Below are positions 1-56,197 of a DNA stretch of 56,197 nt, in pieces (the first letter of the stretch is position 1; the number at the start of each line of letters is the position of its first letter). Position numbers and translations under genes: made by a program. The notes beneath the pieces were generated by a model, which did not search any database, had not been told where the DNA came from, and worked only from the letters and a program-made list of their open reading frames with translations. The stretch comes from a virus (Duplodnaviria; Caudoviricetes), in IMG/VR virus record IMGVR_UViG_3300041809_000302, positions 1 to 56,197 of that record; one strand, written 5' to 3'.

Positions 1-180
1 CCCGGACCCGAACCCGTACCCGGACCCGGACCCGTACCCGGACCCGGACCCGTACCCGGACCCGTCCCCGTACCCGGACTCGAACCCGTCCCCGTACCCG
101 GACCCGAACCCGTACCCGGACTCGAACCCGTCCCCGTACCCGGACCCGAACCCGGACCCGAACCCGTACCCGGACTCGAA
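1..180. repeat. Degenerate hexamer tandem repeat, (GGG-TAC/TTC/TCC/GAC)n on the minus strand
   Basis: Directly visible cccgga/cccgaa/cccgta/cccgtc units encoding Gly-(Ser/Phe/Tyr/Asp). Confidence 0.95.
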
Positions 181-222
181 CAAATTCTGTGGTACTTCAC
201 CGTAGATTACGTGACTTTCCAT
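1..222 (-). CDS. N-terminal part of a Gly-rich repeat protein that continues across the contig junction into 56197..55691
   Basis: ATG at 222 after a GGAGGAG SD; translates MESHVIYGEVPQNLFESGYGFGSGFGSGYGDG... with no stop before base 1; codon phase matches the open frame at the right end. Confidence 0.8.
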   Translation of the reverse strand, partial: MESHVIYGEVPQNLFESGYGFGSGFGSGYGDGFESGYGFGSGYGDGFESGYGDGSGYGSGSGYGSGSGYGFGSG

Positions 223-264
223 GTGACTCCTCCTAGCGCGAATTGGGAAAAGGTATGCATAGTT

Positions 265-555
265 TTACGCCCAGAAACCTGCTTCCCACTTCTCAGAAGC
301 CGCCGGGGTTACGGTAATTACCGCTGTGACTTTATTCAACGTGATGCTAGGCACGGCAGGGCCAATCTTGCAATCTTTTGATGGCCCAGTTGCAGCCAGC
401 CCCATGAATCCCTTCACGTCGGCTGACCAGTAAACACAGTTCCGCGCTCGCTTGATTGTTATGGAGCCATTCACGGGCGGCTCGCTCATGTACCCGAAAA
501 ATACGCCTCGAAACTCGGTTGTCACCATTACGGCCTGGTCTGTTTTTTTGGTCAT
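265..555 (-). CDS. Conserved phage protein (DUF6948-like), typical neighbour of G-Y-G-D-G repeat proteins
   Basis: V-x-VTT-x-x-RGVFFGY...AR...W...G...LA..GP motif; good SD. Confidence 0.65.
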   Translation of the reverse strand: MTKKTDQAVMVTTEFRGVFFGYMSEPPVNGSITIKRARNCVYWSADVKGFMGLAATGPSKDCKIGPAVPSITLNKVTAVITVTPAASEKWEAGFWA

Positions 556-583
556 ACCTGATCTCCTTCGTCAATCTTAATTT

Positions 584-799
584 TTACCAAAGCAACCCAC
601 GAATCCCTTGCGGGATGGAATTAAGCAGTCCGCCTCGCTTCTGGTGCAGTTTGCAGATGCGGTGCCCGTTTACCAGTTCCCCGGCATTTTGGCAACGAAT
701 CGGATGTTTCAAGTAGTACGGCATCTTCATCACCTCACAGCGCACGTCAGGCTCAAGTGTGCGGTCAATCACGTAGCTGAGATACCGTTTCCTGCTCAT
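584..799 (-). CDS. Hypothetical protein (Cys/His motif)
   Basis: Start overlaps the ERF stop; C...C...CxxH residues. Confidence 0.5.
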   Translation of the reverse strand: MSRKRYLSYVIDRTLEPDVRCEVMKMPYYLKHPIRCQNAGELVNGHRICKLHQKRGGLLNSIPQGIRGLLW

Positions 800-1917
800 T
801 AGGAGCTCGCTGGTGGCGTCATTACCGCATCATAATCAAGCACCGGTTGGTTGTTTTTGTATCGAATACCGGAAATCTCCTCAATCCCTGCCAGTTTTGG
901 GTACTTCGGGTCTGGCTGAATGTTGAAGATGCACAATTTTGTCCGAACATTTTCCTTCGCCAAGACTTCGTTTACTTTCGCGTCAAAGCTGTAAATGTCG
1001 TAATTCTTAGGGTGGTTGTCGTCAAAAATCTCCAAAATTGCATAGGTTCCCTTCTTCGGAGGTCTTTGCTGTTTCCAAACCAGTTCGTTTACCCGGCAGG
1101 CAATACGTTCGTGTGGTTTTGCGGCCTCTGGGTCGGGAATGAGCTTAGAAGCGCCTTGTACCCCTGTTTCCGGCCCCGCAATGGCCGCTTTAACGGAGGT
1201 TTCGAGCGTCTGTTGTAGAGGTTCCTTACTGGCAGCCCACTTGACCAACTCTCCTAGCTCGTCTCGCGTCAGATCAGCAGGCGCTCCGGCGCTCCAACGA
1301 GTCCTCAAGATGGTTGCCAGTTGCTCGGGAGTTTTCCCCGATCTCTTAAACATCGCATCGAATGCAGCGATTAGATTAGCCGGAGCCTTACCGCCGGATT
1401 TCTCGGCAAAAGCGCCTTCAGCTTCGGCTATGTCCTTTGGTTTTTTCCCTGATGCTGCATTGCCGTCATCGTCGTCGTCTCCAGCAACGTTCAGAACTCC
1501 TTGATAAGAGTAGCGTTTGGCGTAAGTGATGGCTGAGCCGGCCCCTTGGGCGTCGGCCTTGGCGATCGGCAGCGTCAAGTCGCCTTCCATCCATTCCCCG
1601 GAACTGTGGGCAATCATCGTAGTGGCGCCTGCTCTGGTGCCGTTCATTAGGGGGAATTGGGTAACGATCAGGCCATTCTTTGCCAAGTACGGCCGCGTGG
1701 CCTTAATCAGTGCTGCCAAGTCAGCGTACTTGCTCTTATAGAACGGGTTGGTAGTGTCTTTCGAGATTTCCTCGAACTCGCTGCTAGCTTTGGCGAGAGC
1801 TTCCGCCAGTTTCGCAATGCTTGCACTTCTGCGTACTGGGCTAGTGTTAGGATTTTCAATGACGTACGCACTTTCGTACTTGTTGCTCACGTCGTTTCCT
1901 TCGTATTCGTCAGACAT
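799..1917 (-). CDS. erf: ERF-family single-strand annealing protein with C-terminal extension
   Basis: NPFYKSKYADL, HSSGEW and QGAGSAITYAKRY..DDDDGN are ERF superfamily motifs. Confidence 0.9.
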   Translation of the reverse strand: MSDEYEGNDVSNKYESAYVIENPNTSPVRRSASIAKLAEALAKASSEFEEISKDTTNPFYKSKYADLAALIKATRPYLAKNGLIVTQFPLMNGTRAGATTMIAHSSGEWMEGDLTLPIAKADAQGAGSAITYAKRYSYQGVLNVAGDDDDDGNAASGKKPKDIAEAEGAFAEKSGGKAPANLIAAFDAMFKRSGKTPEQLATILRTRWSAGAPADLTRDELGELVKWAASKEPLQQTLETSVKAAIAGPETGVQGASKLIPDPEAAKPHERIACRVNELVWKQQRPPKKGTYAILEIFDDNHPKNYDIYSFDAKVNEVLAKENVRTKLCIFNIQPDPKYPKLAGIEEISGIRYKNNQPVLDYDAVMTPPASS

Positions 1918-1938
1918 TGTTTCCTTCGCTTTTCTCCG

Positions 1939-2187
1939 CTACTCGCACGGGTGGTAATGGTATTTGTACTCAAAGTCTGTGAAAGTTCCCCGACAGATGG
2001 AGCAATCGTTACGTTTGGCAAAAAACTGCTCGAAATCTTTTTTCGCTTCGGATTCGGCAAATGTTCGGGAATGCCCTTTATATTCAAGTATTTGCTGCAT
2101 TTCCTTGATGGTCATTGTTCGCAGGTGTGGACATCGCTCCAAGACTGCCCAGCGTTCCCGATCACTCATTTCATCGTCAAATGGCAT
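1939..2187 (-). CDS. Hypothetical protein with C-terminal CxxC...HxHxC zinc-binding motif
   Basis: Operon position; CSIC...YHYHPCE. Confidence 0.55.
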   Translation of the reverse strand: MPFDDEMSDRERWAVLERCPHLRTMTIKEMQQILEYKGHSRTFAESEAKKDFEQFFAKRNDCSICRGTFTDFEYKYHYHPCE

Positions 2188-2539
2188 TTCCAATCCTCAT
2201 TCCAATCAGAAGTTCCTTCAAATCGACTGTGATCTTCATGCGCCGTACTTCCAGCAAATGCTTTGCTCGCTCAGGGAACTTATCCTCAAACCAGCCCACA
2301 GCCTCCAGCGGATGTTTATGCCAAAAAAGATGGCAACCGGCACAGCCGCAGAACGAATTGTCCATGTCCCAGCGCAGCGACAAAATGCCTCGTGTGATGA
2401 CGTGGCACCATTGCAGATGCGAGGTACTGCCGCAGCGAATACATTTGTAGCCGTCGCGCTCAAACGTTCGTTCCCGAGCGAGCGCATCTAGTTCTTTTAT
2501 CAGGACGTTACGCGCCTTAACTTTGGATGATTGCTTCAT
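2177..2539 (-). CDS. NinG/Rap-like HNH-fold recombination endonuclease
   Basis: RDxxxCIRCG...CH...R...LRWDxxN...CxxCH pattern; next to ERF. Confidence 0.75.
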   Translation of the reverse strand: MKQSSKVKARNVLIKELDALARERTFERDGYKCIRCGSTSHLQWCHVITRGILSLRWDMDNSFCGCAGCHLFWHKHPLEAVGWFEDKFPERAKHLLEVRRMKITVDLKELLIGMRIGNAI

Positions 2540-2547
2540 ATCAAACC

Positions 2548-2712
2548 TTACTTAAGTAGCCACACAAACAAGTGAACCACTGCCCACCAGAAAGCGGAAA
2601 AGACAAGCAGCGATCCGGTGATTCCCACCCACTTCCAGGCGCGGTTAAACTCCACCCGCTCTCGGGGTTCAATCTCAATTACTTTGACTCTCGTTACCCA
2701 AGTGAGCGACAT
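2548..2712 (-). CDS. Small membrane protein (54 aa, below ORF-track cutoff)
   Basis: MSLTWVTRVK...WKWVGITGSLLVFSAFWWAVVHLFVWLLK; one TM helix; fills an operon gap. Confidence 0.55.
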   Translation of the reverse strand: MSLTWVTRVKVIEIEPRERVEFNRAWKWVGITGSLLVFSAFWWAVVHLFVWLLK

Positions 2713-2754
2713 ATCAGTTCTCCAATTCTTCCGTTTGGCTTACGCAGATGTAAT

Positions 2755-3426
2755 TTATTGCTCCCTAGTCGGGATTTGGCCCCAGTCCTCGGTTACTTCA
2801 TCGTTGAGATAGGCAGCCAGGCGCTCGGTCTGCCACTTTTGTTCTGCCTCCGCATCCACCGCCGCCTCCCCGTAATCCGTCGCCGCCGCCCGCGCCGCCG
2901 CCTCCACCGCCGTCGCCGCCGCCCACGCCGCCTCCTCTGCCGTCGCCGCCGCCCGCGCCGCCGCCTCCATCGCCTTCGCCGCCGCCCGCGCCGCGGCCTC
3001 TACCAGCGCGGCCTCCACCGCCTTCGCCGCCGCCCGCGCCGCCGCCTCCACCGCCGCCGACCGCGCCCGTGACGCCGCCTCCACCGCCGCCTCCACCGCC
3101 GCCGCCGTTATTTGACCGCGAGCGTATGCGCGAGCAGCTTTGATAGCTTCTGCGGGGCGCGTATTCTTGGGATAGTATTTCAGCCAAATGTGCTGCACGT
3201 GCTCAGCACAATCGGCGACAAACAATCTGCAAATCTTGTCGCCGCCATCGACTGCATGATCCATCGCCCACAGGCAATCATCTAGGCCGTTCGTTGCCAA
3301 GATTCGTGCCAAAGGTAGGTTTGTTGACATGCCAAAGCTCTTTCCGACAGCTTTTCGTAGGTGCTTGTAACGGTCCACGCAAGCGCCTGCATCCTTCAGT
3401 TTTTGTAATGTAGTAGTGAGCATCAC
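2755..3426 (-). CDS. Imm5-like domain phage protein with Ala-rich repeat insert
   Basis: ADCAEHV...RPAEAIKAARAYARGQIT motif, then ~11-aa AAARAAAxAxE repeats and AEQKWQ..RL tail. Confidence 0.7.
   Translation of the reverse strand: MMLTTTLQKLKDAGACVDRYKHLRKAVGKSFGMSTNLPLARILATNGLDDCLWAMDHAVDGGDKICRLFVADCAEHVQHIWLKYYPKNTRPAEAIKAARAYARGQITAAAVEAAVEAASRARSAAVEAAARAAAKAVEAALVEAAARAAAKAMEAAARAAATAEEAAWAAATAVEAAARAAATDYGEAAVDAEAEQKWQTERLAAYLNDEVTEDWGQIPTREQ
2858..3107. repeat. GC-rich imperfect ~33-nt tandem repeat encoding Ala-rich helix
   Basis: Repeated ccgccgcccgcgccgccgcctcca units. Confidence 0.85.
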
Positions 3427-3821
3427 GCCTCCTCAAAACCGGTGCTTTCTTCTCCCAGCATCGTATTCCAGCAGTCTTTATCCCAACAGTCCTTATCATT
3501 GACAACCGCATCCAGATCGGCGCTGCTGGGTTTGCCTTCTGCCCTTGACACCGCAGCCTCAGCCGCAGCAATGTTCCGGTCTAAGTAGCCAGAAAGTCCG
3601 CGTACCGCTTCTTCTGCCGCCGGCACTAGCTTAATTACCCGCATATCTCCGGTATCTTTCTCGTCTCTGGTGGCATCTGACAGCCCATACAAGGCGCCCT
3701 TATACCCTAGATGTATTTCCCAACCACGGAATATTCCCTTCGAGTCGGACGATTCGCTGACCACCCCCAGAATCGTCAGTCCCTTGCAGCCGATCGTGTA
3801 AAATTCACCTTTTTGCATCAT
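3423..3821 (-). CDS. Hypothetical protein
   Basis: AAGGAG SD; stop overlaps the next start. Confidence 0.7.
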   Translation of the reverse strand: MMQKGEFYTIGCKGLTILGVVSESSDSKGIFRGWEIHLGYKGALYGLSDATRDEKDTGDMRVIKLVPAAEEAVRGLSGYLDRNIAAAEAAVSRAEGKPSSADLDAVVNDKDCWDKDCWNTMLGEESTGFEEA

Positions 3822-3894
3822 ATTGGCTCTCCTTCGGTCACTTTGAATGCTTCCTGAACCAGAGTATTAAACTGATCTTCATTCTCACGTTTTC

Positions 3895-4245
3895 CTAACT
3901 GTTCAGATAATGCCAGTCGTTGCCATAGGTTGCGAGATGATAGCGTGTGTATTCAGGTGCAAATTTGCGCCCCGTTTCCGTGATGTGCGAACTGATGCGA
4001 CTGTGGAGTGCATCTAAGAAATCCCGCTGCCATCGGCGTGCCTCGAGAGTTTGATTGCCAGTCCTGATAGCCTCGAGACGAGGCCTAATCCAAGCAATGT
4101 AGCTATGCCGTGCTTCGGTCGGTACATCGGCGTGCGAGAATGCCTTGTGCTGCGCGTGCCATCGTGAGTTATCAGCGCGGCATTCTGGACAGTTATTGTG
4201 ACTCATCCGCGAGTCAATGTGCTGCTGATGTTCTGACGTTCGCAT
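3895..4245 (-). CDS. Hypothetical protein
   Basis: GAGGAG SD; 116 aa with CxxC. Confidence 0.65.
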   Translation of the reverse strand: MRTSEHQQHIDSRMSHNNCPECRADNSRWHAQHKAFSHADVPTEARHSYIAWIRPRLEAIRTGNQTLEARRWQRDFLDALHSRISSHITETGRKFAPEYTRYHLATYGNDWHYLNS

Positions 4246-4463
4246 ACTGTGCTCCTCGTCTCAGCAGTAGGATGCCAGCCGAATCCTCGCTTTATAGTAA
4301 GTGTATTCCCGCGTGCATTCTGACCAGAAAGTTCATGTAGGCCATGATCAGAACCTGTTCAAGTGTGAGAGCGCATCGCGTTGTCTTGATTCGCCACATA
4401 ACGGCCTCATCAGTGACCGCTCTTACGGTCAGACACGCACGATACGTTGTGCGTGTTTCGGCC

Positions 4464-5060
4464 TTACGCTTTGGCTTGCGAGGCTGACGGCGGTAAGGCC
4501 GAATCCTCAACTAATGTGTCATCCGATACGCGATAGACTGGATACGGTGCTTTCTCGTCTTCAAACCAATCACCGTCTAGGCAATAGGTTTTTGGACCGT
4601 CTGCACACGGATGATTGATGTTTCCCGCACCAGGAGCACACGGAGAACAGAACTGTGCGTGAGTGTAGTACGGTGATTTCGTAATGAATATCTCGGTGTT
4701 GTCGAACGCGGAGGATAGCTCGTATCCGTCCTTGTTGTAGCTCATGCCAAGCATTTCCTCGCTATACACGTCACTGGAATCAAGCAGTAGTTTGCAATCA
4801 ACACAGACGAAATCATCGCATCCGTGTCCCATGTAGCTTTCCAGTTCCATTTCTCGCCATCCGTCTGGCAGTTCATCGGTGACTGTGTTGCCACATTTCG
4901 GACACGTGGGCTTACCATAGTCTTCGTCAAACGAACCATCGTAAACACAGTCAAGGTTGAGAGAATTGATGGATACCACGCCATAGCGAATGCCAGTCTT
5001 CTGGTCAACGTTCGACTGGCCTAATCCGTAGTCAATGCCTTTGTAGCTAGTCTGTGTCAT
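4464..5060 (-). CDS. Hypothetical protein with Zn-ribbon insert; first gene of the leftward transcript
   Basis: TGIRYGVVS...CPKC...CVDC...CSPCAPGAG; follows the leftward promoter. Confidence 0.75.
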   Translation of the reverse strand: MTQTSYKGIDYGLGQSNVDQKTGIRYGVVSINSLNLDCVYDGSFDEDYGKPTCPKCGNTVTDELPDGWREMELESYMGHGCDDFVCVDCKLLLDSSDVYSEEMLGMSYNKDGYELSSAFDNTEIFITKSPYYTHAQFCSPCAPGAGNINHPCADGPKTYCLDGDWFEDEKAPYPVYRVSDDTLVEDSALPPSASQAKA

Positions 5061-5092
5061 ATTCAGCCTCGCAGATTGAATTTACTGTGAGG

Positions 5093-5121
5093 ATTATGGC
5101 ATACATACCAAAACCTGTCAA
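5093..5121 (-). promoter_or_regulatory. Leftward sigma70-type promoter
   Basis: Minus strand TTGACA-N17-CATAAT with extended TG. Confidence 0.8.
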
Positions 5122-5131
5122 GCAAATTCGG

Positions 5132-5160
5132 TTGACAAACCAAAATTATTTTGCTATGCT
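5132..5160 (+). promoter_or_regulatory. Rightward sigma70-type promoter
   Basis: TTGACA-N17-TATGCT with extended TG; predicted +1 coincides with GTG at 5167. Confidence 0.8.
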
Positions 5161-5166
5161 CAGTAT

Positions 5167-5598
5167 GTGATTGAGAAGATTGGCAATCAAACGATTGGCA
5201 GGTATCAGTGTTCATGCGGACATGTAATGAGTTCTCGCAATTTCCCCGTGCGCTGCTCAAGATGCAGGCATGGAGCTGATTACGTCAAAGGCACAACAAA
5301 ACGTGGCCCAAAGCCTAAACTAGACTCAAAGCGTTCTCCTAAGCCTTCAGAACAGCCGCAAACAGCATTCATGACACTCGGTGAACTAAAACAGAAACTA
5401 GCTCTCGACAAGCTTCAGGAGACTGGCATTGGCTTTGTCTCTCCGAAAACTTATGACGACATCGCGGTTATATGCACGCCCGAGCAGCTGGTGGCAGCAA
5501 CGGCATGGCCGCCTGAGATTTGTTTCCACGGTATTCGGTTAATCAAAAATCCGTTCATTCCAGACGGAGAAATTTATCCGTTTGAAAAATGGGACTAA
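5167..5598 (+). CDS. Zn-ribbon protein, possible regulator (leaderless)
   Basis: YQCSCGH...RCSRC followed by basic KRGPKPK. Confidence 0.65.
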   Translation: MIEKIGNQTIGRYQCSCGHVMSSRNFPVRCSRCRHGADYVKGTTKRGPKPKLDSKRSPKPSEQPQTAFMTLGELKQKLALDKLQETGIGFVSPKTYDDIAVICTPEQLVAATAWPPEICFHGIRLIKNPFIPDGEIYPFEKWD

Positions 5599-5619
5599 TG
5601 AGGGGGACTGGAGGAGAGC

Positions 5620-5934
5620 GTGAGCGAACTTAGAGGCTTGGACAATTGGATTACCGGTCATTACGGAGAAGATCAGTACCGTAACGATCCGCCTGAGATT
5701 GAAGACGAAGGATTGAGCGTTCTTCAGTCAGCGATGGATTACTTACAACCTCGTGCTGACGCTGACGAGGATGAACAGTTCGTCGGAGACTACGAGGCCT
5801 TTTCAATCTTGACAATTGCTTACAACGACATCCTTCAAGAATACACCTGTCACTTCTGCGGAAAGCCAATCGCTCGCCGGAAAGACAAGTTCTGTTCACA
5901 TGGTTGCTATCGCGCAGATCACGAGGGACTTTGA
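5620..5934 (+). CDS. Hypothetical protein with C-terminal CxxC...FCSxxC zinc finger
   Basis: GGAGG SD; CHFCGKPI...KFCSHGC. Confidence 0.7.
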   Translation: MSELRGLDNWITGHYGEDQYRNDPPEIEDEGLSVLQSAMDYLQPRADADEDEQFVGDYEAFSILTIAYNDILQEYTCHFCGKPIARRKDKFCSHGCYRADHEGL

Positions 5935-6161
5935 ATCTAATCCTCACCCGCGACGGCTTAGAAGTGGATGGGATAAACGCACGAATGAAGGTTTTGCTGG
6001 ACAAAAAAGGCCGCTTATCGGAGCGGCCCAAAACAAAGTCGAAAGGAAAGTTTATATGGCAAAGCATATCACGAAGTCTCTCGTTGCGAAACGAGAATAC
6101 TACGACGGAAGACTCTCCGCTATTCCCATCGAGGTACAGTTTTGGACAAAAGTCTTTCTGA
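5931..6161 (+). CDS. Hypothetical protein
   Basis: TTG overlapping the previous stop, GAGGG SD. Confidence 0.4.
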   Translation: MNLILTRDGLEVDGINARMKVLLDKKGRLSERPKTKSKGKFIWQSISRSLSLRNENTTTEDSPLFPSRYSFGQKSF

Positions 6162-6235
6162 ACGAACCGAAGAAGATCATTACGAAAACGCTGAAGATTA
6201 GGGGAAAACATGACAAGAGCCGAGAGAGAATATGA
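6056..6235 (+). CDS. Small basic hypothetical protein
   Basis: ATG after AAGGA; MAKHITKSLVAKREYYDG... Confidence 0.45.
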   Translation: MAKHITKSLVAKREYYDGRLSAIPIEVQFWTKVFLNEPKKIITKTLKIRGKHDKSRERI

Positions 6236-6279
6236 GCGATCTATAGCGGAATCAGTTGAACGCCCCCGTCAGAATCAGT

Positions 6280-6309
6280 TTGAAAACAAGCAGCCCCTCG
6301 CGCTAAACT
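6280..6309 (+). promoter_or_regulatory. Putative sigma70 promoter with upstream GAATCAGTT direct repeats (6249, 6272)
   Basis: TTGAAA-N18-TAAACT; predicted +1 at GTG 6316. Confidence 0.5.
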
Positions 6310-6315
6310 CCTAAC

Positions 6316-6555
6316 GTGCCATCACAGACTGCGAAGGGCAAACCACACCGAATTACCACGCGTGAGCAAGCGCTTCGATACTTATGGATCAAGGGCGCCA
6401 GGCACGCGCATCGCGCTATCTTGTTGTCGGGCAGGCAGTTATGCGTCGAGGCAACAGCAGCGCACAAGCGAAACGCAGCTGCCAGGCGCCAGCAGCGCGA
6501 AACGCTCGCGAAGCTAGGCAAGCAAGGCAGGACCGGCAACACATTCAATAACTAG
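6316..6555 (+). CDS. Basic hypothetical protein (possibly leaderless)
   Basis: 79-aa Arg/Lys-rich ORF beginning 7 nt after a -10 box. Confidence 0.5.
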   Translation: MPSQTAKGKPHRITTREQALRYLWIKGARHAHRAILLSGRQLCVEATAAHKRNAAARRQQRETLAKLGKQGRTGNTFNN

Positions 6556-6846
6556 GCATGGCGGAGAGGACGGTCTTCTCCTCTGCAGCCAGGCAACTGC
6601 GGCAAACAAAGGTCTTACGCTGGACTGATACCGTTGTACCTCGCCTAGCAGTGGTATCAGTGCCTTCGAAGTACACACCTGATCGTCCCTAAGACAATGA
6701 AAGCAGGCAAGTTCCCCACGGCCGGCCTTCGCGGGTACCCTTAGCCGAAACCGCAAGCCCCCCCGGTCGCTCAGCGGGATAGGGGTGAAGTGCATTTGCG
6801 AGCCCCCACGTATTTTTCTGGTGTTTTTTAGTGTCGTTTTTTGCCC

Positions 6847-6885
6847 TTGACGTGCATGTTGTGCATGGTATACACATCGTACATG
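6847..6885 (+). promoter_or_regulatory. Putative promoter with GT(G/A)CATG operator repeats
   Basis: TTGACG...TATACA; GTGCATG at 6852 and 6861, GTACATG at 6879 overlapping the RHH start codon. Confidence 0.5.
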
Positions 6886-7062
6886 CCAGATATAGTGGTG
6901 AGGGAGTTGGAGGGGGAGTTGGTGCGGAAGGTGAGGGCGGATGCTGCCATGCGAGGGGAGAGTTTGAAGGAGTGGGTAGTGAGGGTGTGTGAGGAGGCAA
7001 CGAAACCTAAAGTTGAGGGTCGGCGGCAGGATAAGGCCAGGGGTGAAGGGAGGTTCTCGTGA
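6883..7062 (+). CDS. Ribbon-helix-helix (Arc/FitA-like) DNA-binding protein
   Basis: MPDIVVRELEGELVRKVRADAAMRGESLKEWVVRVCEEA matches the RHH pattern. Confidence 0.8.
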   Translation: MPDIVVRELEGELVRKVRADAAMRGESLKEWVVRVCEEATKPKVEGRRQDKARGEGRFS

Positions 7063-7172
7063 TTCCGCTACTCTTATTTTTCGCTGGGGTTGGGTTGCAC
7101 ATTACGGGGCACTGGGGATGGGGGACGGTGTGTTTTGTCGGGGTAGCGGTGGTACTGGTAGGCAGCTTGTGA
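7059..7172 (+). CDS. Small membrane peptide (37 aa)
   Basis: GTGA coupling at both ends; MIPLLLFFAGVGLHITGHWGWGTVCFVGVAVVLVGSL. Confidence 0.5.
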   Translation: MIPLLLFFAGVGLHITGHWGWGTVCFVGVAVVLVGSL

Positions 7173-7363
7173 TCGTTAAGATTGTGACCGAGGCATGGAT
7201 GTGCACGATCTGCGGGGGTAAGTGGTTGCCGCGGAAGGATGAAGTCAAGAGGTGTGTAAAAAAGGGATGCCGCAAACTGGACAGCTATTCAGGAGCGCCA
7301 AGTGGGAAAAACAAAGAAGCATTACGACGACTTGATGAATCAAGAAGTATCGAAATTCTCTGA
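7169..7363 (+). CDS. Small Zn-ribbon protein
   Basis: CTICGGKWLPR...RC...C; GTGA-coupled start. Confidence 0.55.
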   Translation: MIVKIVTEAWMCTICGGKWLPRKDEVKRCVKKGCRKLDSYSGAPSGKNKEALRRLDESRSIEIL

Positions 7364-7550
7364 GCAGGATGTGGATTACCGCCGGTCTGGGGAGGATGAG
7401 GATTGCGGCAACTGCATTCATTTTATGGTTCGGAATATCGACCATCTCGGTGTCTGTGAGATAGTTAGGCCGGAAGAGGACGGCATCGATCCAGACTGGG
7501 TCTGCGATTTCTGGACTTCAAATGGAAGGGATTTTCCTTTACTGAAATGA
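7302..7550 (+). CDS. HiPIP-like (high-potential iron-sulfur) domain protein
   Basis: Y-x7-CGNCIHF-x9-CEIV-x6-IDP-x3-CDFW matches HiPIP four-Cys spacing. Confidence 0.65.
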   Translation: MGKTKKHYDDLMNQEVSKFSEQDVDYRRSGEDEDCGNCIHFMVRNIDHLGVCEIVRPEEDGIDPDWVCDFWTSNGRDFPLLK

Positions 7551-7798
7551 ATTTGCCAACTTGCCCGAACCATAAGCAATCCGTATCTCTCTGTGCACAA
7601 AGCCGGTTGCGCCTGGTCAGCGAAGGACCGCAAGCCTTTTGCTTCATGTGCAACTGTTGTAAGGTGGTCTGGATGGTCACCAAGCCAAAAGTCAAGGAAG
7701 AGTCACGCTGGACCAACCAGTGCCGCAGGATCCAGCAGGCTACGGAAAGGGAGCGCGAGATGGCCCGGAAACGGGCATTCTCGTTTGCCAGGGTATGA
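7547..7798 (+). CDS. Cys-rich hypothetical protein
   Basis: ATGA coupling; CPNH...C...FMCNCC. Confidence 0.6.
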   Translation: MNLPTCPNHKQSVSLCAQSRLRLVSEGPQAFCFMCNCCKVVWMVTKPKVKEESRWTNQCRRIQQATEREREMARKRAFSFARV

Positions 7799-7887
7799 AT
7801 CACTGGTTTTTGTGTGACGTGCTCGAAGGGCTGTTCATATTTTTCATGGTATATCTCTGGATCCGTATCAGCGGAAGGAGGAAGTGA
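7795..7887 (+). CDS. Small membrane peptide (30 aa)
   Basis: ATGA coupling; hydrophobic LEGLFIFFMVYLWI. Confidence 0.4.
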   Translation: MNHWFLCDVLEGLFIFFMVYLWIRISGRRK

Positions 7888-7995
7888 ATGTCCAAATCAA
7901 GGCACAAACGCCGTAAAGTAGTCCGTAAACGCAGGGAGCGGGAGCGCCAGAAGGAGCATCAGCAGCCACCGCCTCCGCCAAAGGAGAAGCCATGA
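7888..7995 (+). CDS. Small Arg/Lys-rich peptide (35 aa)
   Basis: AGGAGG SD; MSKSRHKRRKVVRKRRERERQKEHQQPPPPPKEKP. Confidence 0.5.
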   Translation: MSKSRHKRRKVVRKRRERERQKEHQQPPPPPKEKP

Positions 7996-8168
7996 GTCAA
8001 ATCGGAGCACCACAAAGAGTCATCATCGTTGATCCGGTGTTCGAGCCGGTGCCGGTCAGAGAGGAGCCGAATCGTGAGCCTGTTCCGCAAGAACCCGCCC
8101 AAGAACCAGACACTCACCCCGCAAGGACAAGCGGGTTCTGGCGCAATTACATCAGCATTTATCAATAA
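7992..8168 (+). CDS. Small Pro/Glu-rich peptide (58 aa)
   Basis: AAGGAG SD, ATGA coupling; MSQIGAPQRVIIVDPVFEPVPVREEP... Confidence 0.5.
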   Translation: MSQIGAPQRVIIVDPVFEPVPVREEPNREPVPQEPAQEPDTHPARTSGFWRNYISIYQ

Positions 8169-8646
8169 CTTGAATGCAGTTGCCGCAGCACATGCCATTG
8201 CCAATCTGAATGCAACTCAGGGCTACGCTCCGGATGATGATCTGGTACAGGAGATTGAGCTCGGTCCAGAGGAAATGTGTGTTCAGGCGATCGTAGGATG
8301 GCGCCGGTGGTCAGTAACCATGTTTGGGGACGAATTATTCTCGAATAACGGTACAAAATGGCCGCATTTTGAAAAACTTACAGCCAACTGCCAACTTCGT
8401 AATCAATGCCATGGTATCGCCTGCGGATGCGGTATCTACGCTTACAAAGATAGGGTGAGCGCTGCAACGCTGGACAACCGGCCGGAGAAAATCACCCATG
8501 TTTGGGGAGAAGTATCATTGTGGGGTATGGTTATTGAGCATAAGGATGGATATCGCGCTCAGTTCGCTTATCCCAAGTCGTTTGTATACACCGGTGGAAT
8601 TGCGCAACGGATGGCTAATCTCTATGGGGTAAAAGTGATTCCATGA
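8074..8646 (+). CDS. Conserved hypothetical protein
   Basis: GWRRW...CGCGIYAY...VWGEVSLWGMVIEHKDGYRAQFA; start uncertain (8029 TTG or 8074 GTG). Confidence 0.7.
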   Translation: MSLFRKNPPKNQTLTPQGQAGSGAITSAFINNLNAVAAAHAIANLNATQGYAPDDDLVQEIELGPEEMCVQAIVGWRRWSVTMFGDELFSNNGTKWPHFEKLTANCQLRNQCHGIACGCGIYAYKDRVSAATLDNRPEKITHVWGEVSLWGMVIEHKDGYRAQFAYPKSFVYTGGIAQRMANLYGVKVIP

Positions 8647-10001
8647 TTGTATTTGCAACAACATGCAAAGGTAGAACTGAGCATGTCCAGCGCACCCTTC
8701 CCGCCAACCTGAAGAACAACCGACGGCCGGATTCAAAGTTCCTTTTGCTCAACTACAACTCCACCGACGGCCTCATGGATTACATTAACTCCTGTCACAA
8801 AGCTGATATAGACAGTGGCCGTCTCGTCGTCTACTCCCACCCTGCTCCGGGGCCTTTTCACGTAGCTCACGCCAAAAACATGGCTGCCCGCCTTGGGGTT
8901 CGGGAAGGCGCCGATCTTCTGGTTACCGTCGATGCCGACAATTTTACCGGAGAGAATTTTGATCAGTTCATCGTCGAGAAGTTCAAGGAACCGAATATCT
9001 TCTTGTGTCCCAACCACATGGAGATAAAAAGGACTCCCTTCGGCATGGATCGTCCTGCCCGCGGCTACGCCGGACGTTTAGCCGTCCGCTCCCAGGAGTT
9101 TATCAAAGCCGGAGGCTACAACGAGACTTACGACGTGTGGAGGGGAGAGGACATCGACTTCAACTTCCGCGCCATCCGTCTTGGCTACCACATGCGCTAC
9201 ATCGACAAACGGTTCCTTGAAACCATCCCGCACAGCTCTGCCGTTCGCTTCAAGGAGTACCCGCATGCCCGCCAGTACGAGTTCCCCGACGCTTGGAAGA
9301 TTCCTACCTGGGAGACGGATACAGTCGTAAACTACGGGCGATTTGGCCTGGGAGTGGCTACCCGGAACTTCGATACTACCCCGATCGATCTTACGCCAGT
9401 GCCCACCCGCATCTTTGGCATCGGCCTACATAAGACCGCCACTACCTCCCTGCACTCAGCCTTCCGTATCCTGGGCTACGACTCCCTGCACTGGGGACAA
9501 GGCGAGGCGCCGAAGATCTGGGAAGAAATGAACGTCTCAAACCGGTCTAAGACCTTAGAACGATGGTATGCCGCCTGCGACCTCCCCATTCCCTTGCTTT
9601 ACAAACAATTAGACAAGGCTTACCCCGGATCGAAGTTCATCCTTACCATCCGGGACGAAACAAAGTGGCTGAGAAGCGTCGAAAGGCTCTGGGATCCAAA
9701 GTACAACCCCACCCGCTGGCAATGGGACGTATGGCCGATCTCAAACAAGCTCCACTACGCTCTCTACGGTCGCAAGGACTTTGATTCTCTGACCATGCTC
9801 CAGCGCTACCGCCAGCATAACGCCGAAGTCCAGGAATACTTTAAGGACCGCCCGAACGACCTTTTGGTCCTGCATGTTGAAGAAGGTATCGGGTGGGAAA
9901 GCCTCTGCCCGTTCCTGGATATACCATTTCCTGTCTCTAACTTCCCCAAGGAAAACGTGACTGCAGAAGTGCCGCATCCATCAGGCTATGATTCGAACTG
10001 A
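8643..10001 (+). CDS. Glycosyltransferase (GT-A, GT7-like C-terminal motif) fused to a P-loop sulfotransferase-family domain
   Basis: AKNMA...VDAD...GGYNETYDVWRGEDIDF; then IFGIGLHKTATTSL..A..ILGY and YPGSKFILTIRD...WLRS. Confidence 0.85.
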   Translation: MIVFATTCKGRTEHVQRTLPANLKNNRRPDSKFLLLNYNSTDGLMDYINSCHKADIDSGRLVVYSHPAPGPFHVAHAKNMAARLGVREGADLLVTVDADNFTGENFDQFIVEKFKEPNIFLCPNHMEIKRTPFGMDRPARGYAGRLAVRSQEFIKAGGYNETYDVWRGEDIDFNFRAIRLGYHMRYIDKRFLETIPHSSAVRFKEYPHARQYEFPDAWKIPTWETDTVVNYGRFGLGVATRNFDTTPIDLTPVPTRIFGIGLHKTATTSLHSAFRILGYDSLHWGQGEAPKIWEEMNVSNRSKTLERWYAACDLPIPLLYKQLDKAYPGSKFILTIRDETKWLRSVERLWDPKYNPTRWQWDVWPISNKLHYALYGRKDFDSLTMLQRYRQHNAEVQEYFKDRPNDLLVLHVEEGIGWESLCPFLDIPFPVSNFPKENVTAEVPHPSGYDSN

Positions 10002-10617
10002 CCGAGCGCTCGCTATCGACGGCTACATGCACGCCGGGGAAATCGACTGGCTGGCCGAGCAAGCCTCTTGCCACAAGCGCATTGTCGAGATCGGATCATG
10101 GACTGGACGCTCTACCCGCGTTCTAGTCGACAACACTCCCGGAACCGTCAGAGCCGTAGACACCTGGCTCGGCTCCCCCGGCGACTTGGACGATGTGGTT
10201 GCCAAGAATGGCAGGTGGTGGGCATTTGACCAGTTCCGGCATAACCTCGATGATGCCTTTGAATGGAACGGCGGGAACTTATCCGTTACCTGCGCCGATT
10301 CTCTTAAGGCTGCCGCCGATTTTCTCTTATATCAGCCACCCTTCGACATGATTTTCATTGACGCCTGCCATGCTTATCCAGCGGTGTGCGAAGACATCAA
10401 GGCATGGTCAAAGCTGCTTGCTCCAGAAGGTCTGCTCTGCGGTCACGACTTTACCCCTCGCTGGTCCGGGGTCATGCAGGCAGTCAAAGAACTTGTCCCC
10501 GACTATTGCACCATGGAGAATTGGAACGCGGAGCGGACGATATGGTGGAAACCATCACCGACGCCGGCGCTGATCCTGGCACAGGAGCCGCCGCCGGGGA
10601 TGGAGGAGGGGGAATGA
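9988..10617 (+). CDS. Class I SAM-dependent methyltransferase (Methyltransf_24-like)
   Basis: IVEIGSWTGRST, VDTW, DMIFIDACHAY..V..D, LLCGHD. Confidence 0.9.
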   Translation: MIRTDRALAIDGYMHAGEIDWLAEQASCHKRIVEIGSWTGRSTRVLVDNTPGTVRAVDTWLGSPGDLDDVVAKNGRWWAFDQFRHNLDDAFEWNGGNLSVTCADSLKAAADFLLYQPPFDMIFIDACHAYPAVCEDIKAWSKLLAPEGLLCGHDFTPRWSGVMQAVKELVPDYCTMENWNAERTIWWKPSPTPALILAQEPPPGMEEGE

Positions 10618-10886
10618 TTACACAGTGGGGATGGGATAGCGACTACGAATGTGATGAGTACCCAGACATCAAGTTTTACTTCGACGGCACGAAGTTAATC
10701 GCTCGAAATCTCCATCCACGATTCTTTGTCTATTCTGAGGTAGACTGTCCAGACCTACTCAACAAGAACCTTCTGGAAGTTCACCTCTATAGGGCGGCGC
10801 TGAACATAATGCGCCACAAAGACCAGTGGATCAAAGAGTGTGAGGAACGGAACGGGCAACCACCTCCGGAGATGCCATCATCGTAG
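10614..10886 (+). CDS. Hypothetical protein
   Basis: GGAGG SD and ATGA coupling; MITQWGWDSD... Confidence 0.6.
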   Translation: MITQWGWDSDYECDEYPDIKFYFDGTKLIARNLHPRFFVYSEVDCPDLLNKNLLEVHLYRAALNIMRHKDQWIKECEERNGQPPPEMPSS

Positions 10887-11075
10887 AAATCCATCCCGGC
10901 AAATTCGTCCGCTTTCATATTCTATGTCTTGAATGCGGTAAGGAGTTGGCAGTCGTTCAGTCTGTACTGATGGCTTATCAGAGAACCGGAGAGTACTCAA
11001 AGCATGTCTGCGAGTGCGAGATCGAGTATTGTCATTATGAGGCAATCAAGGGAAGGAGATGCGGACTGCACATCA

Positions 11076-12518
11076 ATGAATGATTTGATCGTCATCTTAT
11101 GCTGCACTTCCCAGCAGGGCACGATGAAGACCTATCTCCGTCAACTGAATGATGCCGGCATCGAAACCCACGTTGAGCCCATCCATGACTTCGAAGCCGC
11201 CAACACTCTCGGTGGCCAAGTCAGAGGCCAGAGGGAACTAGCCAAGAGATTCTTCCGCTACCAGAACATCATCTTCACCGATGCTTTCGACGTTGCCTTT
11301 CACGGCACAAAGCAGGACGTACTCTCTAAGATCCCGGAGAATCACGTCCTGCAGGCAGCGGAGCGTAATTGCTGGCCTGACCCGAAGTTAGAAGACGGAA
11401 TGCAAGGCGATACTCCATGGAAGTTTGTAAACGGTGGAATGCTGGCAGGAAAGCCTCACATCATCCTGCGCTGGCTCGACAACATCGAAAAACACAAGTT
11501 CTACAATCACAAGCTATGCAATCAGGGGTTCTTCAACTTCCTGCGATACAACCGCGATCCCTTGATCCACATCGACGAAACGACAGAGTTGTTCTACTGC
11601 TTGTTCAAAGAAAATCGGGAACTGCAATTCGAGGATGGCTTGCCGATAAACACCGTCTGCAAAACCCGTCCCAACTTCATCCACGCCAACGGCCACTGGT
11701 CTACCCAGGCAACCGACCTGCGCCGCGCCAAGAGCATCAAAAATCCACCCCCTAAGGAACCAACAATGACTGACTCAAAAATGCTGTCCGCGGTCGGAAT
11801 AACCATCGGGCTACCCTTCTGCGGCCGTCCCATCACCCCTCACTGGGCCGTGTCTTTAGCCTGCATGAACTGGCCCTTGAACACCAAGCGCGTCATGCAC
11901 ACCACTCTCGGCCATGAAATCGGGGAAGCACGCTGCGCAACCGTCGAACTGGCAAAGAACCTCCATTCCAAGTACGTTTACTTCCAGGACGACGACGTGG
12001 TTACTCCCGCCTTCGCAGTCCGTTCCTTACTGTCAACTCTGGAGAATGCCGACATAAAAACCATGGTTGCCGCCGGGATTTATTGTTCGAAGACTTTACC
12101 AACCGAGCCAGTCGTATTCCGTGGAGAGGGACTCGGAGCGTTCTGGAAATGGAAGATGGGAGACATCTTCGAAGTGACAAGCATCGGCACGGGGTGCATG
12201 ATGATCAACATGGAAGTCTTCGAACATCTGGAAAAGCCGTACTTCAAGACGGTCGACGATGTCGTCAACGCCCAAGAATACACTCAGCAGAACGACGACA
12301 TGTACTTCTGCGGCAAGGTTCTCGGCGCTGGGTACAAAGTCCTGGCCGACGCTAATGTCCTTTGCACGCATTTCAACTGGGATCCGGAAACACAGGTATT
12401 TACTCCCTTCACTCTGCCGGATGATTCTTACCCCATGCGCCCGGTGTCAGACGATGAGCCGCGGGCTAAACGAGCGATGACGCAAGTTGTCTCGATCGAA
12501 ACAAGAAAGGAAGGATAG
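11076..12518 (+). CDS. Double glycosyltransferase: PLOD/LH3-like GT domain plus second GT-A domain
   Basis: FTDAFDV, AAERNCWPD, FVNGG..AG, IHANG; then FQDDDV, GTGCMMI...VF....PYF, DDMYFC. Confidence 0.8.
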   Translation: MNDLIVILCCTSQQGTMKTYLRQLNDAGIETHVEPIHDFEAANTLGGQVRGQRELAKRFFRYQNIIFTDAFDVAFHGTKQDVLSKIPENHVLQAAERNCWPDPKLEDGMQGDTPWKFVNGGMLAGKPHIILRWLDNIEKHKFYNHKLCNQGFFNFLRYNRDPLIHIDETTELFYCLFKENRELQFEDGLPINTVCKTRPNFIHANGHWSTQATDLRRAKSIKNPPPKEPTMTDSKMLSAVGITIGLPFCGRPITPHWAVSLACMNWPLNTKRVMHTTLGHEIGEARCATVELAKNLHSKYVYFQDDDVVTPAFAVRSLLSTLENADIKTMVAAGIYCSKTLPTEPVVFRGEGLGAFWKWKMGDIFEVTSIGTGCMMINMEVFEHLEKPYFKTVDDVVNAQEYTQQNDDMYFCGKVLGAGYKVLADANVLCTHFNWDPETQVFTPFTLPDDSYPMRPVSDDEPRAKRAMTQVVSIETRKEG

Positions 12519-12519
12519 T

Positions 12520-13053
12520 ATGCCGATGGTCTGGACTCCGGAACTGAAAGCTAAGGCAGCGGCTACCCGCGCCGAAACAAAACGCAAGAAGGAAGAACGT
12601 TTAGCTAAGAAAGAAGCCAACAATGGGAACTCACATGTTGCAACTGTGCCTGATCCTGTTTCTACTGGGAGCGTGGTTCGGGTCGAAGAGAATCCAGTCC
12701 CGGTCAGTGCGTTTAATTGGGAAACTGCTTCCCTTCAGGAAATCATCGAACGGCAAGCCTCGATGAAAAACGAGTATGACCGTATCTCGGAAATTGTTTT
12801 GCGACGTGCCAACCCTCCGGGAACCACATGGGTTTGTTGGACGGAGGAGCAGAGACGCCTCAAGAACGGAATCGAGATTCCGAAAGCGGTAGCAACCAAC
12901 TGTGCCCGTACCGGAGCCGACGGCAAGTGGAAGTTCCGGGACGATGGACGCTTCGAAGTCATTAACGGAGTGAGAACACTGCGTCCGGCCTTCTGCTGCA
13001 ACTCGGCCTGCTTCAGCCTGTATCAAATGTACCGTGGTTTCCGAGCGAGATAG
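12520..13053 (+). CDS. Hypothetical protein upstream of terminase
   Basis: AAGGA SD; basic N-terminal helix, C-terminal Cys cluster. Confidence 0.7.
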   Translation: MPMVWTPELKAKAAATRAETKRKKEERLAKKEANNGNSHVATVPDPVSTGSVVRVEENPVPVSAFNWETASLQEIIERQASMKNEYDRISEIVLRRANPPGTTWVCWTEEQRRLKNGIEIPKAVATNCARTGADGKWKFRDDGRFEVINGVRTLRPAFCCNSACFSLYQMYRGFRAR

Positions 13054-13055
13054 AT

Positions 13056-13262
13056 ATGCTATATTCCCGATGTTCATGCGGTAGAAAATTCGAGGAAGAG
13101 ACTAGAGCGGAAGAAGTTGTTGCACTTTTGCTCCACACACAGAGAATTCATCCAGAGAGATTTTTTTGGCTGTTAAGGAAACTAGGAAATATGTATGGGG
13201 AAGATGGACTTCCAACCAGCAGTCATTTGGAAATGTTGTACGATATCCAAGAATCCGTTTGA
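13056..13262 (+). CDS. Small CxC...HxxxxH zinc-finger-like protein
   Basis: RCSCGRKF...HTQRIH. Confidence 0.55.
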   Translation: MLYSRCSCGRKFEEETRAEEVVALLLHTQRIHPERFFWLLRKLGNMYGEDGLPTSSHLEMLYDIQESV

Positions 13263-13310
13263 TGTTCAATGGTTGTGCGCTTGTTGCCATGGCAATGAGA
13301 GGAGGCGACA

Positions 13311-15071
13311 TTGAATTTGGATAGAGTTCGCATCTTGATGTCTCGACTTGAAATTAAACATAGGGACGAAGGCATCTCTGTTCCATTTGTGTTCAATCCC
13401 AATCAATTAAAAGCGCACAACATAGTCAAGGAGCATTATGCCAAATATGGATCGGTGAGGGTGGTAATTTTGAAAGCCAGAAGGGTAGGCATGAGCAGTT
13501 ATGTAGATGGTCTTGCCTTAGCTCATTGTTTAGCCCGACCGCAAGCCCACGCCTTGATCGTCGCTCACTTAAAAGACGTTGCCGACAAGGGATTATTTCG
13601 CGTGCCTCGTGATCTTGCCGTCTCCCTGAATGACCGGATGCCGGGAGCGTGCGATGTGAGAACCCGTAGTATCGTGTTCCCGCACACCAAGGGAAACTCC
13701 AATCTCGACATCGCCACTGCCGGAAGCGTAGGCGCCGGTCGCGGCCTGACCTTATCGTTCTTGCATCTCTCGGAAGCCGCCAGTTACCCCGGCCAGAAAT
13801 CATTCTTGGCCATTTTACCCAGCGTCTCAAAAGCCCCGGACACGGTAATCGCCCTTGAATCCACCGCGCAAGGCCGTACCGGAATCGGTGAAACCTTTTA
13901 CAATTACTGGAACGGCGCGAATACTTCCGGATCCAAATGGAACGGCTTTACTCCCATCTTCCTCTCCTGGCTGGATGATCCGACCTGCCACCGACCCGAG
14001 CATGAAGCGGAAGATGCTCCCGCCACCGAATTTGAACGGGAACTAATGGCAAAGCCCTACAACGCTTCACTCTCCCAAGTCGCATGGATGAGAATGGTCC
14101 TTGAAGGCGAATGCGAAGGCTCGGAACTAATGTTCGACCAAGAGTACCCAATTTCCCCCGAGCGTGCATTCATTGCTACCGGCGACCCGGCATTCACCGC
14201 CGGCGAAATTCGCTATGCCATGCAGACCAAGGAGAAACCCCTTAAGCGCGGGAACTTCGAGCGTTCCGGAAAGGGAGCGCAGTTTGTTCTTAACCCTCGC
14301 GGAAAGTGCCTGCTCTACGAGGAAGTGAAAGCGAACTGCACTTACTACGTAGGCGTAGACTGCGCCCGCGGCATCGAGATCGATTCCGGTAAAGCTACCG
14401 GTGACTTCGCTTCTTACATGGTGTTGAACGGCACGACCGGAGATATGGCCATGCAGTTCTCCGACTGGGTAAACCCGGTTGAGATGGCAAAGCAGATTGA
14501 TGCCGCCGGCCGTTACTACAACCAGGCCATGATGAATATAGAGTTGACCGGAAACCTGGGTCTGTGGTGCCAGCAGGTTTTGCGCGACGAGTATCAATAC
14601 CCCAACTGGTACATGTGGAAAGGCAAGGACGATAAAATCTGGGGCAAGCGCAAGCCGCAAGCGATGGGCTGGGAAACAACTTCTCGCACCAGAGACTTGC
14701 TGCTCTCAACTTTCCGAGCGAAGTTGCATGACGGAATGAAGAACATTCCCGGTGGCCTTCGGGTAAAGGATGAAGAATTCTGCCGCCAGATGGACCTGAT
14801 GACCATGGCCACGGGAATGCGCTGGGAGATGCAGCACGGTCACGACGACGTGTTCGTAGCCGGATGCCTTGCGGTAATCGCTTGCTCGCAGTATCCTCCA
14901 GCCAACATTCTGCACTTCAAGGCAAGTACATTAGACAAGGACAAATCCGGTCATCCCGCCATTAATAAGCTGAAACCCCAACAGGACTTGGCGCACGCTC
15001 TCTGGATGGATCAGCGCATGATCTTGAAACCACAAAAGAAATTCTGCCGCAGTGTTATGTTGCCTTTATGA
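13311..15071 (+). CDS. terL: Terminase large subunit
   Basis: Walker A LKARRVGMS, Walker B LHLSE, ESTAQG coupling motif, QEYP..AF, nuclease GVD and HDD; GGAGG SD. Confidence 0.95.
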   Translation: MNLDRVRILMSRLEIKHRDEGISVPFVFNPNQLKAHNIVKEHYAKYGSVRVVILKARRVGMSSYVDGLALAHCLARPQAHALIVAHLKDVADKGLFRVPRDLAVSLNDRMPGACDVRTRSIVFPHTKGNSNLDIATAGSVGAGRGLTLSFLHLSEAASYPGQKSFLAILPSVSKAPDTVIALESTAQGRTGIGETFYNYWNGANTSGSKWNGFTPIFLSWLDDPTCHRPEHEAEDAPATEFERELMAKPYNASLSQVAWMRMVLEGECEGSELMFDQEYPISPERAFIATGDPAFTAGEIRYAMQTKEKPLKRGNFERSGKGAQFVLNPRGKCLLYEEVKANCTYYVGVDCARGIEIDSGKATGDFASYMVLNGTTGDMAMQFSDWVNPVEMAKQIDAAGRYYNQAMMNIELTGNLGLWCQQVLRDEYQYPNWYMWKGKDDKIWGKRKPQAMGWETTSRTRDLLLSTFRAKLHDGMKNIPGGLRVKDEEFCRQMDLMTMATGMRWEMQHGHDDVFVAGCLAVIACSQYPPANILHFKASTLDKDKSGHPAINKLKPQQDLAHALWMDQRMILKPQKKFCRSVMLPL

Positions 15072-15436
15072 GTAAACCACAAAGAAATACGATTCCACAT
15101 TCCACCCTGAAAAGTACATCGATTCGTGGTCGCCCAGACAAAGTAAAAATTGGCCCATACATGTACACGATAAGATGGATCACTGGGAAAGAAATGCATG
15201 AATTCGGCCACCATGACAATCATTTGCTTATCATGGATATTCGTGAAGATGTAGCGCCGGGACAACTGAGAGTATCATTGCTACATGAAATCATGCACGC
15301 CATCTGCGCTTTGGTGTACGCTTCCGATGAAGACGTGGATGTCTCGGAGGAAGTCTGGATTTCCAGATGCTCCCCAAATCTCTTTGCTGTACTCCAAGAC
15401 AACCCTATGGTTCGAAGATTTCTGTTTGGAAAGTGA
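15068..15436 (+). CDS. HExxH metallopeptidase-like phage protein
   Basis: LLHEIMHAI...EE motif. Confidence 0.75.
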   Translation: MSKPQRNTIPHSTLKSTSIRGRPDKVKIGPYMYTIRWITGKEMHEFGHHDNHLLIMDIREDVAPGQLRVSLLHEIMHAICALVYASDEDVDVSEEVWISRCSPNLFAVLQDNPMVRRFLFGK

Positions 15437-15441
15437 TACTT

Positions 15442-15888
15442 ATGCCCCCTACTGACACCACCCCACAATCAGTCAACCGCTACTTCAAGCGCCTGCTTGC
15501 CGCACTCACCTTACTGGCTGGAGGGGAACTTCATATCCCCCTGAAAGCGCTTCGACAAGTGGAAGCAGAGGATCATCCGCAAGCGTTATTTGAGGACACC
15601 GATGGGGAATCGGACGAACTCGTGATAAGATTTGGGTCAAGAAACTCCGCGATCTATACGGTGGAGCCTGAACCATGCCTCGATTCAGCGAAACCCCGGT
15701 CAGCGAGCTCGCAAACAATCCCATCACCCGACCCCTCACAGCCACTGAGGGGTCGCCCTCCTCTCACAGTCGAACAACTGAACCAGATGGAGAGAATCAT
15801 CCGGCAAAAGAAAGCGGTGGCGAATCTAAGGCGTTCAGCCGAGCAGAAGAACTCATCCGATCAATCGGAACCGAATTTTCCCGTCTGA
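15442..15888 (+). CDS. Hypothetical protein
   Basis: RLLAALTLLAGGELHIP; overlaps the next ORF by 214 nt. Confidence 0.65.
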   Translation: MPPTDTTPQSVNRYFKRLLAALTLLAGGELHIPLKALRQVEAEDHPQALFEDTDGESDELVIRFGSRNSAIYTVEPEPCLDSAKPRSASSQTIPSPDPSQPLRGRPPLTVEQLNQMERIIRQKKAVANLRRSAEQKNSSDQSEPNFPV

Positions 15889-16121
15889 GGAAAGAGAACC
15901 GGTCGGGAGCGTGGGCTGACTTGGAAGACAAGATTGCAAAATCCGGGGACGTGCTGATCGCAAGCGGCATGATTTCCTCGAAGGATTGGGTGGGAATGCT
16001 GATCGACATCGAACAGTTCCGTAAGGCAGAAGGCGGCACCGCCGAGTCTCCCGGCGATGCGATTGCAAAATGGCTCTCAGAAAAAGAGCCCAAGAAAGCT
16101 AAGAAGGCGAAGGTCCAATAA
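15675..16121 (+). CDS. Hypothetical protein (possible terminase small subunit-like)
   Basis: GGAG SD; helical, ends with TAATG overlap into the portal. Confidence 0.65.
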   Translation: MPRFSETPVSELANNPITRPLTATEGSPSSHSRTTEPDGENHPAKESGGESKAFSRAEELIRSIGTEFSRLRKENRSGAWADLEDKIAKSGDVLIASGMISSKDWVGMLIDIEQFRKAEGGTAESPGDAIAKWLSEKEPKKAKKAKVQ

Positions 16122-17857
16122 TGCCGAGATTCGTTGGCTACGATGTAGTGACGGAAAAGAAGTCCTCCGCTGCTTATCAGAATCCCGATAAATCCATCTC
16201 CCGCCAACTGGACGAACTGGAACGCATCTCCCGCACGGAACGAGACAAGCATCTTGGGAAAGACTACTTTGACGAGATCAAGTCTTTCTACGATCTTGAT
16301 GACACCCGCGGCGGCATCATCAACACCTTCCGTCCCCAGGTAATGATTCCACAGCTTCAAACCCTGGTCTTAAACGAAGCTACCGACATCACCGACGCCT
16401 CCATCAAGGTCTACATCACCAACCAAGGCAAACGGGACGAAGCGAGAGAAAAGTATTACCAAGCAAACTGGAGCCAGGGATGTTACAACAACCGGGTCCT
16501 CGAATCGATCATCTGGGCCATGTTGACTAACCTCGGCTACCTCCAAGTAGGTTTCTCGCCATCGGCTCGCCGCGGCAAAGGAGTGACGTGGCTTGAATCA
16601 CGCGATCCCGAGACGGTGAATCCCGATCCCTTCTGCAAATCCGATTCCGACTGGTCCTGGGTACAGTGGTGGGATTGGATCTATATCGATGAAGTCCGCA
16701 GACGATGGCCGGAAACCGGAAAGCTGGTCAGGCCCCGCTATTACTCCGGAAGCGCCGATCCTTACGGCCAAGTCGATACCACTCTCGACTACCCGGAATA
16801 CTCTCCACTCTCCAATCAGGGAAACGAGCCGGAGAAGAAAATCTTCCGCGACAATCGCGTTCGAGTCCGAACTACATTCTTATTTGACAACACGAGAGAG
16901 AAAATTGCGTCCTTTGCTGGTAGTGATGCTGAAGCTCTGCGTCTGGTTCATCCTCGTTTTGGGTATAAGTACCCGGACGGGCGCTGGATAACCGACTGCA
17001 ACGACATTATCCTGTCCGACGGAAACAATTGGTGTCCGCAGTTGCCGGATGACGAACGTGGAACCTTCCCGTTGGTCCGGGTTGCAGCCATGCCCACAAT
17101 CGCTAATTTCTGGGGACCAGCTCCCATAGACCTGTCGCGCAGTCTGCAGAATCTAGGGGAACGAATTTACACGCAGTTGTTTGAGAATATAGTCCGACTC
17201 AATAACGGCGTGATCGTATTTCGGGAAAATACGGGGATTGATCCGAACTCTATAGGCTGGCTCCCCGGAGAAATTGTGGTCATCAAAAACAACTCTGATC
17301 CGCCGGTAGTCATCAACCCGCAACCTTTACCCCAGCACATGATTACCGTACCTGCTTCGCTATTCTCCCTGCAAAAAGAGTTGCAGGGATTTTCCGAGTC
17401 GAGGCAAGGTCAGTCAGGCGGCGGCAACGTTTCTCCGGACTTGTTCGATGCAACCCTCTGGCAAAGCCATTATATGACCCGTCTCCGCGGACGACTGCTC
17501 TCGGAATCCTTGCAGCGTCTCGCACAGATCGTGTGGTACGTGGATGCCCGCTACAAGAGCATTGCAGACCGCGTGTTTGTTCCGAACGCTGGAAAGAACG
17601 AGCCGCAGTCAGCCGAGTGGGAACCGATCAATAGCGATTCGCTCGATGATTACGACGCGCATCTTGACCCAGGTAGCCTGCAAGTCGTGAGCGCAGGCGC
17701 AATGCGGTCGGTGATTATGGCACTATCAAAGACTGGCATGATTCCGACCAAGACCGTACTCGAAACATTCTCCATTCCACAAGCAGGGGAACTTGCAGAT
17801 GAGAACTACCAGGAAAAGGCTCTTGCTGCGATGGGGAAATTACGTAAACCACGCTAG
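16121..17857 (+). CDS. Portal protein (podovirus-type)
   Basis: 578 aa after TerL; G..QV, DP, FPLV...FWG, W.PG.I motifs. Confidence 0.85.
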   Translation: MPRFVGYDVVTEKKSSAAYQNPDKSISRQLDELERISRTERDKHLGKDYFDEIKSFYDLDDTRGGIINTFRPQVMIPQLQTLVLNEATDITDASIKVYITNQGKRDEAREKYYQANWSQGCYNNRVLESIIWAMLTNLGYLQVGFSPSARRGKGVTWLESRDPETVNPDPFCKSDSDWSWVQWWDWIYIDEVRRRWPETGKLVRPRYYSGSADPYGQVDTTLDYPEYSPLSNQGNEPEKKIFRDNRVRVRTTFLFDNTREKIASFAGSDAEALRLVHPRFGYKYPDGRWITDCNDIILSDGNNWCPQLPDDERGTFPLVRVAAMPTIANFWGPAPIDLSRSLQNLGERIYTQLFENIVRLNNGVIVFRENTGIDPNSIGWLPGEIVVIKNNSDPPVVINPQPLPQHMITVPASLFSLQKELQGFSESRQGQSGGGNVSPDLFDATLWQSHYMTRLRGRLLSESLQRLAQIVWYVDARYKSIADRVFVPNAGKNEPQSAEWEPINSDSLDDYDAHLDPGSLQVVSAGAMRSVIMALSKTGMIPTKTVLETFSIPQAGELADENYQEKALAAMGKLRKPR

Positions 17858-17872
17858 ATTGCAGGTAAGATT

Positions 17873-18097
17873 ATGAACGATCTTGTATGGGTTCCACTTT
17901 CGGTGATTGCCACTGAGTACCATCGGGATGTTGAAACTATCCGACGGTGGGTTCATAGCGGCCTACTTGTACAGGTCGGGTTTGTCGTTCGCAAGGACTT
18001 AACCGGCTATTGGAGCGTCGGAATCCCTCCAGAGATCTATTCCACATTCTCCACACGCGCCACTCCTGTTGTTGTAAACATGCATCAATCTATGTAG
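17873..18097 (+). CDS. HTH DNA-binding protein (excisionase/MerR-like)
   Basis: LSVIATEYHRDVETIRRWVHSG...GYW. Confidence 0.65.
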   Translation: MNDLVWVPLSVIATEYHRDVETIRRWVHSGLLVQVGFVVRKDLTGYWSVGIPPEIYSTFSTRATPVVVNMHQSM

Positions 18098-18108
18098 TTA
18101 ATCAAACT

Positions 18109-18342
18109 GTGGAACTACACGGCTACCCTGAACTTGCCGGCCATCAGTTCGAGATTCTACGTCTTGAATCGATGGGCGAGCAGTGGTTCGCTCAATTCGC
18201 GGTAGACGGCAAGCCGTATCCGGCTTTTTTCGAACCGAAATCCAATGTCCATCACATGCTGGAGGATGAATTTCTGGCATACATGAAGTGTCAATCGCTC
18301 ACGATGATGGCTTACGTCGAGCAGAGAATGGGGCACGCATGA
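18109..18342 (+). CDS. Hypothetical protein
   Basis: GTG start; ATGA coupling to the next ORF. Confidence 0.6.
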   Translation: MELHGYPELAGHQFEILRLESMGEQWFAQFAVDGKPYPAFFEPKSNVHHMLEDEFLAYMKCQSLTMMAYVEQRMGHA

Positions 18343-18440
18343 AACGATCTACCGGCGGCAAACTGAAACGCTTCCCTCCACACAAAATGGGCGGGAAAAA
18401 GCCCGCGACTCTCATGTCTAGACGCGTGAAACGACATTAG
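18339..18440 (+). CDS. Small basic peptide (33 aa)
   Basis: MKRSTGGKLKRFPPHKMGGKKPATLMSRRVKRH. Confidence 0.5.
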   Translation: MKRSTGGKLKRFPPHKMGGKKPATLMSRRVKRH

Positions 18441-18506
18441 TTTTTACCGGAGTTGCATTGCTCTGTAGCCGCAAGGCTATCGTGGCAACTTCAGAAAGGA
18501 GCTGAA

Positions 18507-18569
18507 ATGATTCCCACTAACGGTGAGATGAAATTCAAGCGCGGTGGCCGTCGCCACAAGCGGAAGTAG
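18507..18569 (+). CDS. Tiny basic peptide (20 aa)
   Basis: Strong AAAGGAG SD; MIPTNGEMKFKRGGRRHKRK. Confidence 0.55.
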   Translation: MIPTNGEMKFKRGGRRHKRK

Positions 18570-18641
18570 TCAAGGCAAGACCAACTGAGTGTGGGCGGTT
18601 AATCCGGGGTGGTGCAACCGCCCTCACTTATTCGAGGAAAT

Positions 18642-18863
18642 ATGGCAAAGAGCGACATCTGGAAGAATATTGAGGGCCTGCACAACAACAGTCCATTCGA
18701 GGACAAGTCCGAGACTGACCGCTTTACCACGCTCAGCCCAGCCCTCGAAAGTTTCGAAGGCACCAACCTTGCCGACCCACCGCCCTTTAACGGCTCGGTT
18801 CCCCCGAACACGATCAATTTGCTTCCCCCGATGGAAAAACCGGGGAAGAGAGGATGGAGGTAA
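18642..18863 (+). CDS. Small Pro-rich head-region protein
   Basis: GAGGA SD; MAKSDIWKN... Confidence 0.65.
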   Translation: MAKSDIWKNIEGLHNNSPFEDKSETDRFTTLSPALESFEGTNLADPPPFNGSVPPNTINLLPPMEKPGKRGWR

Positions 18864-18866
18864 ATC

Positions 18867-19061
18867 ATGGCTAAGAAATCTGGTCAGTATCCGGATCTCT
18901 ACGGTTCGCCAACGAAGGCATTGCCGGACATTCTAGGTCCGCTGAACATTGACGAGGAGGGCGACAAGTGTGTCCCTCGCAATGACATGAATGAATTCCC
19001 GAGGGCGGATGGCACTATAGGGCCTGACCCGATCGGCCTGTTCATCAAAGGCGGTAAATAA
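18867..19061 (+). CDS. Small head-region protein
   Basis: GGAGG SD; MAKKSGQYPD... Confidence 0.65.
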   Translation: MAKKSGQYPDLYGSPTKALPDILGPLNIDEEGDKCVPRNDMNEFPRADGTIGPDPIGLFIKGGK

Positions 19062-19484
19062 GTGGGAAGTCCCGGCGGAATCGGCCCAATGATTATGGCA
19101 GCGTTGCAGGCTAGAACTGCCGCAGGTGGTGGACCGTCGGGACCGCCCGGAATGCCGGGTGGAGGGGGTGATCCGAGTGGAGGTGACCCCGGAGCACAGT
19201 ACGCGCAGCAGGTAGCGCAGTTGAAAGGCGCCGATCCAGGAATGCTGCTGCAAGAGATGAAGGCAATGAAGCAGAAATGCGCCGTGCTCATGGTCCAGAA
19301 TCTAGAAAGACTTCCGAACGTCAGCGGCCAACTCTCGAAGTTGATTCCGATGTTTGACCGCGTAGTCAAAGAAATCAGCCAGGCCCAGAACGTGAATTCA
19401 GCAGTCCGCCAACCGCTCGGCATCGGGGCAGCACAGCCTCAGCCGGAATCCCCTAACGCTACAGCACCCCCGGGAGGTATGTGA
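19062..19484 (+). CDS. Gly/Pro/Gln-rich head-region protein
   Basis: Position before scaffold; GTGA coupling. Confidence 0.7.
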   Translation: MGSPGGIGPMIMAALQARTAAGGGPSGPPGMPGGGGDPSGGDPGAQYAQQVAQLKGADPGMLLQEMKAMKQKCAVLMVQNLERLPNVSGQLSKLIPMFDRVVKEISQAQNVNSAVRQPLGIGAAQPQPESPNATAPPGGM

Positions 19485-20284
19485 TGAATTTAGAGCAGAT
19501 TTTGCAGGACAAAAGTACGTTCACCGACAACATCGAGTTGACTATTGGGACCGAGAAGGTAACCCTCGGCCAGTTGCGCGATCTTTCCTCAAAGCAGCAA
19601 AAAGAAATCTCGGACAAGATTGCCGGGGCCGACCGGCGCGAGGCTGAAGCCCGCGATACCGCAATGAAAGCCGCCAATCTTCTCTCGGAACTCGAAAAAG
19701 CCCGCGAGACGCTGACCGCGAAACGAGAACAGCCGCCCACTCCCGACGACTTCGAGAAAGAAGAGTTTTGGAGTCCGGTACGCGCCCGTCTTGCTACGGA
19801 GCAGAAAGAACGCGAAGAATTGAAAAAGTCGCTTGACGGTATTTCCAAGAGCTTGGAGCGGGCAGCGACCATCTGGGCTCAGGAACGCTGGCAGGGCCAG
19901 TACAAAGAAGTCGCTCCCCGCCTCAAGAAAGTCGAGCAGTACAAAGACTGGGACTACAAGAAAGTCCTCGACTACGCAACCGAGCACAGAGTCATGGACG
20001 AATACGGCTTCCCATCCATCGAGAAAACGGTCATGGAATTGACCAAGGCAAACGACATTGAGACGATCCGTAAAGAAGCATACGAAAAAGGGAAAAACGA
20101 TGCCGCCAAGCGCAACCGTCTCGACAGCCAGCCGCGTCCCTCGTCCGCGAGCGGAGGACGACAGCCAGCCGACAAGAGCGCGGTACAGGAAGTTGGGCTT
20201 GAGGGGTTGGGAGACGATGCGATGAACGATCCCGAACTTATGGAGATGTTTGCGCAGATTCAGAACGGCGGTGAGGTCCAATGA
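19481..20284 (+). CDS. Capsid scaffolding protein
   Basis: Charged coiled coil, VTLGQL motif, located upstream of capsid. Confidence 0.75.
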   Translation: MMNLEQILQDKSTFTDNIELTIGTEKVTLGQLRDLSSKQQKEISDKIAGADRREAEARDTAMKAANLLSELEKARETLTAKREQPPTPDDFEKEEFWSPVRARLATEQKEREELKKSLDGISKSLERAATIWAQERWQGQYKEVAPRLKKVEQYKDWDYKKVLDYATEHRVMDEYGFPSIEKTVMELTKANDIETIRKEAYEKGKNDAAKRNRLDSQPRPSSASGGRQPADKSAVQEVGLEGLGDDAMNDPELMEMFAQIQNGGEVQ

Positions 20285-20553
20285 GCATCCGGGGTTTACT
20301 TGATCGGGCTTTACGCTCGCACGGAATCACGCTCAACGCGGTTGAACTGAATGGCGTTAGCGCTGACCTCGATGCCTATGTCACGAGTCTTAATTTGGGA
20401 CAGCCGACTGTGACACAACCGGGGTTGATTCCAGTAGTTGGTCCTCCCCCACCGGTTCAAGTGCTTGCAGAAGCAGCAGGAGTGCAGTGGAAGAAACGAC
20501 GGTGGCAATGGAAGCAAGATGCAACGCCAACTGCCGAGACAAAGAAAGTTTAA
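20281..20553 (+). CDS. Hypothetical protein between scaffold and capsid
   Basis: ATGA coupling, GAGG SD. Confidence 0.6.
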   Translation: MSIRGLLDRALRSHGITLNAVELNGVSADLDAYVTSLNLGQPTVTQPGLIPVVGPPPPVQVLAEAAGVQWKKRRWQWKQDATPTAETKKV

Positions 20554-20562
20554 GGAGACAAT

Positions 20563-21630
20563 ATGTATTCAGTGCTACGGTGGTTAGTTCAATTCTGGGT
20601 TAACCAGATCATCAATGCTATAGCGCCGCAGATGGCAGGAGTTACAGGTACCGGTATTCAGTCGCCGCCAGCACTGATGCAAAACACGCTGGACGCCCTT
20701 GTTCAGAAGAAAATTGCGCCATTCATGGCCGACATCGTGAACAAGCCATCGCCCACGCACTGGGCGCTGCAGCGTTCCGGCAAGCACGTTACCGGAGGCG
20801 CCCTGATCTTCCCGCTGTTGACGGCGGAAGATCCCGCAGGCGGCGCGTTCTATGGTGACCAGAACCTGAACACCAGCGTGTTCGATCCGGTCATCCCGGC
20901 AGAACAGCAATGGCGCTTCTACTACCAGAACGTAGCCATTGCCACGACTGACATCATCCTCGGCTCGGGCGGGGCATCGGCCATCGACATCGTGAAGGCC
21001 AAGATGCAGATCTGCGCGGCATCTCTGCTGCCGAAACTGGCCAGAGCGAACTGGGGCATTTATCCGCAGAACACCTCGATCGACATTGACAACATTCCCA
21101 ACTGGATTGGCACGCAGGGCAACACCATTGCCGGCGTCAACCGGGCTACTTATACGGCATGGAACCCGGCAGCCGCGGTAGCAAACGGCGGCGGCGCCCT
21201 GACCATTGCCAACTACGAGAACTTGTATCAGTCGGTAACCTACGGCTATGACGAGCCGGATACCTTGGCACTGAACAACTACGATTACGGGAAGTTTAAG
21301 ACTCAGTTCATCCAGGTAGCGGCGGCGCCGGGATCGGTCATCCGCATGAACGACAACATTACCGACAAGGAACCCGCTCAGCTTGGCTTGCGGTATCACT
21401 TCCGGGTGGATAACGCGGTGGTGTTGGCCGATCAGTACATAACGGCCGGAGTCGGATGGTTGTGGAACTCGAAGTACATGTGGATGAACTACCACAAGAA
21501 CGGCTACTACATCATCCGTCCGTGGCTGATGTCGAGTTCGCAGGAAGTCATTGCCAGCCGTGTCGTAGTGGCTGAGAACTTGACCAACGTTCGCCCGCTT
21601 AGTGCGGGAACTGTAACAGGATTGTCGTAG
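20563..21630 (+). CDS. Major capsid protein
   Basis: TAAGGAG SD; 355 aa after scaffold; GG..I..P, IAGVNRATY..W, EPD motifs typical of HK97-fold podovirus capsids. Confidence 0.85.
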   Translation: MYSVLRWLVQFWVNQIINAIAPQMAGVTGTGIQSPPALMQNTLDALVQKKIAPFMADIVNKPSPTHWALQRSGKHVTGGALIFPLLTAEDPAGGAFYGDQNLNTSVFDPVIPAEQQWRFYYQNVAIATTDIILGSGGASAIDIVKAKMQICAASLLPKLARANWGIYPQNTSIDIDNIPNWIGTQGNTIAGVNRATYTAWNPAAAVANGGGALTIANYENLYQSVTYGYDEPDTLALNNYDYGKFKTQFIQVAAAPGSVIRMNDNITDKEPAQLGLRYHFRVDNAVVLADQYITAGVGWLWNSKYMWMNYHKNGYYIIRPWLMSSSQEVIASRVVVAENLTNVRPLSAGTVTGLS

Positions 21631-21648
21631 CACAAAGGAGAAGGAATT

Positions 21649-22326
21649 ATGAGCTGGGTTAACAGACTTCAAAGCATGGTCAACGGTCCTGGGATTCCTT
21701 TCCAGAACGACACTCTGTTTCAGTCAGTGGCAAACGCTCTGGCCAGTGGATCGAATACCGTCACTCTCAGCGGCTTGACGCCTACCATTTCGAAGGGCTT
21801 GATCCGCATGAAGATTTACGGCGCGGCGACCAGTCCCAGCATGACTATGCTGCAAGCCACTCTGTCCGATGGCCTGGAATTTGTTACCGTCTACTACAAC
21901 TGGCCGGGAACGGCCCTGACTTTGGCAACAGCCGCTGGCGGCACTTCGGTTGCCACTGATGGCGCCATGACTTCGGGAACCAAGGTTCTGACTTCGGCTT
22001 CGGCAAAGTTTACGTCTGCCATGGTCGGACAGAACATTTACATTCCTTCCGCGGGCGGCACAAGCGGAGCGATTGCCCTGTTGACCACGGTTGCCAGTTT
22101 CCAGAGTGCCGGCACAATCACTCTGGCGGCAGCGGCTACGAGCACGGTCACGGGCGCAACCATTACCTTGGTCGAGTCCTACTACACGGCCGGATCCGCT
22201 ACTGCTCCTGCTGGGTTTGACGTGGTAGTCCCGTTCGAAGTGGACATCAACGTTACCCGACTGGATGTGACCGAAGTCGGGGTCGGCAGCGCGATCATGG
22301 ACTTGGAGATTAGCGGCACTACGTAG
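21649..22326 (+). CDS. Putative capsid decoration/minor head protein
   Basis: Follows capsid before a terminator; Thr/Ala/Ser-rich beta protein. Confidence 0.6.
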   Translation: MSWVNRLQSMVNGPGIPFQNDTLFQSVANALASGSNTVTLSGLTPTISKGLIRMKIYGAATSPSMTMLQATLSDGLEFVTVYYNWPGTALTLATAAGGTSVATDGAMTSGTKVLTSASAKFTSAMVGQNIYIPSAGGTSGAIALLTTVASFQSAGTITLAAAATSTVTGATITLVESYYTAGSATAPAGFDVVVPFEVDINVTRLDVTEVGVGSAIMDLEISGTT

Positions 22327-22350
22327 ACTGTAGCCATGTTGGTGAACCTC

Positions 22351-22385
22351 TGGCGGGCTTGGGCTTCGGCTCACCCGCCATTTTT
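22351..22385 (+). terminator. Intrinsic terminator after capsid/decoration genes
   Basis: TGGCGGG..TGGGC-TTCG-GCTCA-CCCGCCA then TTTTT. Confidence 0.85.
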
Positions 22386-22413
22386 ACAAGGAGTGAAATA
22401 GGGGGGTTTCTGG

Positions 22414-24729
22414 TTGATCGAAATCGTCCAAAGCGATAACTGGGGATTCGCTAGCGATTTTGGTGTGCTGACCCCACTTCAGACGACAGCTAACTATGCT
22501 GCGACAACTCTGGCTGGCGATCTGCTGGTCGCTATCGTTGGTATCACTACCTTCGGACCAGGCGATGTTACCCCAGCCGTGAATAGTATCTCGACGCCGG
22601 GATTTACTTGGACGTTGGCGGCAAGTGCGATTTGCCCAACCACGACAATCGGTCCCAATTCCAGCCAGACTCTAATAGCAATCTATTACATCGAAAGCGC
22701 AGCTTCGATGTCTTCTGTCGTGGTCACGACCGTAGTCAGCAACTTGACAGGAACAGCAACAAGCGATGATTCAATCACAATTGACTTGATCGAGGTGAGC
22801 GGAGCGGAAGCGTCTGGAGTGGTGGATACTGAGCAGACAGCAACTGGCAATAGTCCGACCCAAGATGCCGGGAACTTAACCACTTCACAAAGTGATTTCA
22901 TCCTAGTGGTTGGTTCAACCGGTCAAGATTGGCCTAATGCGACAAATGCGGCTGGGTCTGGGTATACGTCGCTTGATTTCACAATCGCGGATAATAATTT
23001 CATCGATACTCTGCAATACCAGATCACCTCTTCCCTGGGAACATTTCCTACCGCTTTCGCTGCCGGGAGCACGGATGGCAATTGGGCGGCTGTAGCGGTC
23101 GCATTCAAAGGTAGCGCAGGAACTCTTCCGCCCACTGTCATCAGTGTTGTTCCACCAAGCGGACCAATTGCAGGCGGGACGGCGGTTACCATCACTGGAA
23201 CGAACTTCGTTTCTCCAGTAACCGTTTCGTTCGGAGGAAATGCTCCGACAAGCGTCGTTGTCGTTTCCGGTTCCAGCATCACATGCGTCACCCCGGCGCA
23301 CGCGGCGGGGCCAGTCACGGTCAGCGTTACTAGCCCATTCGGGATAGGGAGCCTTGCAAATGGCTATACCTACATTGCTCCAGAACTAGAAGTCTCGCCA
23401 TTAACGCTAAGTTTTTCGGTTTTGCAAGGTAGTTCTAACCCGGCATCTCAGAATGTTGCGGTATCTAACGGGACAGTTGGTGTCCTGAATTGGGCAGTCA
23501 CTTCCGATTCGGCTTGGCTAACGGCGTCTCCGACAAGCGGCAGTGGAGCAACGAGCGTAGCCGCGAATGTTTCGATTGCTGGGATGACATTTGGCACCTA
23601 TACCGGGCATCTGACATTCACCGCTTCAGGCAGCGCGACTAACACCCCGAACACCGTGACGGTGACGTTGGTCATCACATCCCCGATTCTCGACGTGACT
23701 CCACTGGCTTTGAGTTTCAGCGCAACGGAATACGGATCGAATCCGGCTTCGCAAAATGTCAGCGTCTCTAATGCTGGGCCGGGAACCTTGATCTGGTCAG
23801 TGAGTTCCGATTCCGCATGGCTCACACCATCACCCACCAGTGGAACAAATACGGGGACCGTAGCGGCTAACGTCTCAATTACAGGGTTGGCGGTCGGAGG
23901 ATACACGGGTCGTCTGACATTCACGGCACCCGCTCAGGAAGATTCTCCGCAAATCGTAGTAGTGACTCTTACTGTAACGGCTCCAAGTCCTGCCATTCTG
24001 GATGTCAGTCCCTTGGCATTGTTCTATTCGACAACGGAAAGTGCCGGAAATCCGACTTCGGAAACGGTTAGCGTATCAAATGGCGGGCCTCCACAGCCCA
24101 TGCCGTTCACCGTCAGTGGGATGTCTTCATGGATTACAGTTTCTCCGAATTCTAGTGACGCAGGTTTTTCGGCTGTTTCGCTCACAGTCAGCGTGAACAT
24201 TGCTGGGCTCGGCATCGGAGTTTACTACGGGAGTTTCATCGTAACCGCGTCCGGGGCAGAAGATTCTCCGCAAATCGTAGTAGTTACTCTTACTGTAATG
24301 GCTCCAAGTCCTCCGCAACCGTATCAATCAACGTGTTCCGATACTTTCAGCCAAACGGTTCCGCCGTTATGTGCGGATTATGTGCAAACAATTCAACCTA
24401 ATCTGCTTACTCCACCTAATCTGCTTACTCCAACTTATCTCGTTGACACCTCCGGCCAGCAGTGGCAGCTTGCTTGCCAGGACAATGGGCAGATAACGAC
24501 ATCCAAAGTGTCGGGGCAGGTTGCCGTCCCCTCTATCCTACTAGAAGACCAGAACGGGATGGAGGCATGGCAGTTGGCCATTATTCCAAACCCGCCTCCG
24601 TTTGGATATTGGGGGGAGCCATATCTTACGCTGGCCGTCAGTCCGTACAGCGGATTCGAATTAGAAGACGGTTCGGGTGTCATTCTGTTGGAAAGCGGAG
24701 ACGTACTCATACTAGAAAGTAGTACCTAA
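22414..24729 (+). CDS. Virion structural protein with IPT/TIG domain and three BACON-like Ig repeats
   Basis: PTVISVVPPSGPIAGGTAVTITGTNF (IPT); repeated VSPLTLSFS...NPASQNV.VSN...W..SDSAWLT.SPTSG units. Confidence 0.8.
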   Translation: MIEIVQSDNWGFASDFGVLTPLQTTANYAATTLAGDLLVAIVGITTFGPGDVTPAVNSISTPGFTWTLAASAICPTTTIGPNSSQTLIAIYYIESAASMSSVVVTTVVSNLTGTATSDDSITIDLIEVSGAEASGVVDTEQTATGNSPTQDAGNLTTSQSDFILVVGSTGQDWPNATNAAGSGYTSLDFTIADNNFIDTLQYQITSSLGTFPTAFAAGSTDGNWAAVAVAFKGSAGTLPPTVISVVPPSGPIAGGTAVTITGTNFVSPVTVSFGGNAPTSVVVVSGSSITCVTPAHAAGPVTVSVTSPFGIGSLANGYTYIAPELEVSPLTLSFSVLQGSSNPASQNVAVSNGTVGVLNWAVTSDSAWLTASPTSGSGATSVAANVSIAGMTFGTYTGHLTFTASGSATNTPNTVTVTLVITSPILDVTPLALSFSATEYGSNPASQNVSVSNAGPGTLIWSVSSDSAWLTPSPTSGTNTGTVAANVSITGLAVGGYTGRLTFTAPAQEDSPQIVVVTLTVTAPSPAILDVSPLALFYSTTESAGNPTSETVSVSNGGPPQPMPFTVSGMSSWITVSPNSSDAGFSAVSLTVSVNIAGLGIGVYYGSFIVTASGAEDSPQIVVVTLTVMAPSPPQPYQSTCSDTFSQTVPPLCADYVQTIQPNLLTPPNLLTPTYLVDTSGQQWQLACQDNGQITTSKVSGQVAVPSILLEDQNGMEAWQLAIIPNPPPFGYWGEPYLTLAVSPYSGFELEDGSGVILLESGDVLILESST
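24313..24374 (+). repeat. 62-bp direct repeat, copy 1
   Basis: Identical to 28301..28362. Confidence 0.95.
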
Positions 24730-27700
24730 TGGCAAATACAAAAATCTCAGCACTAACATTAGGCAATCCGGCGCAATCGGGCGACCTGCTCCCTATCGAC
24801 AGGTCAGGCGCGAACTTCTCTATTACCGCAGGCAGTGTTGCGTCTCTCGCCGGGGCGATACTCTCGATCGAGTACATCGTAACCAATTACGGTTGTGTAG
24901 GCAACGGCAGTACGGACAACACCGTTGCTATGAAAGCACTGCTAACCACGATTGGTAGCACCGTGGCAACCATCTGCTTCCCCCAAGGCACGTTTGTACT
25001 GGGTACATCAGGCTCGCCCGCAACTGGTGTCACGTTCCCAGCCAACATCACGTTGGACTTCACGGCGGGTGGTTCAATCAAAGTCACCACCGGAGATACG
25101 GTGACAATCGCTGGACCGGTTATCGCCGAAAGGCAACAGATATTCAATAATGCCACCGCTACTTTGGGCACCATCTCGTTCGCAGGCAACTACAAGACCA
25201 GCACATTCTTTCCCGAATGGTGGGGAGCGCTTGCAAACGGAAGTAATAACGATCTCGCAGCATTGCAAGCGTGCTCGAATGCGATACTTACCATCCAATC
25301 TATCAGTTGTGGTATCGTGTCACTCAGTTCCGGTAACTACCTCCTAGGTAGTGGAACTTGGGAGATAGGCAATGCAGGTAACCCTCAGAACCACATCGCC
25401 ATCATGGGCACGGCAGGCGGCGCAGGTGGCACCCAACTCATCAGTTATAATACGGGTACCACCCCAGTTATCTACCTCAATAACACAACCAACTGCCAGA
25501 TTAAGGATTTCACTCTTCAAGGTCTCAGCATCACTGACGGCATTGGTTTCGCCATGGGCGGTGGAGCAAGCACGGGATTAAACACCGCCAACATCGAGTT
25601 CACCAACGTCGGTGTTGTTGATTTTAACCACGGCTGGGACTGTTCTGGCGGCCTAGGAACCTCTGCGTCAATCACGCTGTCTACATGCATCATGTACTAC
25701 TGCACGGCTGGCGTCTTCGTTGACAACGACAATGCTCTGGCGATAACACTCATCAACCCCACGATATACTTTTGTACCGTGGGCGTTGATTGCGGCACTT
25801 CTGGTGTATCTATATACGGCGGTGCAGGTTCCCACAACGGGACGGACATCTCCATCACCAATTTCGGTGTAAACGTCATCAGTCAGTTCTACAGCGAAGT
25901 GGCTGGGATGTTCCTGAACCACACAGGCAGTGCAGCGTGCATGACGACCGTGGAGAACTGTCAAGTCGATGCATTAACTGGCGGGAATACTACCCCAGCC
26001 ATCAGCATCTTCCAAGGCTCGGTCACTGTAAGTAACTGCCTCTTGATGGGCACAGTTGTAATGAGTGGCCCAGGCGTCATCCTGAACTTGGTCAACAACC
26101 AAATATGCGACGCGAGCAACACGTACACAGCCACGGCTACGCCTGCGGGCATGGGACCAGGTTTCCGATGTTCTGAAGCAGGTGGAGTGTTCAACTCCAC
26201 CAACAACATGAACATCACCACCCCCGGCTTCAACCCTGTGGTTAATAGTCAGGCGGACCTAAGTATATGGCCGTCGGGCAGAGGGCTTATTACCGTTGGC
26301 AACATTGCCAGCATGACAGGCTACGGCCAAGGTGCAGCACTGACCGTCTCGTCCAATACTATCTCACCGACATCATATGCTCATCACGTCGGTAGCGGGC
26401 TGATTAAGACCATTGCACTACCGGCTGACTCCTATACAAGCGTCCAACCTAACCAGTGGTTCGTCGCTATAGCAGACGGCACGTTCTCTACGGATACGAC
26501 TAGTAACATCGCACTCGCCATCAACGCAACGGTTGGTCAAGTTGTCCTGTTCGCCTATGACCCCGGCACAGGGCTGTGGTATCCGTCATACGTCAATCCG
26601 AATTTTGCCTCTATGGGGCTAAGTCGTACATCGCCCGCACTGGTAGCACATACAGGGGCGGCAATGAGCAGTTCCGTGGCGTCCCTAACCACATCAGCCA
26701 TCAACACCACGGGCTCAAACCTGCTTGTCGTGGCGGGAAACTGCCTCTACAACACTAACCTTGTCGTGACCGACAGTTTTAATAACACATGGCAGGCACT
26801 TATATTGTATGGGAACACGGGAACTGGGACATACTTTACCCAGATATCCTATTGCTACAGCCCTACGGTTGGTGCTGGTCACACGTTCACCCTGACACCT
26901 GCTGCTGGTGCTGGCTACTACAGCGACATGGAAGTGCTTGCCTTCAGTAACATGACTGCTGGCAGCACCGTCTATCAAGCATCATCGACCGCAGGGAACC
27001 ATAACACCTCGTCCGCAACACTCCAACCGGGCAGTGTGACACCCGCTAATACCGGCGATTTAATCATCACCGCTCTATCTACGAACGAGTACTATACGAA
27101 CATCAGCATCAATGACGGCTTCATCATCACCGACCGCCCAGAAGCAACAAGCCAATGGGTAGCGGGTGCAGCAGCGTATCTGGTCACCACAAGCACAAAC
27201 GCAGTCAACCCTACGTGGTCTACCGGCCAATCGGGGGGTAGCCAATCAGCGGCCATAGCGGTGTTCAAGTCTGCTCCCTCTCTACCGACCTTCACAGGTT
27301 CTCTGGGGAATGGCACAACTGCGGCTACACAGGCGGCACTTGATGACTCCGCACTGGTCGCAACCACTGCATATACGGACTCTGCCGTAGGTGTCGAAAC
27401 TTCACGAGCGGAAGCAGCGGAAGCGTTGAAACTCCCCCTCGCGGGCGGCACGATGACTGGTGCGATAGAAATGACCAGCGGGCTCGCCATCAATTGGAAT
27501 GCGGACTCTGGCATCTCCCGCCTCGGTGCGGCATCTCTTGCTATCGGCAACGGGACTGCTGGGGATTACTCGGGCAGTCTGAGACTCACTGACGTTTCGG
27601 TGTTGACCAACAATGCATCTAGCCCAGCAATGTTGAATGTACAGAATACCAACAGCGCTGCCGAGACATACATCGGTGTTCTGAACGACTTAGGCTCCGG

Positions 27701-28172
27701 CATATATGTGGGCATTTGTGGGTCTACCTATGCCATCTCTACGTTCAGAAACGCAGCGTTGTTTGGCGTGGACGCTGGCACAAGCGCAGCCACGTCTTTC
27801 ATCATCAGCACGAATACTAACCTATCAAGTGGCGGGACTGCACCAATCTCTTTCGTTGCTGGCGGCTTCTCAGTAACCCCGCAACTCACAATCCAGCCGA
27901 GTGGGGCAATCCAAATCGGCGGGTCAGACACCTGCATCTCTCGCCTCGGTGCTGCTTCTATAGCAGTCGGCAACGGGACTGCTTCTGATGTTTCTGGAAG
28001 TTTGTCGCTGAAGACTATCCTGATGACAGCATCCGCTGGTGCTCCAACGTCCGCAGGGACAGCAGGAACCGCTGGACAGATTATCTACTATAGCGGGCTT
28101 GCCTACCTCTGCACGGTGACAGGTTCAGCAGGTTCTGCGACATGGAACAAGTTGAATCTAACAGCGGTATAG
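24729..28172 (+). CDS. Tailspike/tail fibre with parallel beta-helix (pectate lyase-like) domain
   Basis: YGCVGNGSTDNT.A and PEWWGA..NGSNND...LQ caps; beta-helix-like repeats; fibre motifs ATTAY and LPLAGGTMTG. Confidence 0.8.
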   Translation: MANTKISALTLGNPAQSGDLLPIDRSGANFSITAGSVASLAGAILSIEYIVTNYGCVGNGSTDNTVAMKALLTTIGSTVATICFPQGTFVLGTSGSPATGVTFPANITLDFTAGGSIKVTTGDTVTIAGPVIAERQQIFNNATATLGTISFAGNYKTSTFFPEWWGALANGSNNDLAALQACSNAILTIQSISCGIVSLSSGNYLLGSGTWEIGNAGNPQNHIAIMGTAGGAGGTQLISYNTGTTPVIYLNNTTNCQIKDFTLQGLSITDGIGFAMGGGASTGLNTANIEFTNVGVVDFNHGWDCSGGLGTSASITLSTCIMYYCTAGVFVDNDNALAITLINPTIYFCTVGVDCGTSGVSIYGGAGSHNGTDISITNFGVNVISQFYSEVAGMFLNHTGSAACMTTVENCQVDALTGGNTTPAISIFQGSVTVSNCLLMGTVVMSGPGVILNLVNNQICDASNTYTATATPAGMGPGFRCSEAGGVFNSTNNMNITTPGFNPVVNSQADLSIWPSGRGLITVGNIASMTGYGQGAALTVSSNTISPTSYAHHVGSGLIKTIALPADSYTSVQPNQWFVAIADGTFSTDTTSNIALAINATVGQVVLFAYDPGTGLWYPSYVNPNFASMGLSRTSPALVAHTGAAMSSSVASLTTSAINTTGSNLLVVAGNCLYNTNLVVTDSFNNTWQALILYGNTGTGTYFTQISYCYSPTVGAGHTFTLTPAAGAGYYSDMEVLAFSNMTAGSTVYQASSTAGNHNTSSATLQPGSVTPANTGDLIITALSTNEYYTNISINDGFIITDRPEATSQWVAGAAAYLVTTSTNAVNPTWSTGQSGGSQSAAIAVFKSAPSLPTFTGSLGNGTTAATQAALDDSALVATTAYTDSAVGVETSRAEAAEALKLPLAGGTMTGAIEMTSGLAINWNADSGISRLGAASLAIGNGTAGDYSGSLRLTDVSVLTNNASSPAMLNVQNTNSAAETYIGVLNDLGSGIYVGICGSTYAISTFRNAALFGVDAGTSAATSFIISTNTNLSSGGTAPISFVAGGFSVTPQLTIQPSGAIQIGGSDTCISRLGAASIAVGNGTASDVSGSLSLKTILMTASAGAPTSAGTAGTAGQIIYYSGLAYLCTVTGSAGSATWNKLNLTAV

Positions 28173-28183
28173 GAGAATCATGC

Positions 28184-28369
28184 ATGATTAAACTCGATGC
28201 AGATTACGTCACACAGATCTTGGTCAACTCTCCCAATGGGAGCACGTTCTCAATCTTTGTGCTGAACGGCAGGCTTCAATCGATGCAGCTTACGTCACCG
28301 CCGCAACCGTATCAATCAACGTGTTCCGATACTTTCAGCCAAACGGTTCCGCCGTTATGTGCAGGATAA
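28184..28369 (+). CDS. Small protein sharing a 21-aa identical segment with the 22414 protein
   Basis: AGGAG SD; ends PQPYQSTCSDTFSQTVPPLCAG. Confidence 0.55.
   Translation: MIKLDADYVTQILVNSPNGSTFSIFVLNGRLQSMQLTSPPQPYQSTCSDTFSQTVPPLCAG
28301..28362 (+). repeat. 62-bp direct repeat, copy 2
   Basis: Identical to 24313..24374. Confidence 0.95.
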
Positions 28370-28372
28370 ATT

Positions 28373-29608
28373 ATGCCAACTGTTGGTGACATCTTATTTG
28401 CGGTGCGGTCGAAGATTCCAGACATGCCTCCCGCTTTGCCTGCTGCGACGTTAGGCCTGAATGCGGCTATTTCTGCGCCAGCGACAATCACTCCGGGAAC
28501 TTACTTTTTTGTTGTGACTCAGAGAAATCCCTGGGGTGAAACTCTACCTTCAGCCGAGGGAACAGCGACAATAACATCAGGGAATGGATGGAATATTGAA
28601 TCTCCAATCCTACCCTCAACGAGCATTTTACGAGTTTACTTGACGCTTCCAGGCGGAGTTTCGGGAAGCGAGATCCAGTATTTTGAAACAAACATTGTTT
28701 CTGGATCAAACTGGTTTGGAACCATTCAGTCACCGTGCACTGGATTTGGCTTGCCTCCCACTCGTTCAACCGCATGGCTGATGGATTCCGACGGCCCGCA
28801 GTTTGGAGTTTCTACCGTCTATCAATGGCTGAACGAAGCGCTTGCCAAGTTCTCCCGGGCAGTTGGCGGGATGCAAGACTATTGCGGAGTCCCTACGCAG
28901 GCCGGCCAGCCCATGTATGTGGTTCCCGGACAGTGGGCAGAAATCTCGGATGTCTGGTATGGAGGTTACTGGGTTCAAGGCGGGAAACTGGCAGAATATT
29001 TCCGCCGGAACACGATCACTTCTTCCGTGCTGAATAAAGTTCAGATCTCCGTGAGAACCCAGCAACAGGTGATCGAAGTCTATCCACAACCGGATCGTAA
29101 TGCCGGGGTAACAACCACGGCACAGAACATGCTGGCAACCGACACCGCGGTAGCCGTTTATAATCCCGGCGCCTTTTATCTGCCCTTCGGATTCTGCCAG
29201 ATAGGGACAGAGATTTGCGCGTACGCCACTACGTCCTTGACTGGCCTGATCCGTGGCCTGGGATCAACTTACGCCCAGGCATGGCCCGCCGGTACGACTG
29301 TAACCGAACTGAGTCTTTTCTGGGATGGAAAACGATTGACTCTTAACAAGTATTGTCCCGGCAGTGCTTTGATGAACCTTGCCGCTCCCCAAGGCTGGGT
29401 CGCATGTCTGCCAAATTACATGCTGGCGCAAGCAAAGAAATCAGAACTGGATCTAGAAGCGGCGGACAAACTGGAAAAGACGTTCTTTGAGGAAGCAAAA
29501 GCGTGGATGGAGGCAAATCGTCCAGTCAACCGCTTCGTTCAGGTTGGCGGGCAGAGAGGAACCATGGCGTTTGACACGGTTTTAGATCAAGGTGTCATAG
29601 TACCTTAG
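28373..29608 (+). CDS. Head-tail adaptor-like protein with inserted domains
   Basis: MPTVGDIL..VR, WLNEA, YPQPD and Y.LA.AK motifs; position before nozzle. Confidence 0.65.
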   Translation: MPTVGDILFAVRSKIPDMPPALPAATLGLNAAISAPATITPGTYFFVVTQRNPWGETLPSAEGTATITSGNGWNIESPILPSTSILRVYLTLPGGVSGSEIQYFETNIVSGSNWFGTIQSPCTGFGLPPTRSTAWLMDSDGPQFGVSTVYQWLNEALAKFSRAVGGMQDYCGVPTQAGQPMYVVPGQWAEISDVWYGGYWVQGGKLAEYFRRNTITSSVLNKVQISVRTQQQVIEVYPQPDRNAGVTTTAQNMLATDTAVAVYNPGAFYLPFGFCQIGTEICAYATTSLTGLIRGLGSTYAQAWPAGTTVTELSLFWDGKRLTLNKYCPGSALMNLAAPQGWVACLPNYMLAQAKKSELDLEAADKLEKTFFEEAKAWMEANRPVNRFVQVGGQRGTMAFDTVLDQGVIVP

Positions 29609-29620
29609 AATGAACAACTT

Positions 29621-32600
29621 ATGGGCGTTAAACCAGTAACGATGGGTCCGTGGATCAAGGGAGTCGATGCCTCGACCGGCACTCTCACGCAGCCAAAAGG
29701 CTCAATCCCTCGTGGATCAAATTTGCTGCTCTCGAAAAGAGGAAGTTTGCGGACGGCAGACGGAACCACAATCGTCGATGCCTATAACGGCGTACCAACT
29801 TCCGGCCGTGGCCGGGCCATGGCTGAGTTCTTCTTCCAACCGACTGGAGTAGCCGGATACTACCTCCGCATCATGCAGGTCTTGGATCAGCCTCTCGGAT
29901 CTCCCAAGAGCCTTGCGGGAACATTAACCGCAGGCGGAAGCCTGACAAGCGGGACCGCTTATTACTGGAGGGTCACAGCTATAGATGGCGCTGGTGGAGA
30001 GACGACGGCATCGAATGAAATCACGCTGACTCCATCGGGAGGGAACCTTTCCGTTACCCTCACGTGGAATCAGGTTCCGAACGCAGCGGGGTATCACATC
30101 TACCGCGGGACGAGTCCGGGAGCGGAAACCTTGCTGCAGACTGTTCCGGTTACCACAAATTCTTATTTGGATAGCGGTGCGCCGAGCGCAACCTTTGGGA
30201 GCTTGGCGGTAGTCTCGGTTGCCGCTCACGGAAGCACGCAGGCTTACATCACCATGGCATCCTCGTATTTTGCCATTATCGGGAGCACTGTAAATTACAC
30301 GCCGGGATCGATTCCTTCGTTTGCCGGAAACTATACGGTTGCATCCCGCATTACGCCCGCTGTGTTCTTGGTTGACGTGACTACGCAATCCCTTCTTCCG
30401 GGTACTTCTACTGGAGGGACGCTGGCATTCAGTCAGTCTCCTCCAACCAGCGACACGACCCAGCAAACCGCTCTTTATGCCATGCCTCCCGCGGCAAACG
30501 GTATCGACTACACGGATGCCAATATCGTTGCCTTGTTTCCCGCCGCTCAGGCAGGGGGAACCGCAGCGCAAGGGTACAGTCCTTCCGGGGGGATTCTAGG
30601 ATGCGTTCAGTTGTGCCCTCAGATGGCACAGTTCACGAATCAAGCCGTACTTGCCCTTGGCAACGGGTTCCGCCCTCAAGTCTATTCCGACCCAAATGGA
30701 ACACCGACCAACCCAGCAACCCAGGTTGCCATCACCGCAATCAGCGTGGATGCGAACGGAGTAGTAACGATTACGACCGCAGCCCCACATAACATCAATC
30801 CCGTAATCGCCTCCCAGAATTACCCGAAGTGGCTGGCAAATACCACTTATGCTATCGGAGATGAAGTCGTTCCGAGTCCTCCGAATGGATACTTTTACGC
30901 CGCGCAACTGCTCGGACAAAGCGGAGGGACCGAACCAAATTTCAACGAGACAGTCGGCAGCATCACTCTTGATTACTTTACCGAGTGGAAGAATATGGGA
31001 ACCCTGCCACCTCCCGCTTCGAATGAAGGAGTGGGGGCAAATGTGGTTCTCGCCGGGATCACGAATGCTGCCTACAACACGAATGGAAACGGAGTAAGCG
31101 CATTTGTCACGATTGCGATTCCCTCTGCAACCTCGGTACAAATCGTGAATCCCAACGCAATCGGCCAAGGAGCATCAAGCGGCGGAACGCTTACAGTCAG
31201 CACAATTCCGGTTGTGTCAACCTTTGTTCCATCGTATCCGGTCTGGACTGCAAGTGTCGCTTATGCCATCAACTCCATAATCGCTCCGACAGCTCCGAAT
31301 ACTTACTACTACAAGGCAATCCAAGGGGGGACGAGCGGGTCTACGGAACCGACTTTCCCAACTACCGTAGGAGCTACTGTAACCGATGGCACCGTGACTT
31401 GGCAGAATGCAGGCACGTTGCTCAGTGCCGCTCCGCCACCTCCCGGATGCGGTCATCTCGCCGTGTATTCGGGATCGCTCTGGATGTTCGACACCTACGT
31501 CACCGATACCGGCCCCAGCACCAACACAGGAACCGGGACTGTTCCGATTGCTCCAAATACCAATATCGGATTAGACGGGCCTTGTAGCCTACGAATGTCA
31601 GACGTGAATAACTTGCAGTCCTGGAATCCGATCAACCAGGCGTTTCTCGATAAAGACGATGGTACTGAAGGCATGGGACTCGGCAGTTTCACGATCGCCG
31701 CGCAGGGCATCCCGCCGGAGGGTAGTTTATGCGCCTTCAAGCGTCGTGCCGTGTATCAGATCATCGGAGTCTTTGGGGCTTCTAACTTTGCCATCCAGAG
31801 AGTCCAGAGCGACATGGGAATTCTTGCTCCGAGAACGCTGCAGTTCGTTCCCGGATTCGGATTGGTTCGACTGACCTATCTTGGTGTAGCGGTATTCGAC
31901 AGCGTGAATGACCGTATCATAAGCACGCAGGTTGCTCCGTACCTGATCGGGTCAAACGATCCCGACAATGCGGACATCATTCCACTGGATCCGCAGTGGC
32001 AGACGGTATGCCAGTCGGCTCTGACGGCTACTCCCCCGATGTACTGCTGTGCTATCCCGGTTGGTCCGCAGGGGTCATCGTTTGGGTCGCTGACAACAAT
32101 CTTGTGTTTCGATCTCGTTCTCAAAGGTTGGGGGATAGTAAATCTACCATTTCCCATATCCACCATGTTCGGGTCGGTCACGTTCTCAACCGTTGCCCAG
32201 ACAGTGTTTGGGTCTTTTAACGATGGAACGCTTCAGCAATGGCAAGAGGAAGCCGTGACTTGGGCAACCTCGGTCAGCGGATCGAGTATTCCGGGACAGA
32301 TTGCCTGGTCCATGCGGACCCCGACCAACGCTTCAAAGAACGCTACCGAGCGACTTTACCTACGCAGAGTAGCGATTTTGGGTCAGCAGACTCCGGCCGC
32401 ACCATCAACCATGACTATCCAGTTGAGGAACGGAGGAATTGTCTTTACGACACAATCTCCCACGCTCCCGGCTAGCGGAGACTTTCAGGTACAGAGCGGT
32501 ACAGGGGAAAACGGTGTTGCCGGCAGGCGGTTCGATGCGATCATCAGCGGTACGGGAATGATCACGATCGACAGCGTTGAATATCACTTGGAACCAAGGC

Positions 32601-32632
32601 CGGTCGGCGTTATGGTAGGCAGTATATCCTAA
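29621..32632 (+). CDS. Tail nozzle/DNA-stabilisation protein with FN3-like and carbohydrate-binding-like inserts
   Basis: 1003 aa; SD...SW, AFK..VYQI.G, MG..APRT propeller-type motifs; podovirus synteny. Confidence 0.7.
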   Translation: MGVKPVTMGPWIKGVDASTGTLTQPKGSIPRGSNLLLSKRGSLRTADGTTIVDAYNGVPTSGRGRAMAEFFFQPTGVAGYYLRIMQVLDQPLGSPKSLAGTLTAGGSLTSGTAYYWRVTAIDGAGGETTASNEITLTPSGGNLSVTLTWNQVPNAAGYHIYRGTSPGAETLLQTVPVTTNSYLDSGAPSATFGSLAVVSVAAHGSTQAYITMASSYFAIIGSTVNYTPGSIPSFAGNYTVASRITPAVFLVDVTTQSLLPGTSTGGTLAFSQSPPTSDTTQQTALYAMPPAANGIDYTDANIVALFPAAQAGGTAAQGYSPSGGILGCVQLCPQMAQFTNQAVLALGNGFRPQVYSDPNGTPTNPATQVAITAISVDANGVVTITTAAPHNINPVIASQNYPKWLANTTYAIGDEVVPSPPNGYFYAAQLLGQSGGTEPNFNETVGSITLDYFTEWKNMGTLPPPASNEGVGANVVLAGITNAAYNTNGNGVSAFVTIAIPSATSVQIVNPNAIGQGASSGGTLTVSTIPVVSTFVPSYPVWTASVAYAINSIIAPTAPNTYYYKAIQGGTSGSTEPTFPTTVGATVTDGTVTWQNAGTLLSAAPPPPGCGHLAVYSGSLWMFDTYVTDTGPSTNTGTGTVPIAPNTNIGLDGPCSLRMSDVNNLQSWNPINQAFLDKDDGTEGMGLGSFTIAAQGIPPEGSLCAFKRRAVYQIIGVFGASNFAIQRVQSDMGILAPRTLQFVPGFGLVRLTYLGVAVFDSVNDRIISTQVAPYLIGSNDPDNADIIPLDPQWQTVCQSALTATPPMYCCAIPVGPQGSSFGSLTTILCFDLVLKGWGIVNLPFPISTMFGSVTFSTVAQTVFGSFNDGTLQQWQEEAVTWATSVSGSSIPGQIAWSMRTPTNASKNATERLYLRRVAILGQQTPAAPSTMTIQLRNGGIVFTTQSPTLPASGDFQVQSGTGENGVAGRRFDAIISGTGMITIDSVEYHLEPRPVGVMVGSIS

Positions 32633-33078
32633 TGAGCGCATATCCCAATTTCGATCACGGCATCATGTCTTACTTGCTTCCACAGGACCAGGCTCGTCTG
32701 ATCGGCCCCACAGAACAGATCCCTGCCGCGCTAGAAGTGGGATTTGAGCAGCTTGGACATCTGGATAGGGAGTGGGTGTGGGTAGTCGAGAACGGAGGAG
32801 TCATTCACGGTGTTCTGCTCGCCTGCCCTTGCCATGGATGTGCAGTGATCTGGCGAATCTCTTTAGATCCATCTTTGAACAATATCGCCATTATCAGGCT
32901 TCTGAGGCGTTTCCTGAGGGACGTAAGAGAAAGGGGGATGGTGGGCCTATTGACTCTGATCGACCCGTTTAAACCCTCCCAGGCTCGTTTCCAGGGCATG
33001 CTGGAGAAGGTTGGCGGGAAACCGTTTGGAACGACCTATACTTTGATGGCGGCTCCCATACCTAAGGAGGGAATCTGA
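32632..33078 (+). CDS. GNAT-like tail-assembly protein
   Basis: WVWVVENGGVIHGVL; position between nozzle and ejection genes. Confidence 0.55.
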   Translation: MSAYPNFDHGIMSYLLPQDQARLIGPTEQIPAALEVGFEQLGHLDREWVWVVENGGVIHGVLLACPCHGCAVIWRISLDPSLNNIAIIRLLRRFLRDVRERGMVGLLTLIDPFKPSQARFQGMLEKVGGKPFGTTYTLMAAPIPKEGI

Positions 33079-33590
33079 TGCCTGATATTGGATTGCCTCT
33101 CATTGTCTCGCTCATCAGCGCCGGGGTAGGCGGAGTCAGCACAGGCGTCGGCCTGTATGAGCAGAGTCAGGCACCAAGAACTCCTCAAGCAGGGTTTGCC
33201 CCTCCGGCAGCCCCGCTGACAGCAGGACAGAATGCCGGTCAGTCCGCGGCAGTGGGACAGCAACTTCCTAATTTGCAAGCTCTTACCGGAGGTTCGTTGT
33301 CTCCGGAATATGCAGCCCAGTTCGGAGCGGGTGGCGCCGGAGTATCGAACAATCCCCAAGCAACTGGCAACATTCAACAGGCAATCAACAGTTTCTTTGG
33401 CTTAGCTCCGGTTGGATCATCTGGTTTAACCCAGAATTCGATAGCCCAGCCAAGTGGCGGGCCGGGGATACTCGATCTGTTGCAGAGGCCTAATTCCGGG
33501 TCGTCTCCGCTAGCGTCCGGGGGAGGCTTGCCAAGCTGGGTACAATCAGTATTAGGCGGGAACAATTTTCAGGGGCTTCAACAGGGGTAA
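33078..33590 (+). CDS. Internal virion/ejection protein
   Basis: Hydrophobic Gly/Ala N-terminus, Gln-rich. Confidence 0.65.
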   Translation: MPDIGLPLIVSLISAGVGGVSTGVGLYEQSQAPRTPQAGFAPPAAPLTAGQNAGQSAAVGQQLPNLQALTGGSLSPEYAAQFGAGGAGVSNNPQATGNIQQAINSFFGLAPVGSSGLTQNSIAQPSGGPGILDLLQRPNSGSSPLASGGGLPSWVQSVLGGNNFQGLQQG

Positions 33591-33593
33591 CTT

Positions 33594-34112
33594 ATGGACG
33601 GACTTGGCAGTTTAGTTCCACTGATCACAGGCGCTTCGGCAGGGGCGGGCACGTTGGGGAATATACTGACCGATGAAAAGCGGAATGCATACACGAACTT
33701 TGTGATGAATTTGCTTAAAAATCCGCAGCAACTGGCTGCCGCCATCTCCAAAATCCAGCAGCCGCTGAATCAGGGCTTGACGCAGGCAGTAGGAAACCAA
33801 GTTCAGGGCAGTCTCGCAGAACGCGGGCTCGCGCAAGCGCCGGGAACCTTTGCCGCCAGTCTCTCCCAAGGTCTTGCCCCGTTCTACCAACAGAATCAGC
33901 AGGTAGCGGAAAATGCGTTGCTCAGTTCTCTCGGTTTACCGGCGGGAGCGTTCGGACAGCCGCAGAACACGTCAGGCAGTATGCAAATGTTCCTTAACTC
34001 ATTGAAGAAACCAAGCACCGGAACCTGGTGGAATAACGTGCCGGATTACAGTAGCAGCAGCGGCGGTTTAATAAATGACCCGTCTACTGGCGGGGATTTC
34101 GGGAGCGTATAA
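33594..34112 (+). CDS. Internal virion/ejection protein
   Basis: Gly/Ala N-terminus, LAERGL motif, Gln-rich. Confidence 0.65.
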   Translation: MDGLGSLVPLITGASAGAGTLGNILTDEKRNAYTNFVMNLLKNPQQLAAAISKIQQPLNQGLTQAVGNQVQGSLAERGLAQAPGTFAASLSQGLAPFYQQNQQVAENALLSSLGLPAGAFGQPQNTSGSMQMFLNSLKKPSTGTWWNNVPDYSSSSGGLINDPSTGGDFGSV

Positions 34113-34113
34113 C

Positions 34114-35403
34114 GTGGGCGCTTGGCTTCAATCCGTGTTGTCCAATATTGGACGCGCCGGCAGCGACGTGCAGGAAGCGAAAGAGCGCAACCTCGCCCAG
34201 AAGAATCAGCAAGCGCAACAGCAGTTGAAACTACAGGAGTTCCAGTCGCAGTTGCAGGAATTGCAACAGCGCCTCCAGACCGGTAAGGCTCCCCAATTAA
34301 CAGGATCTTATACCGGAGCCGACGGCAAGCGCTACGATGCCATGCGTGATCCATTATCCGGGAAGATCACGTATCAGGTGTCCGAAGCTCCTCCGGAACA
34401 GAAGGGAGTCTTCAAGCCACTGCTCACAGAAAAAGGAGACTACGTTCTCTATAACGATGTAACCAAAGAGACAAAGCCGTTAGAAGTAAACGGACAGCAG
34501 GTTAAGGGATTCCCGAAGGGAAAGAATGGCCCACTCATCATCGATACCAAACCGGCCGGAGTCATTCGGAATGGACAGCCCGTAGTCCCAACTGATCCCG
34601 ATTGGACTGATGCAGATGCAGTGAAATTGGCAAGCTATCTCAAGACCTATGGGGAGGCAGAGGAGCAAAAGAACGCCCGCATCAAGCTGGCTTCTACGTC
34701 CCGAGTCGAAGCCTACATGAAGACTAGGATGTATGGTGCCATGGATGCTGGAACTGGAGCACTCGTCTACGTTACTCCCAGCCAGATCGTACAAAGTCCG
34801 GGGAAGTACGCTCCTGCTGGAGCAGCTGTTTCAGCCAAGACACGCACCGGCATCTTCCAAGATATGGATGTAGCCCAAGGCTTCCTGAATGAAGCAATCG
34901 CCAAACTTCCGGACAAGGCATTCGATCCAGGCGCTCGCGCCCAGATCGCCGGAGCTTTGCGATCGTCTGATCCGTCTTCTGCGTGGCACGAGTTCCTGAG
35001 TTCGAGCATAGCAACCACCTTGGACGATTCCCAAGTGGAATACGTGACCGCGCTCATTAACATGCAGGAATCAGCCCTTGCTCTCAGAAGCATCGCTGGC
35101 ATGGGTCAAGGGTCTGACAAGATGCGGGATGCAATCACGAAAATGCTTCCCGGCGGCGGTACTCCATCAAAGTCTTATGCTATCCGCCAGATGAAGCTGT
35201 TCAAGGCGGAAGTGGACGCTCTCAGAACGACAGTTCCGATGATTGGAGAGCCGGGACAAGGTGGAGGTGTGACTGCACCACAACCAGGGACGGGAACGCC
35301 TCCACCAGATGGCAAAGTTCATTTCACTGAAGGAAGTAAAAGTTGGGATATACCACAAAGTATGGTGAACGATTTTAAGAAAGAACATCCAAATGCCCGA
35401 TAA
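34114..35403 (+). CDS. DNA transfer/ejection protein
   Basis: Gln-rich coiled coil, helical C-terminal part; start at GTG 34114 (or ATG 34075). Confidence 0.65.
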   Translation: MGAWLQSVLSNIGRAGSDVQEAKERNLAQKNQQAQQQLKLQEFQSQLQELQQRLQTGKAPQLTGSYTGADGKRYDAMRDPLSGKITYQVSEAPPEQKGVFKPLLTEKGDYVLYNDVTKETKPLEVNGQQVKGFPKGKNGPLIIDTKPAGVIRNGQPVVPTDPDWTDADAVKLASYLKTYGEAEEQKNARIKLASTSRVEAYMKTRMYGAMDAGTGALVYVTPSQIVQSPGKYAPAGAAVSAKTRTGIFQDMDVAQGFLNEAIAKLPDKAFDPGARAQIAGALRSSDPSSAWHEFLSSSIATTLDDSQVEYVTALINMQESALALRSIAGMGQGSDKMRDAITKMLPGGGTPSKSYAIRQMKLFKAEVDALRTTVPMIGEPGQGGGVTAPQPGTGTPPPDGKVHFTEGSKSWDIPQSMVNDFKKEHPNAR

Positions 35404-36700
35404 ATGGGATAGGTTTGCAACGAAGCCGACAAAGACTGACGCAGACAAGTGGGATAGGTTTGCCTCTCAGCCGGAACTCCCGTTTTCTACGCGACGTGCT
35501 CCCGGTATGCCTCTGACTGCATCGGTTCCGAAGCCGTATATGGACCGTTTGCTGGACTACCTCAGTGAAGGCGTGGAAGGGATGACGAAAGCACCGGGGC
35601 AGTTATCAGCGAGAACGCGAGAACTCTATGAGGCAGGCGGAAAAAAAGGCGGAGTAACTGGTGCTCTAAAGAGTGCAACCGCCCCCTATTTTGCAGAAGG
35701 TGAAGCGTTGAAAGGTTTGCTCATGTCTGCGCTCGGTGTTTCAACTGTTGGCGATTTGTTTGGACGGGGACTTGGTTCCCGACTGGCGAGACATGAAGAC
35801 CCGGCCAAGGTCGAAAGTGACGCTGCTTTGGCGCTTGGCGGGTATATGGCTGGTGGCCCAAAAGAGACGAGTGCTGGGGAAGTATCGGTCGGGGACGCAG
35901 CACGACAGATTACCGATGCCGTGAATCCGCTTCCAAAGCAGATGGCCTCATTCCAGAGAAGCCTTGGGGAGCATTTGGACAAGATCATCACATTCGCAAA
36001 GTCGAATGGCATTGATCTCGATTCGATTGAAGGGATCGGAAAAGCGATGAAAGGTAGCGGAGACTGGATCAGGAACCACTACTACAACGACATGCTCGGT
36101 CCAGTGAAAAATCGACAGGTTTCTATCGCCGGAACGATTAAAGGCTACTCCGGTGAGACAGCTACTCCGTCCACTGCAACTCTTGGGCAGTTGGATGCTC
36201 GGTTGTCGCAGGTTAATGCAGAACTTGACCCCGCCTATTCCAAGGGTGGGAGGGCAGGAGAAGCGGCAGTTAAGTCAAAAACCGAACTGAACGCCGAAGC
36301 CGCTGGCCTTCGTACGCAACTCTATAAAGGGATTGCGGACGCAACCGGCCTGAGTCCAGAAGAAGTGGCGAAGACTCGTGGATCGTTTGGAGCACTCGAT
36401 TCTCTAGCTGAGAAAACAAACATGGCCGCTGCCAAGGAACGGTTCTCCGCTAATCGGGCAGCTCGGGCACCAGTGACAGTAAACCCGTTGTCGATGTCTG
36501 GGAATAAGCAGTTCATTGCCGATCAAGCGGTTAACAAGTTGCGCGGCGATGTCGTTGGGAAGCAGCTTCGAAACGCGACATCGAAGGTTAAAGTGAAACC
36601 ATACCAGTTGCCGCGAGCCAAGAATCTTGTGCCGCCGCCGCAAAGCGCAAGTCACCCGTTCTGGCAAGACCCACGCGAATCATTTGAGAGGAACCCATGA
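35393..36700 (+). CDS. DNA transfer/ejection protein
   Basis: Duplicated DKWDRFA N-terminal motif; Ala/Gly-rich helical protein. Confidence 0.65.
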   Translation: MPDKWDRFATKPTKTDADKWDRFASQPELPFSTRRAPGMPLTASVPKPYMDRLLDYLSEGVEGMTKAPGQLSARTRELYEAGGKKGGVTGALKSATAPYFAEGEALKGLLMSALGVSTVGDLFGRGLGSRLARHEDPAKVESDAALALGGYMAGGPKETSAGEVSVGDAARQITDAVNPLPKQMASFQRSLGEHLDKIITFAKSNGIDLDSIEGIGKAMKGSGDWIRNHYYNDMLGPVKNRQVSIAGTIKGYSGETATPSTATLGQLDARLSQVNAELDPAYSKGGRAGEAAVKSKTELNAEAAGLRTQLYKGIADATGLSPEEVAKTRGSFGALDSLAEKTNMAAAKERFSANRAARAPVTVNPLSMSGNKQFIADQAVNKLRGDVVGKQLRNATSKVKVKPYQLPRAKNLVPPPQSASHPFWQDPRESFERNP

Positions 36701-36828
36701 AGAAACCAACAAAAGTCAGCCGCAAGGTTCAGGTGCTCAACAACGACATGATCTTTCCTGATTCAAAGACGGCCAGCACGCTTGGCAGTAGAACTACGAA
36801 GCGCGGCAAAAGGAAGGCAAGCCGATGA
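36697..36828 (+). CDS. Small basic peptide (43 aa)
   Basis: ATGA coupling at both ends; MKKPTKVSRK...KRGKRKASR. Confidence 0.5.
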   Translation: MKKPTKVSRKVQVLNNDMIFPDSKTASTLGSRTTKRGKRKASR

Positions 36829-36983
36829 AAAAGAAATCTCGTGTCAGCAAAAAGATTTCCATATTGAGGCATGAATCGGTCCCGCAAAAGCAGGCCGTGG
36901 CAGAGGCTTTGTCGATGAAAAGAGCGGGACGACTGACAAAATCAGGCGGATACCGCAGAGTACGAAAGAGCAGGAGGAAATAA
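36825..36983 (+). CDS. Small basic phage protein (PQKQAVA.ALS family)
   Basis: MKKKSRVSKKISILRHESVPQKQAVAEALSMKRAG... Confidence 0.65.
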   Translation: MKKKSRVSKKISILRHESVPQKQAVAEALSMKRAGRLTKSGGYRRVRKSRRK

Positions 36984-36984
36984 G

Positions 36985-37278
36985 ATGCCCTGGAATTTAT
37001 TGCAGACCACGCTCGGTTCGGCGGCAACTCAACTGGCCCCGCCGGCAAACGCAACCTCCCAAGTCCTGTGCAGGCAGGTCATTATCCAGAATAATGCCAC
37101 CCATACGATGCGTCTCGGAGACTCTTCGGTAACGTCGTCCAAGGGAATCTACCTTGCAGTAGGTCCGGGCGGAGGATCATTTAACACGGGACCGTCAACG
37201 GTCTACAACAGTTATTTAAGTGACTTCTGGGTAGTTGGAACCAGTGGAGATACAGTCGATATTTTTTACAATACATGA
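36985..37278 (+). CDS. Small beta-sandwich virion protein
   Basis: AGGAGG SD; VIIQNN...LGDS.V...GI.L motif. Confidence 0.7.
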   Translation: MPWNLLQTTLGSAATQLAPPANATSQVLCRQVIIQNNATHTMRLGDSSVTSSKGIYLAVGPGGGSFNTGPSTVYNSYLSDFWVVGTSGDTVDIFYNT

Positions 37279-37312
37279 TAGTGAATTTTTGTAGTACGTA
37301 AAGTCGTTTCTA

Positions 37313-39538
37313 ATGGCTAACAACACCATACTCGCGTCAGACAACTTTGCCTCCGGCTCTCTCGCTGCCGGATGGTCACTCGCGGGATACGCTACGGCGA
37401 TGACTGCCATAACGGCGAGTGCTCCATATTACGCGGAGCCAGTAGCCGTTAACACTAACTTTTACGGACAGATTTGGACCGGCCTAACGTGGCCAAACGA
37501 CCAAACTTCTGAGGTTACTCTAGGCAATTTTGATACCACCCACGCACAGTGTTATATGTGGTTACGTCAGACCGGTACCGCCGCCTCACCTTCGGGGTAC
37601 ATTTTATTGCTATTCAACACTCAAGCCGTCGTGTACAAAGTTACGGCTGCTGCCACAACGGCTATATCTACCACCACTGGCCTTACATTCGCTGCCGGCG
37701 ATGTATGGGCGTTCTCCGCAGCCGGTTCATGCCTAACAGCAACACAAAACGGCAACCGAGTTGCGTGCATAGGTGACGCTACCTACACAAGTGGTACACC
37801 CGGTTTTATTTTGGGGATAGATTCCCTAGCGGTGACCAATTGCCAGATTGCATCCTGGCGGGGTTACAGCGCCGTACAGCAAGACGGCATCTGGCAGAAG
37901 CAGGGAATAGTTCTAGCACCTAATGCAACTGATTTAAGTGGGATCGGGGCGTACGAAGGATGTTGCATTTACGACGGCAACCCGCAACTACTAGCTGGCC
38001 CCAATGTTTACAAGCTGTGGTTCAGCGGAGGGGCTTCAGGCAGTTACAATACGTTCTATGCCGAATCGCCCGACTTGGTAAACTGGACACGCCAAGCAAC
38101 GGCGGTCCTATCTGGGTACGTCACACCGGGCATCATCAAAAACGGCAGCACGTACTATATGTACTGCCAAGCACAAAACCAGCAAGGAGGGGGCAACATT
38201 GCGTACTACACGTCCCCGGATGGGGTAACATGGACGCAACAGAGCGCGAACGTCTTATCTCTAGGGGGTTCTGGCGCATGGGATGCAGGCTCTATCTACC
38301 CCCTAAAGCCGGTGGCAATCATCAATGGCACTTGGTACGCGCTCTACGGGGCGTGCTCGGCTGCCGAACTGAGTGCGGGCTACCCCTTTAAAATAGGTCT
38401 TGCAACATCGACAGACGGCGCGGGGGCAGTATGGACAAAATATGCTAGTAACCCGGTGCTCAAAAGTCCCAATCCAACGGGGCAAGCAATATACATTTTC
38501 CCTTGCGTGGCTCAGGTAAACGGCACCTACTATATTTGGTTTGTGAGCGGCCCCAGCGCACCGCAGAATACGGCGACCTCCAGGGCTCTCGATCCGGACG
38601 AAACCGTTCGATACTCTACCACCGATTTCGTGCACTGGGCTGGACCGGTTGGAAGCATACACCACAGCCAAGTATTTGAAGCTGTTAACACCCCAATTAA
38701 CAACACCGAGCAAGTAGGAGGCAACGGGGCGATTGCTATATTCAACATAAACGGTAACGCCACCATGCTTTACTGTTTGTCCCAAGGTGACGGGGTAACA
38801 CCGGCTATTGCACAGTACGCCATCGCCGTTGCACCGGCACCAATCGCAGCTATTGTCACTGCGAACGAAGATGCGGTACAGCAGACCAAAACAGATGGGT
38901 TCACAAGCGGAGTCGGGCCACTTAGTGCTAACTGGACAACGCTCTCAGAGAACAATGCCCCAAAGATAGTTTCTGGCAACCTCGCGGAACCCTCCAGCAC
39001 CGACGGTGGGACCTCAGCAGCGGTGTTTACCGGAGCCTCTTTCACCACGAGTCAGTACGCGGAAATCACTTTGTCCGCGCTAGCGAGTGGTGGTAAAGCC
39101 TCCCCCATGGTTCTAGCTACGGTCGGAACAGGAACAAACTACCACTGCACATTGGCGGGTGCAGCCGGTTCGCAGAGCTTTCAAGCACAACTCATACGCA
39201 CGTCTACGGCAATTGGTCCGGTTCTGGGTATCACCCCCGAAGTGGGGGATGTAATTCGTCTGTCAGTAGTGCAAGGTACGTCAGGCCCGGTACTGTCGAT
39301 GTTCCAAAATGGGGCGATGATCTTTCAGTACGTGGACGAGAGTGCGAGCGCGCTGACCACAGGAAGTCCCGGTATCATCCAGAGCGAAACAAGCGGGGCA
39401 GGTTCGCAAATCAGCCTCTTTGCTGCCGGCAACGCAAACGTAATTCCTACGTACGGCGGAAGCGGGAACAGTGGTCCGGGCGTTGAGTATGGCGTCAACT
39501 CATTGGGAAGCGTGGGGACTTATGTCATCAATGGCTAA
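37313..39538 (+). CDS. Putative virion glycoside hydrolase: five-bladed beta-propeller (GH43/32/130-like) between two lectin-like repeats
   Basis: YAESPDLVNWT, YYTSPDGVTWT, GLATS.DG..WTKY.SNPVL, STTDFVHW blades. Confidence 0.7.
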   Translation: MANNTILASDNFASGSLAAGWSLAGYATAMTAITASAPYYAEPVAVNTNFYGQIWTGLTWPNDQTSEVTLGNFDTTHAQCYMWLRQTGTAASPSGYILLLFNTQAVVYKVTAAATTAISTTTGLTFAAGDVWAFSAAGSCLTATQNGNRVACIGDATYTSGTPGFILGIDSLAVTNCQIASWRGYSAVQQDGIWQKQGIVLAPNATDLSGIGAYEGCCIYDGNPQLLAGPNVYKLWFSGGASGSYNTFYAESPDLVNWTRQATAVLSGYVTPGIIKNGSTYYMYCQAQNQQGGGNIAYYTSPDGVTWTQQSANVLSLGGSGAWDAGSIYPLKPVAIINGTWYALYGACSAAELSAGYPFKIGLATSTDGAGAVWTKYASNPVLKSPNPTGQAIYIFPCVAQVNGTYYIWFVSGPSAPQNTATSRALDPDETVRYSTTDFVHWAGPVGSIHHSQVFEAVNTPINNTEQVGGNGAIAIFNINGNATMLYCLSQGDGVTPAIAQYAIAVAPAPIAAIVTANEDAVQQTKTDGFTSGVGPLSANWTTLSENNAPKIVSGNLAEPSSTDGGTSAAVFTGASFTTSQYAEITLSALASGGKASPMVLATVGTGTNYHCTLAGAAGSQSFQAQLIRTSTAIGPVLGITPEVGDVIRLSVVQGTSGPVLSMFQNGAMIFQYVDESASALTTGSPGIIQSETSGAGSQISLFAAGNANVIPTYGGSGNSGPGVEYGVNSLGSVGTYVING

Positions 39539-42500
39539 ATGGCTGGCACTCTCGATACTGCTTACAGTTTCAATCGCTTGGGGTCAGTCCATCATCGTAA
39601 CTGGGACCGTGGTTTCGCCATCAAATCAGCCATACTCCGGCGGCAGCGGAGTGGTACAACTGGTTCCAGGGAATGTCCAGTGGCTCGTCAACAACACAAA
39701 CCCGGTTCCAACCCCGATCACGATTTCAAGCCTTGACTCTGCCGGCCACTTCTCGGTTACGCTTACCAATACGGCCCTAATCCAGCCAGCGCAACTTGAT
39801 CCTGAATGGCAGTTCAGTTTTTGCAGCCAGTCGATTCTTGGGCAGTCTCCTGTCTGTTTCACGATGACTCCGCTGTCTCTGACCTCATCTCAGGACATCA
39901 GTTCCATAATCGTTACTCAATCCCTGCCTCTTCCTACGTCTGGAGGCGGAACATCGGTTGCCTTGCAAACCAATAGCATTCCAAACGCTTCACAAGTTCT
40001 GTTGAACCTGATTGCCGGAACGGGTATTTCCCTGTTTAACACTGGCGGAAGTGTAACGGTTGATGCGGCAGTTTCGGGCATTACTACAGGTGGTTTCCTG
40101 TCGTTTACCGGGACTACTCTAGGACTGAGCACGAGTTGCACCAACGGTCAGGCTCCGATATGGAATAGCTTGACTTCATCATGGGCTTGCGGGAACGTCG
40201 GCGGAGTGGGGACGCTGACCGGAATCACCACGGGAAACGGATCGGGATTGTCCGGCGGAGGCACCAGTGGCAGCCTGAATCTCTCTCTCATCACCAGTTG
40301 CGCGGTGACTCAAGGGCTTCTGTGGAACGGAAGCGCATGGGCTTGCGGGAACGCCGGCGGAGGACTAGCTGATCCCGGAGCAAACGGAATTATCAAGCGC
40401 ACCGCGCTCAACGTGACCGCTCCCGCTGGCTATGCGGACGTGGTTGCTTTGTGGGCTTCCTGCACGTCTGGGTTTCTGGAATTCAACGGAACATGCTCAA
40501 GCGGCACGGGAGCGATCCAAGTAAACGGCGCGCCGCTCATTTCTACGGCCACAGTCAACTTCGAGAATAGCGCGGCAACGAACGGCTTGACCTTGACTTT
40601 CACCAACCCGACAGTCGGCAATGTGCAGTTAGGCTTTACCGGCACCCTGGCGAATGCTGGCTTGGCAAATTCCGCCATAACGATCGGTGGTACGTCGGTC
40701 GCTCTCGGGGGAACGACCGTATCTTTTCCAAGTCCAGGTCCAATCGGCGGGACAACGCCGGCATCTGGTTCATTCACGACGATCAACGCCTCGGGAAACA
40801 TCACCGGGAACCTGATCGGCAACGCCTCGACTGCGACGACAGCGACGAACGCGGGTGGTCTTTCAAACTGCACCACTTCCACGCCCGGTTCTCTGTGTTA
40901 CTGGAATGGTACACAGTGGCAGGTACTGCCAGGGAACACGTCTAGTTCATTATTTCTCAATGAGACTTCCGCTGGTGTTCCATCATGGGCGACTCCTTCA
41001 GGCGCAGGCAACGTCTCAACCGGAGGGACGAATACGTCCGGGTATCTGGCTACTTGGACGAGCAATACAACGTTAACCTCAGTTCTCTCTTTACCTGCTG
41101 CCAACTTCCCGACTCTTACCGGGGATGTTTCAAACACTGGTCTTGCGACTACGGTTGTAGCCGTTAACGGAGGGTCGGTTCCGGCATCTGCTAAACTGCT
41201 TGGATCAAACAGCAGTTCCCAGCCGATTGCTGCAGCACTTCCAAGCGCTGATCTTTATGTTGGCAATGGTTCCAATCTTCCAGCGGCTGTGGCGGCATCA
41301 GGGGATGTGTCTTTAGCGAATACGGGAGCGTTCACGGTTACGGGAGCACAAGGAAAAGCGCTTCCTGCTTTGAGTTCTTTCACGAGCAATCCATACCTTA
41401 CCTATACTGGAAGCGCATGGGCAGCGGCAAACCCGTTTGCCAACCCGACATTCACCGGCACAATTACCATCGCAGGATTTGGAGGCGTAATTCAGTGCAT
41501 GCAGGCGACTGCTTCCAACCAAGTTGTCGGGACAGGCTCGCCTTGCGGCAGCGGTGGAGGCGGCGGCAACGTTACAGGGCCGGGATCATCTGTCGTCGGA
41601 GACGTTGCTTACTTCAACAACACTGGAGGGTCACTATTGGCCGATGCTGGATACCCCTATAACGCGATCCCAAACGCGGATTTAGCTCACTCTACTGTTG
41701 GAGTAGCAGGCACGAGCAATCAGATTACGAGCAGCGGTTCTCCTGTCTCGCTTGGCGGTTCGACAACTCTTGCTTTCGCCAACCCGATGACGTTGACCCC
41801 GGCGATCCTAACTGCGGGGACTACTTCCGTGGCGTCACTCTCCATGCCAAGCGGCGTAGCGCCTACTTCTCCGGCTAGTGGCAATATATGGAATTTATCT
41901 GGCATCCTGCAATTCTACGATGGCACTAATACCAATTCCCTGACTACGATTCAAGCGGCTCCAACCACGCTACATCTGCCGGAATTCAGTGGAACGGCTG
42001 GACTGCTAGCAGATTCCGGCATAGCTGTCGCCAATGTGGTCACAGCCGCAGCGAACTTCACTAGTGGCGATCTTGTAAAGGCCGCAGCCTCTACCAGAGC
42101 GGCCTCAGACTCCGGTATAGCTGCCGGGGACGTTCTGACGTACCACACTCCAGCCACAGGAATTGCACGGACAACAAGTGGCAGTCAGGCAGTGGTTAGC
42201 ACGGAGTTGAGCGGAGACGCGACTACTAGCGGATCAAACGCCGTGACCGTGGTCAAGGTTAATGGGTTGGCGGTTCCAGCCTCTAAGACCATCGTGGGCA
42301 CGAATTCTTCCAGTCAGTTTGTGGATGCTTCAAGCGCCACGCTCGCAAACAACACGACTGGAACGGCGGCTAATCTCTCAGGAACTCCAGCCCTTCCGAA
42401 TGGCACGACGGCAACCACTCAAGTGACCGGAGACAGTTCGACAAAGATAGCGACGGACGCCTTTGTCATCAATGAAGTCGCTGCTGGTGGTCCAGGTTCT

Positions 42501-44225
42501 GGAACAGTGAACGATCTGGCATTCTGGAATACTGGCACTACTCTAGGAAGCATTGGAAGCCAAGTTACCGGTCAGATACTCGTAGCAGTAAATGGATCGT
42601 ATCCGACTTTCTCTTCTTCTAGCATCATCGACAGTGCGAACTCACCAGTAACATCGGCATCCTACACACTTGCCTGCGATACGTCTACGACAGTTGTTGA
42701 CCGCAGCGCAATCGTACGTTTCCAGTCTGGAGCGACCACGCCTGTCGTTCCTCTCTCCACAGCCACTGGATGCTCAGGAATGGTGGTTAAGGTCATTGAC
42801 GAAAGCGCAGGGATTCTTGTGTTCTCTCGCACCTCACCTGACACTTTCAGCGTCTACAACGGCTCTACGGCCACAACCGGAGCAACATCCTTTACTTTGA
42901 CCAACGGAGAATATGCAACTGTGGACCAAGCGGCATCTGGGATTTGGGAGGTCAGTATTGTTCCCAGCGTCGGTGGAACCGGGACGGTCACGAGTGTTGG
43001 CATGACAGTTCCAACTGGATTGGCAATCGGAGGTCAGCCGATCACGACTAGCGGCACGTTAGCCCTAACTTGGAGCGGTACGATTCCAGTGGCTCAGATT
43101 CCCACAGCCATACCAATTGGCAACGTCGGAAGTGCGGGCCTGAGCGGAACGTCACCAGTGACCATCTCGGCAGCGGGAGCCATTGGATGCGCGAACTGTG
43201 CGGTCATCAATGGCGTAAATACATTCACCGCTGCGGGAACTATTGATCTCGCCGCAAGTACGGCAGCGGCAGCGTTGAAGATTCCCTCAGTAGCGAGTTT
43301 CACGTCAAACGGAACGTCCTCGATAGGGTCGGACGCAACGGCAAAGATTACGCATGTACCCACAAACGGTGCGGATTCTAAAGTTCTGGCAACAACTGCC
43401 ACGGACACGACCACAACCCACGCCGTATTTGCGACTGGTACGGCTGGACTGTATACCTCGCGAGCGATTGCGGCAGGCGACCTGCCTAGCGTCCCCTTAA
43501 CCGCCCTTGCCAGCCAAGCTGCGGACACGATGGTTGCCAACATGACGGCCAGCGGTGCGGTGCCTACCGCGGTAGCGATCCCGACAACAGCCCACGGAGT
43601 CTGGTTGGGCGAAGGCACGGCAACTGCTCCAGGGATCACGGCAGCGGGAACGGCAGGCCAGTATTTACGCTCTGGTGGCAGTGGGGCAGACGGTGCTTAC
43701 GCCACCTTCCCCGACACTAAAGTGTTCCCGGCTGCGAATTGCGTTTCAAGCGTTGGCGGATCGGCATGGGATACGACTCTGACAGCCGCTTGCGCAGGAG
43801 AATCCGTGAACGTCGGCGGATGGTTGCCATTCGCGGATGCTTCAGTCGCGCAGTTCAAGTTTCATTTGCCCGCAGATTGGGATACCACCGAGCCGTACAT
43901 CAACCTCGCCTTCGACACAGCAACCAATACCAGCGGGACGATGATCTTCCAAGTCCAAACTGCTTGCATCAAGAATGACGGTTCCACCTCGGACAATCCA
44001 GCGCTTAACACAGCTCAAGTATTCTCTACCGCAACAGCAGCAAACGCCAATCGCATTTTTAGCGAGAACCTGCAATTCAACGCGGTTACCTCTGGCAACA
44101 GTTGCGTAGCGAACGGTACGATGATCGTCAAAATCACGCGCAACACGGACACGGCGGCGGCAGTCGTTGGAGTTACCGAGGCAGATATAACGATTGGTAG
44201 GCTGTTGACATTGCAGGCGAATTAA
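39531..44225 (+). CDS. Long tail-fibre-like protein (1564 aa) with N-terminal signal peptide
   Basis: MAKWLALSILLTVSIAWG|QS; fibre motifs LSGDAT, LTGDV, GTVTSVG..PITTSGTL, TKIATDAFV, GNASTAT. Confidence 0.75.
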   Translation: MAKWLALSILLTVSIAWGQSIIVTGTVVSPSNQPYSGGSGVVQLVPGNVQWLVNNTNPVPTPITISSLDSAGHFSVTLTNTALIQPAQLDPEWQFSFCSQSILGQSPVCFTMTPLSLTSSQDISSIIVTQSLPLPTSGGGTSVALQTNSIPNASQVLLNLIAGTGISLFNTGGSVTVDAAVSGITTGGFLSFTGTTLGLSTSCTNGQAPIWNSLTSSWACGNVGGVGTLTGITTGNGSGLSGGGTSGSLNLSLITSCAVTQGLLWNGSAWACGNAGGGLADPGANGIIKRTALNVTAPAGYADVVALWASCTSGFLEFNGTCSSGTGAIQVNGAPLISTATVNFENSAATNGLTLTFTNPTVGNVQLGFTGTLANAGLANSAITIGGTSVALGGTTVSFPSPGPIGGTTPASGSFTTINASGNITGNLIGNASTATTATNAGGLSNCTTSTPGSLCYWNGTQWQVLPGNTSSSLFLNETSAGVPSWATPSGAGNVSTGGTNTSGYLATWTSNTTLTSVLSLPAANFPTLTGDVSNTGLATTVVAVNGGSVPASAKLLGSNSSSQPIAAALPSADLYVGNGSNLPAAVAASGDVSLANTGAFTVTGAQGKALPALSSFTSNPYLTYTGSAWAAANPFANPTFTGTITIAGFGGVIQCMQATASNQVVGTGSPCGSGGGGGNVTGPGSSVVGDVAYFNNTGGSLLADAGYPYNAIPNADLAHSTVGVAGTSNQITSSGSPVSLGGSTTLAFANPMTLTPAILTAGTTSVASLSMPSGVAPTSPASGNIWNLSGILQFYDGTNTNSLTTIQAAPTTLHLPEFSGTAGLLADSGIAVANVVTAAANFTSGDLVKAAASTRAASDSGIAAGDVLTYHTPATGIARTTSGSQAVVSTELSGDATTSGSNAVTVVKVNGLAVPASKTIVGTNSSSQFVDASSATLANNTTGTAANLSGTPALPNGTTATTQVTGDSSTKIATDAFVINEVAAGGPGSGTVNDLAFWNTGTTLGSIGSQVTGQILVAVNGSYPTFSSSSIIDSANSPVTSASYTLACDTSTTVVDRSAIVRFQSGATTPVVPLSTATGCSGMVVKVIDESAGILVFSRTSPDTFSVYNGSTATTGATSFTLTNGEYATVDQAASGIWEVSIVPSVGGTGTVTSVGMTVPTGLAIGGQPITTSGTLALTWSGTIPVAQIPTAIPIGNVGSAGLSGTSPVTISAAGAIGCANCAVINGVNTFTAAGTIDLAASTAAAALKIPSVASFTSNGTSSIGSDATAKITHVPTNGADSKVLATTATDTTTTHAVFATGTAGLYTSRAIAAGDLPSVPLTALASQAADTMVANMTASGAVPTAVAIPTTAHGVWLGEGTATAPGITAAGTAGQYLRSGGSGADGAYATFPDTKVFPAANCVSSVGGSAWDTTLTAACAGESVNVGGWLPFADASVAQFKFHLPADWDTTEPYINLAFDTATNTSGTMIFQVQTACIKNDGSTSDNPALNTAQVFSTATAANANRIFSENLQFNAVTSGNSCVANGTMIVKITRNTDTAAAVVGVTEADITIGRLLTLQAN

Positions 44226-44250
44226 TATGAAACGCTTATCCGAGGGTCCA

Positions 44251-45060
44251 ATGAAACACGTCATTATATGGCTTGTGCTATCGGCGTGTTCTTGGGCGAG
44301 TGTTACCCTGGAACAGATTTCATGTCCCGGTAATGCTGATTGCGCTACACCCGTAGCAACTTGTACCGTAGCTTTTACATTGGACACTGTCAATGCCGGT
44401 GATCTTGTGGTGGGCATGGAGGTTGCTCAAGAATCTAGTTTATCGTTCCCGCAAACCTTCCAGATACCTACCGATAGCTACGGCAACACTTACGCTCTTG
44501 CTGGCGGAACCGCTAACCAGATGAATCTTGATTTGGGCGGCGATGGTCCTTACAGTAGCGCAGAATTTTATGGTGTAATCACGACCGGTCATGCGGCAAA
44601 TTTCAATATAACGATGACTGTTAGTGGTGGTAATTTAACTTCAGACTGGAACGTATGCATGTACGACTTCCGGGGAATTTCGCCGGTACTTACAACCACT
44701 AACGTCCTAGATGGCTATAACTCTCATTGCGTTACGAATCCCTGTTCGGGAGCACAAGGAGCAGACGCAGCTTATACCAGTTCTTCTCCCATCACCACAA
44801 CTAAATCTGGGGATATCATGGTGGCCCAGCGAGCGTGGGGAACCTGCACTGCCAATGCGGGAACGGGATGGACCGTAGAGGACACTTTAGGCACTGATTC
44901 CGAATACATTATCCAAGGGGCGGCGGGAACCTATGACGCTCTTTATGCGGATTGTGGAACTACGCCATTCCACGACACCTACAGTGTCGAAGATGTTGCA
45001 TTTCTAACCGTTACTCCGGGTACTCCGGGCATCTCCAATCAATTCCCGAGGGTCAATTGA
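44251..45060 (+). CDS. Secreted Cys-rich beta protein (signal peptide or LSAC lipobox)
   Basis: GAGGG SD; MKHVIIWLVLSACSWA|S; 8 Cys after the signal. Confidence 0.75.
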   Translation: MKHVIIWLVLSACSWASVTLEQISCPGNADCATPVATCTVAFTLDTVNAGDLVVGMEVAQESSLSFPQTFQIPTDSYGNTYALAGGTANQMNLDLGGDGPYSSAEFYGVITTGHAANFNITMTVSGGNLTSDWNVCMYDFRGISPVLTTTNVLDGYNSHCVTNPCSGAQGADAAYTSSSPITTTKSGDIMVAQRAWGTCTANAGTGWTVEDTLGTDSEYIIQGAAGTYDALYADCGTTPFHDTYSVEDVAFLTVTPGTPGISNQFPRVN

Positions 45061-48000
45061 AGCGCTTTTCCCTGATCGCATTTATGCTCTCCGCAACCAT
45101 GGCCTTTGGGTCTGCGACAACGCTTTACGTCGCGCAGTCAGCGGGAACCTTCAGCGGTGGCTCGGCCTGCAATGGGCAGACAGCAGTTTCGCTCGCAACT
45201 GCCAATGGCAGCGGTTTTTGGGGAAGTGGGAGCACTCAGGCTGGACCGGGAACGACGGTCTATCTCTGCGGAGCGCTCACGGCTTCGGCAGGGGCGGTTG
45301 GCCTCAACATCCAGAACAGCGGCACCAGCGGAAGCCCTCTCATTATTTTGTTTGATACCGGAACGACTTTCAAGTCTCCTAACTTTGCCGGATCGGCGCA
45401 AGGCTCTCCATGCTCTTCGTCTTGCGGCGGAATTGAAATCCTGAATCAGTCCTACGTAATCATCGACGGTGGATCGAACGGCATGATGGAGAATACCGCC
45501 GCAGGAAGTTCCACAATCACCTGCCAGAGCGGAAGCGCCTGTACCTATCATGGCGGGACTGTGGCCGTGTGGGTGAAAGGCGCACACAACATCGTCCGCA
45601 ATCTGACGATCCAGCACGTCTACGACAGTTGCGGGGCAACGAATTGTTCGGATACTTCCGGCAGTGACGTGACCTCCGGTATCACTGTGGATACAGGCGA
45701 AGATAACGATCTGATCTGCAACAACTCGATCAGCGACGTAAGTTATGGGTTCAGTTCAGACGCTTCGGGATCGGCTCCGACGCCATCGTCTACGGTCAAT
45801 TGCCAGTCGAACACAATTCCCACGGGCATCTCGGTTTATTGGAATACCTTCAACGACGCCTGCCATCACATTCAGCCAAACGGCTCCGGCTATATCGACA
45901 TCGGGTTCAACTTCATCGGCACGTTTACGAACTGGATTTGGCCCGGCACTGGCAATGGTTGCCATACAGATGGAATCATTCTCTATGGAGATTCGAGCAA
46001 GTTAGTAGGGTATATCCATCACAATGAGTTCTCCGGAGATCTTGGTCTTGGCAGTCCGACGGGAGAAATATACTGCACATATGGTGGCGGTGAAAGCCAA
46101 TGCTACGTTTATCGCAACCTGTTTATCGGAATCGGCAACGACCCAACCTGCTGCCAGGGAATTTCCTTCGCAGTAGACAGCGCTCCTGGGGCCATGGGGC
46201 CATACGACGAATATAACAACACGCTATCCGGTTATCTTTACATGTTCGAGAAGTACGGCGAACTGACCGCCGACACCTTCGACTTCCGTAATAACATCTT
46301 CGTCACCCCGAGCGGTGGCTACCACTACCAAGAGCAGAACGGTGGAGTCTGCACGCATCAGACCATCAATGGTGACCTCTATAACGGCGGCCGAAGTTCT
46401 CCGTGGGGATTATGCGGAGTATTGGTTGGGAGTCTGTCCACTTGGCAATCGGACTGCACTTCTGGTGGCGGAACCCTATGTGATGCCAAGTCTTCAACGA
46501 CAGCGGCAAATCTCAGCGCTGGCTACGTCCCGAATAGTGGTTCACCTGCGATTACTCTTGGCGATAATCTCACAAGCTTAAGCATCCCAACCCTGAACAT
46601 TGGTGCCCCGCAGACCTTCGGCGCTGGTGGGTCATGCGGAACCGGATGTCTAGCAGCGGCGGCGACAGGAAACTGGGATGCGGGGGCGTATCCGTTTGCA
46701 TCTGCATCAGTGGTTCCTCCGACCGTCACCACCACAACTGTCACCAGCATCACGGCCACGAGCGCATCTTCTGGAGGCACGGTCACATCGAACGGCGGGG
46801 CTAGCGTTACGGCAGAAGGGGTGGCTTATGGCACTTCGCCTAACCCGACATCGCCTTGCACTGGCAGCGGCACCGCTACGCCTTACACAACAACACTTAA
46901 CTCCTTATTGCCAAGCAGACTCTATTACTATCGCGCTTGTGCCACGAACTCAGCGGGAACCGGATACGGCAGTGATCTGTCGTTCACAACCTTGGCCGCT
47001 ACGAGCTGTGCTAATCTTGGGCACACAGCGCAAGGCGGAAGTCTCGGACCTCCTAACTATGGTCAGCTTTGCACTGATTTGAATCTCGACACGCTCGGTT
47101 ACCTTCCCGTACTTCAAACAAATTATGCGGCGGATTACGGGGCCACCGGAGCGGGGATGTGCGATTACAATTCCTTCGGGCAAAAGGTTTGCCGCCTCAC
47201 TGACGCTCTCACGGACCCGAATTATGTCGGAGCAATCTATGCCAACAACAACACAGGAGCGGATCAGGACAATCATATCGCCGGTGACCATTCGAGCGTT
47301 ATCGTGCAGTCAAACTCGGCGGAACGAACCTTCATCATCCTGTACAACACTGCGACAAACACGTGGACCGGATCGCTTGGCTCCCCAGGCGGATGGCCTT
47401 CTGCTACGGGATACAATCCGTACTACATATTATCGAGGAACGTCGCCTACAATCCGCTCAACTCTAAGCAGGTTTATGCACTCTACGTCAACAAAAGCAC
47501 GCCTTCCGCCATCTTGGACTTGATCGACTTCACTAGCTGTGTGTCGAATGGTGCTCCCGCTGCTACCTGCTCTCCCACTGTTACTCAGATAACCGACTTT
47601 GCTCAGGATACCTGCGGAACCGGGACGAAGCTTGTAAACCAATCCCCAACGCAAAGCAACGGCTTTGGCTTCTACCCGACCTACACAACGACGATTCAAA
47701 TCGACAACGCTGGTCAGAACATCACTTGGGGCATGTCGAACAACCAGCCGGCGGTTCCGGGATCTGGTCAAGGTGCTCAGAATACGGGAACGATCATGCT
47801 CTCATGGAGTATTCCTGCCCATGGATGCCGGTACTACAACATCGGCGGAGCGACCTACTGGGGAGTGGGAGCGCAACAGGTTGCTGGCGATTGGGGTCCA
47901 ACCGGGCCAGTGACCATGCAGTATTACACGCCATGGTCTGGGTCAAATAGCTATGCGCTGAACACCTTGATGCAGCCGACCAGCAATAATCCCACGCACC

Positions 48001-49313
48001 TCTACTTCAAAGTCACGACTGCGGGCACGTCTGGATCAAGTCAGCCGAACTGGAGTAGCTCTTGCGCCACTACTTGCACGGACAGTGGGGTGACATGGAC
48101 AAACCAAGGCGCACCTTATTGCAGCACGGATGGTACATACTCAGACGAATGGACGCTGCACTCCATGTTTGTAACACCGAGCAATTGGACGGAGATCGCC
48201 AATGGCGCGGGACAGGGAGCTTGCACCACAGCGGAACTTCAGGGACCCTATAGTTGGCAATCCACCACACTGAACGTTGCGGCTAATACGTTCACCAGCG
48301 GCGGCCACTTTTCCGGTGGCTACTCGCACGTCATGCAGGGCACGAACAGCCCGCAAGGGCAGACCGCGGTCGCTTCTTTCGTTCCGACCCAAATCGGACC
48401 CGCCTACAACACGCTTCAGTCAAGCTACGTCGGCATCTCCAACAGCACCTACCTCGACATGCATTTCACCTGTAACGGGGAGAACATCTACGATTCTATG
48501 CCCTGTTATGTTACGAACACGTCTTACACGACAGGGCACGGTAGCTTGAACCCAGCAACGGTGGGGAATCCGGGATACGATTACGCGAACAACGGCTGCG
48601 GACTCCGCGATCCCATGTCAGCGTGGTCCGGTCCTCCATTCAACTGCGGCAACTTGAATCCCTTCAGCGGTTACGGCGTGAACGAAGTACGTCTCTATCC
48701 GATGGCTGTTCCGATGGGAGGCACGACATCTTGCACTTCAGCTCCATGCGCTGGCACGCAGGCTCCGTTGCGCGTCAGCCCGAATTATCTCGGAGCTAAC
48801 GGCTGGAGCTTTAACTCGCAGAACGCGACGATTGATTCAGGAATCGATAACGCAATGGTTACCGTCACCACTGACATGCTAGGAACGTTTGGGACAATCT
48901 GGAATTCGCAAGTGACCGGATGCGGCGGCAATACTTGCTATCGTCCAGTGCAGGGTGGTCCACCGTGGCAAGCGGGTCACGTTTACAACGCTGGAGACGT
49001 GATTACCTCGCAGACAGTAGCGGTGTCAGCTACCGTTTCAACCGGAACACAAGCATTATATTGCACGTTCTACACCGTGGCTGGAGGAACCAGCGGAACC
49101 CCTACAGAGCCCACTTGGACGAATGGAGGGCACACGGCTTGTTTGGCGAGCGTGACAGACAATGGGGTTACGTGGGTTCCGGTCACCAGCACCAACTATG
49201 GGGCCACGACCTACGCTGGGCTGACGAATGCGCGTACCGACGTGATTGCTATATTTACTGGCAACCCAGCCACAATTAGCGCTCCCTCTGCTCTGATGAT
49301 TGGTGTACCTTAA
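45057..49313 (+). CDS. Large secreted beta-helix/FN3/propeller adhesin or depolymerase (1418 aa)
   Basis: TTG overlapping the previous stop with GAGGG SD; MKRFSLIAFMLSATMAFG|; LYVAQ..G.G..C, HTDGI, SPAI..G, WDAGAY, YYYRACATNSAGTGYG. Confidence 0.8.
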   Translation: MKRFSLIAFMLSATMAFGSATTLYVAQSAGTFSGGSACNGQTAVSLATANGSGFWGSGSTQAGPGTTVYLCGALTASAGAVGLNIQNSGTSGSPLIILFDTGTTFKSPNFAGSAQGSPCSSSCGGIEILNQSYVIIDGGSNGMMENTAAGSSTITCQSGSACTYHGGTVAVWVKGAHNIVRNLTIQHVYDSCGATNCSDTSGSDVTSGITVDTGEDNDLICNNSISDVSYGFSSDASGSAPTPSSTVNCQSNTIPTGISVYWNTFNDACHHIQPNGSGYIDIGFNFIGTFTNWIWPGTGNGCHTDGIILYGDSSKLVGYIHHNEFSGDLGLGSPTGEIYCTYGGGESQCYVYRNLFIGIGNDPTCCQGISFAVDSAPGAMGPYDEYNNTLSGYLYMFEKYGELTADTFDFRNNIFVTPSGGYHYQEQNGGVCTHQTINGDLYNGGRSSPWGLCGVLVGSLSTWQSDCTSGGGTLCDAKSSTTAANLSAGYVPNSGSPAITLGDNLTSLSIPTLNIGAPQTFGAGGSCGTGCLAAAATGNWDAGAYPFASASVVPPTVTTTTVTSITATSASSGGTVTSNGGASVTAEGVAYGTSPNPTSPCTGSGTATPYTTTLNSLLPSRLYYYRACATNSAGTGYGSDLSFTTLAATSCANLGHTAQGGSLGPPNYGQLCTDLNLDTLGYLPVLQTNYAADYGATGAGMCDYNSFGQKVCRLTDALTDPNYVGAIYANNNTGADQDNHIAGDHSSVIVQSNSAERTFIILYNTATNTWTGSLGSPGGWPSATGYNPYYILSRNVAYNPLNSKQVYALYVNKSTPSAILDLIDFTSCVSNGAPAATCSPTVTQITDFAQDTCGTGTKLVNQSPTQSNGFGFYPTYTTTIQIDNAGQNITWGMSNNQPAVPGSGQGAQNTGTIMLSWSIPAHGCRYYNIGGATYWGVGAQQVAGDWGPTGPVTMQYYTPWSGSNSYALNTLMQPTSNNPTHLYFKVTTAGTSGSSQPNWSSSCATTCTDSGVTWTNQGAPYCSTDGTYSDEWTLHSMFVTPSNWTEIANGAGQGACTTAELQGPYSWQSTTLNVAANTFTSGGHFSGGYSHVMQGTNSPQGQTAVASFVPTQIGPAYNTLQSSYVGISNSTYLDMHFTCNGENIYDSMPCYVTNTSYTTGHGSLNPATVGNPGYDYANNGCGLRDPMSAWSGPPFNCGNLNPFSGYGVNEVRLYPMAVPMGGTTSCTSAPCAGTQAPLRVSPNYLGANGWSFNSQNATIDSGIDNAMVTVTTDMLGTFGTIWNSQVTGCGGNTCYRPVQGGPPWQAGHVYNAGDVITSQTVAVSATVSTGTQALYCTFYTVAGGTSGTPTEPTWTNGGHTACLASVTDNGVTWVPVTSTNYGATTYAGLTNARTDVIAIFTGNPATISAPSALMIGVP

Positions 49314-49330
49314 AGCATAAAGGAGACTGT

Positions 49331-50005
49331 ATGCGGAAAATTGCAGTGATTTTAGTCCTGTTAGCCAGTTTCGCTTTTTCGCAGTCGCACCAACCGCTTA
49401 AAGCTAAGATCGTCAGATCAGCTAGTGGCGCGAGCGTGTCACTGACTTGCACTTCTCCGGGAAGCGTGGCTGTTGCTTTCAACTTCTATCGCGGTACGGT
49501 TTCAGGTGGTCCGTACACGATACTCGGAACTAGTCCCATGGTAGCAACGTGCGCCTATACGGATGCTACGGTTTCTCCGGGGACAACGTACTACTACGTG
49601 GCGACGGCGCTTGATATTGCCGTAGGCGCGACCTGTCCAACTGGGCAGACGTGCGAAAGTGGCTATTCCAATCAGGCGACTGCTGTTGTACCATTCCCGC
49701 CTCCTCCTAATCCTCCGACTGGATTGACCGTTGGGACAATCGTGGGAACGAGTGTTCCCCTGGAGTGGGTCCCGCCCGTCCCTCAAACTGGGGTATATGT
49801 TGATTACTATGCAGTCTTTACCTGTAGCGGGAAGTTATGCCCTAATCCCGTTTGGATTTCAAGCGTAAGCATACCGGGATACACCGATACTAGCTGCACC
49901 CCGCGTCCGCGAGTCTGTCGTTATTTCGTAAGGGCACATGACACAGTTGCTGGCCTAAAGGTAGTAACGGCACGCAGCAACATTGCTACGGCGGTTGTCC
50001 AGTAG
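49331..50005 (+). CDS. Secreted protein with two fibronectin type III-like domains
   Basis: AAGGAG SD; MRKIAVILVLLASFAFS|Q; FNFYRGTVSGGPY, YTD..V..GTTYYYV, ES.YSN, PTGL; 8 Cys. Confidence 0.8.
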   Translation: MRKIAVILVLLASFAFSQSHQPLKAKIVRSASGASVSLTCTSPGSVAVAFNFYRGTVSGGPYTILGTSPMVATCAYTDATVSPGTTYYYVATALDIAVGATCPTGQTCESGYSNQATAVVPFPPPPNPPTGLTVGTIVGTSVPLEWVPPVPQTGVYVDYYAVFTCSGKLCPNPVWISSVSIPGYTDTSCTPRPRVCRYFVRAHDTVAGLKVVTARSNIATAVVQ

Positions 50006-50042
50006 AACGGGTTCTGATTGGGTAGGGAAATGTGGTGATCCA

Positions 50043-50294
50043 GTGATCTATGAGAAATTACATCCTTCGGAGATTCGGGCTGCTGATACACTGTGCATGC
50101 TGGCAAAGTATGGCATGAACTGCAAAAGTCAGGACGTTGCCAACGTTTTGGGTATCTCAAAAGCTACTGTCAAGCAGCACTTGAGCCAAGCGATGGAAAA
50201 GACGGGTTTCTTTGATCGAATTAACTTCATACTGGCTTGGCGATGCGAGATCTTTCAGATTGGATTACGGCATTTGGGCATGATACCGAAATAA
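50043..50294 (+). CDS. LuxR-type HTH DNA-binding protein
   Basis: SQDVANVLGISKATVKQHL..AMEKTG..DR. Confidence 0.75.
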   Translation: MIYEKLHPSEIRAADTLCMLAKYGMNCKSQDVANVLGISKATVKQHLSQAMEKTGFFDRINFILAWRCEIFQIGLRHLGMIPK

Positions 50295-50313
50295 CGACCT
50301 GAAAGGGGTACAG

Positions 50314-50514
50314 GTGTTTGAATCAGAGTCTTCAGAACATCATGCGATTCTCGTTGCGGTGTTGGCACTTATCGGGAAGGTGATATGGGATTGGCTCACC
50401 AGCGGGAGATCGAAGCAAACGAAAGACGACGTGAGCGAACTAAGGACCCTGCTGCACGAAATGAATGATCGGCAGAAGAAGATGTGGGAATACATGTTAG
50501 GGAGGCACAAATGA
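50314..50514 (+). CDS. Small single-TM protein (holin/antiholin-like)
   Basis: AILVAVLALIGKVIW plus short coiled coil. Confidence 0.6.
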   Translation: MFESESSEHHAILVAVLALIGKVIWDWLTSGRSKQTKDDVSELRTLLHEMNDRQKKMWEYMLGRHK

Positions 50515-50711
50515 TTACGTTATTGCTTTACCTTGTTGTTGCAGTGCTCATACTGTCATTCGCGGTGTGGGTGATTCGTACCTTTTGTCCGCCGGAGTTC
50601 CAGAAGTACGCGTTTCTTCTGGTCGGGCTGGTGGTGCTCATCTTCGTGTGCTATACGCTGCTGGGGATGGGCAATGGAGGCGGGATAAGCATTCCTCGCA
50701 CGTTGCGATGA
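50511..50711 (+). CDS. Small two-TM membrane protein
   Basis: GGAGG SD; two hydrophobic helices. Confidence 0.7.
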   Translation: MITLLLYLVVAVLILSFAVWVIRTFCPPEFQKYAFLLVGLVVLIFVCYTLLGMGNGGGISIPRTLR

Positions 50712-50902
50712 CCAACGACGGGGCGCAGTGGCTGGCAAATCACCTCAACGGGCCGAATGGGGAGAAGAAGCCGTTCGGATGCTTCTGGTGCGGCGGGACG
50801 GTTATCAGTCACCGATCATCATGTCCCGGCTACGACGCGGTGCACCAGTTGGACGAAGGCAGTAGCGGTGAAGGGAATCCAGGACAAACAGGAGGCAACT
50901 AA
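50708..50902 (+). CDS. Small hypothetical protein (CxxC...H...C)
   Basis: ATGA and TAATG coupling. Confidence 0.45.
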   Translation: MTNDGAQWLANHLNGPNGEKKPFGCFWCGGTVISHRSSCPGYDAVHQLDEGSSGEGNPGQTGGN

Positions 50903-51216
50903 TGAACGGGTTAATGACGAAGTTGCTTGGAAGTTCATGGCGCACGACTATTGGAGGCGCGATGGTTGGCGTTCCGCCTTTAGTGTTCGCAGCAGCACAG
51001 GCAGCCAATATCACCTTTGGTCACTGGACGTTGTTCGCTCTTACCTTAACTACAGGATTAGGTGCCTTGATTCTCGGCGGAAACGCAAAGGATCAGCAGG
51101 TCCATTCTACCGCCGCGCAAGTTCAAGTGGCGACCATTGACGCTGGGCCGCAACCTGATCCGGCGACGGTCGCAGCAGCACAGGCGGCACTCGATGCCGC
51201 CAAGAAGGGACTATGA
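50902..51216 (+). CDS. Holin
   Basis: SWRTTIGG...two TM segments...AKD pattern; lysis-region position. Confidence 0.7.
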   Translation: MNGLMTKLLGSSWRTTIGGAMVGVPPLVFAAAQAANITFGHWTLFALTLTTGLGALILGGNAKDQQVHSTAAQVQVATIDAGPQPDPATVAAAQAALDAAKKGL

Positions 51217-51806
51217 CCATGCAAACTCGAAGGGGATTCATCCAGCGTGTATCCATGCTGTTCGGTGCGCTCGCCGTATCCGGTGGAACCATGTTTATGT
51301 CTGCTTGTGGGGTTGTAAACAATCTTCTCACCGCATTCCAGACTATCCTGAATATCCTGTCCGCGGCCGGCTTGGTTCCCGGGGGAGCTTTAGTCACAAC
51401 GGCTCTATCCGCGGTCATTTCCGAATTGCAGGCATACGAATCAGCGCCAGCAGCCGACAAGGATTCGATTGGTATGGATCTGTCTCTGGCCATTCAGTTG
51501 GCTCAGGCACGTCTGCAGTCATGGTTCTCTGGTCTGAACTTGACGGGACCGCTGGCGGTTGTGATCGAGAGTTTGGTGAGCGTCATCCTTTCGACGCTGG
51601 CTGGGCTACTGCCAACATTACCTGTACCCCCACAATCCAGATATGCAGCTATCAGCTCTGAACTCAAGGCAGTTCCGCATCCGGTCATCTATCGTCCGGT
51701 TGGAACGATCATCATCAACAAGAAGGGTCTGCGGAGAGCTTATGAGCAGTTCCGGACCAGTTTCAATGCAGTTTTAGTCGCCTACGGCTACCAGAAGGCA
51801 TTCTGA
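51213..51806 (+). CDS. Tat-signal lipoprotein (spanin candidate)
   Basis: TRRGFI twin-arginine motif, h-region, MSA|C lipobox; later hydrophobic helices. Confidence 0.7.
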   Translation: MTMQTRRGFIQRVSMLFGALAVSGGTMFMSACGVVNNLLTAFQTILNILSAAGLVPGGALVTTALSAVISELQAYESAPAADKDSIGMDLSLAIQLAQARLQSWFSGLNLTGPLAVVIESLVSVILSTLAGLLPTLPVPPQSRYAAISSELKAVPHPVIYRPVGTIIINKKGLRRAYEQFRTSFNAVLVAYGYQKAF

Positions 51807-52492
51807 TGCCATTACCTAGACCGAGAGGAGCTACGCCATCACCGAGACATGAACTAGCAGCGGCTAGTCCGCATGTCATTGAAGGCGTGGCTCCTGCCCA
51901 ATTTCTTCGCCTTCCGTCAAAGCTATCCATGTGGCTGAACGACGTTGATGGAGACTGTGTTACCGCGGAAGAAGCCTTTAAGGTCGCCTGCATGAATCCG
52001 GAAGTGTTTATCACCGATTCAACCGTCCAGGCGTGGGCCTCGGCTCGCGGAGTGCTGAATGGTGCCGTTATCTCCGGAGTGCTGTACATGATGCACAAGT
52101 GGGGATTCGAGCAGGGCGGCGTGAATTACGGAGATGGCGACAAGCATGGCATCGACTGGACAAATGCCCCGCTTCTCCAGAATGCAATTTGGAAAAGCCC
52201 GGTAAAATTCGGAGTGGCCGGCGATCAGTTGGAGTATGCCGTGCCCAGCCCTCCGAGCAATGGTTGGCTCGCTACCGGATTCCAACAGGATACGAACGAA
52301 GATCACTGTGTGTCTCTTAGCGGATATGGGCCAATCTCGTGGCTGGCCAGCCAGCTCGGCACCCAGATCGACAGCAATGCTCCAGGATATGCGTTATTCA
52401 CATGGTCATCGGTTGGAATCATTGATGTGCCCTCAATGCTGGCGATAACCGGGGAAGCGTGGATTCGCTCCCCAGGTACGGTAATCAGATGA
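51806..52492 (+). CDS. Papain-like cysteine peptidase, probable endolysin catalytic domain
   Basis: LNDVDGDCVTA...HCV..SGY...TW pattern; follows holin. Confidence 0.65.
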   Translation: MPLPRPRGATPSPRHELAAASPHVIEGVAPAQFLRLPSKLSMWLNDVDGDCVTAEEAFKVACMNPEVFITDSTVQAWASARGVLNGAVISGVLYMMHKWGFEQGGVNYGDGDKHGIDWTNAPLLQNAIWKSPVKFGVAGDQLEYAVPSPPSNGWLATGFQQDTNEDHCVSLSGYGPISWLASQLGTQIDSNAPGYALFTWSSVGIIDVPSMLAITGEAWIRSPGTVIR

Positions 52493-52534
52493 ACGGCGTT
52501 AGACGAGCGCAACTACGGAAGAGGGGAGAGCCAA

Positions 52535-52630
52535 GTGATTCAGCATCAACTAAAACTTCGACCTTGCAAGAAACAAGAACAGACCTGCGAACAGTTTCTC
52601 TATCACTTGTCCTCTGTCTGGAACTGGGCG
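52535..52630 (+). pseudogene. tnpB: N-terminal remnant of an IS200/IS605-family TnpB
   Basis: MIQHQLKLRPCKKQEQTCEQFLYHLSSVWNWA resembles the OrfB HTH N-terminus; similarity ends after ~32 aa. Confidence 0.65.
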
Positions 52631-52632
52631 GG

Positions 52633-52671
52633 GAGGGCAGGAAGTGAGCCGTGCCTGCCACTCGGGTTTTT
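52633..52671 (+). terminator. Possible intrinsic terminator ending the late operon
   Basis: GAG-GGCAGG...CCTGCC-A-CTC followed by GGGTTTTT. Confidence 0.4.
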
Positions 52672-52727
52672 GAAACTCGCTTTCGAGGAGACTTTGGGCG
52701 ACCGTTTCGATATTTGGAGGATTAGTC

Positions 52728-53102
52728 ATGCCATTAAATCTGGAGCTAGCTAACCAACTGAACAACTTTCTGAGCGGAAGTCTGGACCTGTCGGCCTACC
52801 GAGAGGCAATGATGCGAGTTCGTGTCGAAAAGCTAGAATCACTGTTGCTCCGGGACAAAAATTTCGTGTATGAATTTGAAACCCGCTATGCCCAACTTAA
52901 AGCGGAGGCGTTAACGGAGTATCAATTCAAAGAGCTGTTGACGTATGCCGCTATCTCCGACTCTGCGGCGACGACTTCGCAGCCAAAGGTCTGGTTCTAC
53001 CCCGATCCACAAGAGGAAAAAGCCAGAGTGGACACGAAAGCGGAAGGGCAGACAGCGAATTATTCCGAACTAGTCCGCGAGGAGCCCATCGACGGTGGTT
53101 AA
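52728..53102 (+). CDS. Hypothetical protein (moron-like)
   Basis: GGAGG SD; 124 aa. Confidence 0.65.
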   Translation: MPLNLELANQLNNFLSGSLDLSAYREAMMRVRVEKLESLLLRDKNFVYEFETRYAQLKAEALTEYQFKELLTYAAISDSAATTSQPKVWFYPDPQEEKARVDTKAEGQTANYSELVREEPIDGG

Positions 53103-53142
53103 ATAATGAAAATAATGGAGTTGGCGCTCATCATCGCTCTGC

Positions 53143-53397
53143 TCAACCTGCCTGCTCCCGCTTATATCTGCTGATAGAATCATATAGTCTACTTCCCCAG
53201 ATAAGTGCGAATCCCAAAGGTATACAGCATCCCAGGAAAGGAGAATAATCAAGGACGTGTTCAAAGCGGCTGTTCATTAGACCTAGAGCTTCGACAGCTT
53301 TTTGCGCGTTGTAGCATACAAACGATAAATGCAGCAATACGAAGAAGCCCATTACGAACACCGACAAGCACAGTGCACAGATGATAATGCGAATCAT
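53143..53397 (-). CDS. Two-TM membrane protein
   Basis: GGAGG SD; two hydrophobic segments. Confidence 0.55.
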   Translation of the reverse strand: MIRIIICALCLSVFVMGFFVLLHLSFVCYNAQKAVEALGLMNSRFEHVLDYSPFLGCCIPLGFALIWGSRLYDSISRYKREQAG

Positions 53398-53458
53398 TTT
53401 TCTCCCTCCGGGTTGCGGTCCTCGGCCAGAGATAAAGACAAACGGCGCATTCGCTCAT

Positions 53459-53662
53459 TCAAACCCTCACGTAAATCTTCCTGATATTCGGTCCTAACGC
53501 CCCTCTCCATGTGCAGTGGGGACAGTATATCTCCGTTGCTATGCAGACATGCTTCGTGTACTGGTTGGCCGGGGCTAGGGTTAGCAGGCCCTCGCCACAA
53601 GCCGGACACCGTGGGCACCAGTTCTCGTCACTTGGACTCGTCGGCGGAGGTGCGGTACTCAT
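53459..53662 (-). CDS. Zn-ribbon protein
   Basis: CPRCPACG...CPHCTW; ATGA coupling. Confidence 0.6.
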   Translation of the reverse strand: MSTAPPPTSPSDENWCPRCPACGEGLLTLAPANQYTKHVCIATEIYCPHCTWRGALGPNIRKIYVRV

Positions 53663-53886
53663 GCCAATTTCCTCCACTTCTCATTCCCTGTATTCCGTGG
53701 TTCCTTCTTATCCAAACGAAGAACGGATAGAGTCTCACATCGTTGCACTGCTGCTCTTGCTGCCTCATTAAACATCACCTGTCTAGCCAGGGGAGTTGCA
53801 TGAATCCGAATCTGCTCAGTCAGCCGCAAGGCCCGCATATAGCCTAGTCTGTAAGCCTTAACCGCTACTGGATCGCTCCAATTCAC
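53659..53886 (-). CDS. Hypothetical protein
   Basis: GTGA coupling within operon. Confidence 0.5.
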   Translation of the reverse strand: MNWSDPVAVKAYRLGYMRALRLTEQIRIHATPLARQVMFNEAARAAVQRCETLSVLRLDKKEPRNTGNEKWRKLA

Positions 53887-54221
53887 AAAGCCAGCCTAAT
53901 CTGCTTTTGCCGTTGCCAGAAATCCCTTGCCTGTTTTACTTCCTGCCCGCGAACACAGGTACAAGGCAGCCCAGATTCGGCGAGCGTTCCGGCATCCATA
54001 CAAGCTCGGCAAGAGATGGCACAAGTGTTTAACTGTGCCTTCTTTCCATTCACTTCTCGCATCCGATCCCAATTCGCTATTCCGGCTTTCCAGTTTTTCA
54101 TTGGAACCTTGCCAACCATCCAGCCGTTCGTTTCGTAGTGCAAGAAAAACGCCACCGGATCGACAGAGGGGTGACGGCTTTCACAGTAGGCGAAAATTTC
54201 TTCGTAGGATGGCTTTGTCAT
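53883..54221 (-). CDS. Replication-initiator C-terminal-like domain protein with Zn ribbon
   Basis: PSYEEI.AYC...DP..F..HYETNGW.VGK.PMKNWKA.I.NW; CRAC...CTC. Confidence 0.65.
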   Translation of the reverse strand: MTKPSYEEIFAYCESRHPSVDPVAFFLHYETNGWMVGKVPMKNWKAGIANWDRMREVNGKKAQLNTCAISCRACMDAGTLAESGLPCTCVRGQEVKQARDFWQRQKQIRLAL

Positions 54222-54442
54222 TTTTCGTAAAAGCAGCGCAAAAAAGGCTGGCCCTCGAACGGCTCAATGAAACCAACGCAGAAGCATATACAAAATTTGC
54301 AGTTATAGCAGCAAGTTCTTGCCGTGATGATGTACTTGTGAGCATTACCAGAAGACGCGCCGGTTTTTGCGATGTCATCACTCGTGGGAGGATTATGGTA
54401 CTTCCTCTGGCACCCACATCGACCACATGGGTCAGTCGGCAT
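54218..54442 (-). CDS. Cys-rich small protein
   Basis: MPTDPCGRCGC...CCYNCKFCICFC; ATGA coupling downstream. Confidence 0.55.
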   Translation of the reverse strand: MPTDPCGRCGCQRKYHNPPTSDDIAKTGASSGNAHKYIITARTCCYNCKFCICFCVGFIEPFEGQPFLRCFYEK

Positions 54443-54653
54443 TTTTTCGCTTTGGGAATTTTCGCATGACGAGGATTTCTTCGAGAGCAGTTCTGAGTTT
54501 GTCGTCGGGTGCGGTTTCAATGTTGAGATAAATCCAGTGGGCGATGGTTCGGACGGCGGTGAGGTCTTGCTCGACAACTGTCCAAGTTCGCTGGCCGCGT
54601 TGCTGCGCTTTTTTGAAACAGGTTGCGTCTCTGGTTTCGTCAATTGTGTACAT
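54432..54653 (-). CDS. Conserved small phage protein
   Basis: C..KA...QD.TA..TI..W...KL..A...MR....K.AD pattern; purine-rich SD. Confidence 0.6.
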   Translation of the reverse strand: MYTIDETRDATCFKKAQQRGQRTWTVVEQDLTAVRTIAHWIYLNIETAPDDKLRTALEEILVMRKFPKRKNAD

Positions 54654-54743
54654 GCTTTTTCCCTTTCTTCGATGTAATCATCGAAGTCGATTGCGTTTTG
54701 AAGTTCTTGATCTAAGATGTTCATAAAGTCAATGCCTTAGATT

Positions 54744-54839
54744 CTAGATCGGACGCAGCAAAGGCTGCAATTGCGGCAGCACTTCTCTGCAATCTCCGTG
54801 GTAGATCGTGATCCCCGCGTGCTCGTAGTATGGTTTCAT
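54744..54839 (-). pseudogene. N-terminal stub of an N6/N4 DNA methyltransferase
   Basis: MKPYYEHAGITIYHGDCREVLPQL then stop before the DPPY motif. Confidence 0.75.
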
Positions 54840-55306
54840 TTCGTGTTGCTCCTAAACCCTTTTCCGAGGTCTCGGTCGAGAAGCAATGGATCGTAGATGT
54901 ACTTCCACGACTTCAGGTGTTCGGTAATATTGTTCTCCGTCACGCCGTTGCGCTGAACATTAGCGCATTTTTTTTGATGGAAAGCACGCGCAACCGCCCG
55001 CGCATGTTCTTTTTTCTGGCCTTTCCGATTGATCTTTACTTGGCGGATGAATTGGTCTGGGTTGCCCCGGACTTTCGTAAATCCCCGTTGAGGAGACCAC
55101 CGGAAACATGGTATTCCAAACGATGCAAGGGCGGTCAAAATAATCCGCTGCGTCCTTTTCAACTCTGAATCGCCGTGATCCGGCTTTACTTCCACGATCA
55201 CGATGCGCCCATCTTTCCAACAAAAGAAGTCAGGCCATCCCAACTTTGTCACTTCCCAATGACTGTCTTTTGCTAAGTCTTTGAACTTTTCTTCTGCGTT
55301 GTTCAT
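54836..55306 (-). CDS. VRR-NUC domain (PD-(D/E)xK) nuclease
   Basis: GWPDFF...IVEVK......L...Q motif. Confidence 0.8.
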   Translation of the reverse strand: MNNAEEKFKDLAKDSHWEVTKLGWPDFFCWKDGRIVIVEVKPDHGDSELKRTQRIILTALASFGIPCFRWSPQRGFTKVRGNPDQFIRQVKINRKGQKKEHARAVARAFHQKKCANVQRNGVTENNITEHLKSWKYIYDPLLLDRDLGKGFRSNTK

Positions 55307-55330
55307 AAGGTCATTCCTAAACGGTGAAGG

Positions 55331-55654
55331 GCACGCGAAAACCAAAGGCTGAAATTTTCCAGCACAAAAGAATTCGCGCATTCCCGAACGGAGCCAGGGC
55401 TTTCGCGTGCGTTCTTCCTCTCCAGTATGTACGCCAGCAAAGGCGTAGCCTTAACGAGTCGGAGAGAGGCTCATCGCAGCCCCAAAGCACCCGCCGCCCG
55501 TTTCCAGACGGAGAAATTCGGCGCGGAATTCAAGGTCGATATTTTGTCGAGAGAATTCAAGCGCCGTCACTTCGTCAAAGAATGGGGAGGTGGATGTAGG
55601 CGGAAGCAACGGCGAAGAAGTTACGCCAAAGCATCCACCCGCCCGGCTCTTTGA
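55331..55654 (-). ncRNA. Candidate structured RNA/leader (five consecutive stem-loop domains)
   Basis: Multiple nested inverted repeats downstream of a promoter; see findings. Confidence 0.55.
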
Positions 55655-55664
55655 AACTGTTGAA

Positions 55665-55694
55665 ATTTTATCCATAACGAACCACCAAAGTCAA
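55665..55694 (-). promoter_or_regulatory. Putative sigma70 promoter
   Basis: Minus strand TTGACT-N18-TAAAAT. Confidence 0.6.
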
Positions 55695-56197
55695 GCGTAA
55701 AAATTTGGAATTATCTCCGCGATGATCTCCCGCTTCAAGCTGGCGAACTTATTGTCGTCAACTTTTACAACGGGCGGATAAAGAGCGACAACCCAGAGAC
55801 GTTCCCCCTTCCAGTCTTGAGGTTTCATGGTAGCGTGCAAGGCTCCCGCTTGGCACGGCTTTAGCGGGCCTTTTTCCTCTTCGATCATGCCAACTGTTCG
55901 CGCTGGACCTGAACCACCATTTCGCGGCTTACCGTTTTTATCTGAGCGCCAGAAAGCCAAAACAGCACCAGCCGTTTTCAACTGTTCGGCTCTGTCGCTA
56001 GCCGCGACGTCTGCGACGGCTTGTAGATAACCATCCTCAATAGACCCGGACCCGTACCCGAACCCGTCCCCGGACCCGAACCCGTACCCGTCCCCGGACC
56101 CGAACCCGTACCCGTCCCCGGACCCGAACCCGTACCCGTCCCCGGACCCGAACCCGTACCCGGACTCGAACCCGTCCCCGTACCCGGACCCGAACCC
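55691..56197 (-). CDS. C-terminal part of the Gly-rich repeat protein started at 222
   Basis: Frame open from 56197: ...GFGYGSGSIEDGYLQAVADVAASDRAEQLKTAGAVLAFWRS...GALHAT...IIPNFYA. Confidence 0.8.
   Translation of the reverse strand, partial: GFGSGYGDGFESGYGFGSGDGYGFGSGDGYGFGSGDGYGFGSGDGFGYGSGSIEDGYLQAVADVAASDRAEQLKTAGAVLAFWRSDKNGKPRNGGSGPARTVGMIEEEKGPLKPCQAGALHATMKPQDWKGERLWVVALYPPVVKVDDNKFASLKREIIAEIIPNFYA
56045..56197. repeat. Same hexamer repeat as 1..180, same orientation
   Basis: Last 15 nt equal bases 1-15; longer matches to the 70-153 interval. Confidence 0.95.

What the first reader, a model, noticed from the sequence alone, without database searches (positions are those of the whole stretch)
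39531..50005. Four tandem tail-fibre/adhesin-like genes that all carry export signal peptides: possible periplasm-assembled virion appendage
Seen: four consecutive, tightly spaced late genes (~10.5 kb, about 19% of the genome) begin with basic-hydrophobic-cleavage signals (MAKWLALSILLTVSIAWG|Q, MKHVIIWLVLSACSWA|S, MKRFSLIAFMLSATMAFG|S, MRKIAVILVLLASFAFS|Q). Two share a near-identical initiation context (CCGAGGGTCCAATG and CCGAGGGTCAATTG), supporting these starts over the longer ORF-track calls. They contain many closely spaced Cys pairs (8 Cys in each small mature protein). The first has phage-fibre shaft motifs (LSGDAT, GTVTSV..PITTSGTL, KIATDAFV). The other structural genes (22414, 24729, 37313) have no signal peptide. 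Established: tailed-phage virion proteins normally fold in the reducing cytoplasm, while disulfides form in the periplasm. Inference: these parts are Sec-exported, fold oxidatively and join the particle at lysis. Alternatively they decorate the infected cell surface.
Basis: partly seen in the sequence, partly recalled or inferred. Interest (0 to 1): 0.9.

Follow-up and report, generated by a model that had tools for sequence, protein, structure and literature searches.

The report
Phage fibre genes carrying export signals
An uncultured 56-kb short-tailed soil phage puts ordinary bacterial secretion signals and strictly paired cysteines on four neighbouring fibre- and enzyme-like late proteins, so these very probably fold outside the cytoplasm, where tailed-phage particles are built.

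Summary
Observation confirmed. Genes at 39531-44225, 44251-45060, 45057-49313 and 49331-50005 begin with Sec/signal-peptidase-I-type leaders. A simple rule flags these 4 and no other of 60 window ORFs.

The leaders persist in three relatives, where every fibre-like gene after the internal proteins has one. Leader sequence drifts (28% identity) while the mature part stays at 65%.

Mature cysteine counts are even in 17 of 17 such proteins. Full-length counts are even in only 11 of 17. This points to leader cleavage and disulfide bonding.

Gene 1 opens with a conserved ~125-residue beta-sandwich found in 710 representative proteins. None of 140 with a complete N-terminus lacks a hydrophobic leader.

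Gene 3 starts with a beta-helix glycanase whose relatives sit in bacterial polysaccharide-synthesis clusters. Gene 4 is two Fn3 domains.

Export is well supported in silico. Joining the particle at lysis is plausible but untested, and one observation weighs against it.

This scan noted the same pattern before on other DNA, including two relatives of this phage. My four literature searches found no paper describing it for tailed phages.

The parts
39531..44225 (+). Gene 1 (1564 aa). Leader is residues 1-18 (39531-39584). The conserved N-domain is residues 19 to about 140 (39585 to about 39950). A long variable fibre-like body follows.
   Evidence: ORF and start. N-terminal 141 residues are 65% identical in relatives while the rest differs. 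Q19, C98 and C109 are invariant in 5 sequences. Family of 710 representatives. Beta-sandwich model with pLDDT 62. No Pfam or PHROG family.
44251..45060 (+). Gene 2 (269 aa; an alternative ATG lies at 44227). Leader is residues 1-16. The mature protein has 8 Cys. Function unknown.
   Evidence: A 77%-identical homolog, P0155, has a different leader without the Cys, so it is signal peptidase I type and not a lipoprotein. Nearest Atlas clusters are 92-100% viral (feature search only).
45057..49313 (+). Gene 3 (1418 aa). Leader is residues 1-18. A right-handed beta-helix glycanase-like domain spans about residues 19-500. An Fn3-like segment and a ~700-residue C-terminal part follow. The mature protein has 46 Cys.
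   Evidence: Model pTM 0.73; best PDB match is GH136 lacto-N-biosidase at E 9.8e-6, followed by GH28, PL6 and tailspikes. Relatives at 26-42% best-segment identity in 47 metagenome loci, 40 of them with a leader. The C-terminal 355 residues are 29% identical to the G001 counterpart.
49331..50005 (+). Gene 4 (224 aa). Leader is residues 1-17, followed by two Fn3-like domains. The mature protein has 8 Cys.
   Evidence: Pfam fn3 is weak (E 0.036). Atlas structure matches to Fn3-bearing proteins have TM 0.46-0.62. In L013 and L014 the same module is the C-terminus of a leader-bearing 656-667-aa protein.
44240..44253 (+). Initiation context CCGAGGGTCCAATG of gene 2
45046..45059 (+). Initiation context CCGAGGGTCAATTG of gene 3. 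The TTG start overlaps the TGA stop of gene 2.
37313..39538 (+). Context: leaderless 741-aa gene just upstream, with 11 Cys. It is specific to this phage and absent from G001, G006 and G007.
   Evidence: Weak hits only: Glyco_hydro_32N (E 0.0014) and phrog_2804.
28373..36700 (+). Context: adaptor (28373-29608), nozzle (29621-32632) and five Cys-poor internal proteins. These are the cytoplasmic tail and ejection core that precedes the fibre block.
   Evidence: SU10_adaptor, 28.8 bits against a cut-off of 27. Orthologs in G001, G006 and G007. Cys counts of 0-3 in the internal proteins.
49983..50294 (+). Context: small HTH (sigma-70 region 4 / LuxR-like) gene that follows gene 4. A similar gene follows the gene 4-like module in L013 and L014.
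   Evidence: Pfam; reading of the neighbouring ORFs; homology not scored.

Best explanation
The four genes encode proteins that the host Sec system exports. Signal peptidase I trims them, mostly exposing an N-terminal Gln, and they fold with all cysteines in disulfides in the periplasm of a diderm host. The host is probably Acidobacteriota.

Gene 1 is this phage group's conserved fibre: leader, then a conserved ~125-residue beta-sandwich, then an exchangeable distal part. Gene 3 is a beta-helix polysaccharide-acting enzyme derived from a periplasmic enzyme of bacterial polysaccharide clusters. Genes 2 and 4 are small disulfide-rich accessory proteins.

Together they form the phage's envelope-recognition and polysaccharide-cutting set. 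Head, adaptor, nozzle and ejection proteins have no leader and are built in the cytoplasm. The exported parts can therefore meet the particle only when the holin opens the inner membrane. At that point the gene 1-type fibre docks, much as purified tailspikes complete P22 heads in vitro (recalled, not from a call).

Shown in silico: the leaders, their conservation, the cysteine parity, the folds and the synteny. Inferred: export itself, disulfides, docking and its timing.

My odds are about 0.85 for export and oxidative folding, and 0.45 for the full statement including docking.
For: **Leaders**
- 4 of 60 window ORFs are flagged and they are adjacent.
- Uncharged runs of 13-15 residues are too short for a membrane helix.

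**Relatives**
- In G001, G006 (98% complete) and G007 (100%, terminal repeats), every gene of 150 aa or more between the internal proteins and the lysis region has such a leader. One G007 gene has it only from a TTG start behind AAAGGAGG.
- Q follows the cut in 15 of 17 proteins.
- Leader identity is 28% against 65% for the mature part.
- The 77% homolog of gene 2 has an unrelated leader.

**Cysteines**
- Mature counts are even in 17 of 17 (one-sided binomial p = 7.6e-6).
- Full-length counts are even in 11 of 17. The six odd ones each have one Cys in the leader.
- Median Cys is 1.99% against 0.41% in 46 leaderless core proteins. My hand count from the listing gives 12 even and 13 odd among the 25 of those with any Cys.

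**Gene 1 family**
- 710 representatives at E <= 1e-3.
- Of 153 examined: 133 have a leader directly before the domain, 3 have one behind a longer ORF call, 4 are hydrophobic without a strict -3/-1, 13 are N-truncated and 0 are leaderless.
- Q at +1 in 141 of 144. The Cys pair is present in 105 of 153.
- Mature Cys are even in 123 of 135.

**Fibre role**
- The N-domain is the only part of the post-core block shared by all four genomes. It sits where T7 gene 17 sits (gene order recalled).
- Lengths after the domain range from under 100 to 2385 aa.
- Family members hit tailspike, tail-fibre, virion-structural, minor-tail and pre-neck-appendage PHROGs. There are 7 families with one matching member each, of 62 members scanned; one of the 7 is unnamed.
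- One member carries a pectate-lyase domain.
- In G006 and G007 no leaderless ORF of 250 aa or more lies in the late block apart from adaptor, nozzle and internal proteins.
Against: - No trained signal-peptide predictor and no experiment was available. The cleavage sites were placed by eye, before the cysteines were counted.
- The N-domain also occurs, at about 30% identity and in 2-4 tandem copies, in complete ~35-kb elements. These share no other detectable protein with this phage, in particular no adaptor or nozzle. That is odd for a domain that should dock to a specific tail.
- Gene 3 has no anchor domain: its enzyme fold starts right after the leader. In all 5 loci I inspected, its relatives are cellular proteins in polysaccharide-synthesis clusters.
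- In other phages the gene 4 module is part of a leader-bearing glycosidase-like protein encoded between terminase and portal.
- This window itself has three leaderless large accessory proteins (22414, 24729, 37313) that could be its virion fibres.
- The nozzle N-terminal half varies between relatives and could itself bind the host.
- The N-domain model is only moderately confident (pLDDT 62). No PDB match reaches E <= 1e-3.
Confidence: 0.45

Rival explanations
1. The proteins are exported and disulfide-bonded as above but never become part of the particle. They work as free or envelope-attached factors: enzymes that cut the host's exopolysaccharide or O-antigen from the periplasm or after release, clearing the way for progeny, and binders that mask or destroy the receptor on the infected cell and its debris (superinfection exclusion). 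The conserved N-domain would then anchor or retain them in the envelope, like the conserved ~130-residue domain behind the signal peptide of Bdellovibrio MAT fibres.
For: - The gene 3 enzyme domain is related to leader-bearing ~520-aa proteins inside bacterial polysaccharide clusters with GT1/GT4, UDP-glucose dehydrogenase, Wzx-type flippase and DegT. This held in 5 of 5 loci inspected.
- The gene 4 module is part of a leader-bearing glycosidase-like protein in other phages.
- The N-domain is shared with unrelated ~35-kb elements.
- The MAT architecture is described in PMC10769870 (passages read).
- The window has leaderless fibre candidates of its own.
Against: - G006 and G007 have no leaderless fibre candidate in the late block, and a tailed phage needs a receptor-binding protein.
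- A conserved head with exchangeable distal parts and tandem paralogs is the pattern of virion receptor-binding proteins.
- Sec export alone reaches only the periplasm. No surface-export signal was seen.
Confidence: 0.35
2. Mixed case: only the gene 1-type fibre joins the particle. Genes 2, 3 and 4 are free periplasmic or released accessory proteins: an enzyme, a chaperone-like helper or a binder.
For: - Only the gene 1 N-domain is conserved across the four genomes.
- Gene 3 lacks an anchor domain.
- Genes 2 and 4 have no orthologs in G001, G006 or G007.
Against: There is no direct evidence on any of the four. This reading shares all the weaknesses of the docking step in the best explanation.
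Confidence: 0.25
3. The hydrophobic N-termini are not cleaved export signals. They are uncleaved membrane anchors, or a structural helix of cytoplasmic fibre proteins.
For: No trained predictor was run. Phages do use signal-anchor-release segments in some endolysins (recalled).
Against: - Uncharged runs are 12-18 residues in 16 of 17 proteins, and 13-15 in the four window genes.
- Small residues sit at -3/-1 and Gln at +1 in 15 of 17.
- Cysteine parity becomes perfect only after the leader is removed: 17 of 17 against 11 of 17.
- The leader sequence is not conserved, as a structural element would be.
Confidence: 0.07

Closest known systems
Podovirus tail fibres and tailspikes with an N-terminal particle-binding domain (T7 gp17, P22 gp9)
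   Same: The gene follows the internal-core genes and precedes the lysis genes. A conserved N-terminal module is followed by an exchangeable distal part. Some family members carry pectate-lyase or tailspike-type bodies.
   Different: The known fibres have no signal peptide and fold in the cytoplasm (recalled). Here every complete family member has a leader and most have an even cysteine count. Pfam, PHROGs and PDB sequence searches show no similarity of gene 1 to known fibre anchors.
Bdellovibrio bacteriovorus mosaic adhesive trimer (MAT) fibres (Caulton et al. 2024, PMC10769870; passages read)
   Same: [quoted passage not shown] That is the layout of gene 1.
   Different: MATs are chromosomal genes of a predatory bacterium and are displayed on its own surface. 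Thirteen of the 21 carry an S74 chaperone-protease domain, whereas Pfam finds no family in gene 1. I could not test homology of the two N-domains because no MAT sequence was at hand.
Signal-peptide proteins of Porphyromonas gingivalis phages (Matrishin et al. 2023, PMC10367356; passages read)
   Same: Phage genes with Sec signal peptides that expose an N-terminal Gln.
   Different: That paper reports them on capsid proteins, spanins and five genes of unknown function. It reads them as host-modifying and does not mention fibres.
Periplasmic or secreted right-handed beta-helix glycanases and lyases (GH136, GH28, PL6), and the unnamed leader-bearing ~520-aa proteins of bacterial polysaccharide-synthesis clusters
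   Same: The first ~500 residues of gene 3 have this fold. They are 26-42% identical over the best segment, or 27-43% in the alignment, to the cluster proteins, leader included.
   Different: Gene 3 is phage-encoded and carries about 900 further residues: an Fn3-like segment plus a large C-terminal part. Catalytic residues were not examined.
Receptor-blocking phage lipoproteins beside fibre genes (T5 Llp, Cor of T1/phi80; recalled)
   Same: Exported phage proteins encoded in the fibre region.
   Different: Those are small lipoproteins. Here the proteins are 224-1564 aa, and the one lipobox-like motif (LSAC in gene 2) is not conserved.

Membership tests
Sec / signal peptidase I signal peptide | Basic n-region, hydrophobic h-region of about 7-15 residues, and small uncharged residues at -3 and -1 | tested here: met
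   All four genes meet it. This was my own rule, not a trained predictor.
Sec / signal peptidase I signal peptide | The leader is removed and the protein sits outside the cytoplasm | tested here: inconclusive
   Indirect only. Cys counts are even in 17 of 17 after removing the leader, against 11 of 17 with it. No experiment was possible.
Sec / signal peptidase I signal peptide | Positive call by SignalP 6 or a similar predictor | not testable with these tools
Bacterial lipoprotein (signal peptidase II), for gene 2 | A conserved lipobox with an invariant Cys at +1 | tested here: not met
   LSAC is present in gene 2, but the 77% homolog P0155 has no Cys in its leader.
Podovirus tail fibre / tailspike | Gene position in the late block after the internal core proteins | tested here: met
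Podovirus tail fibre / tailspike | Conserved N-terminal module with an exchangeable distal part | tested here: met
Podovirus tail fibre / tailspike | Sequence or fold relation to a known fibre anchor domain | tested here: inconclusive
   No Pfam, PHROG or PDB sequence hit. No PDB fold match reaches E <= 1e-3. The viral library gives 5 matches at E <= 1e-3, one of them a named tail fibre, with query TM of only 0.35-0.43.
Podovirus tail fibre / tailspike | Presence in the particle, bound to adaptor or nozzle | not testable with these tools
   Needs virion proteomics or cryo-EM.
Bdellovibrio MAT fibres | Signal peptide, then a conserved ~130-aa beta-rich domain, then variable fibre | tested here: met
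   Layout only.
Bdellovibrio MAT fibres | Homology of the N-domain to that of MATs | not tested
Right-handed beta-helix glycanase or lyase (gene 3, N-terminal part) | Parallel beta-helix fold | tested here: met
   pTM 0.73. GH136 at E 9.8e-6 and 3.8e-4; GH28, PL6, chondroitinase B and phage tailspikes lower in the list.
Right-handed beta-helix glycanase or lyase (gene 3, N-terminal part) | Catalytic residues and activity | not tested
   Not examined.
Fibronectin type III (gene 4) | Match to the fn3 profile or fold | tested here: inconclusive
   Pfam E 0.036, below the cut-off. Atlas structure matches have TM 0.46-0.62.

The most novel reading that the evidence does not exclude
In a large uncultured group of soil podophages, the receptor-binding fibres are made as secreted proteins. 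They fold with disulfides, and probably a pyroglutamate N-terminus, in the host periplasm. They attach to cytoplasmically built particles only in the moments after the holin opens the inner membrane. That would be a two-compartment assembly route not described for tailed phages.

The same leader-plus-N-domain module, exchanged with unrelated ~35-kb elements, would then be a portable 'periplasmic fibre' cassette.
Probability: 0.4. Interest if true: 0.9.

Novelty: new variant of a known kind. Interest (0 to 1): 0.72.

Why it matters
Textbook assembly of tailed phages takes place wholly in the reducing cytoplasm. If receptor-binding parts are routed through the periplasm, three things follow:
- Disulfide-stabilised fibres become possible.
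- Lysis timing becomes part of assembly.
- Host export and oxidation machinery (Sec, signal peptidase, Dsb) becomes a host-range factor.

There are practical consequences too:
- Gene callers mis-start these genes. The stored call for gene 2 is 226 aa, which by my arithmetic puts its start 43 residues inside the gene and drops the leader.
- Expressing such fibres or depolymerases in the cytoplasm would probably fail.
- The cysteine-parity test used here is a cheap way to screen metagenomic phage proteins for export.

Tried and rejected
**Gene 2 as a lipoprotein.** Rejected. The Cys of LSAC is not conserved in the 77% homolog. The lipobox-like VAAC in a G001 gene is likewise explained by a Q-type cut shared with its G006 homolog.

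**Complex prediction of the adaptor (36-row alignment) with the mature N-domain (24 rows).** No verdict. It counts neither for nor against binding.

**Family searches.**
- Pfam and PHROGs on the four proteins whole and in nine pieces gave nothing above cut-off.
- PHROGs on nine leader-bearing proteins of relatives plus window 24729-28172 gave one weak hit.
- PDB sequence searches with genes 1 and 3 gave nothing below E 0.03.
- The N-domain has no match in 50,697 GenBank phage records.

**Host assignment.**
- The only cellular hit is a 3.1-kb contig of a Candidatus Sulfotelmatobacter MAG. It could be a binned phage fragment.
- The terminase is not found in that MAG.
- Glutaminyl cyclase family PF05096 is not found there either, but the MAG is incomplete.

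**Nature of the ~35-kb elements.** Pfam and PHROGs on 20 of their proteins gave only an endolysin, a transglycosylase-like protein and a transglutaminase-like protein. Whether they are tailed stays open.

**Promoter and terminator scan of 36000-53000.** No more sites than in shuffles.

**Literature.** Four searches (listings only) turned up no paper on exported tail fibres of tailed phages. I read passages of PMC5723332, PMC10367356, PMC10653852 and PMC10769870. Supplements were not opened and may list the signal-peptide genes of the Porphyromonas phages.
Full report
**What the window is**

The window is a complete 56,197-bp viral contig. Its first 20 bases recur near both ends and the ends share 15 bases. 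No tRNA gene was found.

PHROGs and Pfam identify these genes:
- large terminase, 13311-15071
- portal, 16121-17857
- major head protein, 20563-21630
- SU10-type adaptor, 28373-29608
- a 1003-aa protein at 29621-32632 that I call the nozzle, from its position and conservation

Five small or medium proteins follow (32632-36700). They have almost no cysteine, as expected of internal or ejection proteins. So this is a short-tailed phage with the gene order adaptor, nozzle, internal proteins, fibre block, then a region of small membrane proteins. That is the T7 order as I recall it. The nearest GenBank phage terminase is only 26% identical.

The four ORFs, their starts and their ribosome-binding contexts are as described. 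A rule of my own flags these four and no other of 60 ORFs. It asks for a basic n-region, a hydrophobic core, no acidic residue before it, and small residues at -3/-1.

The uncharged runs are 13-15 residues long, too short for a membrane helix.

**The signals are conserved in kind**

IMG/VR holds relatives with 69-83% identical terminases. I compared three:
- G001 (54.6 kb, 96% complete)
- G006 (56.2 kb, 98% complete)
- G007 (53.5 kb, terminal repeats, 100% complete)

In each, every gene of 150 aa or more between the internal proteins and the lysis region starts with such a leader. One G007 gene does so only from a TTG start behind AAAGGAGG. G006 also has a leader-bearing 561-aa gene wedged between the adaptor and nozzle genes.

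Gln follows the cut in 15 of 17 proteins. Among gene 1 orthologs the leader is 28% identical and the mature domain 65%. The 77%-identical homolog of gene 2 has an unrelated leader. This pattern fits a functional signal peptide, not a structural helix.

**Cysteine parity**

I fixed cleavage sites by the -3/-1 rule and the conserved +1 residue, then counted.
- All 17 mature proteins have an even number of cysteines, from 0 to 48 (p = 7.6e-6).
- With leaders included only 11 of 17 are even. Each of the six odd ones has exactly one leader cysteine.
- By my hand count from the listing, the 25 leaderless core proteins with any cysteine split 12 even and 13 odd.
- Median cysteine content is 1.99% against 0.41% in 46 leaderless core proteins.

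This is what full disulfide pairing after leader removal predicts. It is the strongest evidence here that the proteins fold outside the cytoplasm.

**Gene 1**

Only its first ~140 residues are shared with relatives; the rest differs. Q19, C98 and C109 are invariant in the first five sequences.

A profile search of 1.84 billion representatives found 710 proteins at E <= 1e-3 and 45 at E <= 1e-30. The domain almost always sits at the very N-terminus of proteins 81-2385 aa long.

Of the 153 I examined:
- 133 have a leader directly before the domain
- 3 have one behind an over-long ORF call
- 4 are hydrophobic but miss my -3/-1 rule, through alignment shifts
- 13 are N-truncated
- none has a complete N-terminus without a leader

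Gln is at +1 in 141 of 144. Mature cysteines are even in 123 of 135.

The domain models as a seven-strand beta-sandwich (pLDDT 62). It has weak transthyretin/prealbumin-like matches in the PDB (best E 7e-3). It also has weak matches to assorted phage proteins, some named tail fibre (5 at E <= 1e-3).

Of 62 family members scanned, 2 matched a Pfam family: one a pectate-lyase-like domain, one DUF4082. Seven PHROGs were matched by one member each: two tailspike, one tail fibre, one virion structural, one minor tail, one pre-neck appendage and one unnamed.

The family looks phage-borne:
- The 10 clusters I looked up are all metagenomic, on contigs of at most 57 kb.
- 1 of 401 genomes searched in the phylum of G010 holds it.
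- The species-genome scan found one 3.1-kb MAG contig.

**Genes 2, 3 and 4**

Gene 2 has one sequence relative and viral look-alike clusters. Its function is unknown.

The first ~500 residues of gene 3 fold as a right-handed beta-helix. The best match is GH136, followed by GH28, PL6 and phage tailspikes.

A metagenome scan found 47 loci with relatives of gene 3 (26-42% best-segment identity), 40 with a leader. Four of the other seven are cut at the contig end. In all five loci I inspected, the relative is a ~520-630-aa protein in a polysaccharide-synthesis cluster. Its neighbours are glycosyltransferases, UDP-glucose dehydrogenase, a Wzx-type flippase or a DegT aminotransferase. Gene 3 therefore looks like a captured periplasmic polysaccharide enzyme, leader included, extended by about 900 residues.

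Gene 4 is two Fn3-like domains. In two other phage contigs the same module ends a leader-bearing glycosidase-like protein encoded between terminase and portal. There it is followed by an HTH gene like the one after gene 4.

**How it most likely works**

Export, trimming and disulfide folding are well supported. I put them at about 0.85.

For the next step, three points favour gene 1 being the group's virion fibre:
- its position in the gene order
- its conserved-head, variable-body design
- the absence of any leaderless fibre candidate in the late blocks of G006 and G007

It would then have to join particles once the holin merges the compartments.

Several points weigh against this:
- The N-domain also occurs at about 30% identity, in 2-4 tandem copies and always with leaders, in complete ~35-kb elements. 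These share nothing else with this phage and show no recognisable terminase, portal, adaptor or nozzle.
- Gene 3 lacks an anchor domain.
- This window has three leaderless accessory proteins of its own.
- The nozzle N-terminal half varies between relatives.

I therefore put the full two-compartment reading at 0.4-0.45. A purely non-virion role is nearly as likely.

**Comparison with what is known**

The layout matches Bdellovibrio MAT fibres, which have a signal peptide and then a conserved ~130-aa beta-rich domain (PMC10769870, passages). I could not test homology.

Porphyromonas phages carry Q-rule signal peptides on capsid proteins, spanins and unknown genes (PMC10367356, passages).

Four literature searches found no report of exported tail fibres in tailed phages.

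Earlier notes of this scan describe the same pattern on other DNA. One of them lists gene starts identical to those of G007.

**Host**

The candidate host phylum is Acidobacteriota: there is one MAG contig, and GC is 56.5% against the phage's 49-56%.

In about 390 kb of that MAG, 21 of 51 leader-like ORFs have a -3/-1 site followed by Gln. The background Gln frequency is 5.6%. The phage leaders thus match the local style.

Noticed in passing
window 1-170 and 56068-56197: The first 20 bases of the contig recur at 97 and 151 and four times near the end (56069, 56093, 56117, 56141). The two ends share 15 bases. So a short tandem repeat spans the junction of a probably circular or terminally redundant assembly.
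   Followed up: no
window 51213-51806: A 197-aa protein in the presumed lysis region starts with a twin-arginine-like motif (TRRGF) followed by a lipobox-like MSAC. It may be a Tat-exported lipoprotein, perhaps a spanin-like component. No Pfam hit.
   Followed up: no
L035 16743-18428 (G006 36743-38428, minus strand): In relative G006 a leader-bearing 561-aa gene (4 mature Cys) sits between the adaptor and nozzle genes and abuts both, inside the core tail module. No PHROG hit.
   Followed up: partly
L087+L088 (G411, 35,046 bp) and L051-L073: Complete ~35-kb elements with terminal repeats carry 2-4 tandem leader-plus-N-domain genes. They have no detectable terminase, portal, adaptor or nozzle. 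An ATPase with a GQTQRAGKTT Walker motif is conserved in 5 of 5 records. Their virion type is unknown.
   Followed up: partly
L039-L050 and L136-L155 (MAG G010, Candidatus Sulfotelmatobacter): In this Acidobacteriota MAG, 21 of 51 leader-like ORFs have a predicted cut followed by Gln, against a 5.6% background. PMC10653852 (passages) calls this 'Q-rule' exclusive to Bacteroidetes. The plant-type cyclase family PF05096 was not found in the MAG.
   Followed up: partly
window 8643-10001 and 11004-12518: The phage encodes a glycosyltransferase-sulfotransferase fusion and a PLOD-type glycosyltransferase. The C-terminal half of the second is 42% identical to a 251-aa gene inside the structural module of G007. 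This may point to glycan modification of phage or host components.
   Followed up: no
window 49331-50294; L013 8678-11355; L014 8555-11262: The gene 4-type double Fn3 module and a following HTH gene travel together in otherwise different phage contigs.
   Followed up: partly
L014 11545-14430 versus L013 11638-13362: The portal-like gene of L014 is 961 aa against 574 aa in L013. The extra part is an insertion that begins with Cys and looks like an intein (reading only). The G007 terminase ORF is also long, at 937 aa.
   Followed up: no
window 799-1917 and 2755-3426 (minus strand): The early region holds an ERF-type recombinase and an Imm5-like immunity-protein homolog.
   Followed up: no
window 44251-45060: The stored gene call for gene 2 in the protein collection is 226 aa. 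By my arithmetic (269 minus 226) it starts 43 residues inside the gene and so lacks the leader. Automatic calls may hide such signals.
   Followed up: no
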